In this document: one piece after another, positions 1 through 44,244 of the stretch
Layout: each line of letters starts with the position of its first letter
How positions within the stretch are numbered: the stretch's first letter is position 1
Source: Parcubacteria group bacterium
Lineage (GTDB): Bacteria > Patescibacteriota > Minisyncoccia > JACQLN01
Direction: 5' to 3'
Assembly: GCA_016204035.1 (NCBI GenBank)
Contig: JACQLN010000007.1
Span: forward strand, 1 to 44,244
Length of the DNA stretch: 44,244 nucleotides
Position numbers and translations under genes: made by a program
The notes under the pieces: generated by a model
What the model saw: the letters and a program-made list of their open reading frames with translations, nothing else
Told to the model about the DNA's origin: nothing
The model's database searches: none

Positions 1-976
1 AATTAAGCCAGCCGAAGGCGCTGTTGTTTTCAATAAATTCGGCGACACTGCCAGCCGGCTGGTTAAACCCGCTTTTTTTTAAGTATGAATTTATCTCCGC
101 CAACCGCGGGAAAATAACGCTTTCTTCTGAATTTACCAAAGTAAAACTGGAAGTGCTTAATAACTTGGCGTTAAAACTGTTAAAAGCCGAGGCCACAAAA
201 TTGTTTTTTCCGGAAAATAAAAACGCTCCGGCGCTTAAAGGCACCACCAGTATAAAAAAAGCGGCCAGATACGTTCTAAACTTAAATCCATCGTTTTCTC
301 CGGAAGATTCGGTTTCTTTGTCTTCGGCTTTTCCTTGGAAACTCCTCCGCCTTTTAGCCAGTTCCTTAAGTTCAAAAATCCTTTCCGGGGCCGACAAGCT
401 GACGCGGAACCAGTCGTCTTCAACCCTAAACTGATCTTGTTCCGGCTGATCAAAAGGCGCGGCCGGCCAATCCGGCGGCGCGATGTTGAGTTTTATTTCA
501 ACCAATCCGTCATTTTTAATTGGATCAGCTTCCCTGTTTAAGGCTAAATCCGGGTAAACATCGCGCCGAGGCGGTTCAATTCGGCTGAATTTTTTTATCA
601 GCTCCGCGTCTTTTTTATCTATATTTTCCAGTTCGGCCAGAATCTTTTCGCGCGAATTTTCGGCAAGCACGGGAGTGTTTTTAATAAAACTGCGTTCAGC
701 GCTCAGCAACTGGCCAAACTGATGGTGCGGCTTTTTTTTAGTGAATATGGCCCGGGTTAGCGGATCCGCCGATTCATTAGTAATAGCCAGATCAGCTGGC
801 CACACCGGTTCGCTCAAAAGGTCAAATTCCAAAACATCCGGCTCCGGTAATTCCTCTTCATTATTATAGATTAGAGATTTTATTTTTTTAACTTTAATTC
901 TGCCGGAAGCAACGGAATTGGCAGCGCGGCGAGGCGGAATTTTATTGGGATTTATAAAAACAAAATCCGAACTCAT
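1..976 (-). CDS. Hypothetical membrane-anchored protein. The N-terminal ~325 aa are visible and the 3' end runs off the left edge.
   Basis: My own translation from the ATG (reverse complement of cat at 974-976) gives MSSDFVFINPNKIPPRRAANS... and stays open to base 1. It has one hydrophobic span (YLAAFFILVVPLSAGAFLF). It is absent from the ORF track because there is no stop codon inside the window. Confidence 0.6.
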   Translation of the reverse strand, partial: MSSDFVFINPNKIPPRRAANSVASGRIKVKKIKSLIYNNEEELPEPDVLEFDLLSEPVWPADLAITNESADPLTRAIFTKKKPHHQFGQLLSAERSFIKNTPVLAENSREKILAELENIDKKDAELIKKFSRIEPPRRDVYPDLALNREADPIKNDGLVEIKLNIAPPDWPAAPFDQPEQDQFRVEDDWFRVSLSAPERIFELKELAKRRRSFQGKAEDKETESSGENDGFKFRTYLAAFFILVVPLSAGAFLFSGKNNFVASAFNSFNAKLLSTSSFTLVNSEESVIFPRLAEINSYLKKSGFNQPAGSVAEFIENNSAFGWLN

Positions 977-1060
977 AAGTAACAAGGAAACTTAAAAATA
1001 TATCTTTAAGCATACTCCAGCCACTTCCATTTTACAATCGTTTCCATCCCCATAATCCGT

Positions 1061-1100
1061 AAAATAACAAAACACCCGACTCGCCTAGAGAGTTGGGTGT
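1061..1100 (-). terminator. Rho-independent terminator of rnpB
   Basis: On the - strand: AACACCCAAC-loop-GUCGGGUGUU followed by UUGUUAUUU, immediately after the 3' strand of P1. Confidence 0.7.
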
Positions 1101-1427
1101 TTCTGTTAAGAAAGCCGTAAGCCGAATTCTGTGCCAATTTGTCCTGTGAGTGTGCTAACACGAACAGCTGACAAAATGAGCACCCGCCAAAACTTTTGAC
1201 AAGCAAAAGTTGGGCGGGTCGTCAATTTTGTAGTCGCTCGTCAAACTCGCGAACAAAATTGCGATGATCATTCATCTGGGATCCCGATCGCTCGGAACCT
1301 CTAGCGACTCTTCCGCGATAATAACTGTCATTATCGGGACACGGTCTTGCACCAAGTGGGGTTTACAACCGATCAGTATCGCTACTGACCGAAGTCGCGT
1401 TTGGCGCGACACTTTTCACCTTTTGCC

Positions 1428-1499
1428 GAACCGCAGACGACGCTGACCTTACGCTGACTACGCGGAATTACTTCCGTGTTGATCCGCGTTTGATCTGCG
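1428..1499 (-). repeat. 72-nt repeat unit inside rnpB, copy 1 (P12 position)
   Basis: Near-identical to 1610-1682. Contains GTTGATCCGCGT and internal inverted repeats. Confidence 0.9.
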
Positions 1500-1609
1500 T
1501 GATTCAGCGGCTGGTTAGTATAGTCTCTGTTGCGAGCGCTCACGAAATCAGCTGACATCCATGAACGCACCTCCAACGTTATGTCGGAGACTTTCCCTGG
1601 GCTTCTTCC

Positions 1610-1682
1610 AAACCGCAGACCGACGCTGACTTTACGCTGACTACGCGGAATTACTTCCGTGTTGATCCGCGTTTGATCTGCG
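1610..1682 (-). repeat. 73-nt repeat unit inside rnpB, copy 2
   Basis: Direct repeat of 1428-1499 with a 1-nt indel and about 2 substitutions. Confidence 0.9.
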
Positions 1683-1937
1683 TCTTCCGCGATATGGGTT
1701 ACTCCCGGTTGCATTTCGCAACCACTTTTTTGCCAATTTCATCTGAAGCGTTAGCGAAGCTATGAAATTGAGCACCCCGCGAAGCCCGTTAGGGCGAAGC
1801 GGGGTCCACCGTCGCTAAAGCTATGGTGGACGCTCAATTTTGTAATTGCTCGCCAAGCTCGCGAACAAAATAGGCGGTGTTCGGACTTTCCTCTCCAACG
1901 CAACGTCGGAGCGATCATCTCACTTTCTTAACATTTT

Positions 1938-1966
1938 AATGATACTCCATAAAAAGTCCTGGGTCA
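1938..1966 (-). promoter_or_regulatory. Sigma70-type promoter of rnpB
   Basis: - strand: TTGACC (rc of 1961-1966), 17-nt spacer, TATCAT (rc of 1938-1943), then 7 nt to the first base of P1. Confidence 0.6.
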
Positions 1967-2041
1967 AACATGGGTATCGGATATGTATCTTAACCTAAAC
2001 AACCTAGATCAGCGGGGTCAAATCTTTCCGATTATCACCCA

Positions 2042-2085
2042 TATCTTACTATCAACCATACGATCGTATGATAAATAGTAATATA
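2042..2085. promoter_or_regulatory. 44-bp palindrome centred on CATACGATCGTATG, downstream flank of the wHTH-Cas2-like gene
   Basis: A perfect 14-bp palindrome lies at 2057-2070. The outer arms TATCTTACTAT and TAGTAATATA are symmetric. Confidence 0.85.
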
Positions 2086-2125
2086 TAATCAGATCTAAAA
2101 ATAGCATGGTTTAGTAAATTTATAA

Positions 2126-2659
2126 CTAAAATATATCAATAGTACCTTTTTTATCAACACTCACTATATGAACTTTACCTTGAAGTCTTAAATCTTTCAA
2201 AGATTTAAGAAAATCCTCCGGCAAAGGACTATACCCAATCCAAACACTCCTTTGAAGTTGACTATAACCACAACCAGTTAATTCATCCCTTATCAAATCC
2301 CTTTTTCTTCTTTCCATTTCGGGAATATCATACATCACCAACCGTGGAATACCGTCTGGTTTAATTGCTTTCTTAAAATTCAAACCGACACTAATTTTTT
2401 CCTTGCCTTTTGGTGTTAAAACCCAACTAGCCCAACGCCGATCACTTTTTTTAGCTATAAGACCTTGCTGACGTAAACGAGTAAGCACAGCCGAAAAATT
2501 AGGCCGGGAAAATTCATAACCATCGGGCAACCCTAAAACTCTACGCCACATTTTACCCTCAACGCGATTACGCGGGAACAAACTTTCTAAAGATAATTCC
2601 CCAACTTCAGAAATTTTCTCTAAGACAATCCTGGAAAAATTTTTAACTTTATCATTCAT
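2126..2659 (-). CDS. Winged-helix (PaaX-like N-terminus) fused to a Cas2-like ferredoxin-fold domain; paralog 1
   Basis: 177-aa ORF. The C-terminal part, IPRLVMYDIPEMERRKRDLIRDELTGCGYSQLQRSVWIG, matches the Cas2 beta1-alpha1-beta2 signature (hhhhYDI...R..l...L...G...lQ.SVa). The N-terminal ~95 aa look like a wHTH domain. Roughly half the residues are identical to the 39506-40033 product by eye. Confidence 0.7.
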   Translation of the reverse strand: MNDKVKNFSRIVLEKISEVGELSLESLFPRNRVEGKMWRRVLGLPDGYEFSRPNFSAVLTRLRQQGLIAKKSDRRWASWVLTPKGKEKISVGLNFKKAIKPDGIPRLVMYDIPEMERRKRDLIRDELTGCGYSQLQRSVWIGYSPLPEDFLKSLKDLRLQGKVHIVSVDKKGTIDIF

Positions 2660-2678
2660 TTTTTTAATCCTTAATATC

Positions 2679-2721
2679 TATATTACTACTTTATTACGAT
2701 CGTATAAAGTATAGTAAGATA
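2679..2721. promoter_or_regulatory. 43-bp palindrome centred on TACGATCGTA, upstream flank (putative operator) of the wHTH-Cas2-like gene
   Basis: Core at 2695-2704, 36 bp upstream of the start codon. The arms mirror those of the 2042-2085 site. Confidence 0.8.
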
Positions 2722-2780
2722 GATTATGCATAATATGTGTTGGGTATATATGTCGAGTATATTTGAATACAGACACTGTC

Positions 2781-2815
2781 TAAAATAAAACCTCGCGTGG
2801 TAAAAACACGCAAGG
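2781..2815 (-). terminator. Rho-independent terminator
   Basis: - strand: CCUUGCGUG-UUUUUAC-CACGCGAGG (9 bp, one G.U pair) followed by UUUUAUUUU. Confidence 0.6.
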
Positions 2816-3090
2816 TTCGGTTCTTTTCCGACAATATAATAGACGGGGGCATGCAAGACGTGAGTAGGAATCCAGTGATCTCCGCCTTGTCCCTTTACTG
2901 CCAACTGCGGCACTGCATTGGTGATACACCCTTTAGCAAGGATCCTGCCGGCGTACGATCTTCGTCGTCGTCATCATTTCGATCGTCTCCGCTTAGCTTC
3001 AACCTTTTTAAGAGAAGGTGCTTTTACAGAGTGCCGGCATCACGAATCCATTGGAAGGGTTGGATTCCATTCCAAGGCGCCCCCGTCTAT
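2782..3090 (-). ncRNA. Candidate structured non-coding RNA of unknown class (~300 nt)
   Basis: This 450-bp gap has no credible ORF. A 12-bp perfect long-range helix joins ATAGACGGGGGC (2839-2850) to GCCCCCGTCTAT (3079-3090). Several nested complementary pairs follow (GGAAUCCA/UGGAUUCC, GCCGGCACU/AGUGCCGC, CGCCUUG/CAAGGCG). It ends at the terminator above. Strand assignment is tentative. Confidence 0.35.
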
Positions 3091-3113
3091 ATCCTGCTTA
3101 AAAAGAACACAAA

Positions 3114-3566
3114 TTACAATAATTTCTCGCTTTCTCCTTTGCCGTCCAGCGCCTGGTTGACCAGTTCGTCGGCCCGTTTATTGGCTTCACGCGGAATTGA
3201 TTTAAAAATAAGCTTACCGAAATCAAACTTAAGATTCCAGACCTTCATGAACAACACCTGCATTCTTTCTTCGTTAACCTTGTATTCACCGGCCAGTTGC
3301 GAAGCGATAAGTTCGCTGTCTACCCTAAATTCCACCATCAAATTTTTGGTTTTTTCTTTGCCAAAAAATTGTTTCAATTTTTTCAAAGCAAAAATTACCG
3401 CTTCGTATTCGGCTTCGTTGTTGGTGGAAATATCTTCCAGTTTAGCGCCGTATTCTTTTAATTTTTGACCGGACTCGTTTAATACCACCACGCCCACCGC
3501 CGCCGGGCCGGGATTACCCCTGGAACCGCCGTCGGTATAAACAATGATTTTAGAGTTTTTAATCAT
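3114..3566 (-). CDS. rnhA: Ribonuclease HI
   Basis: MIKNSKIIVYTDGGSRGNPGPAA...NNEAEYEAVIFAL...VDSELIASQL...REANKRADELVNQA is a typical RNase H1 motif set. The start was moved to M37 of the track ORF because the upstream part covers a repeat element. Confidence 0.85.
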   Translation of the reverse strand: MIKNSKIIVYTDGGSRGNPGPAAVGVVVLNESGQKLKEYGAKLEDISTNNEAEYEAVIFALKKLKQFFGKEKTKNLMVEFRVDSELIASQLAGEYKVNEERMQVLFMKVWNLKFDFGKLIFKSIPREANKRADELVNQALDGKGESEKLL

Positions 3567-3576
3567 GAAATATATA

Positions 3577-3662
3577 AGAAACATCGTCCCGAGCGGCTCA
3601 TGGAGATGACCGAGACTACAATTGAGAGGCCTCCATGTCGTCCGCGGAGGGACGATGTTTCT
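3577..3662. repeat. Structured intergenic element, type 2 (CATGGAG core), copy 1
   Basis: Closing stem AGAAACATCGTCCC/GGGACGATGTTTCT (14 bp), inner stem CATGGAG/CTCCATG. Lies 5 nt 3' of the recJ stop codon. Confidence 0.85.
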
Positions 3663-3667
3663 GGAAT

Positions 3668-5428
3668 TCAACAAGAAGTGGTTCTGACACTATCCAGTTT
3701 TTTATAATCAACAAGCTTTAATTGTATCTCCTTACTGTCGTTCCATTCATTTTCATCCAATTCGTAAACCACATCTAAAGTGTCGCCGATTTTGAAATCT
3801 TCGGCAAGTCCGTTGTGCCGGAAAAATAAAATCGGAAATTCTTTGCCGGTTTTTTTATCATGGGCGAAAATTTTAAGATGAGCTCCGTTTTGCCCCAATA
3901 AAACCAGTTTTCTAACCTCAACATTTTTGGTTAAAAACCTGGGTTTAGGATTAGCCAGGCCAAACGGTTCAAATTTTTCCAGCAAACCCATTAAATCCCA
4001 GTTGATTTCGCCAAAAGAAACTTCGGCGTTTATATTCAGCTTTTTTCTTAATAATTCCGGAGTTAAAACTTTTTGGGCGTACTCGTTTAATTTTTCTCTT
4101 ATCGTTTCTTCGTCTTCCGCCTTAAAAGTAGAGCCCGCGGCCGCCGGGTGGCCGCCGTATTTTACCAAATATTTAGAAACATAATTGAGGGCATCTATTA
4201 AACTGAAACCGTTTACACTGCGCAACGACCCCCGGCACAAGCCATCGTCTCTTTTTTCAAAAATAAGCGCTGGCCGGTAATACTTTTCCGAGGCCTTAGC
4301 CGCGACCAAGCCGACCAAGGTCAGCGGCCAAGCCGGAGATCCTTCCATTATAAATATGGGAATTTGAGAACGCTTTAATATGGCGACATCAAGTTCTTTT
4401 AATATTTTTTCCGTAATCCGCTGGCGTTCGCGGTTGTTCTGGTTCAAAGTTATTACCAGTTCTTGAATTTTAGATTCGTCGGGAGAATTCAAAAGTTCGT
4501 AAGCCAGATTGGCATGGGCCATGCGACTGGCCGCGTTCAAACGCGGGCCCAAAGAAAAACCCAAAGTCATGGCATCCAAATTGGTTGATAACGTTTCAAG
4601 GTTGTGCCGGGCTTTGATGCCAGACGACTCCATAAGCATTTGCAAACCGACCCTTTTTGTTTTAGCTAGAACAAAAAGCCCGTATTTAACAAAAACCCTG
4701 TTTTCGCCCAGCAGCGGCACCATATCGGCCACCGTGGCCAGAGCCACCAAATCTAAAAGCCATTTGCTTTTACCCTCCGAAGCTTTATGCGTAGGAGGGC
4801 TACTTTGAGTCAAACCGAGATACAGCTTAAACGCCAGGCCGGTGCCGCACAAATCCTTAAACGGATAACTATCGCCTGTTTGGTGCGGATTTATGAAGGC
4901 CGCCGCGGCCGGCCGGCCGACAATAACCTTATGATGATCCACCACGATCATATCTACGCCGCGGTCTTTAGCCCATTGCACTTCTTTATTATTGGTAGTG
5001 CCGCAATCCAAAGTTACAATCAAGTTGGCGCCGGCCGCGGCCAACTGTTCCAGAGCATTCTGATTAACCCCATGTCCTTCTTTCTGCCGGTCAGGTAAGT
5101 AGATCTCGAAAGGATAATTTATACCCCTAAAATACTCGCTTAAAACCGTGGCCGCCGAAACACCGTCCACATCGTAGTCGGAATAGATAACAATTTTTTC
5201 TTTGGCCAGAACGGCCTTATGGATGCGTTCGCAGGCCAACCGCATGTCTTTTAATAAAAAAGGGTCGTGGAGATCCCGTTCGTACTCCGGCTTAAAAAAC
5301 CGATCTATTTTTTCGGCGCTATCCAAACCGCGCTCCCAAAGTAATTGGGGTATAATCGAAAAATATTGCTTAAATTCGGACAAAAAGTCAGAAGGTGGAG
5401 CAGGCGATAAATCCCAACGGTATTTCAT
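3668..5428 (-). CDS. recJ: Single-stranded-DNA-specific exonuclease RecJ
   Basis: 586 aa, with DHH (YSDYDVDG, DHH) and DHHA1 (GGHPAAAG) motifs. Confidence 0.9.
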   Translation of the reverse strand: MKYRWDLSPAPPSDFLSEFKQYFSIIPQLLWERGLDSAEKIDRFFKPEYERDLHDPFLLKDMRLACERIHKAVLAKEKIVIYSDYDVDGVSAATVLSEYFRGINYPFEIYLPDRQKEGHGVNQNALEQLAAAGANLIVTLDCGTTNNKEVQWAKDRGVDMIVVDHHKVIVGRPAAAAFINPHQTGDSYPFKDLCGTGLAFKLYLGLTQSSPPTHKASEGKSKWLLDLVALATVADMVPLLGENRVFVKYGLFVLAKTKRVGLQMLMESSGIKARHNLETLSTNLDAMTLGFSLGPRLNAASRMAHANLAYELLNSPDESKIQELVITLNQNNRERQRITEKILKELDVAILKRSQIPIFIMEGSPAWPLTLVGLVAAKASEKYYRPALIFEKRDDGLCRGSLRSVNGFSLIDALNYVSKYLVKYGGHPAAAGSTFKAEDEETIREKLNEYAQKVLTPELLRKKLNINAEVSFGEINWDLMGLLEKFEPFGLANPKPRFLTKNVEVRKLVLLGQNGAHLKIFAHDKKTGKEFPILFFRHNGLAEDFKIGDTLDVVYELDENEWNDSKEIQLKLVDYKKLDSVRTTSC

Positions 5429-5506
5429 ATTTATAAGTCGGCATCATTCCGAACAACTCTTCAGCCCGGCTCCGGGCAGGGTTCAAAGAGGTTAGGATAA
5501 TAAAAG

Positions 5507-5592
5507 AGAAATATCGTTCCGAGCTGCCTCATGGAGATGACCAAGACTACAATTGAGAGGCCTCCATGCCGGCTGCGAGGAACGATGTTTCT
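5507..5592. repeat. Structured intergenic element, type 2, copy 2
   Basis: AGAAATATCGTTCC/GGAACGATGTTTCT closing stem. The core is about 85% identical to 3577-3662. Lies between pgk and recJ. Confidence 0.85.
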
Positions 5593-5627
5593 CGAATGTT
5601 GGGTGGAGCAAAGAATGACGCTGACAA

Positions 5628-6803
5628 TCAAGATTGATTTTCCAACGCAATAATCCCGGGTAATTCTTCTCCAGCTAAAAATTCCAGCATGGCTCCGCCG
5701 CCGGTGGAAACGTAAGTCATTTTATCTATTAAATTTTCTTCGGTCAAAAAACTTATTAAATCTCCCCCGCCGATTATTTTCTCGCCACGGCTTTCGGCTA
5801 CCGCCTTAGCCACCACCAGCGACCCTTTTTTGAAAGCGGGAACTTCGGTCAGACCCAGCGACCCGTTCCAAATAATCATTCTGGCACTTTTTATAACTTT
5901 TTCAAAAAGAGCCATGGTGTCGGGGCCAATATCAATAATAAATTCATTTTCTCCAACTCGCCCGATCGGCCGCACATTCAAACCATCCGGTCGATTCAGC
6001 GACCGGGAAACAGCCACGTCCACGGGCAGATGCAGATGATTGGAAACTATATCCATTTTTCTTGCCTCACTTACCAGATTTTCATCCACCATGGATTTAC
6101 CCACGGCGAGACCGCGGGCATAAAGCAGGGTGTTGGCCAAAACTCCCCCCAAAAGAATACCGTCCGATTTATCCAAAAACTCCTTAACTAATTTTAATTT
6201 GGTGTCGGCCTTGGCTCCGCCCATTATCAGCACCAGCGGCCGGCGGGGTTGGGCGCGAACCATGGATAAAACGGCTATTTCTTTTTCCAGTAAAAAACCG
6301 GCGTATGATTTTAAGAATTTGGGCAAGCCGACAATGGAAGCGTGAGCGCGGTGCGAAGCCGCGAAAGCGTCGTTAACAAACACATCGCCGTAAGCGCTTA
6401 AACTTTGGGCGAAAGTTTCGTCGTTGGCTTCTTCTTCTTTATAGAAACGAAGGTTCTCCAGTAAAACAGCCCCGCCGTTTTTTAAGTTATTGATTGCTCG
6501 TTCCACAGCAGCGCCTAAAACATCATGGCTGAAGAACAAATCCGCTAGCCACAGTTTTTTAAGCTTTTCAAAAACGGGGTACAAACTATAGTGAAGATCA
6601 TGGCCTCGGGGCCGGCCCAGATGCGCCAAAATAATTATTTTGGCGCCGGCTTGGGCCAAATAATCAAGCGTCGGCACAACCGCGCGAAGCCGCCACTCCG
6701 ACCCCGCCGGCACTTCGCCTTCCTTTATGGGCACGTTAAAATCCACCCGCACCAAAACTTTCTTGCCTTTAACATCACCTATAGATTTTAGAGAAGGCAA
6801 CAT
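5628..6803 (-). CDS. pgk: Phosphoglycerate kinase
   Basis: 391 aa, with VRVDFNVP and GGGDxxx motifs and a full-length PGK layout. Confidence 0.95.
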   Translation of the reverse strand: MLPSLKSIGDVKGKKVLVRVDFNVPIKEGEVPAGSEWRLRAVVPTLDYLAQAGAKIIILAHLGRPRGHDLHYSLYPVFEKLKKLWLADLFFSHDVLGAAVERAINNLKNGGAVLLENLRFYKEEEANDETFAQSLSAYGDVFVNDAFAASHRAHASIVGLPKFLKSYAGFLLEKEIAVLSMVRAQPRRPLVLIMGGAKADTKLKLVKEFLDKSDGILLGGVLANTLLYARGLAVGKSMVDENLVSEARKMDIVSNHLHLPVDVAVSRSLNRPDGLNVRPIGRVGENEFIIDIGPDTMALFEKVIKSARMIIWNGSLGLTEVPAFKKGSLVVAKAVAESRGEKIIGGGDLISFLTEENLIDKMTYVSTGGGAMLEFLAGEELPGIIALENQS

Positions 6804-6819
6804 AAATATATTAAAAAAT

Positions 6820-7560
6820 TTAACGGGAAACAGAAACTATCGCGGCAAATTCCTCGGCGCTAAGCGAAGCGCCGCCAACGAGAGCCCCGTCAATGTAGGG
6901 CTGGCTTAAAAACTTTAGAGCGTTTTCGGAAGTCACCGATCCGCCGTATAAAAACTTTATTTTTTTAGACGGCTCGCCAAACATCTTGAAAGCGGCATGT
7001 TTTAACTCACCGATGATCTGGTTGGACCTGGCGGGGCTATCGGCTTGGGCGCCGGGCGTGGTGCTGATAGCCCAAACCGGTTCGTAAGCCACCGTCAGCC
7101 GAGCCAAGTCGGCCGTTTCCAAACCGGCCGCGCTTTTTTTGAAACTGTCTATAATTTCATCGGCCTCATCGCCCCGCTGAAGCTCGCCCACCGCGGCGAT
7201 AACATTAAAATCCTGCGCTAGCGCGGCTTTGATTTTTTTATTGACATCTTCATCGCTCTCGCCAAAAATCCGCCGGCGTTCGGAATGCCCCACCAACACC
7301 CAGCCAATCCCAACATCTTTAAGCATAGCCAACGAAACTTCACCGGTATAAGCCCCGCGCGCTTCCCAAAAAACATCCTGCGCGCCCCAAGCAATCTGTT
7401 TGAATTTTTTGACCAGTTCCTCCAAAAAAATAAAGGGCGGCAATAAAACCGTCCTTTCAAAATCTTCGGCTTTAATGGCGTAATTGACGCCCGAAGTCAA
7501 CGCTACAGCTTCATTAAGCGTGGACGGATTAAGTTTCCAATTGCCGACTATTAGTTTCAC
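6820..7560 (-). CDS. tpiA: Triosephosphate isomerase (GTG start)
   Basis: 246 aa: GNWKLN, VGHSERR, AYEPVWAI, YGGSV. Confidence 0.95.
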   Translation of the reverse strand: MKLIVGNWKLNPSTLNEAVALTSGVNYAIKAEDFERTVLLPPFIFLEELVKKFKQIAWGAQDVFWEARGAYTGEVSLAMLKDVGIGWVLVGHSERRRIFGESDEDVNKKIKAALAQDFNVIAAVGELQRGDEADEIIDSFKKSAAGLETADLARLTVAYEPVWAISTTPGAQADSPARSNQIIGELKHAAFKMFGEPSKKIKFLYGGSVTSENALKFLSQPYIDGALVGGASLSAEEFAAIVSVSR

Positions 7561-7568
7561 TAGAGTGA

Positions 7569-7663
7569 GTCTGCCGTCTTGAGCGACTTCAAGGAGGTTC
7601 CAGTTAAATTATAGAGAGAGAGGATGGAAGAGCTCCTCCTTGCAGGAGCGAAAGATGGCAGAC
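7569..7663. repeat. Structured intergenic element, type 1 (GAGCGAC-CAAGGAGG core), copy A
   Basis: Closing stem GTCTGCCGTCTT/AAGATGGCAGAC (one G.T pair), conserved core. Lies 10 nt 3' of the galT stop codon. Confidence 0.9.
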
Positions 7664-7673
7664 GAACGAAAAT

Positions 7674-8705
7674 TTATGTTTTTATTCCCCTTAAATACTC
7701 CGCGGCTTCGTCGGGATCCACGTCTATCACCTCGCCGCCGGTGCCCAGTTCAAACCCGCCCCAAATGTTGAGCCGCGGGTTTATTTCCAGATGCCAATGG
7801 TAATAGTCGTATTCGTGGTCGCGTTCGGCCGGCGGGGTATGTATAAAAAAATTGTAAGCGGGGTTGTTTAAGCCGTGGTAGATCTTGGCCAAAGAAATTT
7901 TTAAGGCCTCGGCAAAATCAACCGTTTCGCCGTCGCTTATGTTTTCAAAATAGGATTGGTGCGTTTTGGGAAAAATCCTGACTTCGTAGGAAAACCTGGG
8001 CACGTACGGCACCACAGCCACAAAAGATTTGTTTTCAAAAATAATCCTTTTTTTCTCTTTTAATTCCCATTCTAAGATATCGCAGTGCACGCACCGGCCC
8101 CTTTCTTCTTTATATTTTCTGGAACCCTCCAAACTGCGGCGAACATCGGCCGGTATAAACGACAAAGCCATTATTTGCGAATGGGGGTGCGAGATGGACG
8201 CGCCGGATGGGCGGCCGTGATTATGAAATATCAAAATGTAATCGACGCACATTTTTTGCGACAACTCTAAATACCTTTCCCGATACACTTTTATTATCTG
8301 CCCCGCCTCGGCAACTTCCAGTTGGGCTAAAGACCGGCGATGATCCTTAAACACCACCACTTCGTGGTAGCCGGCATTGTCTTTAACTAAATATAGGCCT
8401 TCTTTTGATTCGGCGCGGCAGTTTTGCCCCTCCATAATGGGAAATTTATTTTTCACCACCTGAACCGCCCAACCGCTTCCATCAGCCAAAGGATATGTTT
8501 TAATCACCTCGTTGCCGTGTTCTTTGGGGTTTTCAAAAGGGCAAAGATTGATTGGGGTTTCACGTTCCGGGGTTCCGGACGACTTAAAGGCCTCCGGGCG
8601 TTTAGCCCGGCCGGTGGAAATTACCACCCAGTCCCGGCCAACCGGATCCTGGCGGAGCTCCGAAATATCTTTAGTTTTTTTATTGTTCACAAAAAAATCA
8701 TTCAC
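7674..8705 (-). CDS. galT: Galactose-1-phosphate uridylyltransferase
   Basis: 343 aa with a CPFC-type Zn site (CPFENP) and the HIT-like HPHSQI active-site motif. Confidence 0.85.
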   Translation of the reverse strand: MNDFFVNNKKTKDISELRQDPVGRDWVVISTGRAKRPEAFKSSGTPERETPINLCPFENPKEHGNEVIKTYPLADGSGWAVQVVKNKFPIMEGQNCRAESKEGLYLVKDNAGYHEVVVFKDHRRSLAQLEVAEAGQIIKVYRERYLELSQKMCVDYILIFHNHGRPSGASISHPHSQIMALSFIPADVRRSLEGSRKYKEERGRCVHCDILEWELKEKKRIIFENKSFVAVVPYVPRFSYEVRIFPKTHQSYFENISDGETVDFAEALKISLAKIYHGLNNPAYNFFIHTPPAERDHEYDYYHWHLEINPRLNIWGGFELGTGGEVIDVDPDEAAEYLRGIKT

Positions 8706-8749
8706 TAGTAAATTATCAATTTACAATTTACAATAAATTTTCAATGATT

Positions 8750-8790
8750 CAATTATCAAAAGTGTTTGAAAATTGTTTAATTGATAATTG
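8750..8790. repeat. AT-rich palindromic spacer element
   Basis: CAATTATCAA-21 nt-TTGATAATTG with AAGTGTTTGAA in the loop. The same arms occur at 11229-11281. Confidence 0.8.
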
Positions 8791-8819
8791 ATTGAAAATT
8801 GGGATTTGAAAATTGAAAA

Positions 8820-9554
8820 TTATTTGTATTTCCCCGTCCGTAAGTGCCACCAAATTTTTACCGTTTCCAGTAAAGCGTTTAAGTACCCGGATAATTTTAC
8901 GTGGCTTTGGGTATCGTTCTTCCAGTAAACCGGTATAATGCCAATTTTTAAGTTAAATTTTTTGGCCAGAGCCAAAACCTCCACATCAAAAGCCCAGCGA
9001 TTTATGGTGGTTTGGGAAAATATTTTTTCGGCCGCCTGGGCGGTAAAACCCTTAAAACCATTTTGAGTGTCCCAAATTCCCGGCACCGCCAAAAATTGAA
9101 TCAATAAATTGCCCATATCGCCTAAAAACCTTTTGAGGACGGACTGGGGCACGGCCTGGGTCGCGCCAACGGCGTCGCGGTAGTCGCGCGAACCGATAAC
9201 CACATCAAAACCGCCGTGGAATTTAGCCAGCATTTTTTCCAAGTGGCCGATGTCAGTGGAATTATCGGCGTCGCTAAAAACCCTTATCTCGCCGCTGGCC
9301 GCCAGCAGCCCTTGGCGCACCACATAGCCCTTGCCGTTATTTTCCTTGTTATTGATTATTTTAAGAGGCGCCCATTCGCGGGCAAAATTTTCGGCCACCT
9401 CGGCCGTCCGGTCTTTAGCCCCGTCCACCACCATCAAAACTTCGTACGAATAATTTTGCGCCGATAAATATTCTTTTATCCTGGCTAAAGTCCTGCCGAT
9501 TCTTTTGGCTTCGTTGTAGGCGGGAATCACAAGCGACAAGTATGGTTCCTTCAT
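8820..9554 (-). CDS. Family 2 glycosyltransferase (dolichyl/polyprenyl-phosphate hexosyltransferase-like)
   Basis: 244 aa: SLVIPAYNE, VVDGAKDRT, SDAD (DxD). Confidence 0.85.
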   Translation of the reverse strand: MKEPYLSLVIPAYNEAKRIGRTLARIKEYLSAQNYSYEVLMVVDGAKDRTAEVAENFAREWAPLKIINNKENNGKGYVVRQGLLAASGEIRVFSDADNSTDIGHLEKMLAKFHGGFDVVIGSRDYRDAVGATQAVPQSVLKRFLGDMGNLLIQFLAVPGIWDTQNGFKGFTAQAAEKIFSQTTINRWAFDVEVLALAKKFNLKIGIIPVYWKNDTQSHVKLSGYLNALLETVKIWWHLRTGKYK

Positions 9555-9561
9555 AGAATTT

Positions 9562-9570
9562 ATTGTAACA
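9562..9570 (-). promoter_or_regulatory. Extended -10 box TGTTACAAT, 7 nt upstream of the GT2 start codon (leaderless-type)
   Basis: The reverse complement of 9562-9570 is TGTTACAAT. The ATG is at 9554. The same arrangement precedes the PP2C gene and adk. Confidence 0.5.
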
Positions 9571-9716
9571 AATAAACACCCCGTAGTGAATTTTACCTAT
9601 TCTTGATAATTCCGACGGCAACGTTGGAATTGGCAAAATTCTACTACGGTGAACAAAATTAAGACAATAAAAAAACGACCGCCGCCTGCCGGGCGAGGCC
9701 GTTGAAGTTATTGCTG

Positions 9717-9827
9717 TTATAGAGACAACCATTCCTCTCTGTTGGGATCGGGCACGCAGGCCAACGCGTCCAAAAAAATCCAAACAAGTACCGCGAGAAC
9801 TATAAACCCGACATAGCCGATTATCAT
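9717..9827 (-). CDS. Small hydrophobic peptide (36 aa)
   Basis: Own translation: MIIGYVGFIVLAVLVWIFLDALACVPDPNREEWLSL. It is preceded by AAGGAGG 6 nt upstream. Too short for the supplied ORF track. Confidence 0.5.
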   Translation of the reverse strand: MIIGYVGFIVLAVLVWIFLDALACVPDPNREEWLSL

Positions 9828-9875
9828 GCAATACCTCCTTGGTTGTTACTCCCACGCCATAAAAAAGAGTTAACT

Positions 9876-9998
9876 TTATAATAAAAGAACTCTGATCACA
9901 TCGAAAACCAACCAACATACCGCTATCATTGCAGTCCAACATATTGCCGAAAAAAGAACAGCTACAATCATAAACAAAAATGCTACCAACAACCTCAT
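9876..9998 (-). CDS. Small hydrophobic peptide (40 aa)
   Basis: Own translation: MRLLVAFLFMIVAVLFSAICWTAMIAVCWLVFDVIRVLLL. It is preceded by GAAGGAGG 6 nt upstream. Confidence 0.5.
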   Translation of the reverse strand: MRLLVAFLFMIVAVLFSAICWTAMIAVCWLVFDVIRVLLL

Positions 9999-10060
9999 CT
10001 ATTACCTCCTTCAATTTGAGGAATATCTTAAAAGTACCACCGCTGACAAGAAACGTCAAA

Positions 10061-10432
10061 TCAACTTAATTTATCTAAATATGTCTGCAAAATTAGCGCG
10101 GCCGAAGATTCATCTATTTTTTGAGAATTTTCAGCGGCCATTTTGGAACTGAAAATTTCGTTTACGGTTTCTACGGGAGTATCGGTGCGGGCTTCCACGT
10201 CTTCGGCAAATTCCGTGATCTTATCCGCAAAATCGTTTTTTCGGCCGTCAAAACTCACCGGCACTCCCACAACGATTTTTTCTATGACTTCGGTTTTAAC
10301 AACATAGGCTAGTTCGTTTAGCAAACCGGGACCGTTGATTATGGTCTTAAAAGGCGTGGCTATTTTAAGCCGATCGTCCCCTTTGGCCAAGCCGATTCTT
10401 TTTTCGCCGTAATCTATGCTTAAGTAGTTCAT
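10061..10432 (-). CDS. ruvX: Holliday junction resolvase-like RuvX/YqgF
   Basis: 123 aa. LSIDYGEKRIGLA is a typical YqgF N-terminus. Confidence 0.85.
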   Translation of the reverse strand: MNYLSIDYGEKRIGLAKGDDRLKIATPFKTIINGPGLLNELAYVVKTEVIEKIVVGVPVSFDGRKNDFADKITEFAEDVEARTDTPVETVNEIFSSKMAAENSQKIDESSAALILQTYLDKLS

Positions 10433-10471
10433 AAATTCAGTTAATAAACGGAGTCGAGTTTCCGTTTCCGC

Positions 10472-10574
10472 CCAAGAAAAGAAACATCACCCCGAACTGC
10501 CCTCATGGAGAAGACTTTAATGTTTTTTAAGATGAGAGGCTCCGTGACAGGCAGTGAGGGGTGATTTTTCTTGG
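10472..10574. repeat. Structured intergenic element, type 2, divergent copy 3
   Basis: AGAAACATCACCCC/GGGGTGATTTTTCT closing stem. The inner stem CATGGAG/CTCCGTG has a T.G pair, and CTGCC pairs with GGCAG. Confidence 0.75.
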
Positions 10575-10646
10575 ATGTAAATAAGTAAACTCAATAGAAA
10601 ACGGAAAGTTGGCAAAATCGATTGATGAGTAAACAGTAGCCAGAAG

Positions 10647-11225
10647 TTATTTTTCTATATAGTACAACACTACCAAGGAACCTATAAAAAATAAAAATTC
10701 AAAAACGGCAATGGGGTGCAATTTGAAATAAAAATTTCTTAACCAGTGGTCGTCGCCGTGGCGACGGATAACTTCTTTAAGCTCGGCCGGCGGCCAAGAA
10801 ACCAAAAATTTGAACGAGAACTTGCCGTTCTTTTCGGAAAAAAATTTATAAGACCTGCGGGAAAACGGCCAGAGCCATTTGATACCCCACCCCATGCCCA
10901 CGCTGTCGTGCAAGAAATGGGCTAGAACCGTTAAACCGAAAAGCGCGCCATAGACCTGCCCCCAAAACCAATAAACCAGCGCCAGCACAGGTAAATACGT
11001 AAGTGGAAAATGCGTGAGTTCGCGGTGATGCCCTTGCACGCGCCCGCCCACACGGCCGCGTTTAGCCAGTTCTAGAAAAATATCCAAATCAGGCAGTAAA
11101 GAAAAACCAACTCCGGCCAGTATTAATCGGTACAACAAATCCACCTCAAAAAAATTAGATAATAAAATAGAAAATAAAATACCTACGCCAATATCTAGAA
11201 ACATAAGATAATTTTCAAGTTTCAA
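10647..11225 (-). CDS. Membrane-bound metal-dependent hydrolase (YdjM/DUF457-like)
   Basis: 192 aa, polytopic, with His-rich motifs HHRELTH and HDSVGMGWG. Confidence 0.6.
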   Translation of the reverse strand: MKLENYLMFLDIGVGILFSILLSNFFEVDLLYRLILAGVGFSLLPDLDIFLELAKRGRVGGRVQGHHRELTHFPLTYLPVLALVYWFWGQVYGALFGLTVLAHFLHDSVGMGWGIKWLWPFSRRSYKFFSEKNGKFSFKFLVSWPPAELKEVIRRHGDDHWLRNFYFKLHPIAVFEFLFFIGSLVVLYYIEK

Positions 11226-11228
11226 GTG

Positions 11229-11281
11229 CCAATTATCAATGAATGATCAAGTGTTTAATTTTCCAAATACTTGATAATTGG
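11229..11281. repeat. AT-rich palindromic spacer element
   Basis: CCAATTATCAA-31 nt-TTGATAATTGG with AAGTGTTTAA in the loop. Confidence 0.8.
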
Positions 11282-11329
11282 ATCCTTGAAAATTTATTGA
11301 GCGTTGAAAATTGATAATTAAAAATTTTA

Positions 11330-12094
11330 TTACAAAGAAGTCAGTACTTCCACGCCTTTAGCCGAAACGGCCACTGTATGTTCAAAATGAGCCGCCAAAC
11401 TTTTATCTTTGGTTTGGTACACAAATCCATCCAAACCCATTTCCACTTGCGGCCGGCCCACCGCTACCATTGGTTCTATGGCTATAACCATACCTTCTTT
11501 TAACACCGGCTCGTCGCCCGGTTCGCCGTAATTAGGCAAATAAGGATCTTCCTGCAAACCGCGGCCCACGCCATGCCCCGTTAGTTCGCGCACTACGGAA
11601 AACTTGGCCGATTCCACATGGCGTTGAATTTCGCGGGCAATGTCGCCCCAAAACACGCCCGGTTTAACCATACTTACAGCCAAATCCAAAGCGCCCTCGG
11701 TAACCAACATTAACTCTTCGGCTTTACCGGAAACACCCCCCACACCTAAAGTTATGGCGCTGTCGGTGTGATAACCGCCATATAAAACACCTAAATCCAA
11801 ACTGACCACATCCCCGCTTTTAAGCGTGCGTTCGTCGGGTACGCCATGAACAACTTCATTGTTTAAGGAAATGCATAAACTGGCCGGGTACGATTTTTTG
11901 GCGCCAGCCGGCTTATAACCCTTAAAAGACGGTTTGGCGTCATAACCCAAAATCAATTTTTCGGCTAAATCATCCAGATAATTCAAACTAACCCCGATTT
12001 TTATTTCGGAGGCCAGTTCTTGTAAAACACGCGCCAGGATTTTTCCACCCTGGCGCATGATTTCTATTTCTTTTTCCGATTTTATATGAATCAC
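11330..12094 (-). CDS. map: Type I methionine aminopeptidase
   Basis: 254 aa, with the metal ligand pattern D..D..H..E..E (VVSLDLG, HGVG, IAIEP, FEHT). Confidence 0.95.
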   Translation of the reverse strand: MIHIKSEKEIEIMRQGGKILARVLQELASEIKIGVSLNYLDDLAEKLILGYDAKPSFKGYKPAGAKKSYPASLCISLNNEVVHGVPDERTLKSGDVVSLDLGVLYGGYHTDSAITLGVGGVSGKAEELMLVTEGALDLAVSMVKPGVFWGDIAREIQRHVESAKFSVVRELTGHGVGRGLQEDPYLPNYGEPGDEPVLKEGMVIAIEPMVAVGRPQVEMGLDGFVYQTKDKSLAAHFEHTVAVSAKGVEVLTSL

Positions 12095-12663
12095 TTTAAG
12101 TTCAGGGCCTGTTTGATGCGCGCATGGATTTCTTCTATACTACCGAGCCCATCAACCTTAATCAACCGACCCGATTTTTCATAGTACTCAATCGCCGGCA
12201 GAGCTTGGGTATTGAACCATTCTAAACGGGATCGGATGGCTTGTTCGGAATCATCCTTCCGGCCGCGTTTTAATAAACGCGTTACGGCTTCGTCTTCGGT
12301 AATATCCACCAAAATAACTTTAATGTCGGCGCGCCCCAGCCACAACAAGACTTCGTCCATTTCCCGAGCTTCGTCCAAACGCCGGGGCGAACCGTCTATG
12401 ATTAAATTTTCCCGGCCGGATTTTAAGCTGTCAATAAGTTTTCTCTGCCACAAAAAAGCCGCCAGCCATTCGTCGGGCAAACCCCCGCCTTCCACAATCT
12501 CTTTTACTTTCCGCCCGGCCGCGGTTTCGGTTTGGGCCAGTTCCCTAAAAAGATCGCCGGTGTAAACGTACAGGCAGGGCTCTATCAGTTTTTTTAACAA
12601 CTCGGCCTGCGTGCCTTTGCCCGAACCCGACCGGCCTAAAATTATAATTGTTTGAGGAGACAT
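12091..12663 (-). CDS. adk: Adenylate kinase (short form)
   Basis: 190 aa with the GRSGSGKGTQ P-loop. It overlaps map by 4 nt. TGTTACAAT-like TACAAT lies 13 nt upstream. Confidence 0.85.
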   Translation of the reverse strand: MSPQTIIILGRSGSGKGTQAELLKKLIEPCLYVYTGDLFRELAQTETAAGRKVKEIVEGGGLPDEWLAAFLWQRKLIDSLKSGRENLIIDGSPRRLDEAREMDEVLLWLGRADIKVILVDITEDEAVTRLLKRGRKDDSEQAIRSRLEWFNTQALPAIEYYEKSGRLIKVDGLGSIEEIHARIKQALNLK

Positions 12664-12731
12664 TTTATTTATTTAGATTGTAACACAGCTTGATAACCGG
12701 CTTAAATAGCCGTTTTGGTTTTAGTGTGTTT

Positions 12732-12762
12732 ATCCACTTTTGGCCTAAGCTTAGCTTAGGCC
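12732..12762. repeat. 31-bp hairpin repeat, copy 1
   Basis: ATCCACTTTTGGCCTAAGCTTAGCTTAGGCC is the exact reverse complement of 22504-22534. Confidence 0.9.
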
Positions 12763-12804
12763 ATGTTAGATTTTATGTGTCATTCGGTTCGGGTCGGGTA
12801 TAAC

Positions 12805-12833
12805 TTGACATATAGATATTATGGCGGTATCGT
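12805..12833 (+). promoter_or_regulatory. Sigma70-type promoter of the GC-rich two-gene cassette
   Basis: TTGACA, 17-nt spacer, TATCGT. AAGGAGG at 12879-12885 precedes the ATG at 12891. Confidence 0.55.
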
Positions 12834-12890
12834 ATACAAACTACCAAACGGTAGAGTTCTTACCACCAAAACCAACCTAAGGAGGTTGAT

Positions 12891-13397
12891 ATGAGCAGGC
12901 AATCATGGGGAGATTACGAGGACGCCGCGAAGCGCGGCCCGATGGCGATTGCCGTCAAGGTCATTCTCGCGCTATTTGTGCTCGGCGCTTTTACCAGCGT
13001 CATCGGCTACGGCCTCGGCTGGTTCGGCGAAGCGGCCAAGGTGGCGCAGGAGGAATTCGGGCCTCGCGCGGCGTTGGAGAAGTACGAATGGTTCAAGAAC
13101 GCCGCCGCCCAACTGGAAAAGAAGCAGGCGGACATTACGGTTTACGACGGACGCCTGACGGCGATTAATGAGACCTACAAAGATCTCGCTCGCCAGAAGT
13201 GGCCGCGCGAAGACCGCGAACAGCACAACGTCTGGGCCTCGGAAGTGGCCGGCGTCAAGGCAAGCTACAACTCGCTCGCCGCCGAATACAACGCTCAGAT
13301 GGCTATGTTCAACTGGCGTTTCGCCAACGTCGGCGAACTTCCCAAGGGCGCGGACAGGCCGCTACCCCGCGAGTTCAAACCGTACACCACCCAGTAA
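12891..13397 (+). CDS. Hypothetical type II membrane protein (N-terminal TM plus coiled-coil-like domain)
   Basis: 168 aa with a strong SD, a TM at about residues 19-41, and a GC content far above the neighbouring genes. Confidence 0.7.
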   Translation: MSRQSWGDYEDAAKRGPMAIAVKVILALFVLGAFTSVIGYGLGWFGEAAKVAQEEFGPRAALEKYEWFKNAAAQLEKKQADITVYDGRLTAINETYKDLARQKWPREDREQHNVWASEVAGVKASYNSLAAEYNAQMAMFNWRFANVGELPKGADRPLPREFKPYTTQ

Positions 13398-13427
13398 CTC
13401 TAGAAGCGAGAGGAAGGAGAAGTACAG

Positions 13428-13997
13428 ATGAAAAAGATGCTCGCACTTGTCATAGTTGTGGCACTCGGCTCCCTTGCGGGATGCGAAACCGCATCCCGGA
13501 CACCCCAACCCCAATCCGCTTCCGGTATCAGCAAGGCCGAAGTGAAAGTTCCTACGGGATCGGACGGATTAACTGCAGAACAGCGCAATATCCGCGACCG
13601 ACTCGTTGAGGATAATAAGCCGGGTGCTGTGAAACACCTCTATGTCATCTCGGCCTACAGCGGCCAGGTTATCATCTACTCCACTGTTCGAGCCAAACAG
13701 ACAAGTGGCGGCAAGCGGCTGACGCCATCTACGGTGGCCGCGTTTGGCACGTCTGCTGGTCATATATCTGGTATCGACGTCACAATTGGAGGCCGTAGAT
13801 ATGAGACGACTGAGGTTCTCCAGGACGACGGTACTTATGGCCATTCCATGGACTACCTGTACTGGTGGGACACCAAGGGCGTGTACCATCAGCATTACGT
13901 CTCCGGCGGCCAGATCGTTCACGTTTCCAGCCAGCCCCTTGCGGTCAAGGGCATCATCATCAACATGGAGATATCCCAAAAACCGGAAATGGAGTAA
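13428..13997 (+). CDS. Hypothetical lipoprotein
   Basis: 189 aa. The MKKMLALVIVVALGSLAGC lipobox signal is present, and the SD GGAAGGAG lies upstream. Confidence 0.7.
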   Translation: MKKMLALVIVVALGSLAGCETASRTPQPQSASGISKAEVKVPTGSDGLTAEQRNIRDRLVEDNKPGAVKHLYVISAYSGQVIIYSTVRAKQTSGGKRLTPSTVAAFGTSAGHISGIDVTIGGRRYETTEVLQDDGTYGHSMDYLYWWDTKGVYHQHYVSGGQIVHVSSQPLAVKGIIINMEISQKPEME

Positions 13998-14006
13998 CTG
14001 TTCCCC

Positions 14007-14037
14007 CGCCCCGACACGATGTCGGGGCGACTTTTTT
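14007..14037 (+). terminator. Rho-independent terminator
   Basis: CGCCCCGAC-ACGAT-GTCGGGGCG followed by ACTTTTTT. Confidence 0.8.
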
Positions 14038-14090
14038 ATTATGCCGCCCGATCCTCTAAATTGTTAAACCCTCAAGGTTTAACAATTGGG

Positions 14091-14984
14091 TTAAAATTTA
14101 ACGGCTACAAGAGTCCGTTCGCGGCCGAAACTGTTGGGGTCGTCGGTGGATTTGTGGCGGGTTATTTTTTTTAATTGGGATTTTAAGTTTTTGGGCCAGG
14201 CCAAAAATAATTCCGCAAACTCTTTTATTTTAAGGTAATTTTCAAAACCGTCAGTAAAAATCATAACCACATCTCCGCTCTCAACTGAAAACTTGCCAAA
14301 GTTTAAGTATCTTTCGGCCGCCTTTTCGCCGGTAACCACGCCGTAACCAATCAACCGGCCGCCGGGACCGAGGCCGTTTCTATATGTGCTTCTGATAATT
14401 TTCTGGCGTTCTTTTTCCGGTATCTTAAGCCAGTCCCGGGGCAAGTTTTCCCGTATGACATTCCATTTATCGTCGGACTTAAAAACCAACCTGGCGGGCG
14501 GCTTAAAATGAGCCACTCCGGAATCGCAAATGGAAGCCCAGTAAACCGTTGAATCCTTCACCACCAAAAAAGCCGCTGTGGCGGCAAACAAATCAAAATC
14601 CCGATAATTCAACTTGTCCTTAAAACGTCCGCGGGCGCGATTATATTTGCCTACGGCGGCATTGGCCTTGGTAAAAACTTTTTTAAGATCGGGCGCGCCA
14701 AAATTTTTATAAATTTTTTCGGCTTCTTTAACCGCAACTTCGCAAAAAATTCTAGCCGCCTCTCCGGCGCCGGAAACCCGGGGATAAACGCCGTCCGGGC
14801 CGGGTTCTAAAGTAACGCCGTCAGCCACCGCAAAAATAGGATGTTTTTTAGAAACAGTTAAAAAATCTTCCTGGGGGCGGGTGTGCTTGTTTAAGCCGCG
14901 CAACTCTATGCCGAAACGGTTCAAAACCGCAAGACCCGCGGCCACCACGCGTGAAATCGGCTCTGTTATTTTGAATACCTTCAT
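14091..14984 (-). CDS. PP2C-family (SpoIIE-like) Ser/Thr phosphatase
   Basis: 297 aa with FAVADGV and MIFTDGF metal-binding Asp motifs. TGTTACAAT lies 8 nt upstream of the ATG. Confidence 0.65.
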   Translation of the reverse strand: MKVFKITEPISRVVAAGLAVLNRFGIELRGLNKHTRPQEDFLTVSKKHPIFAVADGVTLEPGPDGVYPRVSGAGEAARIFCEVAVKEAEKIYKNFGAPDLKKVFTKANAAVGKYNRARGRFKDKLNYRDFDLFAATAAFLVVKDSTVYWASICDSGVAHFKPPARLVFKSDDKWNVIRENLPRDWLKIPEKERQKIIRSTYRNGLGPGGRLIGYGVVTGEKAAERYLNFGKFSVESGDVVMIFTDGFENYLKIKEFAELFLAWPKNLKSQLKKITRHKSTDDPNSFGRERTLVAVKF

Positions 14985-15020
14985 ATCTATGGATTGTAAC
15001 AGACTTGTAAAAGTGATTAA

Positions 15021-17867
15021 ATGGTAGCCAAGATGATCTCACCTAGTTTCAAAAAAGAATTTGATTCTCTAAACCCCGAACAAAAACAAGCGGTAGAGAC
15101 AATTGACGGCCCGGTAATGGTGGTGGCCGGGCCGGGCACGGGCAAAACGCAAATTTTAACTTTGCGCATCGCCAATATTTTAGCTAAAACCGATGCCAAT
15201 CCCGATAATATTTTATCCTTGACTTTTACCGAAGCCGCCGCCGCCAATATGCGCCGCCGGCTCACCCAGCTTATCGGCACACCGGGTTATTACGTTAATA
15301 TCCATACTTTTCACGGATTCTGTCATAAACTGATACGCGAATATCCGGAAAATTTTCCGCGGATAATCGGCGGGACCGCGGCCACTCCCGCCGACCAGAT
15401 CGGACTTGTTAGAAAAATAATAGACTCTAATAAATTAAAATATCTAAAACCATTCGGCCATAAGCATTATTACATACCCGAAATTCTAAAAAGTGTCCGC
15501 CAATTAAAAAATGAAAATATTGATCCGGCGCAATTAAAAAAAACAGCCGGCTCGCCTAGGGTTGTAGAGTTGGCTTGGATCTATCAAAAATACGTTCAGG
15601 GGTTAGTTCAAAAAAAGAAGTATGATTTTGAAGATATGATTTTAGAAACCGTCAGCGCCTTAAGGTTAAACAAAAACTTTTTGCTGGACCTGCAGGAAAA
15701 GCACCAATATATATTGGTAGACGAACACCAAGACACCAACGGCGCCCAAAATAAAATCCTGGAACTTTTAGCCGGTTACGACCCCAACCCGAACCTGTTT
15801 GTGGTGGGCGACGAAAAACAGGCCATCTTCAGATTCCAGGGCGCCAGTTTGGAAAATTTTCTTTACTTTAAGCGTAAGTTTCCCCAAGCCAAAATAATCA
15901 ACTTAAAACACAATTATCGGTCGCGCCAACATATTTTAGACGCTTCGCACAGCTTGATAGAAAAAAACACCGCGGTGCTGGCCCTAACCAAATTGAAAGG
16001 CCAAACCACCGCGCCAGACGCGGTTTTGGGTAAGATTAAAATTGCTTCATTGGGCCAACCGGAAGCCGAATATATGTTTGTGTCGGAAAAAATCAAGGAA
16101 TTGATCAAACAAAAAACGCTCCCGGGCGAAATTGCCGTGTTATACAGAGAAAATAAAGATGCCCCGCCCCTGGCCGATTTTTTATCCCGCCACAACATAC
16201 CCCATGCCGTGGAATCAGACGAAAATATTTTAGATGATATTGAAATCAAAAAAATAAACGTTTTGCTTGAGGCCATAGCCAATTTCGGTAACGATGAAAA
16301 TCTTATAAAAGCCCTGCATCTTGATTTTTTAGGCGTTGATCCGATGACCTTTTACAAAACAACGGCCCGGAACGCATTAAGTTCCAACTTGGATATAATA
16401 AAAAAACTGGCCGGTTGGAAAAAGCTAAGCTATAATTCGGCTTTCCCTAATTTTTTTGAAATAATAATTAACGAATCCGGATTCTTAAAAAATATCCTGG
16501 CCCAACCGAGCTATTATTACAAATTAGACAAACTTAAAATCCTTTTTGGCGAGATTAAAAATCTCGCCGCGGCCGACCTTAATTACAGCTTAGCCGATTA
16601 CATAAAACATATTTCTTTACTTAAAGAGCATAACCTGCCTCTTCGCTCTAAAATTACTTCTCCAACCGGCGTTGTGCGTTTAATGACCGCCCATAAAGCC
16701 AAGGGTTTGGAATTCGATTATGTGTTTATAACCGGCGCTTACAACGGCCATTGGGGCAATAAAAGAAACATCCAACATTTTGAACTGCCGCTGGTAAACG
16801 CAACCACGGAAAATATTGCCGACAAAAATGAAGATGAACGACGGCTTTTTTATATGGCTCTCACCCGCGCTCGTAAAAATATATTTATAACCTATACCAC
16901 CTTATCTCCCGAAGCCAGAGAACAGGTTCCCAGCCAGTTTATAAACGAGATTCGGCCTGATCTTAAAGAAGAAATTGACCCTTCGCCTTATCTGGCTAAC
17001 CAAGGTCTGACCTTGATATCAAGGCCGGATCTTGATAGACCAAAAACAGACGAAAAAACCTTGGTTAAAGAGATATTTCTAAAGCATGGCCTTTCACCCA
17101 CCGCCTTAAACAATTATCTGGCCTGCCCTTGGCGTTTTTTCTACGTTAATCTCTTACGGATACCCAAGACCCCAAACCGTCACCAAATTTATGGCACTGC
17201 CAAACACAACACATTGCAGATATTTTTTGACGCTAAAAAAGAAAACAGCAAACTCGGAAGTAAATTTTTAATTGACGGTTTCACCGCCCAATTAAAAAAA
17301 ATCCCGCTGACTCCGGATGATTATCAAGTTTTGCGCCACCGCGGCCGTAAAAGTATACTGGCCTACTACAACTTCTATAAAAATAACTGGAACTACAAAA
17401 CCATAAACGAATTCAAAATCTCGGGCGTTGATTTTCTTATAAATAAAAAACAAACCGTCCGCCTAACAGGTAAACTGGACAAGATTGAACTTGATCCAAA
17501 AAATCGATCAGCCGCGGTGGTGGATTATAAAACCAAAACACCCGAGAGCCGAAACTGGATTTTGGGACAAACCAAAAACTCCAACGGCGACTATTTTAGG
17601 CAATTGGTTTTTTATAAACTTTTAACCGATTCCCTGGCTTCAAAAAAATTTGAAATGGATTTTGGTGTTATAGACTTTACCGAGCCCGATACCCAAGGGC
17701 GCTTTAGAAAAGAAACTTTTCAAATCTCTAACGCCGATGTTGCGTTGTTAAAAGAAACCATCGCCCGCGCGAGCGATGAAATTATAAATCTAAAATTTTG
17801 GGATTCCCGTTGTAACCAAAAAGACTGCGAATTTTGCGAATTACGGGAACTGATGAGGAAAAAATAA
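15021..17867 (+). CDS. UvrD/PcrA-type superfamily 1 helicase fused to a C-terminal PD-(D/E)xK (Cas4/AddB-like, Cys-cluster) nuclease
   Basis: 948 aa. Helicase motifs are AGPGTGKT, DEHQDTN, VGDEKQAIFRFQGA and TAHKAKGLEFD. The C-terminus has CPWRFF, VVDYKT, QLVFY and CNQKDCEFC. Confidence 0.85.
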   Translation: MVAKMISPSFKKEFDSLNPEQKQAVETIDGPVMVVAGPGTGKTQILTLRIANILAKTDANPDNILSLTFTEAAAANMRRRLTQLIGTPGYYVNIHTFHGFCHKLIREYPENFPRIIGGTAATPADQIGLVRKIIDSNKLKYLKPFGHKHYYIPEILKSVRQLKNENIDPAQLKKTAGSPRVVELAWIYQKYVQGLVQKKKYDFEDMILETVSALRLNKNFLLDLQEKHQYILVDEHQDTNGAQNKILELLAGYDPNPNLFVVGDEKQAIFRFQGASLENFLYFKRKFPQAKIINLKHNYRSRQHILDASHSLIEKNTAVLALTKLKGQTTAPDAVLGKIKIASLGQPEAEYMFVSEKIKELIKQKTLPGEIAVLYRENKDAPPLADFLSRHNIPHAVESDENILDDIEIKKINVLLEAIANFGNDENLIKALHLDFLGVDPMTFYKTTARNALSSNLDIIKKLAGWKKLSYNSAFPNFFEIIINESGFLKNILAQPSYYYKLDKLKILFGEIKNLAAADLNYSLADYIKHISLLKEHNLPLRSKITSPTGVVRLMTAHKAKGLEFDYVFITGAYNGHWGNKRNIQHFELPLVNATTENIADKNEDERRLFYMALTRARKNIFITYTTLSPEAREQVPSQFINEIRPDLKEEIDPSPYLANQGLTLISRPDLDRPKTDEKTLVKEIFLKHGLSPTALNNYLACPWRFFYVNLLRIPKTPNRHQIYGTAKHNTLQIFFDAKKENSKLGSKFLIDGFTAQLKKIPLTPDDYQVLRHRGRKSILAYYNFYKNNWNYKTINEFKISGVDFLINKKQTVRLTGKLDKIELDPKNRSAAVVDYKTKTPESRNWILGQTKNSNGDYFRQLVFYKLLTDSLASKKFEMDFGVIDFTEPDTQGRFRKETFQISNADVALLKETIARASDEIINLKFWDSRCNQKDCEFCELRELMRKK

Positions 17868-17964
17868 AAACATCATTCCGAGCGACTTCAAGGAGGTTCC
17901 AGTTAAATTATAAAGAGGGAGGATGGAAGAGCCCCTCCTTGCAGGAGCGAGGGGTGATGTTTTT
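17866..17964. repeat. Structured intergenic element, type 1, copy B, between convergent genes
   Basis: Closing stem AAAAACATCATTCC/GGGGTGATGTTTTT (two T.G pairs) with T-runs on both sides. It could terminate both the helicase gene and rpoD. Confidence 0.9.
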
Positions 17965-17972
17965 ATGCAAAG

Positions 17973-19172
17973 CTAATATTCTTTTAACTTTTGTATCCTC
18001 TCGTGCGCGCGAATTTTGTCTAAGGCCTTGGCTTCTATTTGACGGATGCGCTCGCGGGTTACGCCAAACTCTTTGCCCACCTCCTCAAGCGTATGCGTGG
18101 CTCCATCTTCCAAACCAAAACGCATCTGCAGAATTTTTTGTTCGCGGGGCGAAAGATCGGTAATAATTTCTTTTATTTGATCGCGCAACAGTTGATGCGC
18201 CGCCACCTGCGAAGGCAATAAAGTTTTTTCGTCTTCAATAAGTTCGCCTAAAGTGCTATCTTCGTCGCTGTCGCCCACCGGAGATTCCAACGACACGGCC
18301 TCCTGGGTTATTTTTTGGATATGGCGAACCTTGGTAACGTCAATATCCATTTCCTGGGCGATCTCTTCGGCCAATGGTTCGCGGCCCAAATCCTGCAACA
18401 ACCGCCGCTTAACCTGGGTATATTTGGAAATAGTTTCCACCATATGCACCGGAATACGGATGGTGCGGGCCTGATCGGCCAAGGCCCGGGTAACCGCCTG
18501 GCGGATCCACCAGGTGGCATAAGTGGAAAATTTATAACCCTTGCGGTAATCAAATTTTTCCACGGCCTTGGTTAAACCGATATTGCCCTCTTGAATCAAA
18601 TCTAAAAGGGTTAAGTGCGAACTCCGCCCCACGTATTTTTTGGCAATGGAAACCACTAAGCGTAAATTGGCCTGGGTCAGTTTTTGGCGGGCGTCTTCGT
18701 CGTTTTTTTCTATCCGTTTGGCCAATTCCACTTCTTCCGGACCGCGCAACAACGGCACCCGGCCGATTTCACGCAAATAAATTTGCACGGAATCATAAAC
18801 CGGCCCGGTACCGGCCCCGGTCTCGCTTTTCTTAAGCCGTTCTTTGTCGGGCGGCGCCACCGCAAGCCGTTCTTGGGAACCTACCACTTTTATATTTAAG
18901 GTTTCCAGGTGCCGGTACAGATGTTCCAAACCGGAAATATCTTCTTCTATATTGGGAAAGGTTTGGATAATTTCGGATTCCGTGATAAAACCCCGGCTCC
19001 GGCCCCGCCTAACAATATCGGCTAATTTTTCTTCGGTAACAATAGAGGGCTTGGTTTTGGAACGAGTGTGTTTTTTAGGCCTGATTTTGGTTGAATGCTT
19101 TTTAGCCGGCCGGGACGGTTTATTTTTTTTAATAAAACGGCGCGATTTATTTTTACGTTTATTTTTTTTCAT
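17973..19172 (-). CDS. rpoD: Primary RNA polymerase sigma factor
   Basis: 399 aa with regions 1.2 to 4.2 ([41 protein letters not shown]) and a basic N-terminal tail. Confidence 0.9.
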
Positions 19173-19320
19173 ATTTTGTTCGTGAGCGTTAGCGAGCGAT
19201 TACCCGCCTGCCTTGAGTTCGCCGCTATGTTGCCACTGATGATATAACCTTATTGCAACCATCAATCATCTTTGACAACAATATGCTCAAGGCGAAGTCG
19301 GGCAGGCAAAATATAGATAA

Positions 19321-21132
19321 TTATAACTCGGATAATTTTTTAGAACTTTCGCTGAACTCTTTAAGCAAAAGTTCCAAAGCCGCCGCGTCGGATGCGGTTT
19401 CGGCTTTTTTAATATCGGTTTGGATCAACTTGAGTTTAGATTGTAAATACTGTTTTTTTAAGCCCTTTAGAGTTTGGACAAATTCGGCCTCCGGATCAAT
19501 ATTAAAATCAACCAACATTTCGCTCATAAGAACTATGGACGAAGGGGTTGTGTCCGGAATTGTTTTTCCTGAATCTGCCGCCAGACTTTTGGCCAATGAA
19601 AATAATTCGGGGCGGGAAAAGAGTTCCATTTCCTCGTCGCCCAAGCGGCTCTTTAAGTCTGGGTATCTTATTAATAAAGATAGCAGATATTCTTCTTGAC
19701 GCCAACCCGCGAGATTGTGCCGGCCTTCCGGCTTAGCCGCTAAAACGCCGACGGGCTGGCTTGATCCAGAATCCTGAACAGGTAAACGTTTTATTTCCGC
19801 GGCTAAAATTTCTTTGCCAACCTCCGCGCGGCGCGACAGTTCTTCCAACCAATAATCCCTCTCTAAAGGCGAAACTATACTTTTTATAAAAGGCAAAACA
19901 TTAGATAAAACAATTCTTTTGGCTTCCAGTGTTCCCGTGAAACCGCGCAAAGACCGATTCATTATATGTTCCAGGTACGGCACTGGATTGGCCGCGACTT
20001 TAAGCCACGAATCTGGATCTTCTTTAACGGCATCGGCGGTGTCCTTGCCTAAAGGGATGGAAATTACCGACACATTAAGCCCGGCCGACATGGCTAAAAC
20101 GACTCCTTTTTTTAAGGCATTATCGCCGGCTTCATCGGCGTCAAAGGCCAGATTCAATTTCTCGGTGTACCTTTTTATAATACGGGTATGGGCCACAGTT
20201 AAAGCCGTGCCGCAGGTGGCCACCGCGTTCTTGACTCCGGCCTGGTGCGACATAATCACATCTAAAGTGCCTTCCACCAAAATACAGCCGGCATCCCTAA
20301 AATAAGTTTTGGCCTTATCCAAACCGTAAAGCAATTGGGATTTGTCGTAAAGAATCGTGCCGGGAGTATTAACATACTTGCCGGCATCGGCATGAACGGT
20401 TTGGCTTTTTATTTTTTCAAAAATACGGCCGGTAAAACCCACCACCTGGCTCTGGCTCGTGGTTATGGGAAACATAAGGCGGTGCCGAAACCGATCGTGA
20501 TATCTTGACGCGGATTCGCGCGGATCTTGACGCGGATTTACGCTGATATTTCCATCGGCGTTGATCCGCGTATCCATCGGCGTTGATCCGCGTTCAACAG
20601 CAAGACCGGCCGCCGTTATTTCTTTGTCTTCGTAACCCTCGGAATTCAAAAAATTTGTCAGCGACTGCCAAGTATCGGGCGCCCAACCGATCCTAAAATT
20701 TTTAACGGATTCGGGTGTAAGACCCCTGTCTTTAAGATAACCCGCGGCCTGGCGGCCGGTTTGGGACATCAGCTGGCGTTCAAAAAATTTGGCCGCGAGT
20801 TCGCAAATTTCATACATCCGCTTGCGCTGGGAATTTAGTTGGGGATCCTGTTTGGCCAGTTTGACGCCGGCGCGTTCGGCCAACAGGCGCAAAACGTCGG
20901 GAAACTCCAAACCCTCCATTTTGGAAACAAATGAAAAAATATCCCCGCCTTCGCCGCAACCAAAACAGTGCCACATTTGGCGCGCGGGAGTTACCACAAA
21001 CGACGGCGTTTTTTCGTTATGGAAAGGGCATAAACCCCTCCAGTAAGCGCCGGCCTTTTGCAGTTTTAGATACCCTTGGATAACTTCGGCCACATCCAAA
21101 CGGCTTTTGATTTCCTCGGTGGAAGACATCAT
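19321..21132 (-). CDS. dnaG: DNA primase
   Basis: 603 aa with the Zn finger CPFHNEKTPSF...CFGCG, DRFRHRLMFPI, and a TOPRIM region (ILVEGTLD, FDADEAG). Confidence 0.9.
   Translation of the reverse strand: MMSSTEEIKSRLDVAEVIQGYLKLQKAGAYWRGLCPFHNEKTPSFVVTPARQMWHCFGCGEGGDIFSFVSKMEGLEFPDVLRLLAERAGVKLAKQDPQLNSQRKRMYEICELAAKFFERQLMSQTGRQAAGYLKDRGLTPESVKNFRIGWAPDTWQSLTNFLNSEGYEDKEITAAGLAVERGSTPMDTRINADGNISVNPRQDPRESASRYHDRFRHRLMFPITTSQSQVVGFTGRIFEKIKSQTVHADAGKYVNTPGTILYDKSQLLYGLDKAKTYFRDAGCILVEGTLDVIMSHQAGVKNAVATCGTALTVAHTRIIKRYTEKLNLAFDADEAGDNALKKGVVLAMSAGLNVSVISIPLGKDTADAVKEDPDSWLKVAANPVPYLEHIMNRSLRGFTGTLEAKRIVLSNVLPFIKSIVSPLERDYWLEELSRRAEVGKEILAAEIKRLPVQDSGSSQPVGVLAAKPEGRHNLAGWRQEEYLLSLLIRYPDLKSRLGDEEMELFSRPELFSLAKSLAADSGKTIPDTTPSSIVLMSEMLVDFNIDPEAEFVQTLKGLKKQYLQSKLKLIQTDIKKAETASDAAALELLLKEFSESSKKLSEL
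20504..20595. repeat. Hairpin-repeat insertion, in frame within dnaG
   Basis: Tandem TCCATCGGCGTTGATCCGCGT x2 (20551-20571 and 20573-20593) plus three inverted ACGCGGAT-type (GCGCGGAT in the middle copy) units. It encodes ...STPMDTRINADGNISVNPRQDPRESAS... just before the conserved YxDRFRxRxMFPI block. Confidence 0.8.
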
Positions 21133-21190
21133 CTTATTAATCGCATTATGAATCAGTAATTGAAAATTATAAAGCCCAATAACATTAAAG

Positions 21191-21219
21191 TTGACCGTAT
21201 GGGTGATATTTGATATGCT
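21191..21219 (+). promoter_or_regulatory. Promoter of rpsF-ssb-rpsR giving a leaderless or near-leaderless mRNA
   Basis: TTGACC, 17-nt spacer, TATGCT, then 7 nt to the ATG at 21227. Confidence 0.55.
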
Positions 21220-21226
21220 CGGGGCA

Positions 21227-21685
21227 ATGAAACTCTACGAAATACACGCTGTTTTGAAACCTGCCTTGGACGAAACGGCTGTAAACAACATCATTTCCAA
21301 TCTGGGTGAAACTTTGGCTAAAAGCGGTTTTAGCATAAGTTCGTCCGCCACCAAACCCAACGAATACTTAACCTATCCCATTAAGCATTTTAAGACGGGG
21401 CATATTGTTAATGTAGAAATATCCGGACCGGAAGAAAATGTTTTACCGGAAGAAGCGACGGCTAAAATCAAAAACAATGAAAATGTTTTAAGATGCCTGA
21501 CTTTCACAAAATCGGAACAAGCGCTTAGAAAAATCAGGGCGTTTCCTTCTTTTGATCAGAACCGCAGCCATAGAGAAACGCGCGCGCCCGCAATAACCGA
21601 ACCGGCCGCCGGCCCGGCCTCCCCGCCGACCCCGCCGGTTAATATTGAAGAGGTTGATAAAAAATTGGAAGAATTACTCAAATAG
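21227..21685 (+). CDS. rpsF: 30S ribosomal protein S6 with a Pro/Ala-rich C-terminal extension
   Basis: MKLYEIHAVLKP... is a typical S6 start. The track ORF begins earlier at a TTG that is itself the -35 box. Confidence 0.85.
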   Translation: MKLYEIHAVLKPALDETAVNNIISNLGETLAKSGFSISSSATKPNEYLTYPIKHFKTGHIVNVEISGPEENVLPEEATAKIKNNENVLRCLTFTKSEQALRKIRAFPSFDQNRSHRETRAPAITEPAAGPASPPTPPVNIEEVDKKLEELLK

Positions 21686-21760
21686 CAAAACTAGCTTCTT
21701 AGCTTGCTAGCTTTCTAGAAAACTCCTAAAAAGCTAAAAGCTGGAAGCTAAAAGCTAAAA

Positions 21761-22237
21761 ATGAATCTCAACAAAATCTTCATCGTCGGCAATCTAACCC
21801 GCGACCCGGAAGTGCGGGCTTTGCCTTCGGGCCAAAACGTGGTTAACTTTGCGGTGGCCACCAACAGGATCTGGAATAAAGACGGCCAGAAACAGCAAGA
21901 TACCCAATACCATAACGTGGTGGTGTTTGGCCGAATGGCCGACACTTGCGCCAAATACCTTTTTAAGGGCAAAATGGTGCTGGTGGAAGGCCGCATCCAA
22001 AACCGCAGCTGGGACGCCCCGGACGGCACTAAAAAGTATAGAACCGAGATTGTGGCCGAAGGTATTCAACTAGGACCGCGCACCGGCCAGGAAACAGGCG
22101 CCGCGTTGAGTTCTTCAAGTACTTCCAGATCGGCGCCGTCGGTTGCCAAAACCGCGACTCCAAAAGAAGACAAAGAAGAAATACCTATAATAGAGCAGGA
22201 TTCGGAAGAGGTTAATGTCTCTGATATACCTTTCTAA
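21761..22237 (+). CDS. ssb: Single-stranded DNA-binding protein
   Basis: 158 aa with an OB fold (MNLNKIFIVGNLTRDPE) and the acidic tip ending DIPF. Confidence 0.95.
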   Translation: MNLNKIFIVGNLTRDPEVRALPSGQNVVNFAVATNRIWNKDGQKQQDTQYHNVVVFGRMADTCAKYLFKGKMVLVEGRIQNRSWDAPDGTKKYRTEIVAEGIQLGPRTGQETGAALSSSSTSRSAPSVAKTATPKEDKEEIPIIEQDSEEVNVSDIPF

Positions 22238-22243
22238 TAAGTT

Positions 22244-22489
22244 ATGTATAAACCGCAAAATAAAAATAAAAAAAGAAACGAAGTTAAACAATGTTATTTT
22301 TGCACCAACGACATTGAGGTCTTTGATTTTAAGGATGTGGCCCTGCTTAAAAACTTTTTAACTCACCAGTATAAAATCGCCTCAAGAAGCCGCACCGGCA
22401 ACTGTTCCAAACACCAGCGCCAGGTAGCCAACGCCATCAAGCGTTCCCGCATCGCCGCCTTGCTGCCTTTTACTCAACATCAGCGTTAA
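22244..22489 (+). CDS. rpsR: 30S ribosomal protein S18
   Basis: 81 aa: CYFC..., ITGNCSKHQRQVANAIKRSR-like motif. Confidence 0.9.
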   Translation: MYKPQNKNKKRNEVKQCYFCTNDIEVFDFKDVALLKNFLTHQYKIASRSRTGNCSKHQRQVANAIKRSRIAALLPFTQHQR

Positions 22490-22503
22490 TAATTCTTCGC
22501 CTT

Positions 22504-22534
22504 GGCCTAAGCTAAGCTTAGGCCAAAAGTGGAT
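22504..22534. repeat. 31-bp hairpin repeat, copy 2 (inverted relative to 12732-12762)
   Basis: GGCCTAAGCTAAGCTTAGGCCAAAAGTGGAT. Confidence 0.9.
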
Positions 22535-22540
22535 AAGTCA

Positions 22541-22575
22541 AAAATTAAAAAGGGCTCCGACGTTACGTCGGAGCC
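22541..22575 (-). terminator. Rho-independent terminator of recA
   Basis: - strand: GGGCUCCGACG-UAA-CGUCGGAGCCC followed by UUUUUAAUUU. Confidence 0.8.
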
Positions 22576-22603
22576 CTCTGATTGTTTTATCAAACAGGCA
22601 ATC

Positions 22604-23641
22604 TTAAACAATCTGCGCTTCGGCCGCTTTTTTTCTTATACCAACGACAATGTCAGCGAAGACTTTGGGATTCTCTTTAAGGTAGCCCACCGAGGCCTCG
22701 GTGCCCTGGCCGATCTTTTCACCGTTGTACTGGAACCACGAACCGGATTTGTCTAAAACCCCCAAGCGCACGCCGGTTTGCAAAACGTCGGCTAAGCTGG
22801 CCACACCCTGGTTGTACATAATATCAAACTCAGCCTGCTTGAAAGGCGCGGCCACTTTGTTTTTTACCACTTTAACGCGCACGCGATTGCCCACGATCTC
22901 GTCTTTGTTTTTTAACTGGGCGATGCGGCGGATGTCCATTCTGACCGAAGAGAAAAACTTAAGCGCGTTGCCGCCGGGCGTGGTTTCGGGATTGCCGAAC
23001 ATTATGCCTAATTTCATTCTGATTTGATTGGTGAAAATAACCGTGGTACCGGATTTAGCGGCCAGATTAGTAACCTTGCGCAGGGCTTTAGACATCAGCC
23101 GCGCCTGCAGACCCATCTGCATATCGCCCATCTCGCCTTCTATTTCGGCCTGGGGCGTTAAGGCCGCCACAGAATCAATCACGATCACGGCCACCCGGCC
23201 CGACTTTACCAACGCCTCCATAATATCCAAGGCCTGTTCGCCGTTATCGGGCTGGGAGATTAAAAGATTATCCACGTTTACGCCGATCTTTCTGGCATAA
23301 TCGGGATCCAGGGCATGCTCGGCGTCTATAAAAGCGGCCAAGCCCCCGCGGCGTTGGGCTTCGGCCACCACATGCAAAGTTAAAGTGGTCTTGCCCGAAC
23401 TTTCCGGCCCGTAGATTTCCACGATCCGGCCTTTGGGTATGCCACCCACGCCTAAAGCCAAGTCCAGTGAGATGGATCCGGTGGGTATAGCATCCACATC
23501 CACTTTTTGGGCCTGACCCAAAACCATAATGGAGCCCTCGCCAAAACGCTCTTTGATTTCTTTGACGGTTTCTTGAAGCGCTTTGGAACTTATCGCGCTT
23601 TTATCATCAACCTTCTCGTCAACTGTTTTTTTAGCAGCCAT
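22604..23641 (-). CDS. recA: Recombinase A
   Basis: 345 aa: [26 protein letters not shown]. Confidence 0.97.
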
Positions 23642-23744
23642 ATTTTCAAATTTCTAATGACTAATATCTAATTCCTAATCAATATCTAACGACCAAACAC
23701 TTAATAATTTATTTAGTCATTGATTAGGCATTAGTAATTAGAAA

Positions 23745-24410
23745 TTAGTCATTTTGTTGATATGTTACTCTTCTTATAATTTTTATTTCTTTGCCGAAAC
23801 GGCTGACGGCTTTAATTTCTAAAACATTCAGCCCCGGCAAAAGTTCAACATCCTTCTTAAAAGTCCCGCTGGCTTCGGGATAAACCGATTCGTTATTGAC
23901 CGTAAGCGCGGCGCCCGGCGAAACCCGACCAGCTAGTTCCAAAATTGCGGCCGTGCTGATAACGTCTTCCGTGGACGGGTTTTCCAGATCAAGATTGGGG
24001 CGTTCCAGAATAACTCTAAATTGCCACGAAACATACCCGATTACAAATATAACGGCAACTACGGCCAAAATTTTTCTAAAGGAAACATTTTTTAAAAAAA
24101 CCAACCTATCGAAATTTCGGCTATGGTTCGGACTAACCGGCAAAGCGCAAATTTTATTCCATTCAGTTTCGTATCTAGAAGCAACTTCGGCTTCGTCTAA
24201 ACCCACCGTCTGGGCGTATTTTTTTAGAAAACCCTTAACATATACGCCCGAAGGCAAGTCGCACCATTCGCCTTTTTCTATTTTTTTTAAGTGCTTGGCG
24301 GGAATGCCGGTTTTGGCCGACAAATCGCCAAAACGAAAACGCATAAACTTTCTTCTTTGAACCAAAAAATCGTTCAGTTTAAGATTGTCTTTGGTGGCGG
24401 CAATGGGCAC
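23745..24410 (-). CDS. RodZ-like cytoskeleton protein (HTH plus TM plus C-terminal domain)
   Basis: 221 aa: HLKKIEKGEW..LPSGVYVKGFLKKYAQTVGLD, then a TM segment. Confidence 0.65.
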   Translation of the reverse strand: MPIAATKDNLKLNDFLVQRRKFMRFRFGDLSAKTGIPAKHLKKIEKGEWCDLPSGVYVKGFLKKYAQTVGLDEAEVASRYETEWNKICALPVSPNHSRNFDRLVFLKNVSFRKILAVVAVIFVIGYVSWQFRVILERPNLDLENPSTEDVISTAAILELAGRVSPGAALTVNNESVYPEASGTFKKDVELLPGLNVLEIKAVSRFGKEIKIIRRVTYQQND

Positions 24411-24468
24411 ATTGGTAAATTTCTAATTTCTAATTCCTAATTTCTAAAATGCTGATCAGATAAATAGA

Positions 24469-26757
24469 TCAACTAGAAATTGCTGATTTCTCGCCTCCAT
24501 TATCCGGCCCATTAACTCCTGTGTCAACCCGACCAATAAGAACCTCTCTGGGCTTGGCGCCTTCACCTGGCCCTATTAGGCCTTGGGCTTCTAAAATATC
24601 CAGCAATCGGGCGGCCCGCGCGTAACCCACGCGCAACCGGCGTTGTAAAAGTGAAGCCGAGGCCTTGCCGGCCTGCATAATCGCCTCTTTGGCGGAAGGC
24701 AAAAGTTCATCTTCGTCTTCGTTTTCATCTACCCTATCAAAATCCACAGCCAAAGAAGTTTTACCTGACCCAAACGAAACTGAGGGGCTGCCGGCTACGG
24801 CTTTTTCCAAACCCAGGGCCTCGTCAGGATTAACATCGGGAGCGTCTTCGGGCAAATTGGATTTTATAAAGCCGACCACTTTTTTAACTTCTTTTTCCGA
24901 AACATAAGTGCCTTGGATTCTTTTGGGTTTGCCGGAATCGGCCGACACAAAAAGCATATCGCCCGAACCCAACAATTTTTCGGCGCCGGCCAAGTCTAAA
25001 ATAGTGCGCGAATCTATTTGCGAAGCCACCGCGAAAGCCGCGCGGGTGGTGATGTTGGCTTTGATCAAACCCGTAATAACCTCCACCGAAGGCCGCTGGG
25101 TGGCTAAAACCAAATGTATACCCACCGCCCGGGCCATCTGGGCCAAGCGCACCACCGCGCCTTCTATTTCCCGGCCGTAAGCGGCCATCAAATCGGCCAA
25201 CTCATCAATTATTATTACCAAGTAGGGCATTAAATCTTCACCTTTTTTGGCGTTGACTTGCGAATTATAGCCGGCAATATCCCTGACGCCTTTTTCCGAA
25301 AGCGCCGTGTAGCGGCGTTCCATTTCCGAAACCGACCACTTAAGCGCCGAGACGACTTTTTTGGGTTCCACCACCACCGGAGTCAGTAAATGAGGTATGC
25401 CGTTGTAAAGCGTCAGTTCCACCCGTTTGGGGTCCACCATAATGAAGCGCAAGATTTCGGGTGAATGCTGATACAGTAAATTGATAATCATGGAATTGAT
25501 GGCCACGCTTTTGCCCGAACCGGTGGCTCCGGCGATCAATAGATGGGGCATCTTGGTTAAAGTAGCCCAAACGGAACGCCCGGAAACGTCTTTGCCTAAA
25601 CCGATGTTAAGAAAGTTTTTTTGTTCCGATTGATCAAAAGATTGGAGCATGCCTTTTAAGCGGACCACCATGGATTTATGATTGGGAATTTCTATGCCCA
25701 CCAAAGATTTTCCCGGAATAGGCGCTTCTATTCTTATGGGATGCACCGCCAAGGCCAAAGAAAGATCGTTTTGCAACGCAGTGATTTTGGCCAGCTTGAC
25801 TCCAGTAGCCGGTTTCAAGGTAAATTGGGTTACCGCCGGACCGATGTTAACTTCGGACATTTCCACGGGTATGCCAAAGTTCTCCAAAGTTTTTTGGATG
25901 ATTACGGCATTGGCTTTAATATCGCCGGTGACCGGCATGGCGCCCTCGTCTTCCAATAAATCCACCGGCGGAAATTTATAACCGCCGGCTAAAGGCAAAA
26001 CATTGAACCCGAGCGTTCCTTCTTGTTTTTTTACGGCGGGTTCGGCGGGTTTAACCGGCGCGGTTTGGGGAGAATTTATGGTTACTGTCTCTACCGCCGG
26101 TTTAGGCGGTTCTATTTTTTTAACGGCCGACAGTTTGGTTTTATTGGCGAGAGTGGCCATTTTAGTCACCAACCCTTTTTCTAAAACCAGTTTTCTTTCG
26201 GGAACCATTTCGCCGGCTTCATCGGGCTTAAAAGTGATTTTTTCTTTTATTTGATCTTTTAAGGGAATGCGGAACGAAATTAAAATAGCCGAAAAAAAGA
26301 AGGCCGCAAAAAATATAAAAGAACCCCAGAAACCAAAAAGATACAAAAACGGCCAGCCAACGTAATAACCCGTTTCGCCGCCGGCATGGTTTTTGGACAA
26401 CAACTCAATAATTCCCAGAAAACTTAAAATCAACACCGCTCCGCCCACTATGGTTGAACCCAGTATCTTCTTTTTTTCGGAAAAAAGAATAAAAACCGCC
26501 ATCAAGAAAAACGTTAATGGCACAAAAAAACTGCCCGCGCCGAAAAGATATCCGGCGCCGTCGGTTATGGCTTGGGAAAACGATCCGGACAGGCCGAAAA
26601 AAGACAGGGTGGTAACCAAAGATAAAGCTAAAAGGATAATACCCACCACGCTCCGTTTGACGCTTGATTCCAAATGGAGCCAAGAAGACGATTTTTTTGA
26701 CCGGCGCTGTATTTTTCTGTCTGACTTTGAAAATTCTTTGTCGTTGAATGCGGGCAT
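24469..26757 (-). CDS. ftsK: DNA translocase FtsK
   Basis: 762 aa with N-terminal TM segments, GATGSGKS, IIDELADL, and a gamma domain (LLQRRLRVGYARAARLLD). Confidence 0.95.
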   Translation of the reverse strand: MPAFNDKEFSKSDRKIQRRSKKSSSWLHLESSVKRSVVGIILLALSLVTTLSFFGLSGSFSQAITDGAGYLFGAGSFFVPLTFFLMAVFILFSEKKKILGSTIVGGAVLILSFLGIIELLSKNHAGGETGYYVGWPFLYLFGFWGSFIFFAAFFFSAILISFRIPLKDQIKEKITFKPDEAGEMVPERKLVLEKGLVTKMATLANKTKLSAVKKIEPPKPAVETVTINSPQTAPVKPAEPAVKKQEGTLGFNVLPLAGGYKFPPVDLLEDEGAMPVTGDIKANAVIIQKTLENFGIPVEMSEVNIGPAVTQFTLKPATGVKLAKITALQNDLSLALAVHPIRIEAPIPGKSLVGIEIPNHKSMVVRLKGMLQSFDQSEQKNFLNIGLGKDVSGRSVWATLTKMPHLLIAGATGSGKSVAINSMIINLLYQHSPEILRFIMVDPKRVELTLYNGIPHLLTPVVVEPKKVVSALKWSVSEMERRYTALSEKGVRDIAGYNSQVNAKKGEDLMPYLVIIIDELADLMAAYGREIEGAVVRLAQMARAVGIHLVLATQRPSVEVITGLIKANITTRAAFAVASQIDSRTILDLAGAEKLLGSGDMLFVSADSGKPKRIQGTYVSEKEVKKVVGFIKSNLPEDAPDVNPDEALGLEKAVAGSPSVSFGSGKTSLAVDFDRVDENEDEDELLPSAKEAIMQAGKASASLLQRRLRVGYARAARLLDILEAQGLIGPGEGAKPREVLIGRVDTGVNGPDNGGEKSAISS

Positions 26758-26826
26758 TTTAGATAGGATGATACGGAAAAATCATACCATATAAAAAAAC
26801 CGAGCAACAGCCCGGTAACATCAAAG

Positions 26827-26855
26827 TTGACAAACTTTTAGCTATAGATTAAGAT
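26827..26855 (+). promoter_or_regulatory. Sigma70-type promoter of the small RNA operon
   Basis: TTGACA, 17-nt spacer, TAAGAT. Confidence 0.55.
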
Positions 26856-26871
26856 GGTTTTCTGTTCTTTA

Positions 26872-26954
26872 GGGGCGGTGCGGCGTGAGCCTCCTCTGGA
26901 CAGCCGGGGAAACCCTGCTGAAGATGGTATAAGTAAACCCATCCCCGCCCACCA
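26872..26954 (+). ncRNA. Cloverleaf-like (tRNA-like) structured RNA ending in ACCA, class unknown
   Basis: GGGCGG (26873-78) pairs with CCGCCC (26945-50) and is followed by ACCA. Three internal hairpins are present: GGC-GUGA-GCC; CAGCCGGG-GAAA-CCCUGCUG; GAUGG-11 nt-CCAUC. The last abuts the 3' acceptor-like strand. Confidence 0.4.
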
Positions 26955-26961
26955 ATTGTGT

Positions 26962-27059
26962 TCCGCGGTAGCTCAGAGTGTTGAAGGTACCTCTTCAACC
27001 GGCAGAGCCGCCAGCCGCGAGCTGGCAGGTCGGTGGTTCAAGTCCACCCCGCGGAACCA
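26962..27059 (+). tRNA. tRNA-Arg(GCG)-like gene with a 20-nt hairpin inserted in the D-loop and C at position 33
   Basis: Manual fold. The acceptor is TCCGCGG/CCGCGGA with A73 and an encoded CCA. The D stem is GCTC/GAGC, with the hairpin at 26980-26999 inside the loop. The anticodon stem is GCCAG/CTGGC with loop CCGCGAG. The variable loop is AGGTC and the T arm is GGTGG-TTCAAGT-CCACC. Confidence 0.7.
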
Positions 27060-27064
27060 ATCCC

Positions 27065-27096
27065 CCCTCCGGCGTCACCGCGTCGGAGGGATTTTT
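27065..27096 (+). terminator. Rho-independent terminator of the RNA operon
   Basis: CCCTCCG-12 nt-CGGAGGG followed by ATTTTT. Confidence 0.7.
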
Positions 27097-27113
27097 AATC
27101 ACCTGTCTTTAGA

Positions 27114-27863
27114 AAGGGCGGTCCTTCCCATAAATTTCCTAAGAATTTTCATTATTTTTATAAGAAAGCCAGTCAAAAACAAAATCTTTGAAGATTCTCT
27201 TTGAACCAAAATAATCCGGAAAAACTTCAGTATTCAAAATTTTCCTTTCCAATCTTTCAATACCAATATAATCAAAATAACTTGAGTAACTGTAATCACT
27301 CAAAAATTTCTGCGCAGCAAAACTATTCTTAATACCAATCTCTTTCCAGTTAGATTCTATCAATTTAATAGGATTCAAATGTATGTAGGCGAAAACATAC
27401 TTTAAATATTCATCTTTACTAATATGTTTTGCCTGAAACCTGCTTTGAAACAAGGAGCCGTCGCGCTCATATTTTTTATTGAAATACATAGAATAGCCAG
27501 TGGATACTTTACCCATAAATTTAGAAACACCTCCGACTTCTGTTTCTTTTACAAGTAAATGAAAATGATTCGGCATGAGTACATAAGCGCCTAGAGCAGT
27601 AATAAGGTCACCAGTATCTATGGACAGAATATCCCGGAAGGACCGCCCTTCCTGAATATGCTCTGCAATATCAACAGGATTGTTGCTATTGCAGAGATAA
27701 AGAAGCATTAAAAAACGTCTATAATCCATATCTGAACCAAATATAAACCTCTTATCTACACCCCGATTATAGATGTGATAATATTCATCCAAAGAAAAAT
27801 CAAAACCACGTTCCATATAACCTATTATAATCCCTTAGGAAATTTATGGGAAGGGCGGTCCTT
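27114..27863 (-). mobile_element. IS200/RAYT-like unit: a Y1 transposase gene bracketed by composite repeats
   Basis: A 17-bp perfect inverted repeat is present: CCCATAAATTTCCTAAG (27127-27143) with CTTAGGAAATTTATGGG (27834-27850). A 13-bp direct repeat AAGGGCGGTCCTT lies at 27114-27126 and 27851-27863. Confidence 0.65.
27139..27816 (-). CDS. IS200-like / REP-associated tyrosine (Y1, HUH) transposase
   Basis: 225 aa: YHIYNRG, HUH motif MPNHFHLLV, catalytic Tyr region YIHLNP. TATAAT lies 7 nt upstream of the ATG (leaderless). Confidence 0.8.
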   Translation of the reverse strand: MERGFDFSLDEYYHIYNRGVDKRFIFGSDMDYRRFLMLLYLCNSNNPVDIAEHIQEGRSFRDILSIDTGDLITALGAYVLMPNHFHLLVKETEVGGVSKFMGKVSTGYSMYFNKKYERDGSLFQSRFQAKHISKDEYLKYVFAYIHLNPIKLIESNWKEIGIKNSFAAQKFLSDYSYSSYFDYIGIERLERKILNTEVFPDYFGSKRIFKDFVFDWLSYKNNENS

Positions 27864-27869
27864 TTTAGA

Positions 27870-28484
27870 TTATGGAACAAATTCCGGGCCTTTGTCTTTG
27901 TAGGCCTTGATGAACTTTTTTATGCGCGCTGCGTCAAAATAATCAAATTTATCCAAACGCCCCCAAGCGGCCAAAGCAATCGGCGAATCGTTGGCCGAAC
28001 GGGGCGATAAAACAATTTTTCTTTTGTATTCCCCGGCCAAGCGTTTAAGATTATCCACCAGTTCGCTTGGAACATCGGGTCTATAGGTTATCCAAATGCC
28101 GCCGTGCTCCAGGTTATGAATCACGTTTTGATCTATCAACTCTTCATTATAGCTACCCCACTCCGTAGTTTGACCATAATGCCAGCCCGAGACCGGCGGA
28201 TTGGAAAGATAGATGCCCGGGATTGGCTGGCCCGGTTGAATATGCTCGGCCGGTTGAATAGGCACGGCCTCGCCGGGCTTATCGGCCTCTGATTTTTTAG
28301 CCCACAAATACGCGCCCCAAACCAAGGCCGCCAAAATCAAAACCGAAACGATCCATTTTAATAATTTCTTTCTTTTGCGCGAGGTCTCAAAACCGGCCCG
28401 GATATTTTCTTCTTCCTGGCGCCTTAGTTCCCTGCGATCTTTTTTAGACAACTCTGTCTGTGATTCTTGTGGTTGTTCTTCCAT
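27870..28484 (-). CDS. DUF3105-like membrane-anchored protein
   Basis: 204 aa with an N-terminal TM and the HNLEHGGIWITY motif. Confidence 0.6.
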   Translation of the reverse strand: MEEQPQESQTELSKKDRRELRRQEEENIRAGFETSRKRKKLLKWIVSVLILAALVWGAYLWAKKSEADKPGEAVPIQPAEHIQPGQPIPGIYLSNPPVSGWHYGQTTEWGSYNEELIDQNVIHNLEHGGIWITYRPDVPSELVDNLKRLAGEYKRKIVLSPRSANDSPIALAAWGRLDKFDYFDAARIKKFIKAYKDKGPEFVP

Positions 28485-28491
28485 GGACCAA

Positions 28492-28691
28492 GCGACACTA
28501 ATTATAGGGGGAATAAGTTCCGGCGCGGTTCTGCGAACGAGCGGGCATGGTTCCCCGAGGCCTGCCGAGGGGAGAGCGAGAGAGCAGTACCAGTGAGCGA
28601 GCTCGCTGGGTGAGCGAACGATAGCAGGAACTTATTCCCCTGAAACTACGAATAATTAGTAAATTCGTGTGCATTCGCATATTGGTGTCGC
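28492..28691. repeat. Intergenic element type 3 (GCGACAC...GTGTCGC termini) carrying a nested 133-nt GC-rich insertion
   Basis: Its termini and ACGAATAA/ATTCG motifs are shared with 32893-32972. The inner 14-bp perfect stem GGGGAATAAGTTCC/GGAACTTATTCCCC spans 28508-28640. Confidence 0.85.
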
Positions 28692-29383
28692 TATTTTAGA
28701 TATTTTTCAATAACATTCTTAAAACCGGTAAATGGATCGGCTTGGTTGACCCCTTCAACCAGTTCGCCGTTTATAAATGTGGCCGGCGTGCCGTTAACAC
28801 CCACCGAACGGCCGTAATCGGTATCGTCTTTGACGGCCTGGGTATATTTACCGCCATCTAAACAAGCGTCAAATACCGCTTGATCCAAACCCAACTCTCC
28901 GGCAAACTTTTTAAGATTATCTTTAACAAAAGCGCCTTGGTTCTCGCCGTTTTGGCGGTTAAACAAAACATCGTGATACTGCCAAAACTTGCCCTGGTCG
29001 TTGGCGCAACGAGCCGCCTCGGCCGCCCAAAAAGATTCCGGCCCCAAAAAGGCAAAATCGCGCCAAACCATTTTAACTTGCCCATTTTTTATGTATTGGT
29101 CGCGCAGGATCGGTTCAACTTGCTGAAAAAACAACTCACAAAAAGGGCATTGGTAATCGCCAAATTCCACTGCAGTAACCTTGGCATCGTCATTACCCAG
29201 CACCGGCAAATCGCCCAGTTCAACTTTTATAGGTTTGGCTCCGCCGACGGTGGCGGTGGTATCAATATTGCCGCTGCCCCTAAACCAAACCGCGCCGGCC
29301 ACTAACAGCCCAGCCACCACAATAGACATCGGCACCGAAAAAGAACTTTTAGTTGGTTGATTATTTGTTTCTTGCGGCTCCAT
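28691..29383 (-). CDS. DsbA-family thiol:disulfide oxidoreductase, membrane anchored
   Basis: 230 aa with the CPFC active site and an N-terminal TM. Confidence 0.8.
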   Translation of the reverse strand: MEPQETNNQPTKSSFSVPMSIVVAGLLVAGAVWFRGSGNIDTTATVGGAKPIKVELGDLPVLGNDDAKVTAVEFGDYQCPFCELFFQQVEPILRDQYIKNGQVKMVWRDFAFLGPESFWAAEAARCANDQGKFWQYHDVLFNRQNGENQGAFVKDNLKKFAGELGLDQAVFDACLDGGKYTQAVKDDTDYGRSVGVNGTPATFINGELVEGVNQADPFTGFKNVIEKYLK

Positions 29384-29446
29384 AATTTTATTTTAAGTTT
29401 AATTATTATTGCCTGAATGTTAGCAGATTAAATGCGGCCAGGCAAA

Positions 29447-29522
29447 CCCCGTTAGAAATAAGCCCCGAGGTTGCGGCGGGGCTGACGCCGTACCTTTTAG
29501 GTAAGGCGTATTTCTAACGGGG
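29447..29522. repeat. Y-shaped (three-way junction) intergenic element
   Basis: A 14-bp perfect closing stem CCCCGTTAGAAATA/TATTTCTAACGGGG encloses two hairpins: AGCCCC...GGGGCT and ACGCCGTACC...GGTAAGGCGT. Confidence 0.75.
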
Positions 29523-29526
29523 CAAA

Positions 29527-30321
29527 TTATTCGGAAATTATCACAAACACCTGTTTTAAGTCGCGCAAATTAAAAAACGGCCGCACCGACGATTTTTGAA
29601 ACGGCGAAGCAGCGTCCCGAGCAACCTTAACCACTTCCCCTACTAAAAGGCCCCTTCTAAAAACTCCCTCCAGACCGGACGTCAACAAAATCTGACCGGC
29701 CTTTAATTGCGCCTCTTTAAGCACTAAATCTAAAGTTAAAGCGCCACTGGCCGAACCGCTGACTACGCCTTTTATTTGGTCATCTTCAGAGGTTGCGGTT
29801 ACACGACTTTTAGACGAAGTTATCAATAATACTTGGCTTTCCTTTTGGCCCACATCCTTAATTTGGCCTACTAATATGTTACCCGGAAGAACCACCGTGT
29901 CATTAACCGTTAAACCATCCCTTTGGCCTTTGTCTATAACCAATGAATCGGCGGCCTGGAAAGGATCAAAAGAAAGAATTGCGCCTAAAACCATTCTGCG
30001 GCTGCCTTCTTTTTTTAAGTCCAGGGCCTGTCTTAAAAATTCGTTTTCCCGACTCACCCCTAATAATTTGAAATACTCGCCTCTAAAAAAATCGCGCTGG
30101 TTTTTCAAAAACAAGTTTTCCCGAATCACCCCTCTTACCCCAAAAACATTCTTAAAAAGAAAAAATCCTTCTTCTCCCCAACGTTCAACCGTTCCGGTAA
30201 CCGGACTCACGGTCCAGCGGCGAACCAAATTGACGGTAGAATCAAAAAAACCGACTCGGTCCAAAAAGAACAGGGCCAGAAAAGTTAATAAAAATAAAAA
30301 TATTTTCTGCCACCTAAACAT
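29527..30321 (-). CDS. mreC: Rod shape-determining protein MreC
   Basis: 264 aa with an N-terminal TM, a coiled coil, and the MreC beta-barrel region (VVLPGNILVGQI). Confidence 0.85.
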   Translation of the reverse strand: MFRWQKIFLFLLTFLALFFLDRVGFFDSTVNLVRRWTVSPVTGTVERWGEEGFFLFKNVFGVRGVIRENLFLKNQRDFFRGEYFKLLGVSRENEFLRQALDLKKEGSRRMVLGAILSFDPFQAADSLVIDKGQRDGLTVNDTVVLPGNILVGQIKDVGQKESQVLLITSSKSRVTATSEDDQIKGVVSGSASGALTLDLVLKEAQLKAGQILLTSGLEGVFRRGLLVGEVVKVARDAASPFQKSSVRPFFNLRDLKQVFVIISE

Positions 30322-30331
30322 AATAAGCGGA

Positions 30332-30428
30332 GTAGATTACCGCCGAGCGACTTCAAGGAGGTTCCAGTTAAATTATAAAGAGGGAGGATGGAAGAGCCCC
30401 TCCTTGCAGGAGCGAGGCGGAAATCTAC
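30332..30428. repeat. Structured intergenic element, type 1, copy C
   Basis: Closing stem GTAGATTACCGCC/GGCGGAAATCTAC; the core is identical to copy B. Lies 14 nt 3' of the mreB stop codon. Confidence 0.9.
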
Positions 30429-30442
30429 GAAGCAATGTAATT

Positions 30443-31504
30443 TTACTCTTTGGGCGTAGTTGCATACTCTTTGGCGGCTAAAAGTTCGCGGTATTTTTCG
30501 GTTTCTTCCAGCACAATGCCGGTGCCGCGAGCCACCGCGGTCAACGGGTCTTCGGCCACTTTTACGGCAATGCCGGTTTCTTTGTTTATCAATTCGTCTA
30601 TGCCTCTTAACAAACTGCCGCCGCCGGCCAGCACAATACCCCGCTTCATAATATCGCTTAAAAGTTCCGGCGGGGTTTGCTCCACTATCTCGCGCACCAC
30701 ATCCACCAAAGTTTTTACCGATTTCGTTATAGCTCTTTTCACTTCTTTAGACGTAACCACCACTTCTTTAGGCAGACCGGTAATAAGATCGCGGCCGCGC
30801 ATGGTGGTTTCCAGCTTTTCATTCAGATCCACCACGGCCGCCACCGCTATTTTAACATCCTCGGCCGTGCGCGGGCCTAAAAGCAAGTTGTATTCATCGC
30901 GGGCCAGCTGGATAATATCTTCATTCAGCCGTTCGCCGGCCACCCTTAAACTGCGCACGGCCACCAAACCGCCCAAAGATATCACCGCCACCTCGGTGGT
31001 GCCGCCGCCAATGTCCACAATCATGTTGCCCAGGGCCTCCTGAACCGGCAAGCGCGCGCCTAAAGCCGCGGCCACCGGCTCTTCTATAAGCATAACCTCC
31101 CGCGCGCCGGCGTTGCGGGCCGCTTCTTCCACCGCTTTTTTTTCCACCTCGGTTACGCCGGAAGGAATGCCTATCACCACCCGCGGCCGGGGCACCATAT
31201 AAAAAGAGTCGCCGTGGACTTTCTGAAAAAAATACTTAAGCATCTGTTCGGTAATATCAAAATCGGAAATCACGCCGTCCACCAGCGGTTTTACGGCGGC
31301 AATATGCCCGGGCGTGCGGCCGACCATTTTTCTGGCCTCGCGACCTATGGCTAAAATTTGTCCGGTCTTTTTGTTAATTGCCACCAACGAGGGCTCGTTA
31401 ATGACAATACCCCGGCCCTTAACATAAACAAGGGTGTTGACCGTTCCCAGATCAACACCGATGTCTTTGGCAAAATGACCAAACAGTCTATTGAGTAGAT
31501 ACAT
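30443..31504 (-). CDS. mreB: Rod shape-determining protein MreB (paralog 1)
   Basis: Actin-fold motifs DIGVDLGTVNTLVY and DIGGGTTEVAV. The start is set at MYLLNRLF (M12 of the track ORF). Confidence 0.9.
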   Translation of the reverse strand: MYLLNRLFGHFAKDIGVDLGTVNTLVYVKGRGIVINEPSLVAINKKTGQILAIGREARKMVGRTPGHIAAVKPLVDGVISDFDITEQMLKYFFQKVHGDSFYMVPRPRVVIGIPSGVTEVEKKAVEEAARNAGAREVMLIEEPVAAALGARLPVQEALGNMIVDIGGGTTEVAVISLGGLVAVRSLRVAGERLNEDIIQLARDEYNLLLGPRTAEDVKIAVAAVVDLNEKLETTMRGRDLITGLPKEVVVTSKEVKRAITKSVKTLVDVVREIVEQTPPELLSDIMKRGIVLAGGGSLLRGIDELINKETGIAVKVAEDPLTAVARGTGIVLEETEKYRELLAAKEYATTPKE

Positions 31505-31566
31505 ACTTAAATTCGAAATCCCAAATCCGAAATCCAAAACAATATCTAAATACTAAATTATAAACC

Positions 31567-31638
31567 CTAAACAGTTTAAGATTTGTGATTTTAATCATTG
31601 GAATTTGTTTAGAATTTAGTGCTTCGTGCTTCGGATTT
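31567..31638. repeat. 72-nt conserved intergenic element type 4, copy 1
   Basis: About 85% identical to 43891-43962. It ends ...TTTAGTGCTTCGTGCTTCGGATTT, abutting the proS stop codon. Confidence 0.85.
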
Positions 31639-32884
31639 ATATATTTTTGAACCATTCTACTATATTATCCAACTTGACCATCTCCACCTTCTCACTCTCA
31701 CGTCTTTTGACCTCCACGCTTTCTTTTTCCAAGGTTTTATCGCTGATAATAATTCTATAAGGCGCGCCGATCAAATCGGCATCCGACAATTTTACTCCCG
31801 GCGATTCGTCGCGGTCATCCCATAAAACCTCAGCTGATTCCGCGGCTATTTGCTGGTATATTTTTTCCGCTTTAGGAGCGGCCCCGCCCAACGAAACCAG
31901 ATGAATTTTGAAGGGTGCCGCGGCCGCGGGCCAAACCAAACCGAAATCATCGTTAAACATTTCGGCTAAAACCCCAACCAAACGACTCATACCAATGCCG
32001 TAACTGCCCAAATAAGCCGGTTTTAACTGGCCGTCGGCATTCTTAAAGTTAACTCCCATTTTTTCCGAATAAACCGTGCCAAACCGGAAGATGTTTCCAA
32101 TTTCAATGGAACTGGCTGTTTCAACTTCGCCGCCGCACTCGGGGCATTGGGCACCGATTTTGTGGATGTGTATTTCTTTATTGTGGGCCCAGTCGCATTT
32201 GGCGCAGTGGTAAATTGTGTCCTCGCCCACCGGATGAATAACCTGAAACTCGTGGGTATGCCCCGAAGTGAACACCCCGCCCGAGGCCTCTACCGTTTTA
32301 ACATTTTCTAAACCCAGACGCTTAAAAATTTTTAAGTAAGCGCCCGCGACCTGCCAATAAAAATTATCCAGATCTTCTTCGGCGCTATGCAAACTATAAA
32401 GATCTTTCATTATAAACTCGCGGCCGCGCAACAAACCCGACTTGGCCCGGGGTTCGTTTCTAAATTTAGTGGAAAAATGATACAGCTTGACCGGCAGGTT
32501 TTTATAACTTAAAGAATGCTTACGGACCACATCTAAAAAAATTTCCTCGTGCGTAAATGAAAGCCCGTACTCTCGATCATCAACCGATTTGAACTGGTAC
32601 ATTATTTCTTTAACGCCTTTATCGCCCCAGCGGCCGGTTTCGTTCCAAACGTCTTTAGGATGCAATAAAGGCATCAACACCTCGCCGCCGCCGATGGCAT
32701 TCATTTCCTGGCGCACGATTTCTTCTATTTTTTGATAAACCCGCCAGCCCAAAGGCAAAAAAGTGTACGACCCGGCCATCAATTTGTCTATAAACCCGCC
32801 CCGCAACAGCAGTTTGGCGTTAATAGAAGTTTCGTCCTTGGGATTAGAACGCAGCGTGTTGATAAAAGATTGAGAATAAAGCAT
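31637..32884 (-). CDS. proS: Prolyl-tRNA synthetase, short form without the INS editing domain
   Basis: MLYSQSFINTLRSNPKDE... has a bacterial-type N-terminus and class II motifs, with CAKC...CPEC in place of the insertion domain. The start was moved to an ATG 5 codons inside the track ORF. Confidence 0.85.
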   Translation of the reverse strand: MLYSQSFINTLRSNPKDETSINAKLLLRGGFIDKLMAGSYTFLPLGWRVYQKIEEIVRQEMNAIGGGEVLMPLLHPKDVWNETGRWGDKGVKEIMYQFKSVDDREYGLSFTHEEIFLDVVRKHSLSYKNLPVKLYHFSTKFRNEPRAKSGLLRGREFIMKDLYSLHSAEEDLDNFYWQVAGAYLKIFKRLGLENVKTVEASGGVFTSGHTHEFQVIHPVGEDTIYHCAKCDWAHNKEIHIHKIGAQCPECGGEVETASSIEIGNIFRFGTVYSEKMGVNFKNADGQLKPAYLGSYGIGMSRLVGVLAEMFNDDFGLVWPAAAAPFKIHLVSLGGAAPKAEKIYQQIAAESAEVLWDDRDESPGVKLSDADLIGAPYRIIISDKTLEKESVEVKRRESEKVEMVKLDNIVEWFKNI

Positions 32885-32892
32885 GAACACCA

Positions 32893-32972
32893 GCGACACT
32901 AATTACAAATGACACGCTAATTTACGAATAAGCCATTCGCGTCATTCGGGTGTATTCGTATATTGGTGTCGC
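32893..32972. repeat. Intergenic element type 3, short copy
   Basis: GCGACACTAATTA...ATTCGTATATTGGTGTCGC. Confidence 0.85.
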
Positions 32973-33109
32973 TTTTAGTATAAAGATTTTAACACCACTG
33001 TTAACCGCTGGCAATTATTTTAACCCCGTTTAGCATAATTGACGAATAATTATTAAAATGTTACTGTTAACTTTCACTTGTTCCTTAACTCAACAATGGG
33101 AGACGCGTT

Positions 33110-33367
33110 GTGGCTAGAAGTGAAGGAAAACCTAAACAGCAGGTTGTGGATGCCACAGCTTTCGCCGCATGTGTCCTAATGGAAAAACTGGACAAGCTTC
33201 TGTCCGCAAAATTGGCGGGTTGGGGTTGTCACAGCCGTGGCTTCCACTTCGTGGTATTGTTTGTCTGCGAGATGTCTGTGGATGGTTCTTTTTTAATCAG
33301 ACCAAAAAATATCAACACGCCGGCTGCTAATTTTATGCGAGACCTTTTAGCTAAACAGCGCTCCTGA
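33110..33367 (+). CDS. Hypothetical protein (GTG start)
   Basis: 85 aa. GGGAG lies 7 nt upstream and a very strong terminator follows. It is on the opposite strand to all its neighbours. Confidence 0.45.
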   Translation: MARSEGKPKQQVVDATAFAACVLMEKLDKLLSAKLAGWGCHSRGFHFVVLFVCEMSVDGSFLIRPKNINTPAANFMRDLLAKQRS

Positions 33368-33373
33368 CTGAAT

Positions 33374-33409
33374 CCCCCAAGATGGCGATCGCCATCTTGG
33401 GGGATTTTA
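33374..33409 (+). terminator. Rho-independent terminator (30-bp perfect palindrome)
   Basis: CCCCCAAGATGGCGATCGCCATCTTGGGGG followed by ATTTTA. Confidence 0.8.
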
Positions 33410-33470
33410 TTACTTTATAGAGATAAATAAACTCTTGAGCTGATTCGACGGCCGAGCGGAACCAAAAAAA

Positions 33471-33594
33471 TTAAAACATCATTCCGAGCGACTTCAAGGA
33501 GGTTCCAGTTAAATTATAAAGAGGGAGGATGGAAGAGGACTAACCTTACTCAAGTAAGGTTAGTCCCTTGCAGGAGCGAGGGGTGATGTTTTAA
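33471..33594. repeat. Structured intergenic element, type 1, copy D, with a nested 28-nt hairpin insertion
   Basis: It has the same closing stem as copy B. The extra hairpin GACTAACCTTAC-TCAA-GTAAGGTTAGTC (33538-33565) replaces part of the 3' strand of the inner stem. Confidence 0.9.
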
Positions 33595-33617
33595 TTTTTA
33601 TACCCAATATACCTGCC

Positions 33618-34715
33618 TTAAAAAAATCTGGCGATGTCTTGCCAGGTCACAAAAACCATCAGCGCGATTAACAAGGCGAAACCGGCCGCGTTAACGGCGT
33701 TTTCAATTTTATGGCTCACCGGCGAACCCTTTATTTTTTCCACCGCCAAAAACAGCAAACGCCCGCCGTCCAAAGCCGGAAAAGGCAGAATGTTTAGTAT
33801 GGCTAAATTCACCGAAAGTATGGCCATCAAATTAAATAAATAAGTTAAGCCCATGGTGTAGGCCTGGCCGGTTAAAGCGGCAATGCCCACCGGCCCAGCC
33901 ACTTCGCCCATCAACCGGCCTTCTAAAAATAAAGTCTTAAAAAACAAAAACAAAGCCGCGGTTATGACGCCGATCATGGCCAGTGTGTCTTTAAGCCCGT
34001 TCCATAAAAACAAATACCAGGGCGACTTAACGACACCGGTTCGGGCCAAAGCCACACCCAGCGCGCCTTCTTCGGCCGGAGGATTTTCTCTGGGAACAAT
34101 TTTAACGGACAACGCTTCGCCGCCTCTTTTTATATTAAGCAAAACTTCCTCGCCCGCCGCGTTTTCCACAAAACTTTTGAATTCCGAAATATCTTGGAAT
34201 TCTTTGATGGACCCGCCCACGGTGGCGCCGGCCATAACATCGCCGGTTTTTAGACCGGCTTTTTCGGCCGGCGATTCTGGGGCAATATCTAAAACCTGTA
34301 TTTTAACGTCGCGCGCCAAATGGGCGTTGGTTTCATCAACAATAGTCGGCCGACCTATCAAATTAACAATGCTCAAAAGCGCGAAAGCTAAAATAATATT
34401 CATAGTCACGCCGGCCACCAAGATTTTGGCCCGTTGGAATATTTTCAAAGAACCAAAACTGCCCGGCTCGGCGCGGTGTTCGCCCGATTCGCCGAAAATT
34501 TTAACAAACCCGCCGAAAGGAATCAGGTTAAATGAAAAAACGGTGCCGTGGCTGGTTATAGAAAAAACCTTGGGCGGAAACCCGAAGCCAAACTCCTCCA
34601 CCTTGGCTCCGGCCCTTTTAGCGGTGACATAATGGCCGTATTCGTGAACCAGAACCAGAACCGACAGCACGATTAAAAAAATCAGGATGGTCATAAACAA
34701 AAACAAGCATAACAC
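33618..34715 (-). CDS. rseP: Site-2 (RIP) zinc metalloprotease RseP
   Basis: The HEYGHY motif, a PDZ domain and a C-terminal NxxPxxxLDG motif (ILPFPALDGG) are present. The start is uncertain: GTG at 34715 or ATG at 34694. Confidence 0.85.
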   Translation of the reverse strand: MLCLFLFMTILIFLIVLSVLVLVHEYGHYVTAKRAGAKVEEFGFGFPPKVFSITSHGTVFSFNLIPFGGFVKIFGESGEHRAEPGSFGSLKIFQRAKILVAGVTMNIILAFALLSIVNLIGRPTIVDETNAHLARDVKIQVLDIAPESPAEKAGLKTGDVMAGATVGGSIKEFQDISEFKSFVENAAGEEVLLNIKRGGEALSVKIVPRENPPAEEGALGVALARTGVVKSPWYLFLWNGLKDTLAMIGVITAALFLFFKTLFLEGRLMGEVAGPVGIAALTGQAYTMGLTYLFNLMAILSVNLAILNILPFPALDGGRLLFLAVEKIKGSPVSHKIENAVNAAGFALLIALMVFVTWQDIARFF

Positions 34716-34718
34716 AAA

Positions 34719-34748
34719 CCCCGCCCTGAGCGTAATCGAAGGGCGGGG
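34719..34748. repeat. CCCCGCCC...GGGCGGGG hairpin, left flank of the 0.8-kb cassette
   Basis: CCCCGCCC-14 nt-GGGCGGGG. Its partner is at 35568-35598. Confidence 0.8.
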
Positions 34749-34750
34749 TA

Positions 34751-34785
34751 AATATAAAAATCCCCCGCGTTTGACGCGGGGGGGG
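34751..34785 (-). terminator. Rho-independent terminator
   Basis: - strand: CCCCCGCG-UCAAA-CGCGGGGG followed by AUUUUUAUAUUU. Confidence 0.8.
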
Positions 34786-34799
34786 TTAAGAGCAAAGGA

Positions 34800-35456
34800 C
34801 TAACTCGCAAGCACAGCCGAAGAATCGTGGACGTACCAGCCGCTAGCAAGCCAGCTGCAGCGCCAGTGCCACCCGCCAGCGCGCCAGCAGAGGCAAAGAA
34901 CGCGGCGGCTGCCGAACGGACTGCGAAGTGTGGTGCCGGGGAAAAAGACGTGGGTGGTGTTGCCGTTCGTCTTCTTCCAGTGTTCTGGAATAAGATGCTT
35001 GTTTTCCCAGAGAGTCTGGAAGACTTGGGCGTCCAGTAGGATGTATTTGAAACGCTTCAGGTTCTCTTCACCTTGGATGATGTTATCACCATCACCATCC
35101 TTGAGTAAGGTAACCAGTTGGACTTGGGAAAGATCCACCTCGGTGAGGACCAGAGAACGCTTGTCCTGTTCCTCCTGGCCGGAGAGGCCATCGCCATCGG
35201 CCGGGCCCTTCCAGATGCTCCAGCCCTCGCCCAGAAACTGGACGGGGTTGAAGGGGGTGGTGCGGTCGAGGGAAATCACGGAATTCAAATATCTGATCTC
35301 GGCCAGGCCGAGCAGATACTCGCGAATGTGGGCCAACCGGTCCTCTTTACACATATGCTTTACCAAAGCCGAGTTCCAGCCCCCGGCCCGGTCCATCGCC
35401 ATTTCCAGATCGTGCACCAATCCGGCGCTGGAAAACGTGAACCTGTCATTAGCCAT
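34800..35456 (-). CDS. Hypothetical protein with a Trp/Cys/Arg-rich C-terminus
   Basis: 218 aa with the SD AGAGGAGAA. GC content is clearly above the flanking genes. I recognise no family. Confidence 0.6.
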   Translation of the reverse strand: MANDRFTFSSAGLVHDLEMAMDRAGGWNSALVKHMCKEDRLAHIREYLLGLAEIRYLNSVISLDRTTPFNPVQFLGEGWSIWKGPADGDGLSGQEEQDKRSLVLTEVDLSQVQLVTLLKDGDGDNIIQGEENLKRFKYILLDAQVFQTLWENKHLIPEHWKKTNGNTTHVFFPGTTLRSPFGSRRVLCLCWRAGGWHWRCSWLASGWYVHDSSAVLAS

Positions 35457-35539
35457 GACTCGTTCTCCTCTTGCGGTTTGCGACGCGTTCCCTTAGGAAA
35501 CCTGTCGCGATTTATGAAAAAGAACTACTCTATTTATAG

Positions 35540-35567
35540 AGTATAGAGAATATACTAAATATGTCAA
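35540..35567 (-). promoter_or_regulatory. Near-consensus sigma70 promoter of the cassette gene
   Basis: - strand: TTGACA (rc of 35562-35567), 16-nt spacer, TATACT (rc of 35540-35545). Confidence 0.6.
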
Positions 35568-35598
35568 CCCCGCCCTTAAGGTAACCTCAAGGGCGGGG
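35568..35598. repeat. CCCCGCCC...GGGCGGGG hairpin, right flank of the 0.8-kb cassette
   Basis: CCCCGCCC-15 nt-GGGCGGGG. Confidence 0.8.
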
Positions 35599-35622
35599 TT
35601 TTGAGTTTTTTAACCTTAAAAA

Positions 35623-36153
35623 CTAACCCAATAACTCTTTCTCTTTCTTTTCTTTTAATCCTTCCAAAACCTGCCCGTTTTCTTTCATCGCTTTTTCTAT
35701 TTCTTCTTTTTTTCTAAATTTGATGTCTTCGGATTTTTCCTGCTGGATGCTTTTAACGGCCTCGTCGCGAAGGCGCCTAGCCCTGATTTTGGCTTCCTCG
35801 GTTTTTTGGCTTACTATTTTAACCATTTCCAACCGGCGTTCCTGGGTCAAAGGCGGCAAACTTATTCTTATTTTACTGCCGTCCACAATCGGCTGCGCCC
35901 CCAAACCGCCCTGCGACAAGGCTTTGAAAATCGGATCCACGGCGTTCTTGTCCCACGGCTCCACCACCACCGTCCGGGCATCGGCCGAACTGATGCTGGC
36001 CAAGCCCTTAAGCTGGGTTTTGGCGCTGTAGTAATCAACTAAAATATCTTCCACCAAGGCCGGACTGGCTCGGCTGCTTCGTATTTTAGAAAGTTCCACC
36101 GTCAAAAAACCGGTTGTTTCTTTTAATTTATTTTTGAAATCAACTATTTCCAT
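35623..36153 (-). CDS. frr: Ribosome recycling factor
   Basis: 176 aa: RASPALVEDILVDYY, ISLPPLTQERR. Confidence 0.95.
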   Translation of the reverse strand: MEIVDFKNKLKETTGFLTVELSKIRSSRASPALVEDILVDYYSAKTQLKGLASISSADARTVVVEPWDKNAVDPIFKALSQGGLGAQPIVDGSKIRISLPPLTQERRLEMVKIVSQKTEEAKIRARRLRDEAVKSIQQEKSEDIKFRKKEEIEKAMKENGQVLEGLKEKKEKELLG

Positions 36154-36383
36154 TATTTAACCTTGCCACCCATGGATCGTATGACGACTTTCATACGATT
36201 GATATCTTCCTTCATCATAGTAAATTCCTGGTCCAATTTTTCATGCAAAACCATGAATCGGTCTATGCTGTTATGCAAGGAATTGATATCTCGCCGACTC
36301 GCCAAATCAGCTTTCATTTCAACCAAATCTTCTTTGGTAGCAAAAACGGATACAAGTTTTATTATGTCTCTTTCGTTTAACAT
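36153..36383 (-). CDS. Hypothetical small coiled-coil protein
   Basis: 76 aa. TAATG overlap with the frr start codon suggests translational coupling. Confidence 0.55.
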   Translation of the reverse strand: MLNERDIIKLVSVFATKEDLVEMKADLASRRDINSLHNSIDRFMVLHEKLDQEFTMMKEDINRMKVVIRSMGGKVK

Positions 36384-36421
36384 ATTTACGATCTTAGACC
36401 GCTAAACAATAAAAATCAAAT

Positions 36422-37507
36422 TTACTTGCCGGCGCCGGCAATTATCCGGCTGTTGTTTTGGGGATCCACCCATAAAACATTCAATTGCTTGCTGGTGCCT
36501 AGTTTGCGCACCTGCCAAAACTTGCCGCCATCTTTGGTACTGTAAATTAAATTGGCCAGGGCTACATACATTTCGGATGATCCCCGGCCGCCGAAAGCCG
36601 CGTCTAAAACCGGCAGGGCTTCGTTGGGGAAAATAATATCCACCGGTTCCCAGTTTACGCCAAAATTTCCCGACCTTAACAAACCGAATCTGGTTCCCAA
36701 ATAAAGCTGGCCATCCGCCGGATTCCTGGCCACACCGGCTATATTTTTAGAACCCGGAAATTCGTTTAAGGTTTCACTCTCATCCACCCAACTCGCGCCG
36801 CCATCGCTGGAGGTGAATATACCTTTCATAAAAGTAGCCACAAACAACTGGCTAGTGTTTAAGGGATTTATGAAAAATGAATTGATGGCCGAGCCGAACT
36901 CTTGAACCAATTTCCAGGTTTCGCCGTAATCCTGGCTTTTAAGCAATAATCCTTCGCCGGTGGTAGCCCAAACCACATTAGCGCGGTTTGGGTCTATCTT
37001 AACGTCAAAAACCGGCAACCTTGGTTTAGCCGCAATGTAAACTTCCTTAAACGACAAACCGCCGTCTTCCGTTTTTAGAACCCGGCCAAAATTATTCTGG
37101 TACACGCCTAAATAAAATCTATCGGGAATTTTTTTCTTGTAATCGGGTAGATTAGGATCCACGGCCAGCCCGTAAACATCGGCCCGCGCCGCTAAAATTT
37201 TATGGGCGTCTGTCAATTTGTGCCAGCTTTCGCCGCCGTTTACGCTTTTATAAATACCGCTGCCTAAAGTGGTGGCGTATAAAATTCGGGAATCTTTGGG
37301 ATTATGGCTTAAGCCGGTTATATTAAGCCGGCTGATGTTTCCACCCGTGTCTAAAACGCCGAATTTTTGCCAGGTTGATCCTTTATCAACGCTTACAAAA
37401 AAACCCGCTTGGGGCGTTAATAAGTTTCCAAAATAAAAATTGACGGCAAAACCCGCAATGGAAATCACCACCGCTAAAAAAATGATAAACTTTAAGGCAT
37501 TAGCCAT
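36422..37507 (-). CDS. BNR/Asp-box repeat beta-propeller protein with an N-terminal TM anchor
   Basis: 361 aa with six SxDxGxTW-like boxes (SVDKGSTW, SVNGGESW, TEDGGLSF, SQDYGETW, SSDGGASW, TKDGGKFW). Confidence 0.7.
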   Translation of the reverse strand: MANALKFIIFLAVVISIAGFAVNFYFGNLLTPQAGFFVSVDKGSTWQKFGVLDTGGNISRLNITGLSHNPKDSRILYATTLGSGIYKSVNGGESWHKLTDAHKILAARADVYGLAVDPNLPDYKKKIPDRFYLGVYQNNFGRVLKTEDGGLSFKEVYIAAKPRLPVFDVKIDPNRANVVWATTGEGLLLKSQDYGETWKLVQEFGSAINSFFINPLNTSQLFVATFMKGIFTSSDGGASWVDESETLNEFPGSKNIAGVARNPADGQLYLGTRFGLLRSGNFGVNWEPVDIIFPNEALPVLDAAFGGRGSSEMYVALANLIYSTKDGGKFWQVRKLGTSKQLNVLWVDPQNNSRIIAGAGK

Positions 37508-37516
37508 TAGTATTCG

Positions 37517-38251
37517 CTAAAATTTCAAAAACATGCTCTCTAACGCCAAACGCGCGTTGGCGTTGGTGGATGATAAAACATTTCTGGTGGTAGCCGCCGC
37601 TTCTAACTTGTCCAAACCAAGTTTGCCAGCCAACACATCTGTTCTTAAAGCCAACAGCCAATGATCCATAATTTCCGCCAAATTTTCTTTTTTGGCTAAG
37701 TCGTTGGCCAAGCTGAATCTCTCCGCCGCCGATAAACTTTCAAGCTTAACCAGCTTACTAAGAATTATACCATCTTTTACCTCCGGTAAAACAAAGCCGG
37801 GGCTTGGAAACGGCAAACTAACCACTCGGGAAATTATGGTTGCGGGTATGTTTTTAACAGAAGAACAGATGATAAAAATAATAGTGTTGGAAACCGGTTC
37901 TTCCAAAGTTTTCAACAAGGCGTTCCAGGCCTCCTCGTTAAGATGTTGGGCCTCTTCTATAAACACTCCTTTTTTAATTAAACTTAAGGGCGTGCGCGCA
38001 ACAAAGTTGCGCGCGTCGCGGACTTGGGCGATGGTTATGTCTTTTTTATCCGGCAGGCGGCGAATAAAAAAAGTATCAGGGTGAACCCCAGCTTTAATTT
38101 TTACTTCAAATTCCTGGTTATTAAGTTGTGATAAAAAAGATTTAGCCAGTTCTTTTTGGTAAGCCATATCGCGGCCATAAAACAAAAAAGCGTGGGGCAC
38201 TTTATTATTTCTCAAAATCAAATCAAGATATTTAAGTTGTCGAGAGTACAT
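37517..38251 (-). CDS. holB: DNA polymerase III delta' subunit
   Basis: 244 aa, clamp-loader-like: PHAFLFYG, LLKTLEEP, and the SRC-like motif IISRVVSL. Confidence 0.7.
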   Translation of the reverse strand: MYSRQLKYLDLILRNNKVPHAFLFYGRDMAYQKELAKSFLSQLNNQEFEVKIKAGVHPDTFFIRRLPDKKDITIAQVRDARNFVARTPLSLIKKGVFIEEAQHLNEEAWNALLKTLEEPVSNTIIFIICSSVKNIPATIISRVVSLPFPSPGFVLPEVKDGIILSKLVKLESLSAAERFSLANDLAKKENLAEIMDHWLLALRTDVLAGKLGLDKLEAAATTRNVLSSTNANARLALESMFLKF

Positions 38252-38257
38252 ATTATA

Positions 38258-38354
38258 GAAACATCGGTCTGAGCGACTTCAAGGAGGTTCAACTTAACCT
38301 ATAAAGAGGGAGGATGGAAGAGCCCCTCCTTGCAGGAGCGAAGACTGATGTTTC
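38258..38354. repeat. Structured intergenic element, type 1, copy E
   Basis: Closing stem GAAACATCGGTCT/AGACTGATGTTTC (one G.T pair). The apical part differs slightly. Lies 5 nt 3' of the stop codon of mreB paralog 2. Confidence 0.9.
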
Positions 38355-38359
38355 GGTAA

Positions 38360-39364
38360 TTACCTTTTAGCAAACAACGCCCGCTTATATAATTCCAAAT
38401 TTTCCAAAGCCACTCCCGTGCCTTTGGCCACGCAAAAAAGCGGCTCATCGGCCACATAACAAGGCACGCCGGTTTCTTGAATTATTAAACTATCTAGGTT
38501 CCTTAATAAGGCCGTTCCCCCCGAAAGAATCATACCTTTATCCATAACGTCGGCGGCCAGTTCCGGCGGCGTTTCTTGCAACACTTTTTTAACGGTTTTA
38601 ACCACTTCACCCAGAGTGTCTTTTATGGCTTTAGGAATTTCGTTGGCATGGAGTTCTATGGTTTTAGGCAAGCCGGCCACCAGATCGCGTCCTCTTATTT
38701 CTAAAATTTCTTCTTCTTTTTGGAGAATGGCCGAGCCTAGAGTGATTTTTATTTGTTCGGCGGTGCGCTCCCCCACGGCTAAATTATGAACCTTATGGAT
38801 GTAATTTTGAATAGCCGCGTCTAGGGCGTTGCCGCCCACCTTGGCCGAAGCCCAAGCCACAATCCCGCCCAGCGATATCACCGCCACCTCGGTGGTGCCG
38901 CCGCCGATGTCTATAATCATATGCCCCGAGGGCTCGTTGATGGGAATGCCCGCGCCCAGAGCCGCCAGGATCGGCTCTTTGACCACATAAGCCGCTTTGG
39001 CTCCGGCTTTGAGCGTGGCTTCCACCACCGCCCTGCGCTCGGTGGAGGTTATGCCGGCTGGCACGGCCACCATCACTTCGGGCCTAAAAAAGCTGAACCG
39101 GCCGGTTATTTTTTTAATAAAATACCGGATCATGGCTTCGGTTATGCGGTAGTCGGCAATAACGCCATCCCTAACCGGCCGCACGGCCATAATGCTTTCA
39201 GGCGTGCGCCCGATCATTTCCTTGGCCGCCGCGCCCACCGCCATAATTTTATTATCATCCAAACTTACCGCCACCACCGAGGGTTCGTTGATGATAATGC
39301 CTTTAGGCGGCACATATACCAACGTATTGGCCGTGCCTAAATCTATGCCTATTTTGATTGCCAT
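38360..39364 (-). CDS. MreB/Mbl actin-like protein (paralog 2)
   Basis: 334 aa: IGIDLGTANTLVYV, IIDIGGGTTEVAVISL. Confidence 0.9.
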   Translation of the reverse strand: MAIKIGIDLGTANTLVYVPPKGIIINEPSVVAVSLDDNKIMAVGAAAKEMIGRTPESIMAVRPVRDGVIADYRITEAMIRYFIKKITGRFSFFRPEVMVAVPAGITSTERRAVVEATLKAGAKAAYVVKEPILAALGAGIPINEPSGHMIIDIGGGTTEVAVISLGGIVAWASAKVGGNALDAAIQNYIHKVHNLAVGERTAEQIKITLGSAILQKEEEILEIRGRDLVAGLPKTIELHANEIPKAIKDTLGEVVKTVKKVLQETPPELAADVMDKGMILSGGTALLRNLDSLIIQETGVPCYVADEPLFCVAKGTGVALENLELYKRALFAKR

Positions 39365-39452
39365 ACGGGATCATACTAGCACTGGAAATGTTTTTTTCAA
39401 ATATTCTTAAACCATATTCTTAAACCATCTAAAAAATCATTTCTGCCAATTC

Positions 39453-39500
39453 TTTATTCCCATACATCTCATACGATCGTAGAAAATATGTTAGAATAAA
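39453..39500. promoter_or_regulatory. 48-bp palindrome centred on TACGATCGTA, upstream flank (putative operator) of wHTH-Cas2-like paralog 2
   Basis: Core at 39472-39481, 25 bp upstream of the ATG. Outer arms are TTTATTC and GAATAAA. Confidence 0.8.
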
Positions 39501-39505
39501 ATAAT

Positions 39506-40033
39506 ATGAAAGTTAAGAAAGGTTTGGTTACAAAATTCATTCTTGAGAAACTAGCCGAGGTAAATGAGTTGGCTCTGGAAGCCATGTTCCCCAGAAACAG
39601 GGCCGAGGGCCGGCTCTGGAGAACAATTTTTGGCCTACCAGCATATTATGAATTTTCTAAAGATAATTTCTCAGCGACATTGAGCCGGCTAAAGAGCCAA
39701 GGTTTAGTGGATAAATTAGGTGGTAAAAAATATGCCAAGTGGCGTTTAACACTCAAAGGTAAAAATAAACTTGGTTCTCTTAAAATGGACTTAATTAAAC
39801 CCGATGGAATTCCACGGTTGGTGATGTACGATGTTCCCGAAAAAGAAAGAAGAAAAAGGGATTTATTAAGATTAGAACTGGTAGCTTGTAACTATCAACA
39901 ACTTCAAAGAAGTGTCTGGCTGGGTTATTCTCCCTTGCCAGAAAAGTTCATACAGAGTTTAAGAGATCTTGGTCTTAAAAATAAGGTTCATATTGTAAGT
40001 ATTAATAAAACCGGAACTTTATCGGAGTTTTAA
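39506..40033 (+). CDS. Winged-helix plus Cas2-like domain protein; paralog 2
   Basis: 175 aa. IPRLVMYDVPEKERRKRDLLRLELVACNYQQLQRSVWLG is colinear with the 2126-2659 product. Confidence 0.7.
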   Translation: MKVKKGLVTKFILEKLAEVNELALEAMFPRNRAEGRLWRTIFGLPAYYEFSKDNFSATLSRLKSQGLVDKLGGKKYAKWRLTLKGKNKLGSLKMDLIKPDGIPRLVMYDVPEKERRKRDLLRLELVACNYQQLQRSVWLGYSPLPEKFIQSLRDLGLKNKVHIVSINKTGTLSEF

Positions 40034-40043
40034 GTATATTCTA

Positions 40044-40099
40044 AAATCTTATTCTTATATATTCATTACGATCGTATGATATGTATATGAATAAGATTT
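40044..40099. promoter_or_regulatory. 56-bp palindrome centred on TACGATCGTA, downstream flank of paralog 2
   Basis: Core at 40067-40076. Perfect outer arms are AAATCTTATTC and GAATAAGATTT. Confidence 0.85.
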
Positions 40100-40271
40100 A
40101 GATAAATTGGATAAGAGGTAATATAAAAAAAATAGAAAATCAATAAAATAAATTCAAAGAATCCCATGGTGCACTTCCTAGGAATGGGTTAAAAATTTAA
40201 GGAATCTGTCTTATACTGTATCTGTCAATAGTGCGGATTTGGGCTAGATATGCTACATTTAGCACGAAAAA

Positions 40272-41576
40272 ATGACCAGAAAAACGCGCCGAATTTTATT
40301 GGGGTTGGCGGTAACGGCTTTTTTAATTATTGGTTTTATTCTTTTAATGTACGCCCGCGGCTACCGCTGGGATTTTAACAACAACCGTTTATTGCTTTCG
40401 GGCGCCATATATATTAAACCCCAAAGCCCCAAGGAAACGGATATTTTTATTAATAAAAAAAATACCGACGAACAAACCGCCGCTCTTATAAAAAACCTTC
40501 TGCCTTTGCGAAAATACCACGCCCAGGTGGCTAAGGTCGGTTACCAAACCTGGCAAAAAGAATTTGAAGTAACGCCCGGTTTGGTAACCGAAGCTGAAAA
40601 TATAATACTGTTTCCAGAAAAATTCTCTTTTCAAATGTTTGTGTCTGAACCCGGCCTATTGGATTTTAATATCTCTCCGGATCAAAAATTCGCGGCTGTT
40701 AAAACAAATTCGGCTAAACTTATATTTTATGATTTTTCCAACTCAACTACCACGGCCACACCATTCACCTTCCCCGACAAAATAAAAACTAAAAGCCTCC
40801 GATTTTTGGAAAACGACCGCGGCTGGTCGGCTAATTCGCAAAAATTTATTTTCTCGCGCAGCACGGCCGCCAAAACAACCTGGTACGTTTGGGACAAATC
40901 AGCTAAAAAATTAACCGACCTTACTTTGCTTTACGAAAGAAAAATTATAGTTAAACAACCCAGCGCCTCGCCTCTGCCTACTAAATTTAACCCGTCAAAA
41001 GTACTTTGGTTCGGCGGCGATGACAATCTTTTGATTCTTATGGATAGTAAACTGTTTCAATTGGATCTGGCCGACGAAACAGTGGCAGACCTTAATTTGA
41101 GCGACGTGGTTGATTTTGATTCCCGTGAAAATAAAATCATCGCCCTTAAAAATCCGGATATTTTGTTAATAATGGACTCGGCGGTGGCCAATGTATCGGT
41201 TCTGGGCCAAACCACGTTTGCGCCCCAAAAAATATTTATTGCTCCGGATGATGCTAAAATCGCCTATACCACCGCTAACGCTTTAGGCGTGATGTGGTTA
41301 AAAGACACCGGTAAACAACCCTTAAAAAAATCGGGCGACCAAGAGGTTATTTACCAATCGCTCGGCGATATTTCCAGCGTTTACTGGCACACTAAAAACG
41401 AACACTTGATGTTTCTAGAAAATCAAAACTTAAAAGTTGTGGAACTGGATACCCGCGATAAAATCAATTTAGCCAGTTGGCCTGAAACCATAACGGCTAT
41501 AAATTATTTAACCGGCGATGCCAAACTTTATTTTTTGACAGATGGCGCCCTAAAATTAGCCGAGGGGGAATTTTAA
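40272..41576 (+). CDS. PEGA-domain plus beta-propeller-like protein, N-terminal TM
   Basis: 434 aa with a PEGA-like segment (IFINKK...YHAQVAKVGYQTWQKEFEV). Confidence 0.6.
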   Translation: MTRKTRRILLGLAVTAFLIIGFILLMYARGYRWDFNNNRLLLSGAIYIKPQSPKETDIFINKKNTDEQTAALIKNLLPLRKYHAQVAKVGYQTWQKEFEVTPGLVTEAENIILFPEKFSFQMFVSEPGLLDFNISPDQKFAAVKTNSAKLIFYDFSNSTTTATPFTFPDKIKTKSLRFLENDRGWSANSQKFIFSRSTAAKTTWYVWDKSAKKLTDLTLLYERKIIVKQPSASPLPTKFNPSKVLWFGGDDNLLILMDSKLFQLDLADETVADLNLSDVVDFDSRENKIIALKNPDILLIMDSAVANVSVLGQTTFAPQKIFIAPDDAKIAYTTANALGVMWLKDTGKQPLKKSGDQEVIYQSLGDISSVYWHTKNEHLMFLENQNLKVVELDTRDKINLASWPETITAINYLTGDAKLYFLTDGALKLAEGEF

Positions 41577-41649
41577 TTATTGAAATTGGATTTAATAATT
41601 TTATTTAATAGAGATTAAAACTCTAACAATAAAGCTATAGCATTATAAT

Positions 41650-41688
41650 TAGAAAATAAAAAAGGCCGTTCGTTGTTGGCGAACAGCC
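41650..41688 (-). terminator. Rho-independent terminator of the small-ORF operon
   Basis: - strand: GGCUGUUCG-7 nt-CGAACGGCC (one G.U pair) followed by UUUUUUAUUUU. Confidence 0.75.
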
Positions 41689-41718
41689 AGTAATTGGTTT
41701 GACTATTCATAGTCCACA

Positions 41719-41805
41719 CTAGTGCCGATCCAAATAGCGTTGCGCCCAATTAACACCTAGCACTGCCAAAAACGCGACAACACCTCCCAGTAAGTACCAT
41801 TTCAT
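41719..41805 (-). CDS. Small hydrophobic peptide (28 aa)
   Basis: MKWYLLGGVVAFLAVLGVNWAQRYLDRH. The AGGAGG SD overlaps the stop codon of the preceding ORF (AGGAGGTAAGGATG). Confidence 0.5.
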   Translation of the reverse strand: MKWYLLGGVVAFLAVLGVNWAQRYLDRH

Positions 41806-41807
41806 CC

Positions 41808-41963
41808 TTACCTCCTATCTTCGTCTTCTCTGGCAGCCGCGCGAAACGCGCGTATCATCTCCGGCGACATATCGCGAATGGCTTGATTGACGCGCTTGGG
41901 GTTAATGACCGTCGGCGCGAGTGGATGCTTTGGTTCGGACTTCGCCCGCTTTTTTCGTGCCAT
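41808..41963 (-). CDS. Small basic protein (51 aa), copy 2 of a mosaic pair
   Basis: MARKKRAKSEPKHPLAPTVINPKRVNQAIRDMSPEMIRAFRAAAREDEDRR, with the SD GGAGAG upstream. Confidence 0.55.
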   Translation of the reverse strand: MARKKRAKSEPKHPLAPTVINPKRVNQAIRDMSPEMIRAFRAAAREDEDRR

Positions 41964-41966
41964 GAT

Positions 41967-42191
41967 TCAACTCTCCTGCACCCAGATTCTTTTATATAGG
42001 TATTGAACCCAGGAAAACAATCTTATCAGAAACCACACACCGGCGAGTACTATAAGGTAGTACGCAACATAGTTGATTCCCTTTTGAACTCCACCATGTA
42101 CCAGGCCGACGCTCCAGAAGTGCAGCAACAGAAGTAGTCCGGTGAATGTAAGTAGTGATGCTAAAAGTCCAGGTTCTTTTCTTGTCTGCAT
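41967..42191 (-). CDS. Small membrane protein (74 aa, 2 TM)
   Basis: MQTRKEPGLLASLLTFTGLLLLLHFW..., with the SD AAAGGAGGA. The track ORF 41967-42356 is an over-extension. Confidence 0.6.
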   Translation of the reverse strand: MQTRKEPGLLASLLTFTGLLLLLHFWSVGLVHGGVQKGINYVAYYLIVLAGVWFLIRLFSWVQYLYKRIWVQES

Positions 42192-42208
42192 ATAAGATCC
42201 TCCTTTTG

Positions 42209-42454
42209 TCAGCTTGATAAATATAGAAAAAACACTGCGGACAAGGTTGTCGCGCAAAAGAGTTTGATATCCCCGAAGGCAGCTCCAAAAGTCCCGAAAA
42301 TCAAAAGTGTAATGAAACAATGCTCTACCGACGGGTACCAACCGGAGATAGCGCAAAATATCATAAACATGCCTGCTAGCATACCAATAGCCACCGCGAG
42401 TTTGTGATCATGGACATGAAGCCACATTTCAAACCTCTGCATCAGATAGTACAT
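42209..42454 (-). CDS. Small membrane protein (81 aa)
   Basis: From the track ORF. The SD AGGAGG overlaps the stop codon of the preceding ORF. Confidence 0.6.
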   Translation of the reverse strand: MYYLMQRFEMWLHVHDHKLAVAIGMLAGMFMIFCAISGWYPSVEHCFITLLIFGTFGAAFGDIKLFCATTLSAVFFLYLSS

Positions 42455-42457
42455 GAC

Positions 42458-42613
42458 TTACCTCCTATCTTCGTCTCCTCTGCCCGCCGCCAGGAGTGTT
42501 TTCTCGTTCTCTCGGACGAATACCCTAAGTGCTCGCTTACACTTTTCATGCTTGATGACCGCCGGCGCGAGTGGATGCTTTGGTTCGGACTTCGCCCGCT
42601 TTTTTCGTGCCAT
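42458..42613 (-). CDS. Small basic protein (51 aa), copy 1 of a mosaic pair
   Basis: MARKKRAKSEPKHPLAPAVIKHEKCKRALRVFVRENEKTLLAAGRGDEDRR, with the SD GGGAGG. Confidence 0.55.
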   Translation of the reverse strand: MARKKRAKSEPKHPLAPAVIKHEKCKRALRVFVRENEKTLLAAGRGDEDRR

Positions 42614-42636
42614 ACTCAACCTCCCTCTCTGGATTG

Positions 42637-42825
42637 CTATGGTCTGTTGGAGCGCGTAATACCGCGCGCGCGGGAAAATGCGGCTATTACAATGGCGGCA
42701 CTGATGAGTAATAAGACGATTACCGTTACCACCAAACTGGGTGCTGTTATCCCATTACCGATCAATAACCCTAACGATATACCTAACAAGCCAATCACTA
42801 CCGCGGAAGCGCCTTGTTGGCTCAT
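42637..42825 (-). CDS. Small membrane protein (62 aa, 2 TM)
   Basis: From the track ORF. AGGAGG (rc of 42834-42839) lies 8 nt upstream. Confidence 0.6.
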   Translation of the reverse strand: MSQQGASAVVIGLLGISLGLLIGNGITAPSLVVTVIVLLLISAAIVIAAFSRARGITRSNRP

Positions 42826-42926
42826 AGTGTGAACCTCCTATGAAAAAGCGTGTTGTTAAAGAACATCTTATTCTATCTATAGTTTAACGGTACTATAAAT
42901 TTCTATTTTTACAAAGTACTTGTAAT

Positions 42927-42958
42927 ACAAAAACCCCGCGATGCTTACTATCACGAGG
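42927..42958 (-). terminator. Rho-independent terminator of rpsI
   Basis: - strand: CCUCGUGAU-7 nt-AUCGCGGGG (two G.U pairs) followed by UUUUUGU. Confidence 0.7.
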
Positions 42959-42976
42959 TTTTTTGAGATTTTATTT

Positions 42977-43510
42977 TTACCGTTTGCTAAATTGCGGAGC
43001 GCGCCTGGCTTTTTTAAGGCCGTATTTGCGGCGTTCTTTTTCGCGCGGATCGCGCGACAGCAAACCCGACTTTTTAAGTTTTTTTCTAAAGTTCTGGTCA
43101 AACTTGATCAAGGCCCGGGCGATACCCAAACGCACTGCCTCGGCCTGCGAGTTGATGCCTCCGCCCTCCAATTTAACCGAGATCCTAAAATGATCGGCGG
43201 CTTTAAGTTTGCTTAAAGACTCCATCGCGGTTTCAATAAGATTAGGCAACCTAAAATAATCTTTGAATGTTTTTTCGTTTACTGAAAACCCCCCTTGGGC
43301 TGCCGATTCTTTGGGATTAGCCGTAAAAATCCTAACCCGAGCCACCGACCGCTTGCGCCGGCCAATAGCTTCAAAATACTTTTTAGTGTCCTTTCTTTCG
43401 GCGCTAAACACACCCAAAACATCTTCTTTTTCTTCTGGAACGTCTAAAATTGGATCGGGTATTGGACCCAAAATTTCTTCTTTTTTTTCTGTTTTTGTTT
43501 TAACAGGCAT
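42977..43510 (-). CDS. rpsI: 30S ribosomal protein S9 with an N-terminal extension of ~45 aa
   Basis: GRRKRSVARVRIF...KKARRAPQFSKR. Confidence 0.9.
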   Translation of the reverse strand: MPVKTKTEKKEEILGPIPDPILDVPEEKEDVLGVFSAERKDTKKYFEAIGRRKRSVARVRIFTANPKESAAQGGFSVNEKTFKDYFRLPNLIETAMESLSKLKAADHFRISVKLEGGGINSQAEAVRLGIARALIKFDQNFRKKLKKSGLLSRDPREKERRKYGLKKARRAPQFSKR

Positions 43511-43511
43511 T

Positions 43512-43874
43512 TTATCTTATTTCTCCTTTATACAATCTTAAGTTCCCAATAAACTTATCGCGTAGCCGATTTTTTGGCAACATCCCGTAAACCGCCTCCC
43601 TTAAAACACCCCGGGAATCTTTAACCATATATTCTTTAAGCGTCCGCTGGCTGATACCGCCCGGGTAACCGGAATACTTAAAATATTTTTTATCTTCCAA
43701 TTTATTTCCGGTAAATTTTAATTTATCGGTGTTAAAAACGACAACTTTTCTGGACAAATCGGGATTATTGGGCGAAAAATCGGCGCCGTCCTTGCCGCGC
43801 AAAGCCACCGCCACTTTAGTGGCCAAACGACCCAGTATTTCACCATCAGCATTAAATTTATACTCCCTATTCAT
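43512..43874 (-). CDS. rplM: 50S ribosomal protein L13
   Basis: 120 aa: GRLATKVAVALRGK..., YSGYPGG. Confidence 0.9.
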   Translation of the reverse strand: MNREYKFNADGEILGRLATKVAVALRGKDGADFSPNNPDLSRKVVVFNTDKLKFTGNKLEDKKYFKYSGYPGGISQRTLKEYMVKDSRGVLREAVYGMLPKNRLRDKFIGNLRLYKGEIR

Positions 43875-43890
43875 AATAAAATTCTAGATT

Positions 43891-43962
43891 CTAAACAGTT
43901 TTGGATTTTGGGTTTTAATCATTGGGATGTGTTTCGGATTTAGTGCTTCGTGCTTCGGATTT
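43891..43962. repeat. 72-nt conserved intergenic element type 4, copy 2
   Basis: Abuts the rplQ stop codon. About 85% identical to 31567-31638. Confidence 0.85.
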
Positions 43963-44244
43963 TCATACAAATTCAATGTAACACATCCTGGCTCCGTCTT
44001 TTCTAATCTCGCCCAACCTGATAATACGCGTGTAACCGCCGTTTCTGGATTGATATTTTGAACCAATTTCCTTAACAATCTTACTCACCGAACCTTCCGG
44101 TAGAACTTTAGCCAATGCCCTAATATTGGCTAATCCCCCTTTCTTGGCTTTGGTAATAAGCGGAGCTATAACCCGAGCCAGCTCTTTAGCTTTGGCCTCG
44201 GTGGTTTTTATCCGGCCTTGGTCAATCAAAGCCACCGACAAACT
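43963..44244 (-). CDS. rplQ: 50S ribosomal protein L17; N-terminus lies beyond the right edge
   Basis: ...IKTTEAKAKELARVIAPLITKAK...GGYTRIIRLGEIRKDGARMCYIEFV. It remains open to the window edge. Confidence 0.85.
   Translation of the reverse strand, partial: SLSVALIDQGRIKTTEAKAKELARVIAPLITKAKKGGLANIRALAKVLPEGSVSKIVKEIGSKYQSRNGGYTRIIRLGEIRKDGARMCYIEFV

Follow-up and report, generated by a model that had tools for sequence, protein, structure and literature searches.

Interchangeable hairpin elements at the expansion sites of an enlarged RNase P RNA gene from a Parcubacteria bacterium

Few ribozymes are universal. RNase P RNA, which trims tRNAs, is among them, and its bacterial form had been taken to vary between about 250 and 550 nt in length. 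In the DNA analyzed here (the window, 44,244 nt in all), a sequence-only reading had pointed to a minus-strand locus of 827 nt as an RNase P RNA of roughly double the normal length, enlarged by two pairs of paralogous modules. The locus raises the question of whether such a gene is the working rnpB of its host and whether it was colonized by repeat modules or built from them. The size estimate holds. A survey of 2772 GenBank genomes reports RNase P RNAs of 250 to 550 nt, with a type A mean of 374 nt (PMC7191817), and the rnpB genes of ten members of this Parcubacteria clade measure 529 to 827 nt; the gene in the window is the longest of the ten, its nine relatives having 529 to 691 nt.

Landmarks, covariation, and synteny confirm, as far as sequence comparison can, that positions 1931 to 1105 (minus strand) are the genuine rnpB of a Parcubacteria (Patescibacteria/CPR) bacterium, with a type-A-derived core plus expansions; transcription and catalysis are inferred. 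The lineage assignment is based on the names of homologues of the window proteins. In the syntenic orthologues, rnpB lies between an RNase H gene and a DUF4012 gene. Each of the landmarks listed before was found where it had been placed. The P4 regions GAGGAAAGTCCG (1893-1882) and ACAGAATTCGGCTTA (1132-1118), claimed to be about 760 nt apart, are separated by 761 nt from start to start; the 9-bp P1 helix consists of TTAAGAAAG (1931-1923) paired with CTTTCTTAA (1114-1106); and the type A landmarks GCAACAGAGA (1533-1524), AGGTGAAAAGTG (1421-1410), GTAAACCCCAC (1366-1356), GGTGCAAGACC (1353-1343), and AGATGAATGA (1277-1268) follow in the right order. The proposed promoter, TTGACC-17 nt-TATCAT (1939-1967, minus strand), matches at 10 of 12 positions, is conserved in the relative L003, and is the only sigma-70-like site in a scan of positions 1000-2100; it would put the predicted transcription start at about 1932/1931. 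The terminator is likewise supported by eye: a hairpin of ACACCCAACUC and GAGUCGGGUGU followed by a U-run (about 1060-1097, minus strand) is kept in L003 with a perfect stem, and a simple scanner made no call because the stem in the window holds one mismatch. A RecJ-based search of genome contigs yielded no related locus.

The core fold is established by covariation. Over nine orthologues, the 85 core pairs are 98.8% paired, and 23 of them show double changes; none of 500 shuffles was as good, and slid controls were 32-44% paired. The long-range helices P1, P2, P5, and P7 are 100% paired. P5 is invariant, whereas P1, P2, and P7 keep pairing across the insertions by means of compensatory changes, and P13, P14, P15, and P18 all carry compensatory pairs. 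In P4, AAG(U)CCGAA pairs with UUCGGCUU, leaving a bulged U; all 8 positions are paired in 8/9 orthologues, and the ninth (L003) has a single G.A mismatch. J11/12, P12, J12/13, P13, P14, P15, and P18 are present, and the conserved strings are correctly ordered. On the minus strand, the 5' core (1876-1931) comprises the 5' strands of P1 and P2 (1919-1913), the P3 hairpin (1911-1893), and the 5' strands of P4 (1888-1880) and P5 (CACC, 1879-1876), the latter two invariant and paired. The P7 5' strand (1727-1723) and P8 hairpin (1722-1708) form a second core segment (1708-1727) with two compensatory pairs in P7 and one in P8. The remaining core (1263-1421) contains J12/13 (AGGUGAAAAGUG), P13 (1410-1394), P14 (1391-1370), the 3' strands of P11/P10/P7/P5 (1367-1350), P15-P17 (1346-1306), P18 (1299-1279), J18/2 (AGAUGAAUGA, 1277-1268), and the P2 3' strand (1269-1263), and the 3' end (1105-1132) carries ACAGAA, the P4 3' strand (1126-1119), and the P1 3' strand (1114-1106).

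The failure of a covariance model to join the two P4 strands had been named as a result that would refute the identification. RF00010 does fail in this respect: it misaligns the inner GGGAAAGUC, scoring 57.1 bits against a gathering threshold of 100 with a misplaced alignment. This shortfall is due to the large inserts, and relatives of equal architecture exceed the threshold (L005, 112.9 bits; L029, 116.9 bits), so that a single RNase P fold is established by covariation together with these two relatives. We considered whether the inner GGGAAAGUC (about 1597-1589) is a second P4 or part of a nested rnpB, as the Rfam alignment would suggest, and rejected both: it pairs poorly with the 3' strand and instead fits the Rfam P10/P11 consensus GGAaAGu, and the flanking helices back the outer strands.

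With class A RNase P RNA (RF00010) the gene shares P1-P5, P7-P15, P18, the bulged U of P4, and the strings GAGGAAAGUCC, ACAGAGA, GGUGAAA, GUAAAC, AGAUGAAUGA, and ACAGAA..GGCUUA. It differs from class A in having extra structures at the P5.1, P10.1, and P19 positions, and no GGU motif was seen by reading the 3' side of the P15-P17 region. Structures at these three positions are typical of type B; class B RNAs have P5.1, P10.1, P15.1, and P19 and lack P13, P14, P16, and P17. Although the P5.1, P10.1, and P19 positions are filled here, the gene is not of class B, as P13 and P14 are present and covary and no P15.1 was identified. A cyanobacterial origin, hinted at by the missing GGU, was rejected: GCGATCGC occurs only once in the 44 kb, and the homologue names point to Parcubacteria.

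The excess of about 450 nt falls at five fixed sites, namely the P5.1 position, the P9 tip, the P10.1 position, the P12 tip, and the P19 position, which may be places where added helices project and leave P4 and the P2/P5/P7 frame undisturbed. Its attribution to two pairs of paralogous modules is largely correct and misses a fifth source, a two-hairpin insert (X1/X2) at the P10.1 position. In this segment (1531-1596, minus strand), the P10/P11 5' strand GG-AAA-GU (1596-1590) is followed by X1 (1589-1571), X2 (1568-1536), and the P11 GCA (1533-1531). The insert is present in all nine orthologues, and X2 covaries (GCG/CGC, AGG/CCU, and AUG/CAU); X1/X2 would be an old feature common to the whole clade, the other four sites holding presumed insertion elements. 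Every gene of the clade (10/10) has at least a hairpin at the P5.1 and P19 positions (sites A and D). All four elements in the window's rnpB fold autonomously (z from -5.0 to -6.1 against shuffles).

Two of these elements belong to a family that we call T1. The two homologous modules seen before are real (1875-1732 and 1262-1133), with the correction that the first has four hairpins rather than three. Copy A (144 nt, 1732-1875, minus strand; -64.3 kcal/mol, z = -6.1) does not lie just after the P4 5' strand, as had been stated, but comes after the 5' strand of P5, in the P5.1 position that separates it from the 5' strand of P7. Copy D (130 nt, three hairpins, 1133-1262, minus strand; -49.8 kcal/mol, z = -5.2) does precede the P4 3' strand and is placed more exactly between the 3' strands of P2 and P4, at the P19 position. 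The copies are 64-76% identical depending on gap treatment, a range that arises because their central hairpins differ. The compensatory stem change noted between them, TTTCAT/ATGAAA (1767-1762/1742-1737) versus TTTGTC/GACAAA (1175-1170/1143-1138), is present, and 14 of the 43 pairs in the T1 helices are compensatory across copies. At site A, T1 is present in L006 and L004 and absent from L003, L005, L008, and L015. At site D, it is 97.7% identical in L003 and also occurs in L006, L008, L015, and L029, while the site is filled by a third family, T3, in L005, by the T2 family in L007, and by a 21-nt hairpin in L010 and L011. Thus, L006 independently carries two T1 copies at the same two sites as the window. 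Among close relatives, T1 at site D is 94-98% identical (96.6%, against 90.1% for the core).

The other two elements, of family T2, correspond to direct repeats that had been put at 72-73 nt. These repeats exist, but they are 82 nt long (1683-1602 and 1500-1420) and 94% identical, with a 63-nt core that is 98% identical (copies B and C). The second copy forms P12, as had been proposed for one of them, and the first is the tip of P9. P9 (GGG 1706-1704 with CCC 1601-1599) and copy B (hairpin 1695-1608) occupy 1599-1706 (minus strand; -37.4 kcal/mol, z = -5.3), and P12, which is almost wholly copy C, occupies 1420-1514 (minus strand; -37.4 kcal/mol, z = -5.0). The P9 tip of L003 is just a 19-nt hairpin. 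P12 is short and plain in L005 and L006, carries T2 in L007 (which has three T2 copies, this one included), and carries an unrelated AT-rich element in L003 and L015. A 183-nt tandem duplication of the specificity domain was rejected as the origin of the repeats: relatives without T2 at the P9 tip retain the same flanks, so the flank similarity is that of native P8/P9/P10 and the shared part is the 82-nt element.

Comparison across the clade shows that the elements at four of the five sites can stand in for one another and belong to at least three families (T1, T2, and T3, the last in relatives only). L003 and the window have cores that are 96% identical, yet they carry different elements at three sites. 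Conversely, the P12 elements of L003 and L015 are 94.3% identical against 81.2% for their cores, and T3 at site D of L005 and at site A of L010 is 85.9% identical against 73.4%.

The families are also found outside rnpB, so that the paralogous pairs, although real, are not private to this gene. In the window, a third T2-family hairpin (20506-20594) lies in frame inside dnaG (open reading frame 19321-21132, minus strand); it is 76% identical to T2 of L007 by blastn and folds with z = -5.3 and -7.7. The insert splits the DNAG_N domain in two and adds 23-24 residues in comparison with a solved primase (5guj). A partial copy of T1 hairpin a (19172-19203, plus strand; 87.5% over 32 nt) is intergenic, downstream of dnaG. 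In lepA of L006 (GCA_030697795.1), T2-like inverted arms flank a PDDEXK_3 (nuclease) open reading frame, and T2-like hairpins occur inside three 23S genes and one 16S gene. One of the 23S inserts (125 nt) sits at a hairpin tip, with an outer stem matching the P12 element of L003 and L015 at its base. The 44 kb of available genome hold three clusters of T2, of which rnpB accounts for two, and T1 as two copies and a fragment; with copy numbers this low, genome-wide dispersal is not demonstrated for the window's genome. A metagenome scan with a T1 hairpin-a pattern gave zero matches and missed the window itself as well.

The identity of the gene, its core fold, the sites and families of the elements, their polymorphism, and their presence outside rnpB are shown by the sequence comparisons. 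They favor colonization by repeat modules over purely intragenic duplication. We consider it probable that this is a working rnpB with mobile IVS/MITE-like hairpin elements at permissive sites, its activity and the mobility of the elements at the DNA level being inferred. T1 would be an ORF-less multi-hairpin module of about 130-145 nt and T2 an ORF-less long imperfect hairpin of about 80-95 nt made of ACGCGGAU-like units and their complements, both subject to gain, loss, and exchange among sites and lineages. Because the same families occur in 16S and 23S genes and in frame in proteins, they behave like rRNA IVS or Rickettsia-type palindromic elements, and the core of the ribozyme can still fold, since every element is closed on itself. 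The elements resemble palindromic elements in that their terminal inverted repeats form a hairpin without an open reading frame (with an ORF-carrying relative in lepA of L006), and the presence/absence polymorphism between the window and L003, with copies at unrelated loci, is as in MITEs and RPEs. Candidate drivers of mobility may include a lepA-type nuclease, allelic recombination through core flanks, and nearby Y1 transposase-like genes. Y1_Tnp-like genes do lie in the window (27166-27786) and next to rnpB in L011, a link to the elements not being shown; a tblastn comparison of the 23S_rRNA_IVP, PDDEXK_3, and Y1 proteins with all loci gave no sign that they are generally adjacent to the widespread hairpin, and no clear target-site duplication or defined termini were seen at the element ends.

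What becomes of the elements in the RNA is less certain. In the absence of RNA data, we infer that they are tolerated in the mature RNA, retention being likelier than excision for T1 and the matter being left open for T2. Excision is a subvariant of the preferred explanation, in which the elements would be removed after transcription by RNase III, like 23S IVS, leaving a ribozyme of base-paired pieces. In its favor, bacterial RNase P RNA can be reconstituted in vitro from fragments. At the tips of P9 and P12, T2 forms a long hairpin, T2-like hairpins occur in genes for 23S and 16S rRNA, and the short inserts without an ORF in CPR 23S genes are located at known sites of RNase III IVS (PMC11270868). 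However, interruptions every 3-5 bp make the T2 stems poor substrates for RNase III. T1 consists of several hairpins without a long duplex, and in sequence and helices it is as well conserved as the core, which is unexpected for a discarded spacer. Moreover, the dnaG copy is in frame and translated, and excision is therefore not general for the family. On balance, we regard removal of the elements as unlikely but far from negligible.

The modules may instead be lineage-specific functional domains (for protein binding or tertiary contacts) that arose by intragenic duplication and are not mobile DNA. The conservation of T1 at site D at or above core identity and the presence of a hairpin at sites A and D in every gene are also what a functional domain inherited vertically would show, as are the paralogous pairs within one gene, the T1 helices kept by compensatory changes, and the match of the sites to those of the natural accessory helices P5.1, P10.1, and P19 (PMC12974513). 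Against this stand the copies in dnaG, lepA, 23S and 16S genes, and intergenic DNA, the occupation of one site by three unrelated families across genomes, the elements of distant hosts that are more alike than their cores, and the closest relative (core 96% identical), which lacks three of the window's four elements. We therefore rate this origin as improbable, more so than excision.

Two further explanations appear very remote. The first, that a normal-sized rnpB elsewhere does the work and this locus has decayed or is not transcribed, could draw on the low RF00010 score (57 bits versus 100) and on the searchable genome being limited to 44 kb. However, nine syntenic orthologues show purifying selection on the core, with compensatory changes; neither P4 nor the conserved regions are damaged, and the promoter and terminator are conserved; all relatives carry an expanded gene at the same locus; and neither the window nor any of the fetched loci gave a second RF00010 match, the remainder of the genome being outside the search. 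CPR RNase P RNAs are, moreover, commonly below the Rfam thresholds (PMC8172020). The second, that the duplicated modules are an artifact of metagenome assembly, is suggested by T2 copies that are 94-98% identical and by short-read contigs that break within them, and the P12 copy lacks independent-assembly support because the Logan contigs end inside the first repeat. Nevertheless, two mutually independent SRA assemblies (L001 and L002) reproduce 3400-1654 at 100% identity, a stretch that spans T1 copy A and enters the first 82-nt repeat across the P9/T2 junction; the unique segments between the repeats each occur once and are ordered as in relatives; and L006 has two T1 copies at the same sites and L007 three T2 copies, one in P12. 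Self-splicing introns or self-cleaving ribozymes are more remote still, for even though group I introns are frequent in CPR rRNA genes (PMC11270868), no intron or ribozyme family (group I and II included) matched positions 900-2200 in an Rfam search at E <= 10, and elements of 80-145 nt composed of simple hairpins are below group I/II size.

Each feature of the locus has a partial counterpart elsewhere. (i) Diverged CPR RNase P RNAs, from the same superphylum as the window, have been described (Lui et al. 2021, PMC8172020); the accessible part of that study reports sub-threshold Rfam scores, as found here, "Large extensions of helices," missing helices, an extended P15, and the absence of the UGG/GGU motif in 23 of 35 genomes. 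The same part says nothing of modules that repeat or can replace one another, of polymorphic insertion sites, or of a connection with elements at other genomic places, and it gives no sizes. (ii) CPR rRNA genes often carry short insertions without an ORF at the tips of their stem-loops (Tsurumaki et al. 2024, PMC11270868). Like the elements described here, these insertions are hairpins of <200 bp at stem-loop tips of an essential structured RNA, have a sporadic distribution suggesting horizontal transfer, and are associated with nuclease or 23S_rRNA_IVP open reading frames; T2, at the tips of P9 and P12, is placed as such IVS are. The host RNA here, in contrast, is RNase P RNA, which was outside that survey. 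(iii) Rickettsia palindromic elements (in R. felis, 728 RPEs, 85 of them in open reading frames and 3 in RNA genes; PMC1166351) are also small and palindromic and occur in noncoding DNA, in frame in protein genes, and in RNA genes. Their lineage and sequences are unrelated, and the elements of the window, unlike RPEs, have a low copy number in the 44 kb available and are strongly concentrated in one RNA gene. (iv) The nuclear RNase P RNA of Candida glabrata has 1149 nt (Kachouri et al. 2005, cited in PMC3001073) and reportedly owes its several-fold enlargement likewise to large insertions that interrupt a conserved core at a few sites, although it is eukaryotic. (v) The STRR repeats of cyanobacteria reportedly likewise represent a genome-wide repeat family in a peripheral helix of rnpB that does not abolish function, but they are heptanucleotide tandem repeats in a single helix, whereas the elements here are structured, 80-145 nt long, of several families, and at four sites. 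It was reportedly Vioque who, in 1997, located these repeats in helix P12 of cyanobacterial RNase P RNA (cited in PMC2858038). We know of no report of repeated or mobile inserts in the Candida glabrata RNA, and our literature search found no direct precedent for IVS/MITE elements in bacterial rnpB, nor for GxxExxY paired with an intervening sequence.

Novelty is thus reduced but not removed, as expanded sub-threshold CPR RNase P RNAs have already been reported (PMC8172020), and the nine relatives have genes of 529 to 691 nt. With our findings, the known insertion into CPR rRNA genes reaches a third essential RNA, and its tie to in-frame insertions in proteins suggests a common class of selfish hairpin elements. 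Such genes are missed by standard covariance models, which affects completeness checks of CPR genomes. The swappable cassettes also provide a natural experiment on which surfaces of a ribozyme accept 100 nt or more of extra RNA. As a tentative and rather doubtful extension, a single set of hairpin elements may home into exposed helices of all the major structured RNAs in these ultra-small bacteria (23S and 16S rRNA, RNase P RNA, and possibly a tRNA D-loop) and insert in frame into proteins. If that is true, this RNase P would be either the largest known bacterial ribozyme of its kind, with cassettes serving as functional arms, or a split ribozyme that assembles noncovalently once the cassettes are excised. 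The question raised is whether a bacterium matures its tRNAs with a doubled or a fragmented ribozyme.

The sequence-only reading had placed an RNase P RNA gene of about twice the usual length at 1931..1105 on the minus strand, and its landmarks were confirmed. The P4 strands lie at 1893-1882 and 1132-1118 (-), 1931-1923 pairs with 1114-1106 (-) as a 9-bp P1, and the type A landmarks GCAACAGAGA, AGGUGAAAAGUG, GUAAACCCCAC..GGUGCAAGACC, and AGAUGAAUGA (-) occur in order, each where it had been proposed. The promoter (TTGACC-17-TATCAT, 1967-1939, minus strand) is the sole sigma-70-like site of the region, and the terminator, a hairpin and U-run 3' of P1 read by eye, has a perfect stem in the closest relative, L003. 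Two large homologous modules are present at 1875-1732 and 1262-1133 (-), as is the compensatory stem change between them. The two direct repeats exist as well (94% identical), but each is 82 nt long (1683-1602 and 1500-1420, minus strand) rather than 72 to 73 nt. All four elements fold autonomously far above shuffled sequence (z of -5.0 to -6.1). Window 3400..1654 is identical in two independent SRA assemblies, and the matched stretch spans the first module and its junction into the first 82-nt repeat.

A covariance-model search was to show whether the outer P4 strands join in one fold. RF00010 gave no match at the gathering threshold in the window and left these strands unjoined, whereas the rnpB genes of two relatives with the same architecture, L005 and L029, pass (112.9 and 116.9 bits). 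Relaxed Rfam settings gave a 57-bit alignment of 1627..1207, in which an inner GGGAAAGUC is misread as P4; this inner GGGAAAGU agrees instead with GGAaAGu, the consensus that the model has for the P10/P11 5' strand. On its 3' side all orthologues have two hairpins, X1 and X2, of which X2 covaries; their position is the one at which type B RNAs have P10.1.

Because Rfam alone was insufficient to prove a single fold, orthologues were gathered. Synteny is conserved (PGK-RecJ-RNase H-(PaaX-like)-rnpB-DUF4012), and the RecJ homologues are named Parcubacteria, Patescibacteria, or Minisyncoccia. In an alignment of nine orthologues with a hand-built core structure (85 pairs counted), pairing holds in 98.8% of cells, and both partners have changed in 23 pairs; no shuffle out of 500 did as well, and slid controls were 32 to 44% paired. 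Covariation is found in P1, P2, P7, P8, P9, P13, P14, P15, and P18. P4 and P5 show no variation and stay paired, apart from one P4 mismatch in L003. P1, P2, and P7 span the insertions, so both outer P4 strands are parts of one RNase P fold. The window gene is a class-A-derived bacterial RNase P RNA; score is the only class A criterion that it fails, for a reason that is understood. The L003 mismatch (G.A, at ~3949-3956), where the P4 3' strand reads UUAGGCUU in place of UUCGGCUU, reflects either an error in sequencing or true variation. In another relative, L007, rnpB (6653-7290) is reversed with respect to the conserved flanking genes, and a 113-aa ORF called over it (6914-7255) is probably spurious.

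Ten rnpB genes of this group could be delimited, and that of the window is the longest at 827 nt; the others measure 529 (L011), 536 (L005), 557 (L010), 638 (L007), 642 (L008 and L029), 661 (L015), 674 (L003), and 691 nt (L006). Across 2772 GenBank genomes, rnpB spans 250 to 550 nt, with a type A mean of 374 nt (PMC7191817), and the largest RNase P RNA described is that of the yeast Candida glabrata, at 1149 nt (PMC3001073).

The conserved core is broken by the constant X1/X2 insert at the P10.1 position and at four fixed sites: A, 3' of the P5 5' strand (the P5.1 position); B, the P9 tip; C, the P12 tip; and D, between the 3' strands of P2 and P4 (the P19 position; the length of P19 is known to be variable [PMC12974513]). 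The occupants of sites A to D vary among genomes. T1, a multi-hairpin module of 130 to 146 nt, occupies A and D in the window and L006, A in L004, and D in L003, L008, L015, and L029; compensatory changes in 14 of 43 pairs across six copies preserve its helices. T2, a long hairpin of ACGCGGAU-like units, occupies B and C in the window, A, C, and D in L007, and, in a short form, A in L003. A third family, T3, is found at D in L005 and A in L010, and an AT-rich element in P12 of L003 and L015. Only 17- to 21-nt hairpins stand at D in L010 and at A and D in L011.

That the RNA was colonized by, or built from, repeat modules is supported with refinements. Three lines of evidence point to mobile elements rather than to duplication within the gene. 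(i) The cores of the window and L003 are 96% identical, yet sites A, B, and C differ in sequence, indicating fast turnover. (ii) Elements are more alike than their hosts: the P12 elements of L003 and L015 are 94.3% identical (cores, 81.2%), and the T3 copies of L005 and L010, at differing sites, 85.9% (cores, 73.4%). (iii) Copies exist outside rnpB. The sole further T2 cluster in the 44 kb lies in frame in dnaG (20506-20594), where it cuts the DNAG_N domain in two and adds 23 to 24 residues relative to a solved primase. In L006, lepA (17263-19539) carries an in-frame ORF insertion (17462-17915, ~150 aa) with a PDDEXK_3 (PD-(D/E)XK nuclease) domain, which is bordered by T2-like inverted arms and splits the GTPase domain (LepA has 758 aa in L006 versus 617 aa in L005); a T3 hairpin lies upstream of this gene. 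A metagenome scan yielded ten contigs with the T2 3' arm, four of which have a T2-like hairpin inside a 23S or 16S rRNA gene; one of these is a 125-nt insert at the tip of a 23S hairpin, and the outer stem of the insert matches the basal part of the P12 element shared by L003 and L015. The window also has a T1 hairpin fragment between genes. One of the main gaps is that few element copies are visible in the DNA at hand.

Three metagenomic rRNA loci (L039, 316-3466; L043, 2087-5982; L044, 1765-5645) combine T2-like hairpins with group I introns and are greatly elongated; ~3.4 kb of L043, for example, covers ~2.0 kb of the 23S model. A 110-aa ORF within rnpB (1382-1714, minus strand), probably not a gene, crosses both T2 copies and contains QTRINTEVIPRSQRKVSV twice, akin to the TRINADG...NPRQDPRESA insert of DnaG; T2 elements therefore tend to remain open in one reading frame or more.

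The T1 inner hairpin (CTTCGCYCTAACRRGCTTCGC; UUC/UUC internal loop, UAAC loop) is covered by no Rfam family and recurs nearly unchanged on contigs of 24 species representatives (L012-L035) whose phyla differ widely. Copies stand 3 nt 3' of tmRNA genes in L017 (three in tandem) and also L025, just 3' of a tRNA-Leu gene in L018, and close to tRNA-Ala and tRNA-His genes; in L028 the hairpin precedes a 16S gene by 22 nt; in L017 and L026 it adjoins small ORFs judged GIY-YIG-like by sequence, not by Pfam. At 26962-27059 (+), ARAGORN calls a 98-nt "tRNA-Gly(ACC)", and Rfam finds no tRNA there at the gathering threshold; without a 20-nt D-loop hairpin (GTTGAAGGTACCTCTTCAAC), it is a canonical 78-nt tRNA-Arg(GCG) with encoded CCA. 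Such an insert would be unusual in a bacterial tRNA gene and is in keeping with the other inserts into structured RNAs. Directly upstream of rnpB, in the window (2126-2659, minus strand) as in L003, L008, and L010, is a gene with a PaaX_M/Cas2-like domain, of which a 73% identical DNA paralogue lies ~37 kb away (39793-40018). A 23S_rRNA_IVP gene (four-helix bundle, bAvd-like), a further small presence/absence ORF of a type known from rRNA insertions, stands beside the RNase H gene in L004 (8398-8787, between RecJ and RNase H) and L015 (2079-2471); neither the window nor any of the remaining loci has it.

Repeats reportedly colonize P12 of cyanobacterial RNase P RNA, an observation ascribed to Vioque in 1997. 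In Rickettsia, palindromic elements enter ORFs and RNA genes (PMC1166351). Insertions interrupt 48% of 16S and 82% of 23S rRNA genes in CPR bacteria; many are short, ORF-less, and located at stem-loop tips, and are suspected to be RNase III-type intervening sequences, while the associated ORFs encode LAGLIDADG, GIY-YIG, and 23S_rRNA_IVP proteins (PMC11270868). The rnpB-family elements in 23S and 16S genes match this pattern; that study makes no mention of RNase P (PMC11270868). For CPR bacteria, RNase P RNAs that score below threshold, have extended helices, and lack the UGG motif have been described before (PMC8172020). In the literature that we found, exchangeable hairpin cassettes at more than one site of a bacterial rnpB are not described; the newness is limited, since CPR RNase P RNAs are known to be divergent and CPR rRNA genes are known to carry insertions.

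Most likely, the elements enter rnpB at the DNA level. The mechanism is not shown, and three candidates may be considered: (i) homing by a nuclease like that inside the lepA copy, (ii) allelic exchange via the highly conserved core flanks, and (iii) mobilization by Y1 transposase-like proteins, which is possible, with no link shown. A Y1 (IS200-like) ORF lies directly beside the odd tRNA (27166-27786, minus strand) and is 36% identical to an L011 protein (6586-7254) encoded immediately upstream of rnpB. In the absence of RNA-level data, we favor retention of T1 in the mature RNA, because it is multi-hairpin, conserved like the core, and located at natural accessory-helix positions; excision of T2 is a serious possibility, since it resembles an intervening sequence and related hairpins lie in rRNA genes. 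Most likely, elements persist solely at positions that let a helix protrude from the fold, and because each closes on itself, the core pairings can still form.

Follow-up and report, generated by a model that had tools for sequence, protein, structure and literature searches.

Two PaaX-family wHTH–Cas2-like genes bracketed by palindromic candidate operators in a Parcubacteria genome

The window considered here (the whole stretch of DNA that was analysed, 44,244 nucleotides) holds two copies of a small gene that codes for a winged-helix (wHTH) protein with a Cas2-like domain, each copy being flanked on both sides by a long palindrome and forming with it a 'cassette' (Table 1). The two proteins share 60% identity, and their genes have a GC content of 0.365 (cassette 1) and 0.375 (cassette 2), versus 0.41–0.52 for the other coding sequences. 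The absence of cas1, of other cas genes and of a CRISPR array, remarked upon when the sequence was first read, was borne out, since no array was found in the 44-kb window and no cas family in Pfam scans of 30 of its ORFs; the same scans returned no recombinase. Rfam searches at gathering thresholds gave no match in the window, and thus no described RNA family accounts for the palindromes. A genuine Y1_Tnp gene, distinct from the cassettes and flanked by inverted repeats of its own, is also found in the window.

Table 1. Genes and palindromes of the two cassettes (positions in the window)
Feature	Position	Strand	Dyad	Description
Cassette 1 (W1) gene	2126..2659	(-)		ORF, 177 aa, PaaX-family two-domain protein
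Cassette 1 upstream palindrome, candidate operator	2676..2724		2699/2700	outer arms 92% complementary
Parts of the cassette 1 upstream site	core 2696-2703			core ACGATCGT; arms ATATTACTAC and ATAGTAAGATA
Cassette 1 downstream palindrome, second candidate operator	2041..2086		2063/2064	23-nt arms, 83% complementary
Cassette 2 (W2) gene	39506..40033	(+)		ORF, 175 aa, paralog of the cassette 1 protein
Cassette 2 upstream palindrome	39453..39500		39476/39477, 29 nt before ATG	71% complementary
Cassette 2 downstream palindrome	40044..40099		40071/40072, 38 nt past stop	28-nt arms, 79% complementary

The four palindromes span roughly 44 bp each and have a common centre. Exact matches to TACGATCGTA occur at 2059, 2695, 39472 and 40067 and nowhere else in the window; when one mismatch is allowed, five matches are found versus 0.6 expected, a number reached in 0 of 100 shuffles. 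The core ACGATCGT occurs four times in the 44 kb (0.4 expected), each time flanking one of the two cassette genes. The downstream sites are symmetric at 18/22 (cassette 1, with the dyad 62 nt past the stop codon) and 16/22 (cassette 2) positions. The claim of the earlier note that long palindromes of the same core bracket the gene holds at cassette 1 and at its paralog, as does the pairing of the outer arms TATCTTACTAT (2042–2052) and ATAGTAAGATA (2711–2721). The distances of 36 and 56 bp then given are about right from the 10-nt core to the start and stop codons (35 and 57 nt), but the palindromes themselves end closer, at ~19 nt (ATG) and ~40 nt (stop codon). The statement that all copies of the core flank the gene or its paralog is valid inside the 44-kb window, whereas elsewhere many copies lie away from such genes.

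The two-domain reading of the protein was confirmed by profiles (PF20803), by an AF2 model and by Foldseek matches to PaaX and Cas2 chains. In cassette 1, the wHTH covers approximately residues 8–90 and the Cas2-like domain residues 104–170, modelled (pLDDT 76) as H-H-H-beta-beta followed by beta-alpha-beta-beta-alpha-beta. PF20803 (PaaX_M, the central Cas2-like domain of PaaX) matches the cassette 1 protein with an E-value of 1.3e-14 (~1e-14 for both paralogs; 54.5 and 50.4 bits, cutoff 24) and is present in 41/41 homologs. The best PDB folds for the whole protein are those of PaaX (8a39 and 3l09, with matches spanning 172–183 columns), E. coli PaaX being the closest, and the C-terminal part matches Cas2 chains; a profile of the C-terminal domain matches exclusively Cas2 chains in the PDB, so the fold check proposed earlier did find a Cas2-like fold. 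The wHTH gives only weak MarR and HTH_27 matches by sequence. Dedicated Cas2 profiles stay below threshold (PF09827, 19.7 vs 23.8; TIGR01573, 23.6 vs 24.5), PADLOC returns weak Cas2 models only and PHROGs nothing meaningful, while PF01797 (Y1 transposase) has no match in the cassette 1 protein. With 17.9 bits, the full-length PaaX equivalog TIGR02277 (NCBIfam) is far below its cutoff of 264.55, and the chain stops at residue 177, right after the Cas2-like domain, the PaaX_C effector domain being absent. The protein is a truncated member of the PaaX family that retains the wHTH and the central Cas2-like domain of PaaX but lacks its C-terminal domain. Only three residues are invariant among 96 diverse representatives (D111, R120 and S138), all in the Cas2-like domain. 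In alignments, D111 falls on the Cas2 beta1 Asp (FD/YD of chains 6jhz, 3exc and 6qxf) and S138 on the Ser of the Cas2 Q-x-S-V-F motif, within family motifs of the form FDIPE...R...LQKSVW.

PaaX is a repressor of phenylacetate catabolism in E. coli and Pseudomonas, and its C-terminal helical domain has been reported to bind phenylacetyl-CoA. The module differs by the lack of this domain, by the absence of paa genes (none in Pfam scans of the window ORFs and none among the neighbours at 80 loci), by sites on both sides of the gene and by the presence of several paralogs per genome. However, the opinion of the earlier note that no described system has this layout is not supported, since the order wHTH then Cas2-like domain is that of PaaX (PF20803, 8a39) and the palindrome fits the published geometry of the PaaX operator. 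In E. coli, this operator is TGATTC-N27-GAATCA, PaaX represses its own promoter Px and has in its central domain what is described as a dimerisation motif (PMC9493321). The operator sequence was located at the E. coli paaA promoter. Inverted half-sites ~33 bp apart, an overall length of ~39–44 bp and repression of the gene's own promoter (Px for PaaX, predicted for the module) are shared features, but the module sites are centred on the invariant ACGATCGT, whereas the E. coli Pa site has an AT-rich centre. Literature searches on PaaX with Cas2 or in Patescibacteria, on Cas2-like winged-helix proteins and on CGATCG palindromes yielded no description of the module.

The family is large (2,292 clusters at 50% identity, E ≤1e-10), with its best 80 genome loci nearly all in Patescibacteria and a distinct arm type for each of the several diverged paralogs of a genome. 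The layout with two flanking palindromes is family-wide (80 Patescibacteria loci), and the sites are never found within the gene. In 82 loci, 132 palindromic CGRYCG sites were counted, of which 115 are no more than 300 bp from the ends of the module genes and only 17 are in the remaining ~415 kb; 0/25 CGRYCG motifs inside the genes are palindromic. Alignment of 138 sites reveals an invariant ACGATCGT core, a 7-bp poorly symmetric spacer (~55% symmetry) and symmetric 9-bp arms (75–94%) of locus-specific sequence, centred ~16 bp on each side of the dyad. In an unbiased site set the spacers pair at 4.0/8 positions versus 3.1 for the null, and G:T wobbles represent 43 of 195 arm mismatches. An invariant core with symmetric arms, weakly paired spacers and minor wobble points to contacts with duplex DNA and not to a conserved hairpin. 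The core is the sole invariant DNA, and the sole invariant residues are in the Cas2-like domain. Additional sites close to a module agree with its arms at 9.3/10 positions, versus 4.5/10 for other modules. No helical phasing of inter-site distances was detected, and mutual information between residues and arms located no recognition residues, its signal being dominated by column entropy and phylogeny.

The downstream site is present at 26/32 loci with a convergent next gene and at 26/45 with a co-oriented one. The possibility that it is the operator of the next gene was rejected, the site being at least as frequent before convergent genes, and for the same reason it is attributed to the module itself. 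Solo copies also exist. For the commonest arm type, 33 palindromes are solo and 12 adjoin such a gene, 30 cases being undecidable. Most solo sites lie just after stop codons, with a preference for convergent neighbours; the counts of 22 convergent, 9 divergent and 24 tandem contexts are approximate since naive ORF calls misclassified at least one locus, as illustrated by L082, L124, L138 and L142, where a tRNA-Pro gene lies 74 bp downstream of the site. Downstream and solo sites are 14–75 nt after stop codons.

Upstream sites are associated with promoter-like sequences. In cassette 1, TTTAGA-17-TATACT is found at 2784–2756 (-), with the upstream palindrome between it and the SD/ATG, and the promoter-proximal arm of this palindrome holds TAATAT, a candidate -10; the downstream site precedes the rnpB promoter (TTGACC 1967 ... 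TATCAT 1939) by ~75–120 bp. In cassette 2, the upstream site has a right arm, TGTTAGAAT, that can be read as an extended -10, and its location 8 nt before the ATG suggests that the transcript is leaderless. More generally, 21/62 loci have a TANNNT ending exactly 6 nt ahead of the start codon, versus ~3–4 at a typical other position (range 1–7). The candidate -10 is either in the promoter-proximal arm or 31–38 nt from the dyad, in which case the -35 falls in the arm, and thus, family-wide, the upstream site overlaps the predicted -10 or -35 of its own gene.

Altogether, each cassette is considered to be a self-contained module, an autoregulated dimeric PaaX-type repressor with two flanking candidate operators, a reading to which a probability of about 0.6 is given. 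Judging from adjacency and co-variation, the palindrome is most plausibly recognised by the product of its own gene. A dimer would bind the ~44-bp tripartite palindrome, the two wHTH domains reading the locus-specific 9-bp outer arms ~16 bp on each side of the dyad and the Cas2-like dimer covering the invariant ACGATCGT core at the dyad. Given the overlap with the -10 or -35, binding at the upstream site would repress, and not activate, transcription of the gene. The downstream site, just past the stop codon, may be a second operator, acting either through cooperative looping around the ~600-bp gene or as a roadblock or insulator where the transcription unit ends. Nearby intergenic regions hold a few more sites with the same arm type, on which the same protein may act as well. 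As to the autoregulated DNA-binding nuclease recognising its own borders that was initially proposed, promoter overlap supports the autoregulation and border recognition is the most plausible assignment. BlaI/MecI, MarR and PadR proteins, to which the module protein has weak wHTH profile similarity, are likewise dimeric autorepressors on palindromes overlapping their own promoters; however, the module has a Cas2-like dimerisation domain and a much longer operator with a third, central recognition element. Some features fit the repressor model poorly: a repressor without a ligand domain and with itself as main target has no obvious physiological output, solo sites after stop codons or between convergent genes are unusual for promoter operators, and the invariant Cas2-type Asp, Arg and Ser are not needed in a pure dimerisation scaffold.

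These residues matter for an unlikely reading in which the Cas2-like domain would be a sequence-directed nuclease or nickase acting at or near ACGATCGT, and the module a selfish or conflict element (REP/RAYT-, homing- or addiction-like). That D111, R120 and S138 are the only invariant residues, with D111 and S138 at Cas2 signature positions, speaks for catalysis, and the invariance of the beta1 Asp makes nuclease activity possible; yet in PaaX the same domain has been described as serving dimerisation (PMC9493321). The resemblance to REPs and RAYTs lies in the palindromes flanking the gene, in solo copies at gene 3' ends and in several diverged paralogs per genome with their own repeat type, to which are added the low GC content of the genes (0.37 vs 0.41–0.52) and the presence, in a relative, of a hairpin-flanked Y1 transposase gene in the same RNaseH–rnpB slot. 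However, the module protein is not an HUH/Y1 enzyme, solo sites are sparse (~10 in ~415 kb, none in the 44-kb window), the spacers keep no hairpin, and sites are intact and conserved, not scarred. Moreover, the paralogs diverged long ago (60% identity) and keep their synteny in different genomes, hence without sign of recent spread, and matches in mobile-element collections are limited to two distant Streptomyces plasmid sequences (24–27% identity), with none in phages. In addition, Cas2 chemistry is not known to yield a covalent intermediate for transposition. The claim that wHTH–Cas2-like proteins are enzymes cutting or nicking the ACGATCGT core of palindromes that bracket their own gene and dot the genome is quite improbable. 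If true, a Cas2 homolog would be partnered with palindromic repeats, and might act on them enzymatically, outside CRISPR, possibly in a selfish, REP/RAYT-like or self-delimiting element, and this could bear on the origin of Cas2 and of repeat recognition. A single-chain toxin–antitoxin, also envisaged in the earlier note, found no evidence. Neighbours at 80 loci are varied housekeeping genes without a conserved antitoxin, cas or recombinase partner.

Two copies of one site bracketing a gene also evoke recombination sites (attC, pdif or att), the gene then being a cassette moved by a host site-specific recombinase. The RNaseH–rnpB junction is occupied by the module in W1, L001 and L004 and free of it in L147 and L148, near-identical direct copies exist at a few loci (L046, L009) and L066 carries site-gene-site-gene-site arrays. 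This interpretation is very unlikely, since site orientation is unbiased (21 direct, 18 inverted, 9 equal), the module-free junctions of L147 and L148 hold no solo site, Pfam scans found no recombinase in the window and the module has diverged like the adjacent RecJ (~60% vs 62–64%). No hybrid or direct-repeat insertion signature was detected between flanking sites, and mobile-element collections contained no relatives in viral contigs or phages, their plasmids giving only the distant Streptomyces matches. With conserved synteny, these results lend no support to the idea of a mobile cassette. At L099, a 5-kb segment lies between 112-nt palindrome-containing repeats and has no recognisable mobile-element genes. 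Finally, the palindromes could be RNA or single-strand hairpins in 5' and 3' UTRs (stabilisers, terminators or processing sites) bound by the Cas2-like (RRM-like) domain. The promoter-like site of cassette 1 at 2784–2756 would indeed make the entire upstream palindrome part of the 5' UTR, downstream and solo sites follow stop codons closely, arm mismatches show a slight sense-strand G:T excess (43 vs 22) and 5/56 sites are perfect palindromes. This is nonetheless extremely improbable, and hairpins are rejected as main explanation on account of the weak complementarity of the mostly unpaired spacers and of wobble that is not dominant (22% of arm mismatches). A sequence-conserved core with symmetric arm patches is the pattern of protein–DNA sites, no consistent T-run follows the sites in the examples inspected by eye, and at many loci the -10 is within or downstream of the upstream site, which is then not transcribed whole.

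Returning to the repressor model, the module looks like a self-regulating repressor and not a CRISPR remnant. Patescibacteria have very small genomes, and hardly any of their regulators have been characterised. For a large uncharacterised family, the cognate DNA site and the promoter arrangement can now be predicted, with targets that can be tested directly, and the association of an invariant core with an invariant Cas2-type triad suggests how PaaX-type proteins sit on unusually long operators. In the Cas1–Cas2 complex, Cas2 lies as a dimer on duplex DNA, and the module domain shares its ferredoxin-like beta-alpha-beta-beta-alpha-beta fold with the beta1 Asp and the Q-x-S-V-F motif; it differs in scoring below Pfam and TIGRFAM thresholds, in its fusion to a wHTH and in the absence of cas1 and CRISPR arrays. 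'Orphan Cas2' calls in genomes mostly without CRISPR are probably PaaX-like DNA-binding proteins. Some members of the family are named 'Cas2' by NCBI, probably a misannotation.

Both cassette genes encode proteins that match Pfam PF20803, 'PaaX protein central Cas2-like domain', well over threshold (E 1e-14 and 2e-13), while scoring just under threshold with Cas2 models; the two proteins are 60% identical. An AlphaFold2 model (pLDDT 76) comprises an N-terminal winged helix, a linker and a beta-alpha-beta-beta-alpha-beta domain. Its top whole-chain PDB matches are E. coli PaaX (8a39) and the PaaX-like 3l09, and its C-terminal half matches Cas2 chains, which are also the only PDB matches of a profile of the C-terminal domain; in that alignment the family motif FDIPE...R...LQKSVW falls on the Cas2 beta1 Asp and the Q-x-S-V-F motif. 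The 'Cas2-like' label given to the cassette 1 product in an earlier note was thus right for fold and motif. However, the cassette protein reaches 17.9 bits with the NCBIfam PaaX equivalog, against a cutoff of 264, and it ends directly after the Cas2-like domain, so that it lacks the C-terminal effector domain of PaaX. Given the PF20803 match, the PaaX-like fold and this missing domain, it is a two-domain 'mini-PaaX' and no stand-alone Cas2. The window is an ordinary housekeeping region (TIM, PGK, RecJ, RuvX, Adk, RpoD, DnaG, SSB, RecA, FtsK, MreB/C, Frr) in which no CRISPR array was found, nor any cas gene among the 30 ORFs scanned.

An exhaustive profile search at E<=1e-10 retrieved 2,292 clusters (50% identity), the best 150 of which are all short (most 170-214 aa, some fragments). 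Nearest homologs with a source name are labelled as Sungbacteria, Parcubacteria or Liptonbacteria, most matches being unnamed metagenome proteins, and the best 80 genome loci are nearly all from Patescibacteria. Source labels vary (hypothetical, PaaX, 'Cas2'), two to four diverged paralogs per genome are frequent, and no conserved partner gene was found near family members, whose neighbours are varied housekeeping genes. Two MreB paralogs lie less than 8 kb apart in the window (30443-31537 and 38360-39364), and MreB also occurs near the module, in differing arrangements, in three other loci (L041, L050, L069).

Coordinates of the two cassettes in the window
Feature	Position	Strand	Description
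Cassette 1 gene	2126..2659	-	ORF, 177 aa
Cassette 1 downstream palindrome	2041-2086		
Cassette 1 upstream palindrome	2676-2724		
Cassette 2 gene	39506..40033	+	ORF, 175 aa, paralog of cassette 1 gene
Cassette 2 upstream palindrome	39453-39500		
Cassette 2 downstream palindrome	40044-40099		

The window has exactly four copies of the 10-mer TACGATCGTA, one on either flank of each gene; with one mismatch there are 5 matches against 0.6 expected, a number attained in no shuffle, and the 8-mer ACGATCGT occupies the same four positions against 0.4 expected. All four copies are centres of long imperfect palindromes, which confirms the bracketed layout that had been noticed from the sequence. In cassette 1 the outermost arms TATCTTACTAT and ATAGTAAGATA are exact reverse complements, as had been reported, and the distances given there, 36 and 56 bp, are roughly correct if measured between codon and 10-nt core (35 and 57 nt); from the ends of the palindromes it is ~19 nt to the start codon and ~40 nt to the stop codon. 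A 13-nt tandem repeat (ATATTCTTAAACC x2.2, 39401-39428) directly precedes the upstream palindrome of cassette 2 on its 5' side.

This bracketing extends to the family. A survey of 80 genome loci and the window gave 132 palindromic CGRYCG sites, of which 115 are no more than 300 bp from the gene ends (55 upstream, 60 downstream), against only 17 in the remaining ~415 kb; the 25 CGRYCG occurrences inside the genes include no palindromic one. Sites on both gene sides were found in 64 of 82 loci at a relaxed threshold, with dyads 11-97 nt 5' of the ATG and 14-152 nt 3' of the stop codon, mostly within 75 nt. Positions 1-4 from the dyad form ACGATCGT and are essentially invariant; positions 5-11 reach a symmetry of only ~55% and are not alike in the two copies at a locus; at positions 12-20 symmetry rises to 75-94%, with a locus-dependent sequence (for example TGTTAACAA, ATCAACAA, TCTTAACA and GTGTGACAG). 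Because spacers pair little above the null (4.0 of 8 positions versus 3.1, in a set chosen solely on arms and core) and only 22% of the mismatches in the arms are G:T wobbles, the sites are, judged by their sequence, the signature of putative duplex-DNA protein contacts at three patches rather than that of a conserved hairpin. Their span matches that of the E. coli PaaX operator, TGATTC-N27-GAATCA (PMC9493321), a sequence found at the paaA promoter, but the centre of that operator is AT-rich, whereas that of the family site is ACGATCGT.

Three further arrangements deserve mention. Four palindromes of one type alternate with three co-oriented genes (PaaX-like, a 475-aa protein and MurI) at 2823-6005 of one of the family loci (L066), each gene being bracketed, and the array recurs in L062 and L070. 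Direct repeats of 112 nt (91% identical; 3511-3622 and 8594-8705 of L099, 5083 bp apart) both contain a family palindrome; in the sequence that they enclose, a thymidine kinase gene was found along with unknown ORFs, but no recognisable mobile-element genes. In the window, a near-perfect GC-rich palindrome followed by a T-run 3' of an 85-aa ORF (33365-33405, AATCCCCCAAGATGG-CGATCG-CCATCTTGGGGGATT) looks like an intrinsic terminator; it has the CGATCG centre of family sites but lacks their tripartite architecture.

Upstream of the family genes, 21 of 62 loci have a TANNNT motif that ends exactly 6 nt 5' of the ATG, whereas about 3-4 loci (range 1-7) have one at a typical other position, and Shine-Dalgarno-like motifs are nearly absent, which suggests that transcripts of this Patescibacteria gene family have no leader or a very short one. 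The candidate -10 element lies either within the promoter-proximal arm (in cassette 2, TGTTAGAAT 8 nt 5' of the ATG) or at a distance of 31-38 nt from the dyad, in which case the arm contains the -35; in cassette 1 the proximal arm carries TAATAT, and AAGGA and the ATG come after it. With either placement the core promoter and the upstream site overlap. Such an overlap is the classical arrangement of autorepression, and the family gene would be repressed by its own product in this way.

The downstream site was considered as the operator of the next gene and rejected as such, being present in 26 of 32 loci with a convergent next gene versus 26 of 45 with a co-oriented one; it is consequently treated as part of the module. 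It may serve as an auxiliary operator for looping, or as a roadblock or insulator; no helical phasing between upstream and downstream sites was found. Since the Cas2-like domain is the most conserved protein part and the core the sole invariant DNA, while winged helix and arms are both variable, a Cas2-like dimer would sit on the core with the winged helices reading the arms.

The association of palindrome and gene is strong but not exclusive, because solo sites exist in metagenome contigs and in genome loci. A metagenome scan for GTTAACA-N8-ACGATCGT-N8-TGTTAAC gave 75 sites on 65 contigs, of which 12 adjoin a family gene, 33 have no such gene within 800 bp and 30 lie too close to a contig end to be classified, counts that include some contigs redundant between samples and rest on naive ORF calling. 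The claim that all copies flank the gene therefore stands for the window (4/4) and fails elsewhere. The scanned sites are intergenic, with dyads typically 37-63 nt 3' of a stop codon; where genes were called on both sides, the sites are commoner between convergent genes (22) than between divergent ones (9), with 24 between tandem genes, numbers that are approximate, as one group lies 74 bp 5' of a tRNA-Pro gene. Ten extra sites in adjacent intergenic regions of genome loci all match the local module in their arms (9.3 of 10 positions, versus 4.5 of 10 for other modules).

That the module is a mobile cassette, a possibility raised in the earlier note, or a REP-like mobile element is possible but not favoured. 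The order PGK-RecJ-RNaseH-module-rnpB is common to the window and two relatives' loci (L001, L004), and the identity of their module protein to that of the window (~60%) is near that of RecJ (62-64%; RNase H, 76-81%), which, as a reading of sequences, indicates vertical descent. Neither relative orientation prevails between the flanking sites (21 direct, 18 inverted, 9 equal), searches of viral contigs and phages gave no relatives, and the only plasmid matches are two distant ones from Streptomyces. Mobility would fit the composition of the cassette genes (GC 0.365 and 0.375, versus 0.41-0.52 for other CDS) and the RNaseH-rnpB slot, which is variable over long time scales: in two relatives (L147 and L148) RNase H adjoins rnpB with neither module nor solo site, and in a third (L146) the slot holds a Y1 transposase gene flanked by hairpins (AACGACATTCGATGTCGTT).

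Among 96 diverse representatives only D111, R120 and S138 are invariant, all in the Cas2-like domain, and two of them, D111 and S138, correspond to signature positions of Cas2. Because a protein that served purely as a dimerisation scaffold could do without these residues, metal-dependent activity on the core is conceivable; enzymatic action of the protein on its own palindromic repeats, by means of the conserved Cas2-type site, is nevertheless improbable, although it would be considerably more interesting than a variant of a PaaX-type regulator. The earlier note was aware of no described system with this layout, but the architecture is that of PaaX, lacking the effector domain, and the operator is of the PaaX type. 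In the literature searched, no description was found of family-wide bracketing of a gene by two operators, of the invariant ACGATCGT core, of arms that differ between paralogs, of solo sites near the ends of genes, or of the size of the Patescibacteria family.

Directly 3' of cassette 1 lies rnpB (RNase P RNA, ~1207-1925, - strand), with a conserved promoter (TTGACC 1967 ... TATCAT 1939) and, near 1880, the CR-I motif GAGGAAAGTCC. Its Rfam RF00010 match, limited to 1207-1627, scores 57 bits against a gathering score of 100. The gene seems to be of unusual length and to contain insertions as well as an internal duplication (ORF 1382-1714). An unannotated segment of ~300 nt (2788-3113, - strand) separates RNase H from cassette 1; it ends in a strong intrinsic terminator (2818-2788) and may be a small gene or ncRNA; its equivalents in relatives are non-homologous but of similar size, one (L149) with a 105-aa ORF. 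The window also holds a Y1_Tnp gene (IS200/RAYT-like, PF01797; 27139-27816, - strand), 36% identical to that of the L146 slot and next to a tRNA gene; 34-nt inverted repeats flank it (27110-27143 and 27834-27867), with a third, intragenic copy at 27636-27656. The tRNA-Gly called by ARAGORN at 26962-27059 is unusual in length (98 nt) and anticodon (ACC); it may be interrupted by an insertion or an intron, or may have been miscalled.

Follow-up and report, generated by a model that had tools for sequence, protein, structure and literature searches.

A so far undescribed family of small repeats in Parcubacteria forms hairpins whose apex is conserved while the base varies freely

The genomes of CPR/Patescibacteria are about 1 Mb in size and tightly packed. 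Among the known classes of small structured elements, the ERIC/IRU, Correia (CREE), RUP/BOX and Rickettsia palindromic elements, as well as other MITEs, are bounded by conserved terminal inverted repeats and in most cases by target-site duplications. The palindrome-associated elements derived from IS200/IS605 carry two distinct conserved subterminal hairpins and have a conserved target of 4-5 nt; the hairpin is recognised by the Y1 transposase. In attC sites, the basal R''/R' boxes (RYYYAAC / GTTRRRY) are conserved and the middle is variable. The REP sequences are short extragenic imperfect palindromes, 20-40 nt long, with a conserved 5' tetranucleotide and with the whole sequence conserved within a genome; a REPIN consists of two inverted REPs around a spacer, and REP/BIME elements and REPINs are mobilised in E. 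coli and Pseudomonas by RAYT (Y1/HUH) transposases (PMC3116915, PMC5581495). In the literature that we searched, no REP-, REPIN- or MITE-like repeats were described for CPR/Patescibacteria.

The DNA analysed here, called the window below, was a whole contig of 44,244 nt; the other assemblies of the organism were fragments of 1-2 kb. The first-pass annotation had listed five type-1 and three type-2 copies of a structured element in the window, and all eight were found where it had placed them, each on the + strand (Table 1). The neighbours were also as named there, i.e. galT, rpoD, mreB, rseP, a second mreB, recJ, pgk and a YdjM-family gene. The distance to the - strand stop codon had been given as 5-35 nt for seven copies and as 74 nt for copy H; the former range was reproduced, while the recomputed value for copy H was 72 nt. 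The closing stems did differ between the type-1 copies, with one stem common to copies B and D, and a recount of the mismatches in the stems, G.T and A.A included, agreed with the earlier one. Two details were corrected: a + strand gene ends at copy B as well, and copy D contains a nested hairpin (Table 1). The density of the elements in the contig was one per 5.5 kb, within essential operons (mreBC, galT-tpiA-pgk-recJ).

Table 1. Positions of the element copies, of their parts and of the Y1 gene in the window
Feature	Position	Strand	Context	Covariance-model score
Copy A, type 1	7569-7663	+	galT / tpiA spacer, both genes on - strand; closing stem GTCTGCCGTCTT/AAGATGGCAGAC, no second instance in the window	
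Copy B, type 1	17866-17964	+	between the stops of convergent genes, that of the + strand UvrD/PcrA-like helicase gene (15021-17867), which it adjoins, and that of - strand rpoD	R1 107.9 bits
Copy B, closing stem	17866-17879 / 17951-17964			
Copy B, GAGCGA blocks	17880-17885 / 17945-17950			
Copy B, CTT/CAG	17886-17888 / 17942-17944			
Copy B, inner stem CAAGGAGG/CCTCCTTG	17889-17896 / 17934-17941			
Copy B, loop, 37 nt	17897-17933			
Copy C, type 1	30332-30428	+	mreB / mreC spacer	
Copy D, type 1	33471-33594	+	downstream of rseP	
Copy D, nested 30-nt hairpin	33537-33566		disrupts the inner stem on its 3' side	
Copy E, type 1	38258-38354	+	second mreB / holB spacer	
Copy F, type 2	3577-3662	+	recJ / RNase HI gene spacer	R2 86.8 bits
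Copy G, type 2	5507-5592	+	pgk / recJ spacer	R2 90.3, R1 41.3 bits
Copy H, type 2	10472-10574	+	YdjM-family gene / ruvX spacer	R2 70.5 bits
Copy H, further outer inverted repeat	10458-10467 / 10598-10608		encloses copy H	
Y1 gene	27139-27816			

Every copy in the window folded into one long hairpin, or rod, with a folding z-score between -5.7 and -7.5. The element is ~85-125 nt long and consists, from base to apex, of a closing stem (12-14 bp), a GAGCGA/GAGCGA internal motif and an apical module, which is of one of the two types. In the closing stem pairing is the sole requirement, while the apical module is conserved in sequence. The covariation claimed for the closing stem was borne out, with 94-95% of the cells pairing compared to 43-54% when the partners were slid. 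Changes on both sides were seen in 14 of 26 pairs in one tally and in 17 of 26 in another, and 12 of the 14 closing-stem pairs came in three to six kinds of standard pair (2 and 4 kinds for the two innermost pairs). The inner and middle stems covaried likewise. For type 2, we observed covariation in all three helices, and in the inner 5 bp of the closing stem it was as described before.

The facing GAGCGA blocks form tandem G.A pairs stacked around two G-C pairs. In L013:7478 and L013:1280 the outer G.A tandem was replaced by Watson-Crick pairs, and the type-2 copy of L005 had TA on both arms at the position of GA elsewhere, such that TA/TA would pair. Therefore, the G.A positions belong to the helix. 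A kink-turn motif (a one-sided 3-nt bulge followed by tandem G.A / A.G) was considered and dismissed, since, as read from the sequence, what flanks the GA tandems is a symmetric 3x3 region (CUU/CAG) in which two pairs could form. A small ORF was dismissed as well: the frame is open in the window, in other assemblies GGAGGATG is followed by TAA, and the ORF is not conserved. In the diverged copies, the purine motif of the loop and the 3' arm were seen to change jointly, a hint of an alternative helix.

The core and the closing stem have different histories. The median identity between copies was 42% for the closing stems and 89-92% for the cores. For example, copies B and C had cores identical in 70 of 70 positions and unrelated closing stems. 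Since identical cores occur in unrelated closing stems, a simple copy-and-paste of the whole hairpin is insufficient as a mode of spread. On the other hand, one closing stem was common to the loci of B and D and another one to L007 and L019; therefore, copying of whole hairpins does occur. Several co-resident families (t3, t4) appear to have the same design of a conserved core in a private stem.

The search for further copies combined a pattern scan with two covariance models, R1 for type 1 and R2 for type 2. A 34-nt core probe produced 4 matches compared to 0.00 expected from shuffles. The exact pattern was found in 22 copies, every one in an assembly labelled as Patescibacteria-type, and the covariance models added copies beyond those, for a total of 45 copies in ~10 Patescibacteria/Parcubacteria assemblies. 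Types 1 and 2 had been proposed to form one superfamily; indeed, each covariance model recovered copies of the other type with 30-46 bits and with the polarity unchanged. The pgk loci from metagenomes included just two close relatives, and the remainder, used as a negative control, contained 0 copies in 925 kb. The viral contigs scanned with the core pattern gave 0 matches. In what was sampled, the family is confined to these bacteria. A spread across phyla was rejected, since the 'Saccharibacteria' label, which two assemblies carry, is doubtful; the MreB of one of these is 91% identical and is encoded in the same synteny as in the window.

The absence of an Rfam match had been suspected from the first, and the window had 0 matches at the gathering thresholds of Rfam 15, with no family produced in the permissive mode. 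The best sub-threshold match was the lactis-plasmid RNA motif (RF01742), with 23.7 bits (E = 0.056 on 151 nt) compared to a gathering score of 70. Membership in RF01742 was rejected because this score is below threshold, the apical part is unrelated and a type-2 copy had no match. The eight look-alikes in the window are members of a so far undescribed family of small repeats that form hairpins.

Presence of the copies varied among relatives. The window and the relative L101 are about 94% identical in DNA (90-95%); still, no copy was found in L101, L103 and L104 in 60 kb syntenic with the window region that bears copies C, D and E. At the galT|tpiA junction, the site of copy A, L022 had overlapping stop and start codons (TAATG) with no element. 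The mreB|mreC junction, the site of copy C, was 2-14 nt long and empty in L103, L105 and L106, and hairpins of other families were found there in L101, L104, L107 and L110. The arm of copy C that faces mreC resembles the native spacer of L101 and L104. At the rseP site of copy D, L101 had a hairpin of a different family and L107 had a type-1 copy that differs in closing stem and offset. In L101 and L103, the second mreB|holB junction, the site of copy E, lacked the element and was 31-33 nt long, while L106 had there a type-2 copy whose closing stem is similar to that of the type-1 copy of the window. One orthologous copy was kept between the species-level assemblies L005 and L007.

Orthologous sites in close relatives thus differed in the presence or absence of a copy, and the copies were multiple and dispersed, as expected of a mobile repeat. 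The copies are polymorphic for insertion among close relatives and behave like mobile repeats rather than like fixed regulatory elements, a point that the first-pass annotation overlooked. No recurrent target-site duplication or target motif was seen at the hairpin boundaries, where the automated boundary calling was noisy and the empty and filled sites were too diverged for an exact target-duplication comparison.

The rule that the element always lies 3' of - strand genes in one orientation turned out to be local to the window. Among the 45 copies, 28 were antisense to the flanking genes, 11 were sense and 6 were mixed; outside the window the numbers were 22 antisense compared to 11 sense (p = 0.08). 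Type-1 and type-2 neighbours were in opposite orientation at L005, L007, L008 and L019. The spacing to the flanking genes was 2-30 nt, with insertions in very short spacers of co-transcribed genes.

The proposed G.T bias did extend to the larger set, with 34 G.T (G.U) mismatches compared to 9 A.C mismatches on the core strand of the 45 copies (p = 1.7e-4). By the same counts the folded strand in the window is the + strand, as had been thought, and it follows that the 3' UTR of the host mRNA is not the selected form. The wobble asymmetry was 9 to 2 in the sense copies and 25 to 7 in the antisense copies. Since the bias is independent of the direction of the host gene, the constraint lies in the element and not in the host mRNA.

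The top strand was the more stable one in 40 of 45 copies. In the window, the + strand was more stable than the - strand in 8/8 copies with RNA parameters and in 7/8 with DNA parameters. The stability gap between the strands was 0.5-2.3 kcal/mol with DNA parameters and 1-11 kcal/mol with RNA parameters; the larger gap in the latter case favours an RNA form and counts against reading the element as mobile DNA. We also observed that the top strand was on the C-rich strand in 36/45 copies, a signal confounded with gene orientation. If the skew reflects replication, the top strand would be the leading-strand template, the opposite of the IS608 rule.

RAYT-type Y1/HUH transposase genes occur in these genomes. 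The Y1 gene of the window matched PF01797 with 35.2 bits, above the cut-off of 23, and its only NCBIfam match was the REP-associated tyrosine transposase (E = 7.6e-13, below the cut-off of that model); the NHFHLL and YIHLNP motifs were present. The gene is flanked by AAGGACCGCCCTT, a hairpin confined to this gene, and each of four Y1 genes (that of the window and those of three relatives, including L105 and L106) had a private short hairpin at both flanks. A link between the RAYT genes and the element was rejected, as the hairpins that flank the Y1 genes neither resemble the element nor are dispersed. No covariance-model match was located beside any Y1 gene, and a tblastn search for the Y1 gene in 20 pattern loci found none.

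The reading that we consider best, with a probability of about 0.6, is that of a non-autonomous mobile palindromic repeat family, similar to REP/BIME, REPIN, ERIC or MITE, in Parcubacteria (Candidatus Sungbacteria-like) genomes. Against it one may put that no transposase is linked to the element and that neither a target duplication nor a target consensus was seen. The conserved centre with variable ends, the identical cores in unrelated stems and the placement of the top strand relative to the skew count against it too. The strong conservation of the core across several assemblies could mean a host function instead. We regard it as unlikely that the element is a structured RNA working for the host, whether as a cis element in polycistronic mRNAs or as a family of small antisense RNAs. 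A cis element might be a processing or stability site (e.g. an RNase III target) or a clamp that preserves translational coupling. The conserved apical loop, which has SD-like GGAGG/GGA motifs, would be the binding site of a protein or of the ribosome. Such a function would fit the core conserved across ~10 assemblies, the G.U and tandem G.A pairs typical of RNA along with the much larger strand asymmetry under RNA parameters, the position of copies exactly between stop and start codons, the joint change of loop and 3' arm and the orthologous copy retained in L005 and L007. However, the well-folding strand was antisense in 28 of the 39 clear cases, the mRNA bearing the weaker complement, and the wobble asymmetry was the same in sense and antisense copies. 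The scan flagged no promoter of the element's own (a lone TATAAT on the bottom strand, read by eye, had no -35), the flanks were not conserved and no Rfam family matched. Moreover, the 94%-identical relative lacked copies at all three shared sites, and other relatives had unrelated hairpins at the same junctions. A role chiefly as intrinsic, partly bidirectional, transcription terminators is highly improbable. Copies B and D do lie at operon ends with a T-run 3' of the hairpin on the - strand (copy B has one on the + strand also), and a simple scan flagged a sub-hairpin with a T-run in both. But 6/8 of the window copies, the intercistronic ones, and most of the copies elsewhere lack a T-run and are located within operons, where the next start codon is 2-30 nt away; an A-run often forms the 3' flank in other assemblies, and the conserved 37-nt loop is unnecessary for termination.

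The decoupling of core and stem, seen in B-C, L006-L009 and L008-L017, raises the question of what unit moves. The apical modules might be the mobile units, inserting into older basal hairpins or being swapped between them, or the basal stem might be made anew at each insertion, e.g. by fold-back synthesis that copies adjacent sequence; we hold either to be quite unlikely. Both would explain the identical cores in unrelated stems as well as the GAGCGA direct repeat. Types 1 and 2 also have in common the basal consensus AAAYATC-N5-GA, and nesting occurs, with an extra hairpin at one fixed position in D, L001, L013 and L018 and with copy H inside another inverted repeat. The similar closing stems of the type-1 copy of the window and the type-2 copy of L106 at the same junction, and the likeness of the arm of copy C beside mreC to a native spacer, point in the same direction. 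On the other hand, empty GAGCGA-loop hairpins, the would-be targets, occurred at about chance frequency, the empty junctions of relatives held no hairpin, the stems common to B/D and L007/L019 amount to whole-hairpin copying, and gene conversion between the 70-nt cores would yield an identical pattern. It is just as improbable, in our estimate, that the basal stem, rather than being inherited with the element, is generated or exchanged per insertion, e.g. by fold-back copying of the adjacent target or by homing of the apical module into hairpin tips, such that an undescribed structure-directed mechanism would propagate the element by recognising the GA-motif/apical core of a single strand. If true, ultra-small CPR genomes would harbour a new class of mobile DNA that forms hairpins.

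For a mobile repeat family, the reading that we prefer, the element would be copied via a single-stranded intermediate, with an enzyme recognising the top-strand hairpin. By analogy with the HUH/Y1 transposases acting on REP and on the IS200/IS605 ends, this intermediate would more likely be single-stranded DNA, RNA being possible too. The recognition surface would consist of the apical core and the GA motif, while the basal stem would serve as a structural clamp, drifting freely through compensatory change. Copies may be tolerated inside operons because the hairpin rejoins the upstream stop and the downstream start codons, and antisense insertions may be commoner because the mRNA then carries the weaker hairpin. 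The operon-end copies B and D may act secondarily as terminators.

The family has recently entered the spaces that separate housekeeping genes in a tiny CPR bacterium from groundwater. Therein, it is a marker of very recent genome change among near-identical uncultured strains, and it probably accounts for assembly breaks after certain genes in these organisms. It also offers a natural system for studying the copying of a hairpin whose apex is conserved and whose base varies freely. If transcribed, the elements would also shape operon expression in organisms with few known regulators.

With integron attC sites the element shares conserved structure, variable stem sequence, one foldable strand and a position 3' of genes. 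An attC identity was rejected, given that the base of the stem varies in the element, the reverse of the attC pattern, the neighbours are syntenic housekeeping genes, and the window has no integrase among the annotated ORFs and no cassette array. The architecture does not fit a TIGR array either. Like the lactis-plasmid RNA motif, the element has a long stem broken by purine blocks (GAA.CGA / GAG.GA). Similarly to the elements derived from IS200/IS605, it has a single-strand hairpin and a strand bias and lacks both terminal inverted repeats and a target duplication; in contrast to them, no paired subterminal hairpins or target were found, and the GC-skew orientation, confounded with gene orientation, is opposite.

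The ERIC, CREE, RUP, BOX, Rickettsia and MITE elements are alike in being ~100 nt long, in forming a long hairpin when transcribed and in residing between operon genes in either orientation, as well as in having internal insertions at fixed positions in larger variants and insertion polymorphism between strains. However, in a classical MITE or REPIN the termini are not the most variable part, as they are here around a conserved centre, and no target duplication was seen in our case. Common with REP/BIME are abundant extragenic palindromes just past stop codons and within operons, several sequence types, alternating-orientation clusters, strand-specific hairpin features, copies that persist and turn over between relatives, and RAYT-like genes in the same genomes. 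Unlike the REP-RAYT system, the RAYT-like genes here are flanked by other hairpins and not by the element. Also unlike REP and REPIN, the element is a single hairpin of 85-125 nt, with the apex conserved and the base variable, with arms that are not themselves palindromic and with no REP doublet architecture. This combination of a conserved apex with a freely varying basal stem is unusual among REP/BIME/MITE-like repeats.

All eight hairpins that the first-pass annotation had placed in the window, copies A-E of type 1 and F-H of type 2, were found where it had put them and on the + strand, and the names it had given to the neighboring genes were confirmed. A 34-nt core probe produced 4 matches at ≤3 mismatches compared to 0.00 expected from shuffles, and each copy folds into a single long hairpin with an energy 5.7-7.5 SD below that of shuffled sequence. 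The copies nearly fill very short spacers, with each neighbor gene typically 2-30 nt away. Copy B also abuts the stop codon of a helicase gene on the + strand and, therefore, lies between convergent genes.

Coordinates of the hairpin copies, genes and other features in the window and, in the last row, at gene junctions of relatives
Feature	Position	Strand	Remark
Copy A	7569-7663	+	type 1
Copy B	17866-17964	+	type 1
Copy C	30332-30428	+	type 1
Copy D	33471-33594	+	type 1
Copy E	38258-38354	+	type 1
Copy F	3577-3662	+	type 2
Copy G	5507-5592	+	type 2
Copy H	10472-10574	+	type 2
recJ	3668-5428		
pgk	5628-6803		
tpiA	6820-7560		
galT	7674-8705		
ruvX	10061-10432		
YdjM-family gene	10647-11225		
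UvrD/PcrA-like helicase gene	15021-17867	+	
rpoD	17973-19172		
mreC	29527-30321		
mreB	30443-31537		
rseP	33618-34715		
holB	37517-38251		
Second mreB	38360-39364		
Nested hairpin of copy D	33537-33566		30 nt
Outer repeat around copy H	10458-10467 / 10598-10608		GTTTCCGTTT / AAAACGGAAAG
Palindrome near copy D	33370-33407	+	GAATCCCCCAAGATGGCGATCGCCATCTTGGGGGATT
Y1/HUH gene	27139-27816	-	225 aa
Y1 block	27097-27870		
Y1-gene motif, flanks	27114-27126; 27851-27863		AAGGACCGCCCTT, 13 nt
Y1-gene motif, inside gene	27638-27650	other strand than flanks	AAGGACCGCCCTT
tRNA-Gly (anticodon ACC)	26962-27059	+	called at 98 nt
218-aa ORF	34800-35456	-	
Block with 218-aa ORF	34761-35634		
Further intergenic repeat	31555-31643; 43879-43967		
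Short direct repeats	1222-1871; 41807-42613		spacing 183/612 nt; 650 nt
PaaX central Cas2-like domain genes	2126-2659; 39506-40033	-; +	
Other hairpin families	L101:11092-11236, L103:8347-8464, L107:2622-2729, L101:7857-7953, L104:5080-5164, L110:2137-2213		

The type-1 hairpin has at its base a closing stem of 12-14 bp, above which GAGCGA stands on each arm, followed by CTT facing CAG, an inner stem of 8 bp (CAAGGAGG/CCTCCTTG) and a loop of ~37 nt with a conserved purine motif, AAAGAGGGAGGATG. Read antiparallel, the GAGCGA blocks would pair as G.A, A.G, G-C, C-G, G.A and A.G; the rod would be continuous since two tandem purine pairs flank two Watson-Crick pairs. This reading is supported by diverged copies that swap G.A positions for Watson-Crick pairs. 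For example, two such copies in a relative (L013:7478 and L013:1280) have Watson-Crick pairs in place of the outer G.A tandem, while a type-2 copy in another (L005) has TA on both arms compared to GA in the others, and TA/TA would pair. Type 2 shares the base (closing stem and GA), while its apex consists of a middle stem of 5-6 bp, a CATGGAG/CTCCATG stem and a loop with GAGAGG at its end. In a 49-nt 'mini' copy (L009:1670-1718), the base is kept and the apex is reduced to a stub.

We also observed that in the diverged copies L010:2120 and L013:1280, the purine motif GGGAGG of the type-1 loop (e.g., window 17914-17924) and the inner-stem 3' arm change together; judging from these few variants, an alternative helix is possible. 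The hairpin nested in copy D, GGACTAACCTTAC..GTAAGGTTAGTCC, occurs at one fixed type-1 position in four assemblies (the window, L001, L013:465-587 and L018), and its outer pairs covary. Copy H is nested in an outer inverted repeat, which resembles the closing stem seen in another family of hairpins, at L101:7857-7953. The palindrome near copy D is perfect over 17 bp and was flagged as terminator-like.

In an alignment of 33 type-1 copies, which was fitted to the model and is thus biased toward structure, standard pairs filled 94.3% of cells compared to 43-52% with the 3' partners slid by 1-3 columns. Two-sided changes were seen in 17 of 26 pairs, and the observed covariation score was reached by none of 500 shuffles. 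At most of the closing-stem pairs, between three and six kinds of pair occur; therefore, the covariation, already claimed for these stems in the earlier annotation, is not an alignment artifact. The inner-stem pair 26-105 changes in a compensatory way (A-U in 29 copies, G-C in 4), and covariation extends to each of the three helices of type 2.

A 25-base pattern scan of species-representative genomes detected 22 copies at 20 loci in seven assemblies, labeled Parcubacteria, Patescibacteria, Yanofskybacteria, Minisyncoccia, 'bacterium' and Saccharibacteria. The last label is doubtful, since one assembly that carries it (CAYJTN) has the gene order of the window and an MreB 91% identical to the window MreB. 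Among named relatives, a Candidatus Sungbacteria assembly is the closest (MreB 98% identical). With two covariance models, R1 (trained on 23 type-1 copies) and R2 (8 type-2 copies), the total reached 45 copies: 32 of type 1, 12 of type 2 and the mini copy. Each model also detects copies of the opposite type, with scores of 30-46 bits and in the same strand sense. Types 1 and 2 are thus related, and their placement in one superfamily stands. There was no credible match in 925 kb of pgk-containing loci, nearly all of other bacteria, and none in the viral contigs searched. Rfam 15, a search of which had been proposed, holds no matching family (the best sub-threshold match was lactis-plasmid RNA at 23.7 bits, with a threshold of 70), and the searched literature describes no repeats of this kind from CPR bacteria.

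To find the folded strand, we folded the copies with Watson-Crick pairs only and classified isolated mismatches. The core strand (+ in the window) had 34 G.U/U.G compared to 9 A.C/C.A (p = 1.7e-4); the G.T excess that had pointed to the + strand was thus kept with more copies. Five of the nine A.C fall in the same A.C + U.U pattern of type-2 copies, which may be one conserved internal-loop position. The RNA folding energy was lower on the core strand in 40 of 45 copies (means -37.6 vs -31.5 kcal/mol). Since the asymmetry is the same in sense copies (9 to 2) and antisense copies (25 to 7), the constraint belongs to the element and not to the host messenger. With DNA parameters, the + strand was more stable in 7 of the 8 window copies, by a margin of just 0.5-2.3 kcal/mol. 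The folded strand could be RNA or single-stranded DNA, and the data favor neither decisively.

The uniform antisense placement noted in the first-pass annotation is true of the window and fails in the family at large (28 antisense, 11 sense, 6 mixed); outside the window the counts were 22 and 11 (p = 0.08). The uniformity reflects either local accident or weak bias, and L013 has copies of either orientation in a 2.4-kb stretch. On the element strand, GC skew was negative for 36 of 45 copies; as it follows gene orientation, effects of replication and transcription are inseparable.

Comparison with relatives showed that occupancy of the junctions varies. The window and its relative L101 share 90-95% nucleotide identity and gene order over ~20 kb. 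Where the window carries copies C, D and E, no copies were found in 60 kb of L101, L103 and L104. The mreB/mreC spacer is 2 nt in L105 and L106, 14 nt in L103 and 121 nt in the window, where it holds copy C; it has a different hairpin element in L101 (145 nt), a third family in L107 and L109 and a fourth in L104 and L110. The galT stop and tpiA start codons, separated by copy A in the window, overlap (TAATG) in L022. The site downstream of rseP holds copy D in the window and other hairpins in L101 and L108; in L107 it holds a type-1 copy whose closing stem is unrelated and whose offset differs. The second mreB/holB junction has type 1 in the window and type 2 in L106. Judged from this variable occupancy, the copies are recent insertions or losses. 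Copies can also persist, as an orthologous type-1 copy in two species-level assemblies (L005 and L007) is ~93% identical, with adjoining coding sequence at ~95% (by eye). Short contigs often end <200 nt from a copy or straight after mreB, as expected of assembly-breaking repeats.

Such turnover in occupancy is the behavior of mobile repeats rather than of fixed regulatory RNAs. In the most likely reading (probability about 0.6), CPR bacteria harbor a new family of palindromic, mobile intergenic repeats that work like REP/BIME/MITE elements; a host RNA function is possible but less likely.

In relatives, these gene junctions are also taken by at least three other families of hairpin repeats. 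In two of these the core is conserved and the closing stems differ, and the families appear to share the design of the element, in which the core is conserved and the stem is private.

Cores and closing stems of the element differ in their histories. The 70-nt core is identical in copies B and C, yet their stems are unrelated, and this is also the case for L006/L009 and L008/L017 in their own genomes; conversely, stems are common to different loci in B and D and in L007 and L019. Possible causes are gene conversion homogenizing the cores, apical modules moving between older hairpins, and stems made anew on insertion. Empty GAGCGA-loop hairpins were not above chance, and no target duplication was found at the element. 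In L101 and L104, the native spacer ahead of the mreC start codon is similar to the mreC-side arm of copy C, a hint that may be due to chance.

A candidate mobilizer is the RAYT-like Y1/HUH protein encoded in the window. It matches Pfam Y1_Tnp at 35 bits, over the cut-off, and its sole NCBIfam match, 'REP-associated tyrosine transposase' (E = 7.6e-13), is under the model cut-off; it has the HUH (NHFHLL) and YIHLNP motifs. The Y1 block is missing from the 94%-identical L101, which likewise lacks elements, and orthologs are found at the equivalent position in L105 and L106, both with elements; this co-occurrence was seen at a handful of loci. Against a link, the Y1 gene of the window and three other Y1 genes in relatives each bear a private short hairpin, present on both sides of the gene and once within it. 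Three such motifs were found (AAGGACCGCCCTT, GTTCAACATTGAATGTTGAAC and GAATGACATCGGATGTCATTC), with that of the window common to the L105 and L106 orthologs; no motif among them is similar to the element or dispersed. The tRNA-Gly directly downstream of the Y1 gene is unusually long, possibly due to an intron or insertion.

Other repeats were seen in the window. The 218-aa ORF matches no family in Pfam or NCBIfam. Since its block is not present in L101 and has CCCCGCCCTT...AAGGGCGGGG hairpins at its borders, it has the appearance of a further small mobile cassette; sequence with TAACCTTAC is also present in L101 near this site. A further intergenic repeat has two copies 83% identical, one of them between proS and mreB, and the short direct repeats are 89-98% identical. 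The two small proteins with the PaaX central Cas2-like domain are paralogous, and the one on the + strand is followed by a 434-aa protein without a family match.

With respect to known systems, membership tests place the element outside both the REPIN-RAYT and the TIR-MITE classes. REPIN-RAYT systems are defined by the repeat flanking the transposase gene (PMC5581495); here the Y1 genes are flanked by other, private hairpins that do not resemble the element, which speaks against the Y1 gene as its RAYT. The likeness to BIME clusters is in adjacent inverted pairs: at four loci (L005, L007, L008 and L019) a type-2 copy adjoins a type-1 copy that points the other way.

Follow-up and report, generated by a model that had tools for sequence, protein, structure and literature searches.

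Does a tRNA-shaped gene whose D-loop holds an additional helix encode a codon reader, a precursor from which the insert is removed, a decaying relic, or an RNA that has kept the shape of a tRNA for another purpose? This question is raised by a 98-nt gene, here termed Y, within the window, by which we mean the whole stretch of DNA analyzed (44,244 nt). The window belongs to a Patescibacteria/CPR metagenome-assembled genome (MAG; G000) of 536 kb in 58 contigs that is 78% complete. The host of Y is an ultra-small groundwater bacterium, and close relatives of G000 are filed as Candidatus Sungbacteria. To our knowledge, no bacterial tRNA gene with a structured D-loop insert has been described, and a literature search found no paper on CPR bacteria that deals with D-loop inserts or with tRNA-like RNAs.

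Gene anatomy and anticodon loop

Y and the elements around it are listed below by their positions in the window.

26827-26855, plus strand: sigma-70-type promoter (TTGACA, 17 nt, TAAGAT), scoring 10/12 in a consensus scan and identical in sister strains L094 and L106
26872-26954, plus strand: 83-nt tRNA-like RNA, termed X, predicted to be cotranscribed with Y, with an acceptor-like stem ending in ACCA, two GNRA-capped hairpins, and a T-like arm with an 11-nt loop
26962-27059, plus strand: tRNA-shaped gene Y, 98 nt, supported by an Rfam tRNA match, a cloverleaf minimum-free-energy (MFE) fold, and compensated pairs
26980-26999, plus strand: inserted hairpin of 8 bp with a UACC loop, between D-loop positions 17 and 18, from the predicted fold and comparison
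27010-27026, plus strand: anticodon-type arm with a 5-bp stem and the loop CCGCGAG (27015-27021), including C33 and C32-G38, from fold and comparison
27032-27048, plus strand: canonical T arm with a 5-bp stem and 7-nt T-loop, from the sequence and the Rfam alignment, with one compensatory pair change relative to G007
27056-27059, plus strand: discriminator A73 and encoded CCA, read from the sequence
27065-27096, plus strand: intrinsic terminator with an 11-bp stem and T run, from a scan

The tRNA anatomy reported in a preliminary description of the locus (acceptor, D, anticodon, and T arms, variable loop, A73, and CCA) was recovered in full, with every element present in the sequence and fold. 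The 7-bp acceptor stem (26962-26968 with 27049-27055) is followed by U8 and A9 and a 4-bp D stem (26971-26974 with 27005-27008), and the variable loop is 5 nt. The 8-bp UACC hairpin, also noted in that description, forms part of the MFE fold; its pairs comprise seven Watson-Crick pairs and one G.U pair, and the D-loop that includes it measures 30 nt. The hairpin exits the D-loop directly before G18/G19, in a stretch that is naturally variable in length. The nucleotides of the tRNA core are complete (U8, A14, G15 with C48, G18, G19, A21, G53-C61, and the T-loop). A K-turn reading of the D-loop was considered and rejected by eye.

The MFE fold of Y is a cloverleaf of -45.1 kcal/mol (z = -3.9), and none of 200 shuffled sequences was as stable. 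The Rfam tRNA model (RF00005) aligned to Y end to end (model positions 1 to 71) with a 27-nt insertion in the D-loop and a score of 43.9 bits against a gathering threshold of 29, a match that needs permissive filters and is missed by the default scan. When ARAGORN was run, as had been proposed as a check, it reported the same 98 nt but as tRNA-Gly(acc), a call that is a forced mis-fold. A scan of positions 26700 to 27300 against Rfam returned tRNA as the only significant family, with no tmRNA, YrlA, or intron-model match, and ARAGORN identified no tmRNA in the window or the genome.

The preliminary description had urged caution over C33 and the potential C32-G38 pair, and rightly so. For comparison, 114 ARAGORN calls with a 3-nt anticodon were collected from G000 and from the tRNA regions of two complete congeners; U33 was found in 113 of these, the sole exception being the misread Y, while C32-G38 occurred in none of the other 113. 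The loop of Y closed by C32-G38 was computed to be favored by about 3.5 kcal/mol over the open 7-nt loop, and C33-G38 capping a GNRA-type GCGA tetraloop may offer an alternative closure. Y does not have the open 7-nt anticodon loop with U33 expected of a decoder, nor is its anticodon conserved among its orthologues.

Whether another tRNA reads CGY codons was a further check suggested for this locus, and a canonical tRNA-Arg(GCG) with A20 and U33 was identified on another contig (C37:936-1008). A20, U33, and one type of D-loop are shared by all three canonical Arg tRNAs of G000 (GCG, UCG, and UCU), whereas Y has C20 and C33. A20 is the main determinant for ArgRS in E. coli, and A20 together with C35 constitutes ArgRS identity in E. 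coli and T. thermophilus; of this pair, Y retains C35 and lacks A20. Y is not the housekeeping tRNA-Arg(GCG) of the cell, and the label "tRNA-Arg(GCG)-like" is not supported, given the canonical GCG copy, the C20 of Y, and the changes of anticodon among orthologues. No clear parent emerged among canonical tRNA types, several of which share about 68% identity with Y. Annotators should be aware that ARAGORN yields tRNA-Gly(acc) and plain reading yields tRNA-Arg(GCG) for this gene, and that both are probably wrong.

Conserved and variable parts among orthologues

A blastn search of 60 relatives with the 98-nt Y sequence returned short matches to tRNA arms only; one match spanning the hairpin, in G028, lay inside a coding sequence and was discarded as chance. 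An exact pattern built from the anticodon loop, variable loop, and T-loop found nothing across the genome contig collection, and a search of metagenome contigs with the FtsK N terminus gave 600 pattern matches, of which 0 were confirmed. As Y is located 205 nt upstream of ftsK, orthologues were sought by synteny, taking the region upstream of ftsK from relatives. The following orthologues of Y were identified.

L028:4796-4901, plus strand: G007, another species of the same genus, found by synteny
L026:319-438, minus strand: G002, another species of the same genus, found by synteny
L094:2698-2796, minus strand: sister strain, with an FtsK in the same 90% cluster as that of the window
L106:2198-2296, minus strand: sister strain, with an FtsK in the same 90% cluster as that of the window

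The orthologous spot in G001 reads as 98 N and was left out of the comparison. Across G000, L094, and G007, taken from a comparison set of three species and two sister strains that are all related and afford thin statistics, all 63 cells of the 21 cloverleaf pairs were standard. Four pairs differed in both partners, with no one-sided change, an outcome reached by 9 of 500 shuffles, and sliding the pair partners within the same alignment lowered pairing to 32 to 48%. The anticodon stem contributes two compensatory changes relative to G007. With G002 added by hand, 10 of the 21 pairs varied, nine by double change and one as an A.C mismatch. The G002 copy preserves the 7-bp acceptor stem via four compensated pairs; it also carries extra insertions, has a mismatched T stem, and does not encode CCA.

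Comparing the insert among relatives, another of the proposed checks, revealed an enlarged D-loop in every orthologue, with an insert that is identical in the sister strains and of another sequence in each species. The D-loops of the three species measure 30, 38, and 26 nt, and their inserts are unrelated in sequence; that of G000 folds as a clean 8-bp hairpin, while weaker and ambiguous folds were predicted in G007 and G002. The anticodon arm differed more widely. The CCGCGAG loop of G000 is replaced by the 8-nt CCGAGAAG in L094 and L106, and by CUGAUAA, a perfect Ile-type loop (C32, U33, GAU, A37, and A38), in G007. In G002 the arm is a long irregular hairpin with a 9-nt loop and there is no anticodon loop. 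The discriminator is A in G000, G in G007, and C in G002; the acceptor stem and G73 of the G007 copy hint at a resemblance to tRNA-Asn. A canonical tRNA-Ile(GAU) is present elsewhere in G007, and Y is thus redundant in that genome as well.

The sister strains allowed constraint to be gauged over a shorter distance. Between G000 and L106, the flanking genes are 4 to 6.5% different, and the ftsK codons abutting the intergenic region show 8 to 16 differences per 100 nt; from 26750 to 27017 there are 0 differences. The only changes in the 302 nt that hold the promoter, X, and Y are two events in the anticodon loop (27018 C>A and one added A); three further changes lie in the terminator. L094 has five additional changes in X, among them one compensatory pair and two others that lead to G.U pairs. 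Between G000 and L106, the promoter, X, and the Y body with its 20-nt hairpin are unchanged beside ftsK codons that diverge by 8 to 16%, and they are therefore constrained. The anticodon-position loop would then be the single free or driven spot among the sister strains. Both of its versions, in G000 and in the sister strains, could form a GNRA-like cap closed by a C-G pair (GCGA and GAGAA, respectively). A search for complements of the anticodon-position loops in G000 and L094 found no sites that covary. A strongly constrained tRNA shape and a conserved anticodon loop usually go together; at this locus they are separated, the anticodon loop being the part that changes fastest.

The RNA operon upstream of ftsK and its neighbor RNA

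The promoter upstream of X and Y also heads homologous units upstream of ftsK in congeners. The terminator is homologous to that of the units in G001 and G006; the units of G002, G003, and G007 have a different terminator that is conserved among these three. The content of the units varies among species. In G002 and G007, one promoter is followed by a tRNA-His(GUG)-like gene, X, and Y, and in G005 a His-like gene is followed by the end of the contig. The unit in G006 consists of a tRNA with a 9-nt anticodon loop and then a nested-hairpin RNA. Those of G003 and G004 begin with a Gln-like tRNA whose anticodon arm is aberrant, and another odd tRNA comes next; this second tRNA has a 13-nt D-loop in G003, and in G004 its 7-nt anticodon loop is replaced by 69 nt. 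L101 and L107, which represent one lineage, have lost the entire unit by deletion, leaving the -35 box fused to the 3' half of the terminator. No tRNA-like operon was found at the locus in the distant FtsK relatives L098, L099, and L100.

The unit has the features of an accessory tRNA operon, with its own promoter and terminator, canonical Arg(GCG), Ile(GAU), and His(GUG) tRNAs elsewhere in the genomes, and deletion in L101 and L107. A search of a phage collection gave no match. An IS200/RAYT-like gene (27139-27816) is found at the opposite flank of the operon in G002 and G007, and L094 and L106 lack this gene; as its position and presence differ among relatives, it is an independent visitor.

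X has no anticodon loop of any kind. Among its orthologues in G002, G007, and L094, 94.6% of cells were paired and four pairs were changed on both sides, and no Rfam family matched it. A model of X (R1) run against a 151-genome sample of the class found it only in G000 and G002; a match in G050 proved to be tRNA-Tyr. Using a strict pattern of the X core on all species-representative genomes, one true match (the G002 record) and 12 chance matches were obtained. The core pattern also gave one true match in metagenome contigs, on a contig from Hainich groundwater that is almost identical to G002; a further nine contigs that looked alike were rejected as they share a nonhomologous repeat, and one more match lay in unrelated DNA. 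X therefore appears to be confined to one genus among the genomes searched.

Possible origin of the hairpin, proposed role, and known systems

How the hairpin came to be in the D-loop was examined in the light of several kinds of insert. A mobile hairpin repeat (REP/MITE-like) was rejected, as no second copy of the hairpin was found in the 536-kb genome when up to 3 mismatches were allowed. Two hairpins that share the 6-nt ends of this one lie near the G006 counterpart of the operon, and the overall count of such hairpins is near that expected by chance. Group I introns in bacterial tRNA genes are about 200 nt or more and lie in the anticodon loop; an intron of this kind was rejected for an insert of only 20 nt in the D-loop with no Rfam intron match. 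On contig C56 of G000, a nuclease cassette with pairing ends interrupts the D-loop of a tRNA-Gln-like gene, and the broken copy is full of small hairpins. This split gene marks D-loops as insertion targets in the lineage, and the hairpin of Y may likewise have begun as a D-loop insertion, its later history being one of constraint. The same genome also has a tRNA-like remnant beside tRNA-Ala (C23:1953-2039).

Given this background, Y could be a relic, that is, a spare tRNA that was hit by a small stem-bounded insertion and is decaying in an operon kept for X. The hairpin-riddled broken copy of the split tRNA-Gln-like gene and the remnant next to tRNA-Ala are in keeping with such a fate, as are the irregularities of the G002 copy (insertions, T-stem mismatch, and loss of CCA) and the loss of the operon from L101 and L107. 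However, decay should break stems, and 0 of the 63 cells were broken, all stem changes being compensated; the body of Y has 0 changes relative to L106 although the adjoining DNA is 8 to 16% different, and the hairpin is unique in the genome and belongs to no repeat family. We consider decay unlikely, while giving it some weight. A different view takes Y as a working extra CGY (Arg) tRNA in which the hairpin forms an enlarged elbow, relatives differing because the anticodon of this accessory tRNA has shifted. The complete set of core tertiary nucleotides, A73, and CCA would suit a decoder, as would the perfect Ile-type loop of the G007 orthologue, and there are precedents for accessory tRNA operons in which most members can be charged, as is the case for 23 of 26 in the Anabaena trn operon (PMC8421152). 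Such a role is nonetheless improbable, since C33 and C32-G38 are found in 0 of 113 other tRNAs and the closed loop is energetically favored, C20 stands where three canonical Arg tRNAs have A20, and the G002 orthologue has no anticodon loop at all. The sister strains argue in the same direction: their otherwise identical body carries an 8-nt loop, with which a charged decoder would misread.

The possibility that the insert is removed by an as yet undescribed bacterial route, raised in the preliminary description, fared worst of the options offered there. The hairpin would in this case be an intervening sequence, either spliced or cut out to leave a two-piece tRNA, and it is indeed placed exactly where a short normal D-loop would remain. 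No bulge-helix-bulge motif was seen around it by eye, the insert being a simple 8-bp hairpin flanked by single-stranded D-loop in which two 3-nt bulges around a 4-bp helix are not present. Neither EndA (PF01974) nor RtcB (PF01139) was found in G000 (78% complete), G002, or G007 (both 100% complete) in searches that detected them in archaeal and bacterial control genomes. An 8-bp helix is also short for RNase III, and the closed anticodon loop with C33 would persist after removal of the hairpin. Taken together, these observations make excision very improbable. An assembly or binning artifact had been another concern, reasonable for a fragmented MAG, and can be practically dismissed: the hairpin and the body of Y outside the anticodon loop are identical in the two independent assemblies of L094 and L106 (GCA_964398165.1 and GCA_016188485.1), and orthologues occupy the same locus in G002 and G007.

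The reading that we prefer, to which we would give about even chances, is that Y is a tRNA-derived RNA selected for its tRNA shape as a mimic or scaffold and not as a codon reader. Among the options of the preliminary description, a nontranslational role is the one favored by the comparative data. Y would be transcribed together with X from the promoter at 26827-26855, with transcription ending at 27065-27096, and RNase P would probably cleave the precursor at 26962, with trimming of the other end as far as the encoded CCA. With its core nucleotides all present, the RNA is predicted to fold as a normal L-shape, in which the 8-bp hairpin would be retained as a fifth arm of the mature RNA; as it exits the D-loop just before G18/G19, this arm would protrude beside the elbow. 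The anticodon arm would be a closed hairpin, either through C32-G38 with a 5-nt loop or through C33-G38 capping GCGA, and because both closed versions have C33 it would not serve as a codon reader.

RNase P, the CCA enzyme, and EF-Tu all recognize the upper half of tRNA, as do many toxins and tRNA-binding proteins. We infer that Y would act through this half (acceptor stem, T arm, elbow, and CCA end) as a mimic of tRNA or competitor for some tRNA-binding factor, since the acceptor and D stems, the T arm, and the core are what selection preserves. Three observations count against this reading: the G007 copy could still decode, as it has a textbook anticodon loop; the hairpin may be tolerated rather than used, as the D-loop inserts share no sequence; and the value of the operon is conditional at best, as it has been deleted in L101 and L107. 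More tentatively, and with less than even confidence, X and Y might together represent a new genus-specific family of tRNA-derived noncoding RNAs that act as mimics, in which the upper half and CCA are selected and arms are added or replaced (the D-loop helix and the GNRA-capped arms). The anticodon-position loop could in such a family be a fast-evolving contact surface, serving for instance to decoy nucleases or toxins that target tRNA, or to evade them. Whatever its role, comparison has shown a gene with a structured D-loop insert to be maintained and not merely present. If the Y RNA is stable in cells, then either an added helix can be accommodated in the tRNA elbow region or CPR bacteria have put tRNA scaffolds to other uses.

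Compared with a canonical bacterial elongator tRNA (RF00005), Y has the same 7/4/5/5-bp cloverleaf, U8, A14, G18, G19, T-loop, 5-nt variable loop, discriminator, and CCA. It differs in its 30-nt D-loop with an internal helix, in C33 and C32-G38, in an anticodon and discriminator that vary among orthologues, and in its redundancy with a canonical isoacceptor. As in accessory tRNA operons such as the Anabaena trn operon (PMC8421152), the genes of the unit are extra and dispensable, have their own promoter, and duplicate housekeeping isoacceptors, with some members being nonstandard or pseudogenes; the authors of that study raised noncanonical roles as a possibility. Unlike the Anabaena operon, the unit containing Y has two or three genes, is chromosomal, and lies at a constant position upstream of ftsK within a single CPR genus, and it shows structural insertions, a neighbor without an anticodon loop, and content that varies among species. 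A looser parallel exists with spare tRNAs of phages, whose differences from the housekeeping copies also concentrate in the anticodon loop and for which mutations in this loop have been proposed to provide escape from anticodon nucleases (PMC10264068). The phage tRNAs keep the 7-nt loop and the anticodon, whereas Y changes the length of the loop, the anticodon, and even the presence of the loop, and has no phage match.

Introns of archaeal tRNAs occur at noncanonical positions that include the D-loop, and Y resembles such genes in that its D-loop has a short, structured insert while the tRNA gene is complete in other respects; it differs in the absence of a bulge-helix-bulge, in a host that is a bacterium, and in that no EndA or RtcB was found. 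The stem-bounded insertion on contig C56 affects the same loop in the same genome, and there too a stem brings the halves of the D-loop together. That insertion is several hundred nucleotides long and includes a nuclease gene and an intact replacement tRNA, with an outer copy riddled with hairpins, whereas in Y a 20-nt hairpin, unrelated in sequence, is all that is inserted into a gene that is intact and constrained in other respects. The tRNA-like domain of tmRNA and the YrlA (Y RNA-like) module are bacterial tRNA mimics in which the upper half has been kept and the function of the anticodon has been lost or replaced by a helix. Y may be comparable to these in that its upper half is kept and its anticodon function would be lost or replaced; it differs in having no Rfam match to either and no G3.U70, and it stands alone as a full cloverleaf whose acceptor stem contains its own 5' and 3' ends. 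Together with the 83-nt X, Y would extend the few known bacterial tRNA mimics by a small new class.

An RNA upstream of the D-loop hairpin gene

The 98-nt tRNA-shaped gene with the D-loop hairpin (Y) is directly preceded, on the same transcript, by a second RNA (X).

Window 26872-26954, + strand: X, tRNA-like RNA of 83 nt with an ACCA 3' end

X comprises two GNRA-capped hairpins and a T-like arm whose loop is 11 nt long. A single-stranded stretch, CCUCCUCU, which contains the anti-Shine-Dalgarno-like sequence CCUCC, is conserved. Overall, X was more conserved than Y and contained compensatory changes, and it was identified in this genus only, both with a strict core pattern run against all species representatives and with a model applied to a sample of 151 genomes of the class.

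Homologous operons in related genomes

The homologous RNA operons upstream of ftsK carry varied tRNA-like genes, with coordinates below referring to the DNA regions retrieved from each relative (prefix L).

L028:4619-4696, + strand: second tRNA-His(GUG), first operon gene, G007 (complete congener)
L026:540-618, - strand: second tRNA-His(GUG), first operon gene, G002 (complete congener)
L024:5-82, - strand: second tRNA-His(GUG), first operon gene, G005
L025:3926-4060, + strand: second tRNA of the homologous operon of G004, with 69 nt replacing the 7-nt anticodon loop
L022:1280-1355, - strand: operon tRNA of G006, with a 9-nt anticodon loop or, alternatively, a 6-bp stem with C33
~75 nt downstream of L022:1280-1355, - strand: nested hairpin RNA of G006, 3' of the operon tRNA
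L027:1228-1391 and downstream, - strand: three-part operon of G003, with two tRNA-like genes and a structured RNA

The operon tRNA-His(GUG) of G007, G002, and G005 has a normal anticodon loop, and its acceptor helix is 8 bp long and leads into ACCA; each of these genomes also harbors a separate canonical tRNA-His that is distinct from the operon copy. Every arm of the second G004 operon tRNA other than the anticodon loop is intact. The inner stem of the nested hairpin RNA in G006, at both ends, is identical to the D-loop hairpin of Y in its six terminal bases. The G003 operon opens with a Gln-like tRNA, the anticodon arm of which forms a long stem capped by a loop of 5 nt. Next comes a Gly(GCC)-like tRNA that carries A73 and has a D-loop of 13 nt, and a structured RNA of roughly 130 nt precedes the terminator.

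One lineage, represented by two assemblies, shows a clean deletion of the entire operon (L101:~240-260 and L107:~405-420), with the -35 box directly against the 3' half of the terminator. The spot orthologous to Y in G001, just upstream of ftsK (L023 and L095), reads as exactly 98 masked bases (N); AAAACCA and then the conserved terminator come next.

Other atypical tRNA genes

Unusual tRNA genes were also identified in the genome carrying Y (G000, contigs C23, C25, and C47), in G007, and in G050, which belongs to another family of the class.

C47:6774-6847 and C25:196-267, both - strand: G000 tRNA-Cys and one tRNA-His with G55
L041:13458-13529, - strand: isolated odd tRNA of G007
C23:1953-2039, - strand: tRNA-like remnant of G000, immediately after tRNA-Ala(UGC)
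L105:~1320-1480, - strand: tRNA-Thr(GGU)-like gene of G050, in a conserved Thr-Tyr-Thr-Trp cluster

T-loop position 55 is G, not U (UGCAAAU), in the two G000 tRNAs with G55, as it is in the tRNA-Cys of G002 and G007. Both complete congeners possess a tRNA-Ile with anticodon UAU (L036 in G007 and L056 in G002) beside the usual GAU species. The odd G007 tRNA has a U1-A72 pair and an 8-nt anticodon loop that, like the loop of Y, begins with CCG. ARAGORN assigned it an anticodon of four bases, and G000 yielded no counterpart. The remnant, with a tRNA-model score of 19 bits, has a hairpin-filled 5' part followed by an Ala-type T arm and 3' end. The Thr(GGU)-like gene, in which 10 bases are masked, is interrupted after the anticodon region by ~110 nt of GC-rich hairpins.

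Follow-up and report, generated by a model that had tools for sequence, protein, structure and literature searches.

Palindromes on both sides of mini-PaaX genes in a Parcubacteria group bacterium: a probable self-contained regulator module

Introduction

What is the purpose of two long, matching palindromes, one immediately before and one immediately after a small gene? This question is raised by a stretch of 44,244 nucleotides from a Parcubacteria group bacterium (hereafter the window), in which two paralogous genes are each placed between such palindromes. The encoded proteins, here called mini-PaaX, combine a winged helix with a Cas2-like domain, and the host of these cassettes is an ultra-small groundwater bacterium. 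Patescibacteria possess very few recognisable regulators. A literature search on the mini-PaaX family and on an operator-bracketed gene layout returned nothing specific. One may ask, then, whether the palindromes are operators of the encoded protein, terminators or other hairpins, the ends of a mobile element, or targets of another host factor. The original prediction was that each protein has co-evolved with its own pair of sites.

Two paralogous proteins

Paralog 2 is composed of an N-terminal winged helix (recognition helix at approximately residues 51–62) followed by a Cas2-like PaaX_M domain (residues 100–170), and, as had been predicted, it is colinear with paralog 1, which lies on the other strand (Table 1) and shares 60% identity with it. 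The PaaX_M profile (Pfam PF20803) matches paralog 2 with E=2.4e-13 (50.4 bits, cut-off 24) and paralog 1 with 54.5 bits. The PaaX equivalog profile TIGR02277 stays far below its cut-off (17.9 bits vs 264.55), and no Pfam match to the PaaX_C domain was found in paralog 2, the protein stopping at residue 175, right after the Cas2-like domain. Matches to the Cas2 profiles TIGR01573 (22.0 and 23.6 bits, cut-off 24.5) and PF09827 (18.3 and 19.7 bits, cut-off 23.8) are sub-threshold and span residues 104–143. The winged-helix half gives weak MarR, HTH_27 and ArsR profile matches, and at the sequence level the best matches of the N-terminal domain are of the MecI/BlaI and PadR types.

The AlphaFold2 model of the paralog 2 monomer (mean pLDDT 80) contains helices 32–42 and 52–64 and a β wing at 68–81. 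With this model the best Foldseek matches are the PaaX structures 8a39 and 3l09, 179 columns being aligned with 8a39, and with the Cas2-like half there are weak matches to Cas2 structures (5zyf). The Cas2 catalytic-type Asp, part of a YD-x-PE motif, is invariant in the family. Two readings were considered and rejected: a phage origin, with one weak match in viral contigs and no meaningful PHROG match, and a defence system, for which PADLOC gave only Cas2 profile matches below threshold.

Table 1. Positions of genes, palindromic sites and promoter elements of both cassettes in window coordinates (U, upstream site; D, downstream site).
Feature	Position	Strand	Remarks
D site, cassette 1	2041..2086		core 2059-2068
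mini-PaaX paralog 1	2126..2659	-	177 aa
U site, cassette 1 (gene on minus strand)	2676..2724		core 2695-2704
-10 hexamer TAATAT, cassette 1	2680-2685	-	in gene-facing box of U site
U site, cassette 2	39453..39500		48-nt imperfect palindrome, dyad 39476/39477; arms 39453-39476 / 39477-39500, 71% complementary
U-site outer boxes, cassette 2	39455-39460; 39493-39498		TTATTC; its reverse complement
Core of U site, cassette 2	39472..39481		TACGATCGTA
Extended -10 element TGtTAGAAT, cassette 2	39489..39497	+	gene-facing arm of U site, 8 nt before ATG
mini-PaaX paralog 2	39506..40033	+	175 aa
D site, cassette 2	40044..40099		56-nt imperfect palindrome, dyad 40071/40072; arms 40044-40071 / 40072-40099, 79% complementary
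Core of D site, cassette 2	40067..40076		TACGATCGTA

Four palindromes with one core and two kinds of outer arms

The sequence TACGATCGTA has exactly four matches in the window, at 2059, 2695, 39472 and 40067, and each copy forms the centre of an imperfect palindrome of 46–56 nt, one close upstream and one close downstream of each paralogous gene; in cassette 2 the D site starts 11 nt after the stop codon of paralog 2, and in cassette 1 it is located between the paralog 1 gene and the RNase P RNA gene. When up to one mismatch is allowed, five matches are found against 0.6 expected, a number that none of 100 shuffles reached. Outside the four sites ACGATCGT does not occur in the 44 kb, and the other six CGATCG of the window are not centres of such palindromes, with the exception of a GC-rich terminator hairpin at 33365–33412. 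The coordinates and sequences of the cassette 2 palindromes proved to be as originally described, including the perfect outer 11-mers of the D site, AAATCTTATTC / GAATAAGATTT, and both sites are kept in the orthologous loci L011 and L012.

The prediction that the core is common to both cassettes and the outer arms differ also held, since TTATTC stands in register (18–23 bp from the dyad) in 4/4 half-sites of cassette 2 and 0/4 of cassette 1, and every half-site of cassette 1 (4/4) has AT[AC]TTACTA, a sequence absent from the rest of the window. In the U site of cassette 1 the boxes are ATATTACTA and TAGTAAGAT, the arms differing by a 1-nt indel. Alignment of the four sites gave a mean gapped half-site score of 8.9 for pairs from one cassette and 6.4 for pairs from different cassettes (shuffled null 5.6 ± 1.9); this comparison inside the window has little statistical power because four sites give only three pairings.

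Site anatomy across the mini-PaaX family

The homologues of these proteins form a very large family of 2,736 clusters (50% identity, E <= 1e-10) that is mainly confined to Patescibacteria. A CGATCG-centred palindrome was found on both sides of the gene in 58 of 73 unique diverged homologues, and the density of such palindromes is 5.9 per kb in homologue flanks vs 0.27 per kb in the background. Judged from these flanks, bracketing by two putative sites is a trait of the family. The sites share an anatomy of an invariant CGATCG core (the exceptions being CGGCCG centres), a weak spacer and outer boxes 12–18 bp on either side of the dyad, in the arrangement box-N22-box. The outer boxes have 83% dyad symmetry and 80% upstream/downstream identity; their positions are 75–93% identical between the two sites of one cassette, yet hold little information family-wide. 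In 60 cassettes the identity of upstream and downstream boxes was 0.82 for cognate and 0.43 for non-cognate pairs, while the sequence just outside the sites gave 0.35 and 0.32, respectively. Thus the match between the two sites of one cassette, first noticed in the half-sites of the window, extends to the family.

Protein residues that follow the sites

The relation between protein and site was followed through covariation. Residue 119, in a helix of the Cas2-like domain, tracks the bases flanking CGATCG through at least five independent switches, and its mutual information with core base 4 is the highest (0.68 of 0.78 bits). No other alignment column shows a consistent change in each of the five independent contrasts, and in 14 of 15 control pairs residue 119 stays the same; the residue-119 code predicted the core flanks correctly in 3/3 out-of-sample loci. 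For residue 135, 122 GATC centres go with K or R, and 4/4 GGCC centres with Q. Both paralogs of the window have Asp at 119, and paralog 1 shares with paralog 2 the core-reading residues RRKR-D and LQRSVW; the identity of the TACGATCGTA core in both cassettes is explained by these same putative core readers (RRKR-D119, R135). In the winged helix, residue 54, the first of the recognition helix, tracks whether or not the box is of the AACA type; it is N in both window paralogs and T or S in most relatives. In a Mantel test of recognition helix against box, the helix was not clearly separable from the overall phylogeny, and a partial Mantel test of box vs recognition helix, with the Cas2-like domain as control, reached significance in either direction, so the helix is not singled out over the rest of the protein.

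This covariation indicates that the winged helix would read the outer arms and the Cas2-like domain the shared CGATCG centre. That each protein has evolved together with its pair of sites, as originally proposed, is likewise supported by box identity, residue 54 and residue 119, the last also in the new loci. The core might instead be the target of another host factor, such as a PvuI-type or GATC methyltransferase or another DNA-binding protein, in which case only the outer arms would have to do with the encoded protein, or its gene would be linked to the sites indirectly. CGATCG is indeed a classic restriction-modification target with GATC inside, and it is invariant although the protein family is diverse. 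Nevertheless, the window has no shortage of CGATCG (10 observed vs approximately 9 expected from composition), a protein residue changes where the centre has become CGGCCG, and two residues of the Cas2-like domain covary with core or core-flank bases across independent lineages and in the out-of-sample loci, which leaves the host-factor explanation with hardly any credence.

Promoter within the upstream site and the terminator question

In both cassettes a -10 element lies in the gene-facing part of the U site (Table 1). Across the family, 33 of 65 U sites have the extended -10 motif in the arm that faces the gene, often 6–9 nt from the ATG, compared with 19–23% of other arms and 7.5% of shuffled arms. 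Its position within the U-site arm points to autorepression of a near-leaderless promoter, and for the paralog 2 gene we infer a near-leaderless transcript. The sequencing runs in which cassette sequence was found are DNA runs only, with no RNA runs among them.

The first prediction also held that the palindromes are not generic terminators, and the analysis bears this out. The arms have approximately 25% G+C, no T run follows (the T fraction is 0.38 after the D site, near the 0.34 after the U site), the terminator scan of the window found nothing at either cassette 2 site, and U and D sites are equally palindromic. True terminators in the window are GC-rich with T tails, and L011 and L012 have a separate GC-rich hairpin beyond the D site.

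A broader version of the hairpin idea is that the palindromes act as RNA or single-stranded DNA hairpins or as cruciforms, i.e., as unusual terminators, 3′-end stabilisers or processing sites, and that the protein binds the folded form with its winged helix on the stem and its Cas2-like domain on the CGATCG tip. The D site lies within the 3′ untranslated region and its RNA folds well (-21 kcal/mol, z = -4.9, for 40038–40105; -17 kcal/mol in cassette 1), and some relatives have perfect arms of 24–25 nt. The U site of cassette 2, on the other hand, folds weakly (-6.2 kcal/mol, z = -1.65) and would sit upstream of the transcription start, and the features listed above set both sites apart from the true terminators. 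Complementarity within a site equals, and does not exceed, the identity of half-sites between sites, which argues that base pairing itself is not under selection and that half-sites are read in duplex DNA. Selection for a hairpin or cruciform as the main constraint was rejected, as compensatory changes are few and the spacer is only approximately 55% complementary. All together, recognition of a folded form appears very improbable.

A model of autoregulation

We consider it likely that cassette 2 is a self-contained regulator module, consisting of a gene for a mini-PaaX DNA-binding protein and two cognate operators. According to this model, the protein would bind as a homodimer along one face of duplex DNA, covering approximately 40–48 bp. 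The Cas2-like domains would pair over the dyad as the centre of the dimer and recognise CGATCG and the bases beside it, with residue 119 of helix α1 contacting base pairs 4–5 from the centre and residue 135 of the LQ-x-SVW motif the central A.T or G.C pair, and the two winged helices would reach the variable outer boxes 12–24 bp from the centre. The outer arms of the two cassettes differ, it is proposed, because the recognition helices and wings of the paralogs differ, and presumably there is no cross-talk between them. The occupied upstream operator would block RNA polymerase, since the extended -10 element of the gene sits inside it, and the protein would thereby negatively regulate its own gene, whose transcript is predicted to be monocistronic and near-leaderless.

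The role of the downstream operator is the least certain step. Most likely it would either form a loop of approximately 600 bp with the upstream site or, with protein bound, serve as a roadblock shielding the unit from transcription that comes from its neighbours. The U–D distance showed no helical phasing, so looping has no positive support from spacing. That the D site is the operator of the next gene was ruled out, because, of 58 loci, 33 have a convergent downstream neighbour and 25 a co-directional one; the downstream operator would therefore belong to the cassette.

The 44-kb window showed no target beyond the gene of the protein itself, and it is not obvious what use a purely self-controlling regulator would have, which counts against the regulator model. 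The same may be said of the invariant Asp of YD-x-PE, not obviously needed by a module that purely dimerises and reads DNA, and of the block-wise presence and absence of the cassette, which also fits a selfish element.

Genomic context and the mobile-element alternative

Cassette 2 is found among mreB, holB and a PEGA-domain gene, and cassette 1 among recJ, rnhA and the RNase P RNA gene. The recJ-rnhA-cassette order is shared by L001, L020, L023, L026 and L027. The presence/absence polymorphism that had been suggested as a check was indeed found for cassette 2: the block is present at the PEGA-mreB position in the window and in L011–L013, and absent from the same spacer in eight relatives (L092–L099; MreB 79–90% identical), the outgroup L095 among them. 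No cassette remnant was detected in the empty PEGA-mreB sites by tblastn or blastn, and the spacers of the window and L092 are too diverged to align. On the question of gain or loss, the MreB tree is a polytomy.

Could the palindrome-gene-palindrome unit then be a minimal selfish or mobile element that is inserted, excised or copied in one piece, the winged helices binding both ends and the Cas2-like domain nicking or recombining at the CGATCG dyads? Besides the absence as a block with no remnant, such a reading would account for close homologues in unrelated, housekeeping-gene contexts, for the compact design of homologous cassettes, whose sites abut the start and stop codons, for the invariant Cas2-type Asp and YD-PE motif, and for gene G+C slightly below that of the flanks in 49 of 52 loci. 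Against it, no target-site duplication was seen at the cassette borders, no CGATCG palindrome, solo or hybrid, was found at the empty sites, and no joint skipping the cassette appeared in four runs of the source metagenome, which are kept as contigs and so drop rare variants. No fold of a recombinase or transposase already known emerged from the profile searches or from Foldseek. Synteny of both cassettes extends to genomes with RecJ only 61–65% identical, and gene G+C follows host G+C (r=0.91), which together fit a long-resident gene; the asymmetric -10 element of the upstream site fits regulation. A mobile element is therefore regarded as unlikely, and distinctly unlikely is the related proposal that the Cas2 fold, a base reader on the dyad, is also catalytic through YD-x-PE and nicks or recombines at the CGATCG centres. 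If that were true, the unit of approximately 650 bp would be a minimal cassette able to mobilise or copy itself, and it might connect PaaX-type regulators in evolution with Cas2 DNA handling.

Implications of the regulator model

If the cassettes are regulator modules, each mini-PaaX member carries its own readable putative binding sites beside its gene, and the family would constitute a natural collection of proteins matched with the DNA that they recognise. It would offer two separate readouts to study, winged helix vs outer box and Cas2-like domain vs core. For the core, specificity changes can be predicted: D119R should turn TA-CGATCG-TA into CC-CGATCG-GG, and R135Q should turn the GATC centre into GGCC. 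A Cas2-fold domain reading DNA sequence would, if true, be the first case known to us. The paralog-specific outer arms imply that several copies may coexist in one small genome without cross-talk.

Comparison with known systems

Among known systems, REPtrons (RAYT with REP) and IS200/IS605 elements likewise have a small gene between matching palindromes and a block-wise presence/absence. Mini-PaaX differs from them in that it lacks the Y1/HUH transposase fold, solo copies of its palindrome are not scattered through the 44-kb window, its positions are syntenic over long evolutionary distances, and hairpin formation is not seen to be selected in its sites.

With Cas2 the mini-PaaX protein shares the ferredoxin-like fold and the β1-α1 motif (hydrophobic strand, YD, basic helix). 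Cas2 itself lies as a dimer on duplex DNA when complexed with Cas1, and it is not known to be sequence-specific. The mini-PaaX domain, in contrast, is fused to a winged helix and appears to read bases; its neighbours are housekeeping genes, not cas genes, and no CRISPR-like repeat array was found among the direct repeats of the window.

MecI/BlaI and PadR are also dimeric repressors with palindromic operators overlapping their own promoters, and the MecI/BlaI half-site TACA/TGTA resembles the common AACA/TGTT box of the mini-PaaX family. However, they dimerise through a helical domain, their operators are shorter and have no separate centre, and their genes are not bracketed.

The nearest known system is PaaX, the phenylacetyl-CoA-responsive repressor of paa operons in E. 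coli W and Pseudomonas. Like mini-PaaX, it has a winged helix followed by a Cas2-like middle domain, and its structures match the model best across the two domains. The C-terminal effector-binding (phenylacetyl-CoA) domain is missing from mini-PaaX, so there is no obvious ligand switch, and no paa genes are present near either cassette or in the contexts of relatives. The operator of E. coli PaaX is an inverted repeat with wide spacing, TGATTC-N27-GAATCA, and PaaX represses its own promoter by steric hindrance (PMC9493321). The predicted mini-PaaX sites have the same geometry in their box-N22-box arrangement, with two inverted putative half-sites approximately 30 bp apart overlapping the promoter; to this geometry the mini-PaaX operators would add an invariant central CGATCG and the bracketing of the gene.

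The Two Cassettes of the Window

The core TACGATCGTA is present in exactly four copies in the window, and every copy centres a long imperfect palindrome. Of these palindromes, one lies close by on the 5′ side and one on the 3′ side of each of two genes, whose products (paralogs 1 and 2) are colinear, 60% identical and encoded 37 kb apart. When one mismatch was allowed, five matches were obtained, a number reached in none of 100 shuffles (expected 0.6); a window-wide search for ACGATCGT gave nothing beyond the four sites. Both cassettes, i.e., each gene with its two sites, lie in local G+C troughs (32–40% vs. about 46% for the window).

The outer arms are specific for the cassette. TTATTC was found 18–23 bp from the dyad in all four half-sites of cassette 2, and AT[AC]TTACTA in all four half-sites of cassette 1, with neither the latter motif nor its reverse complement occurring in the window outside that cassette. 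The mean gapped half-site alignment score was 8.9 within and 6.4 between cassettes (shuffled null 5.6 ± 1.9), a comparison of four sites that has little statistical power. The original prediction, that the cassettes have the core in common but differ in the outer arms, and that the two sites of a cassette match each other better than those of the other, was confirmed as an observation, and its interpretation is supported.

Features of the window discussed in the text
Feature	Position (nt)	Strand	Description
Paralog 1 gene	2126-2659	-	177 aa
Paralog 2 gene	39506-40033	+	175 aa
TACGATCGTA copies	2059, 2695, 39472, 40067		
Palindromes, cassette 1	2041-2086 and 2676-2724		
Upstream palindrome, cassette 2	39453-39500		arms 71% complementary
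Downstream palindrome, cassette 2	40044-40099		arms 79% complementary; outer 11-mers perfect
Extended −10 element, cassette 2	39489-39497		TGtTAGAAT, 8 nt before ATG
Tandem duplication	39401-39426		13 nt, ATATTCTTAAACC twice
RNase P RNA gene	1105-1931	-	GAGGAAAGTCCG motif
Terminator-like hairpin	33365-33412		GCGATCGC apex
Dispersed repeats	7565, 17864, 30329, 33470, 38255		about 99 nt each
mreB-like segments	30960-31083 vs 38856-38979; 31388-31418 vs 38927-38957		77-81% DNA similarity

Other repeats are also found in the window. The tandem duplication, flanked by the mreB promoter and the cassette 2 upstream site, is missing from a contig of metagenome run X4 and from the orthologous loci L011 and L012, and is therefore a recent strain-level polymorphism. 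The five dispersed repeats are 76–100% identical to the reference copy, with one of them in the holB–mreB interval, some 1.1 kb away from cassette 2. The resemblance of part of mreB to a region near 31 kb suggests that a second MreB/actin-like paralog may be encoded there.

The Mini-PaaX Family and the Anatomy of Its Sites

Paralog 2 matches PF20803, the PaaX central Cas2-like domain, over the Pfam cut-off (E = 2.4e-13), and Cas2 profiles match below threshold, spanning β1–α1. PaaX_C was not found in the profile search of the protein, which also fell far short of the PaaX equivalog model (17.9 bits vs. a cut-off of 264.55). The AlphaFold2 model (mean pLDDT 80) consists of a winged helix (residues 5–91) and a ferredoxin-like β-α-β-β-α-β domain (residues 104–165). 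Across both domains the best PDB matches were E. coli PaaX (8a39) and a Jannaschia PaaX-like protein (3l09), and the single domains matched PadR-type and AspA-type winged helices and Cas2. Given the PaaX_M match, the missing PaaX_C and PaaX as the best structural match, the protein is a "mini-PaaX", composed of a DNA-binding head and a Cas2-like domain without an effector domain.

This is a large family, whose members are mostly from Patescibacteria: homologues form 66 close clusters, are present in more than 384 metagenome loci, and comprise 2,736 clusters at 50% identity (E ≤ 1e-10), nearly all of 170–215 aa, with a single, weak viral match. No description of the family or of its bracketed layout was found in the searchable literature. 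In 58 of 73 unique homologous loci the gene has CGATCG on either side at a distance of no more than 160 nt, with a density of 5.9 per kb in the gene flanks vs. 0.27 per kb background; the flanking copies centre long palindromes (15–25 of 25 positions paired, vs. 5–12 for background copies).

Position-by-position anatomy of 129 mini-PaaX sites
Distance from dyad	Sequence	Symmetry	Upstream/downstream identity
1-3	invariant CGA/TCG	100%	100%
4	A or C	89%	90-92%
5-11	weak spacer	~55%	~57%
12-18	box, consensus TTAACAA, low family-wide information	71-93%	75-93%
> ~24	no feature	~35%	~35%

The match of sites within a cassette holds family-wide, as upstream/downstream box identity is 0.82 for cognate and 0.43 for non-cognate pairs; in 43 cases the cognate partner box ranked third or better among 60. 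Immediately outside the sites, the values are 0.35 and 0.32. Judged from these alignments, what is at work is selection on the boxes, not recent duplication of the whole region. In some relatives (L024, L039, L061, L063, L080) a third CGATCG palindrome lies beside the cassette. The extra downstream site of L024 has another box type (TTCTTAT...), like that of cassette 2, and may be left over from an adjacent cassette or serve cross-regulation.

Covariation of the Protein With Its Sites

The base at position 4 (ACGATCGT or CCGATCGG) switched at least eight times on the protein tree, and its top mutual information (0.68 of 0.78 bits) is with residue 119, which directly follows the invariant K117-R118 in helix α1 of the Cas2-like domain. 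Aspartate at this residue accompanies [T/C]A at positions 5-4, N, Y, T, H, A or Q accompany [G/A]A, R or K accompany [A/T]C, and L, V or I accompany (G)C, with L038 as the sole exception. Of 175 columns, only three differ in all of five independent sister contrasts with unlike core flanks, and among these only residue 119 shifts in a consistent direction (DR, DR, QK, DL, DR). The residue is constant in 14 of 15 control pairs, and the exceptional pair (L079/L088) differs at position 5, in line with the code. Three loci not used earlier served as an out-of-sample test: P0062 (D; sites TTACGATCGTAA and TTACGATCGTGA), P0060 (N; TGACGATCGTCT and TAACGATCGTCA) and P0063 (T; AGACGGCCGTCC and AGACGGCCGTTT). 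The code was correct in all three, and each has the two-sided bracket with matched boxes.

At the x of LQ-x-SVW (R135 in the window paralogs), K or R goes with GATC-centred sites (122) and Q with GGCC-centred sites (all four), the latter from two proteins only (L053 and L100), where CGGCCG replaces CGATCG at the dyad. The identity of TACGATCGTA in the two cassettes is accounted for by RRKR-D119 and LQRSVW, which both window paralogs carry. The recognition helix begins with residue 54. In 56 proteins this is T or S, and about 70% of their box half-sites contain AACA; another 13 proteins, which come from at least five lineages and include both window paralogs, have N, Y, R, D or K there and AACA in 0–25% of half-sites. 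The two cassettes have different outer arms because the recognition helices of their proteins differ (K52R, D53P, T58V, S60T), as do the wings at many positions. A partial Mantel test of box vs. helix, given the Cas2-like domain, gave r = 0.22 and its reverse r = 0.18, such a distance-matrix test being less discriminating. The covariation of residues 119 and 54 with core flank and box, respectively, supports the proposal that each protein has co-evolved with its own sites. Contacts are predicted near ±4.5 bp and ±15 bp; with a spacing of about one helical turn, they would lie on one face of straight B-DNA.

Probable Duplex Operators and Predicted Autorepression

The palindromes might instead act through a folded structure. 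They are equally palindromic upstream and downstream. Within-site complementarity does not exceed half-site identity between the two sites, in spacer and box alike, and this comparison thus gives no sign that base pairing itself is selected for. Predicted RNA folding of the cassette 2 upstream site is weak (−6.2 kcal/mol, z = −1.65), and structure-based roles are considered very improbable. Generic terminators, against which the original prediction had argued, were rejected: the stems have about 25% G+C, no T run follows them, a terminator scan of the window had no match at the sites, and a separate GC-rich hairpin lies about 50 nt past the downstream site in both orthologous loci, L011 and L012. 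Symmetry of the sites would rather be imposed by a symmetric protein on duplex DNA. What looks like a true intrinsic terminator is the GC-rich perfect hairpin at 33 kb, which is followed by a T run (−32 kcal/mol). Hairpins with the GCGATCGC tip were also found in L012 (~2825-2860) and L098 (~2255-2290); the CGATCG tip common to terminator-like hairpins and mini-PaaX cores may be a coincidence.

Of 65 cassettes, 33 have the extended −10 element TGnTAnnnT in that arm of the upstream site which faces the gene; the frequency is 19–23% in the remaining three arms and 7.5% in shuffled ones. In 12–14 cases the element ends 6–9 nt 5′ of the start codon. The cassette 2 gene is not preceded by a Shine-Dalgarno sequence, and its transcript is probably leaderless or nearly so. 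In cassette 1 the −10 hexamer TAATAT lies within the gene-facing box and is followed by the ribosome-binding site AAGGA. With the −10 element inside the upstream site, occupancy of that site should repress the gene. We consider it probable that mini-PaaX is an autoregulated repressor with two cognate tripartite operators, in which recognition of the paralog-specific outer boxes would fall to the winged helices and that of the CGATCG core common to both cassettes to the Cas2-like dimer.

In most loci the gene's stop codon is followed after 13–40 nt by the centre of the downstream site. The adjoining gene is convergent with the cassette gene in 33 loci and co-directional with it in 25; for this reason the downstream site was assigned to the cassette itself, and its reading as part of the neighbour's promoter was rejected. 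The two sites are 570–748 bp apart, with no helical phasing found in this distance. The downstream site may serve looping, roadblock or insulation, or another role. The downstream site of cassette 1 lies about 130 nt upstream of the 5′ end of the RNase P RNA gene, which directly follows this cassette.

Presence, Absence, and Residence of the Cassettes

Cassette 2 is located between a PEGA-domain gene and mreB, and its junction with mreB recurs in L011-L013 (MreB 86–90% identical). In eight related loci, L092-L099 (MreB 79–90% identical), the PEGA gene adjoins mreB or other small ORFs lie between, and no cassette, remnant or CGATCG palindrome was found in the spacer. The presence/absence polymorphism that the original prediction proposed to look for in relatives is thus found, cassette 2 being present in L011-L013 and missing in L092-L099. 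The MreB tree does not separate gain from loss (the outgroup L095 is empty). The small ORFs (L093/L094, 2971-3297; L096, 1433-1813; L098, 1773-1997) encode 108, 126 and 74 aa without a Pfam match; this spacer is a variable spot.

Gain or loss of the unit as a block would fit a self-mobilising cassette. However, no joint skipping the cassette was seen in four metagenome runs, in which rare variants would be missed because they are stored as contigs, and comparisons of synteny, spacers and runs gave no positive sign of transposition. Long residence also speaks against it: the recJ-rnhA-cassette synteny of cassette 1 is kept in five loci with RecJ only 61–65% identical, in L001 the RNase P RNA gene (~3660-3720) also follows the cassette, and G+C of the cassette gene correlates with that of the host (r = 0.91), although it is about 4 points lower in 49 of 52 loci. 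Self-mobilisation is therefore unlikely; gain or loss affects the unit as a block, but for the most part it is resident over the long term.

Compared with PaaX, the cassette protein is devoid of the C-terminal effector domain. Its putative operator is, like that of PaaX, a widely spaced inverted repeat, the wide geometry known for PaaX being TGATTC-N27-GAATCA (PMC9493321).
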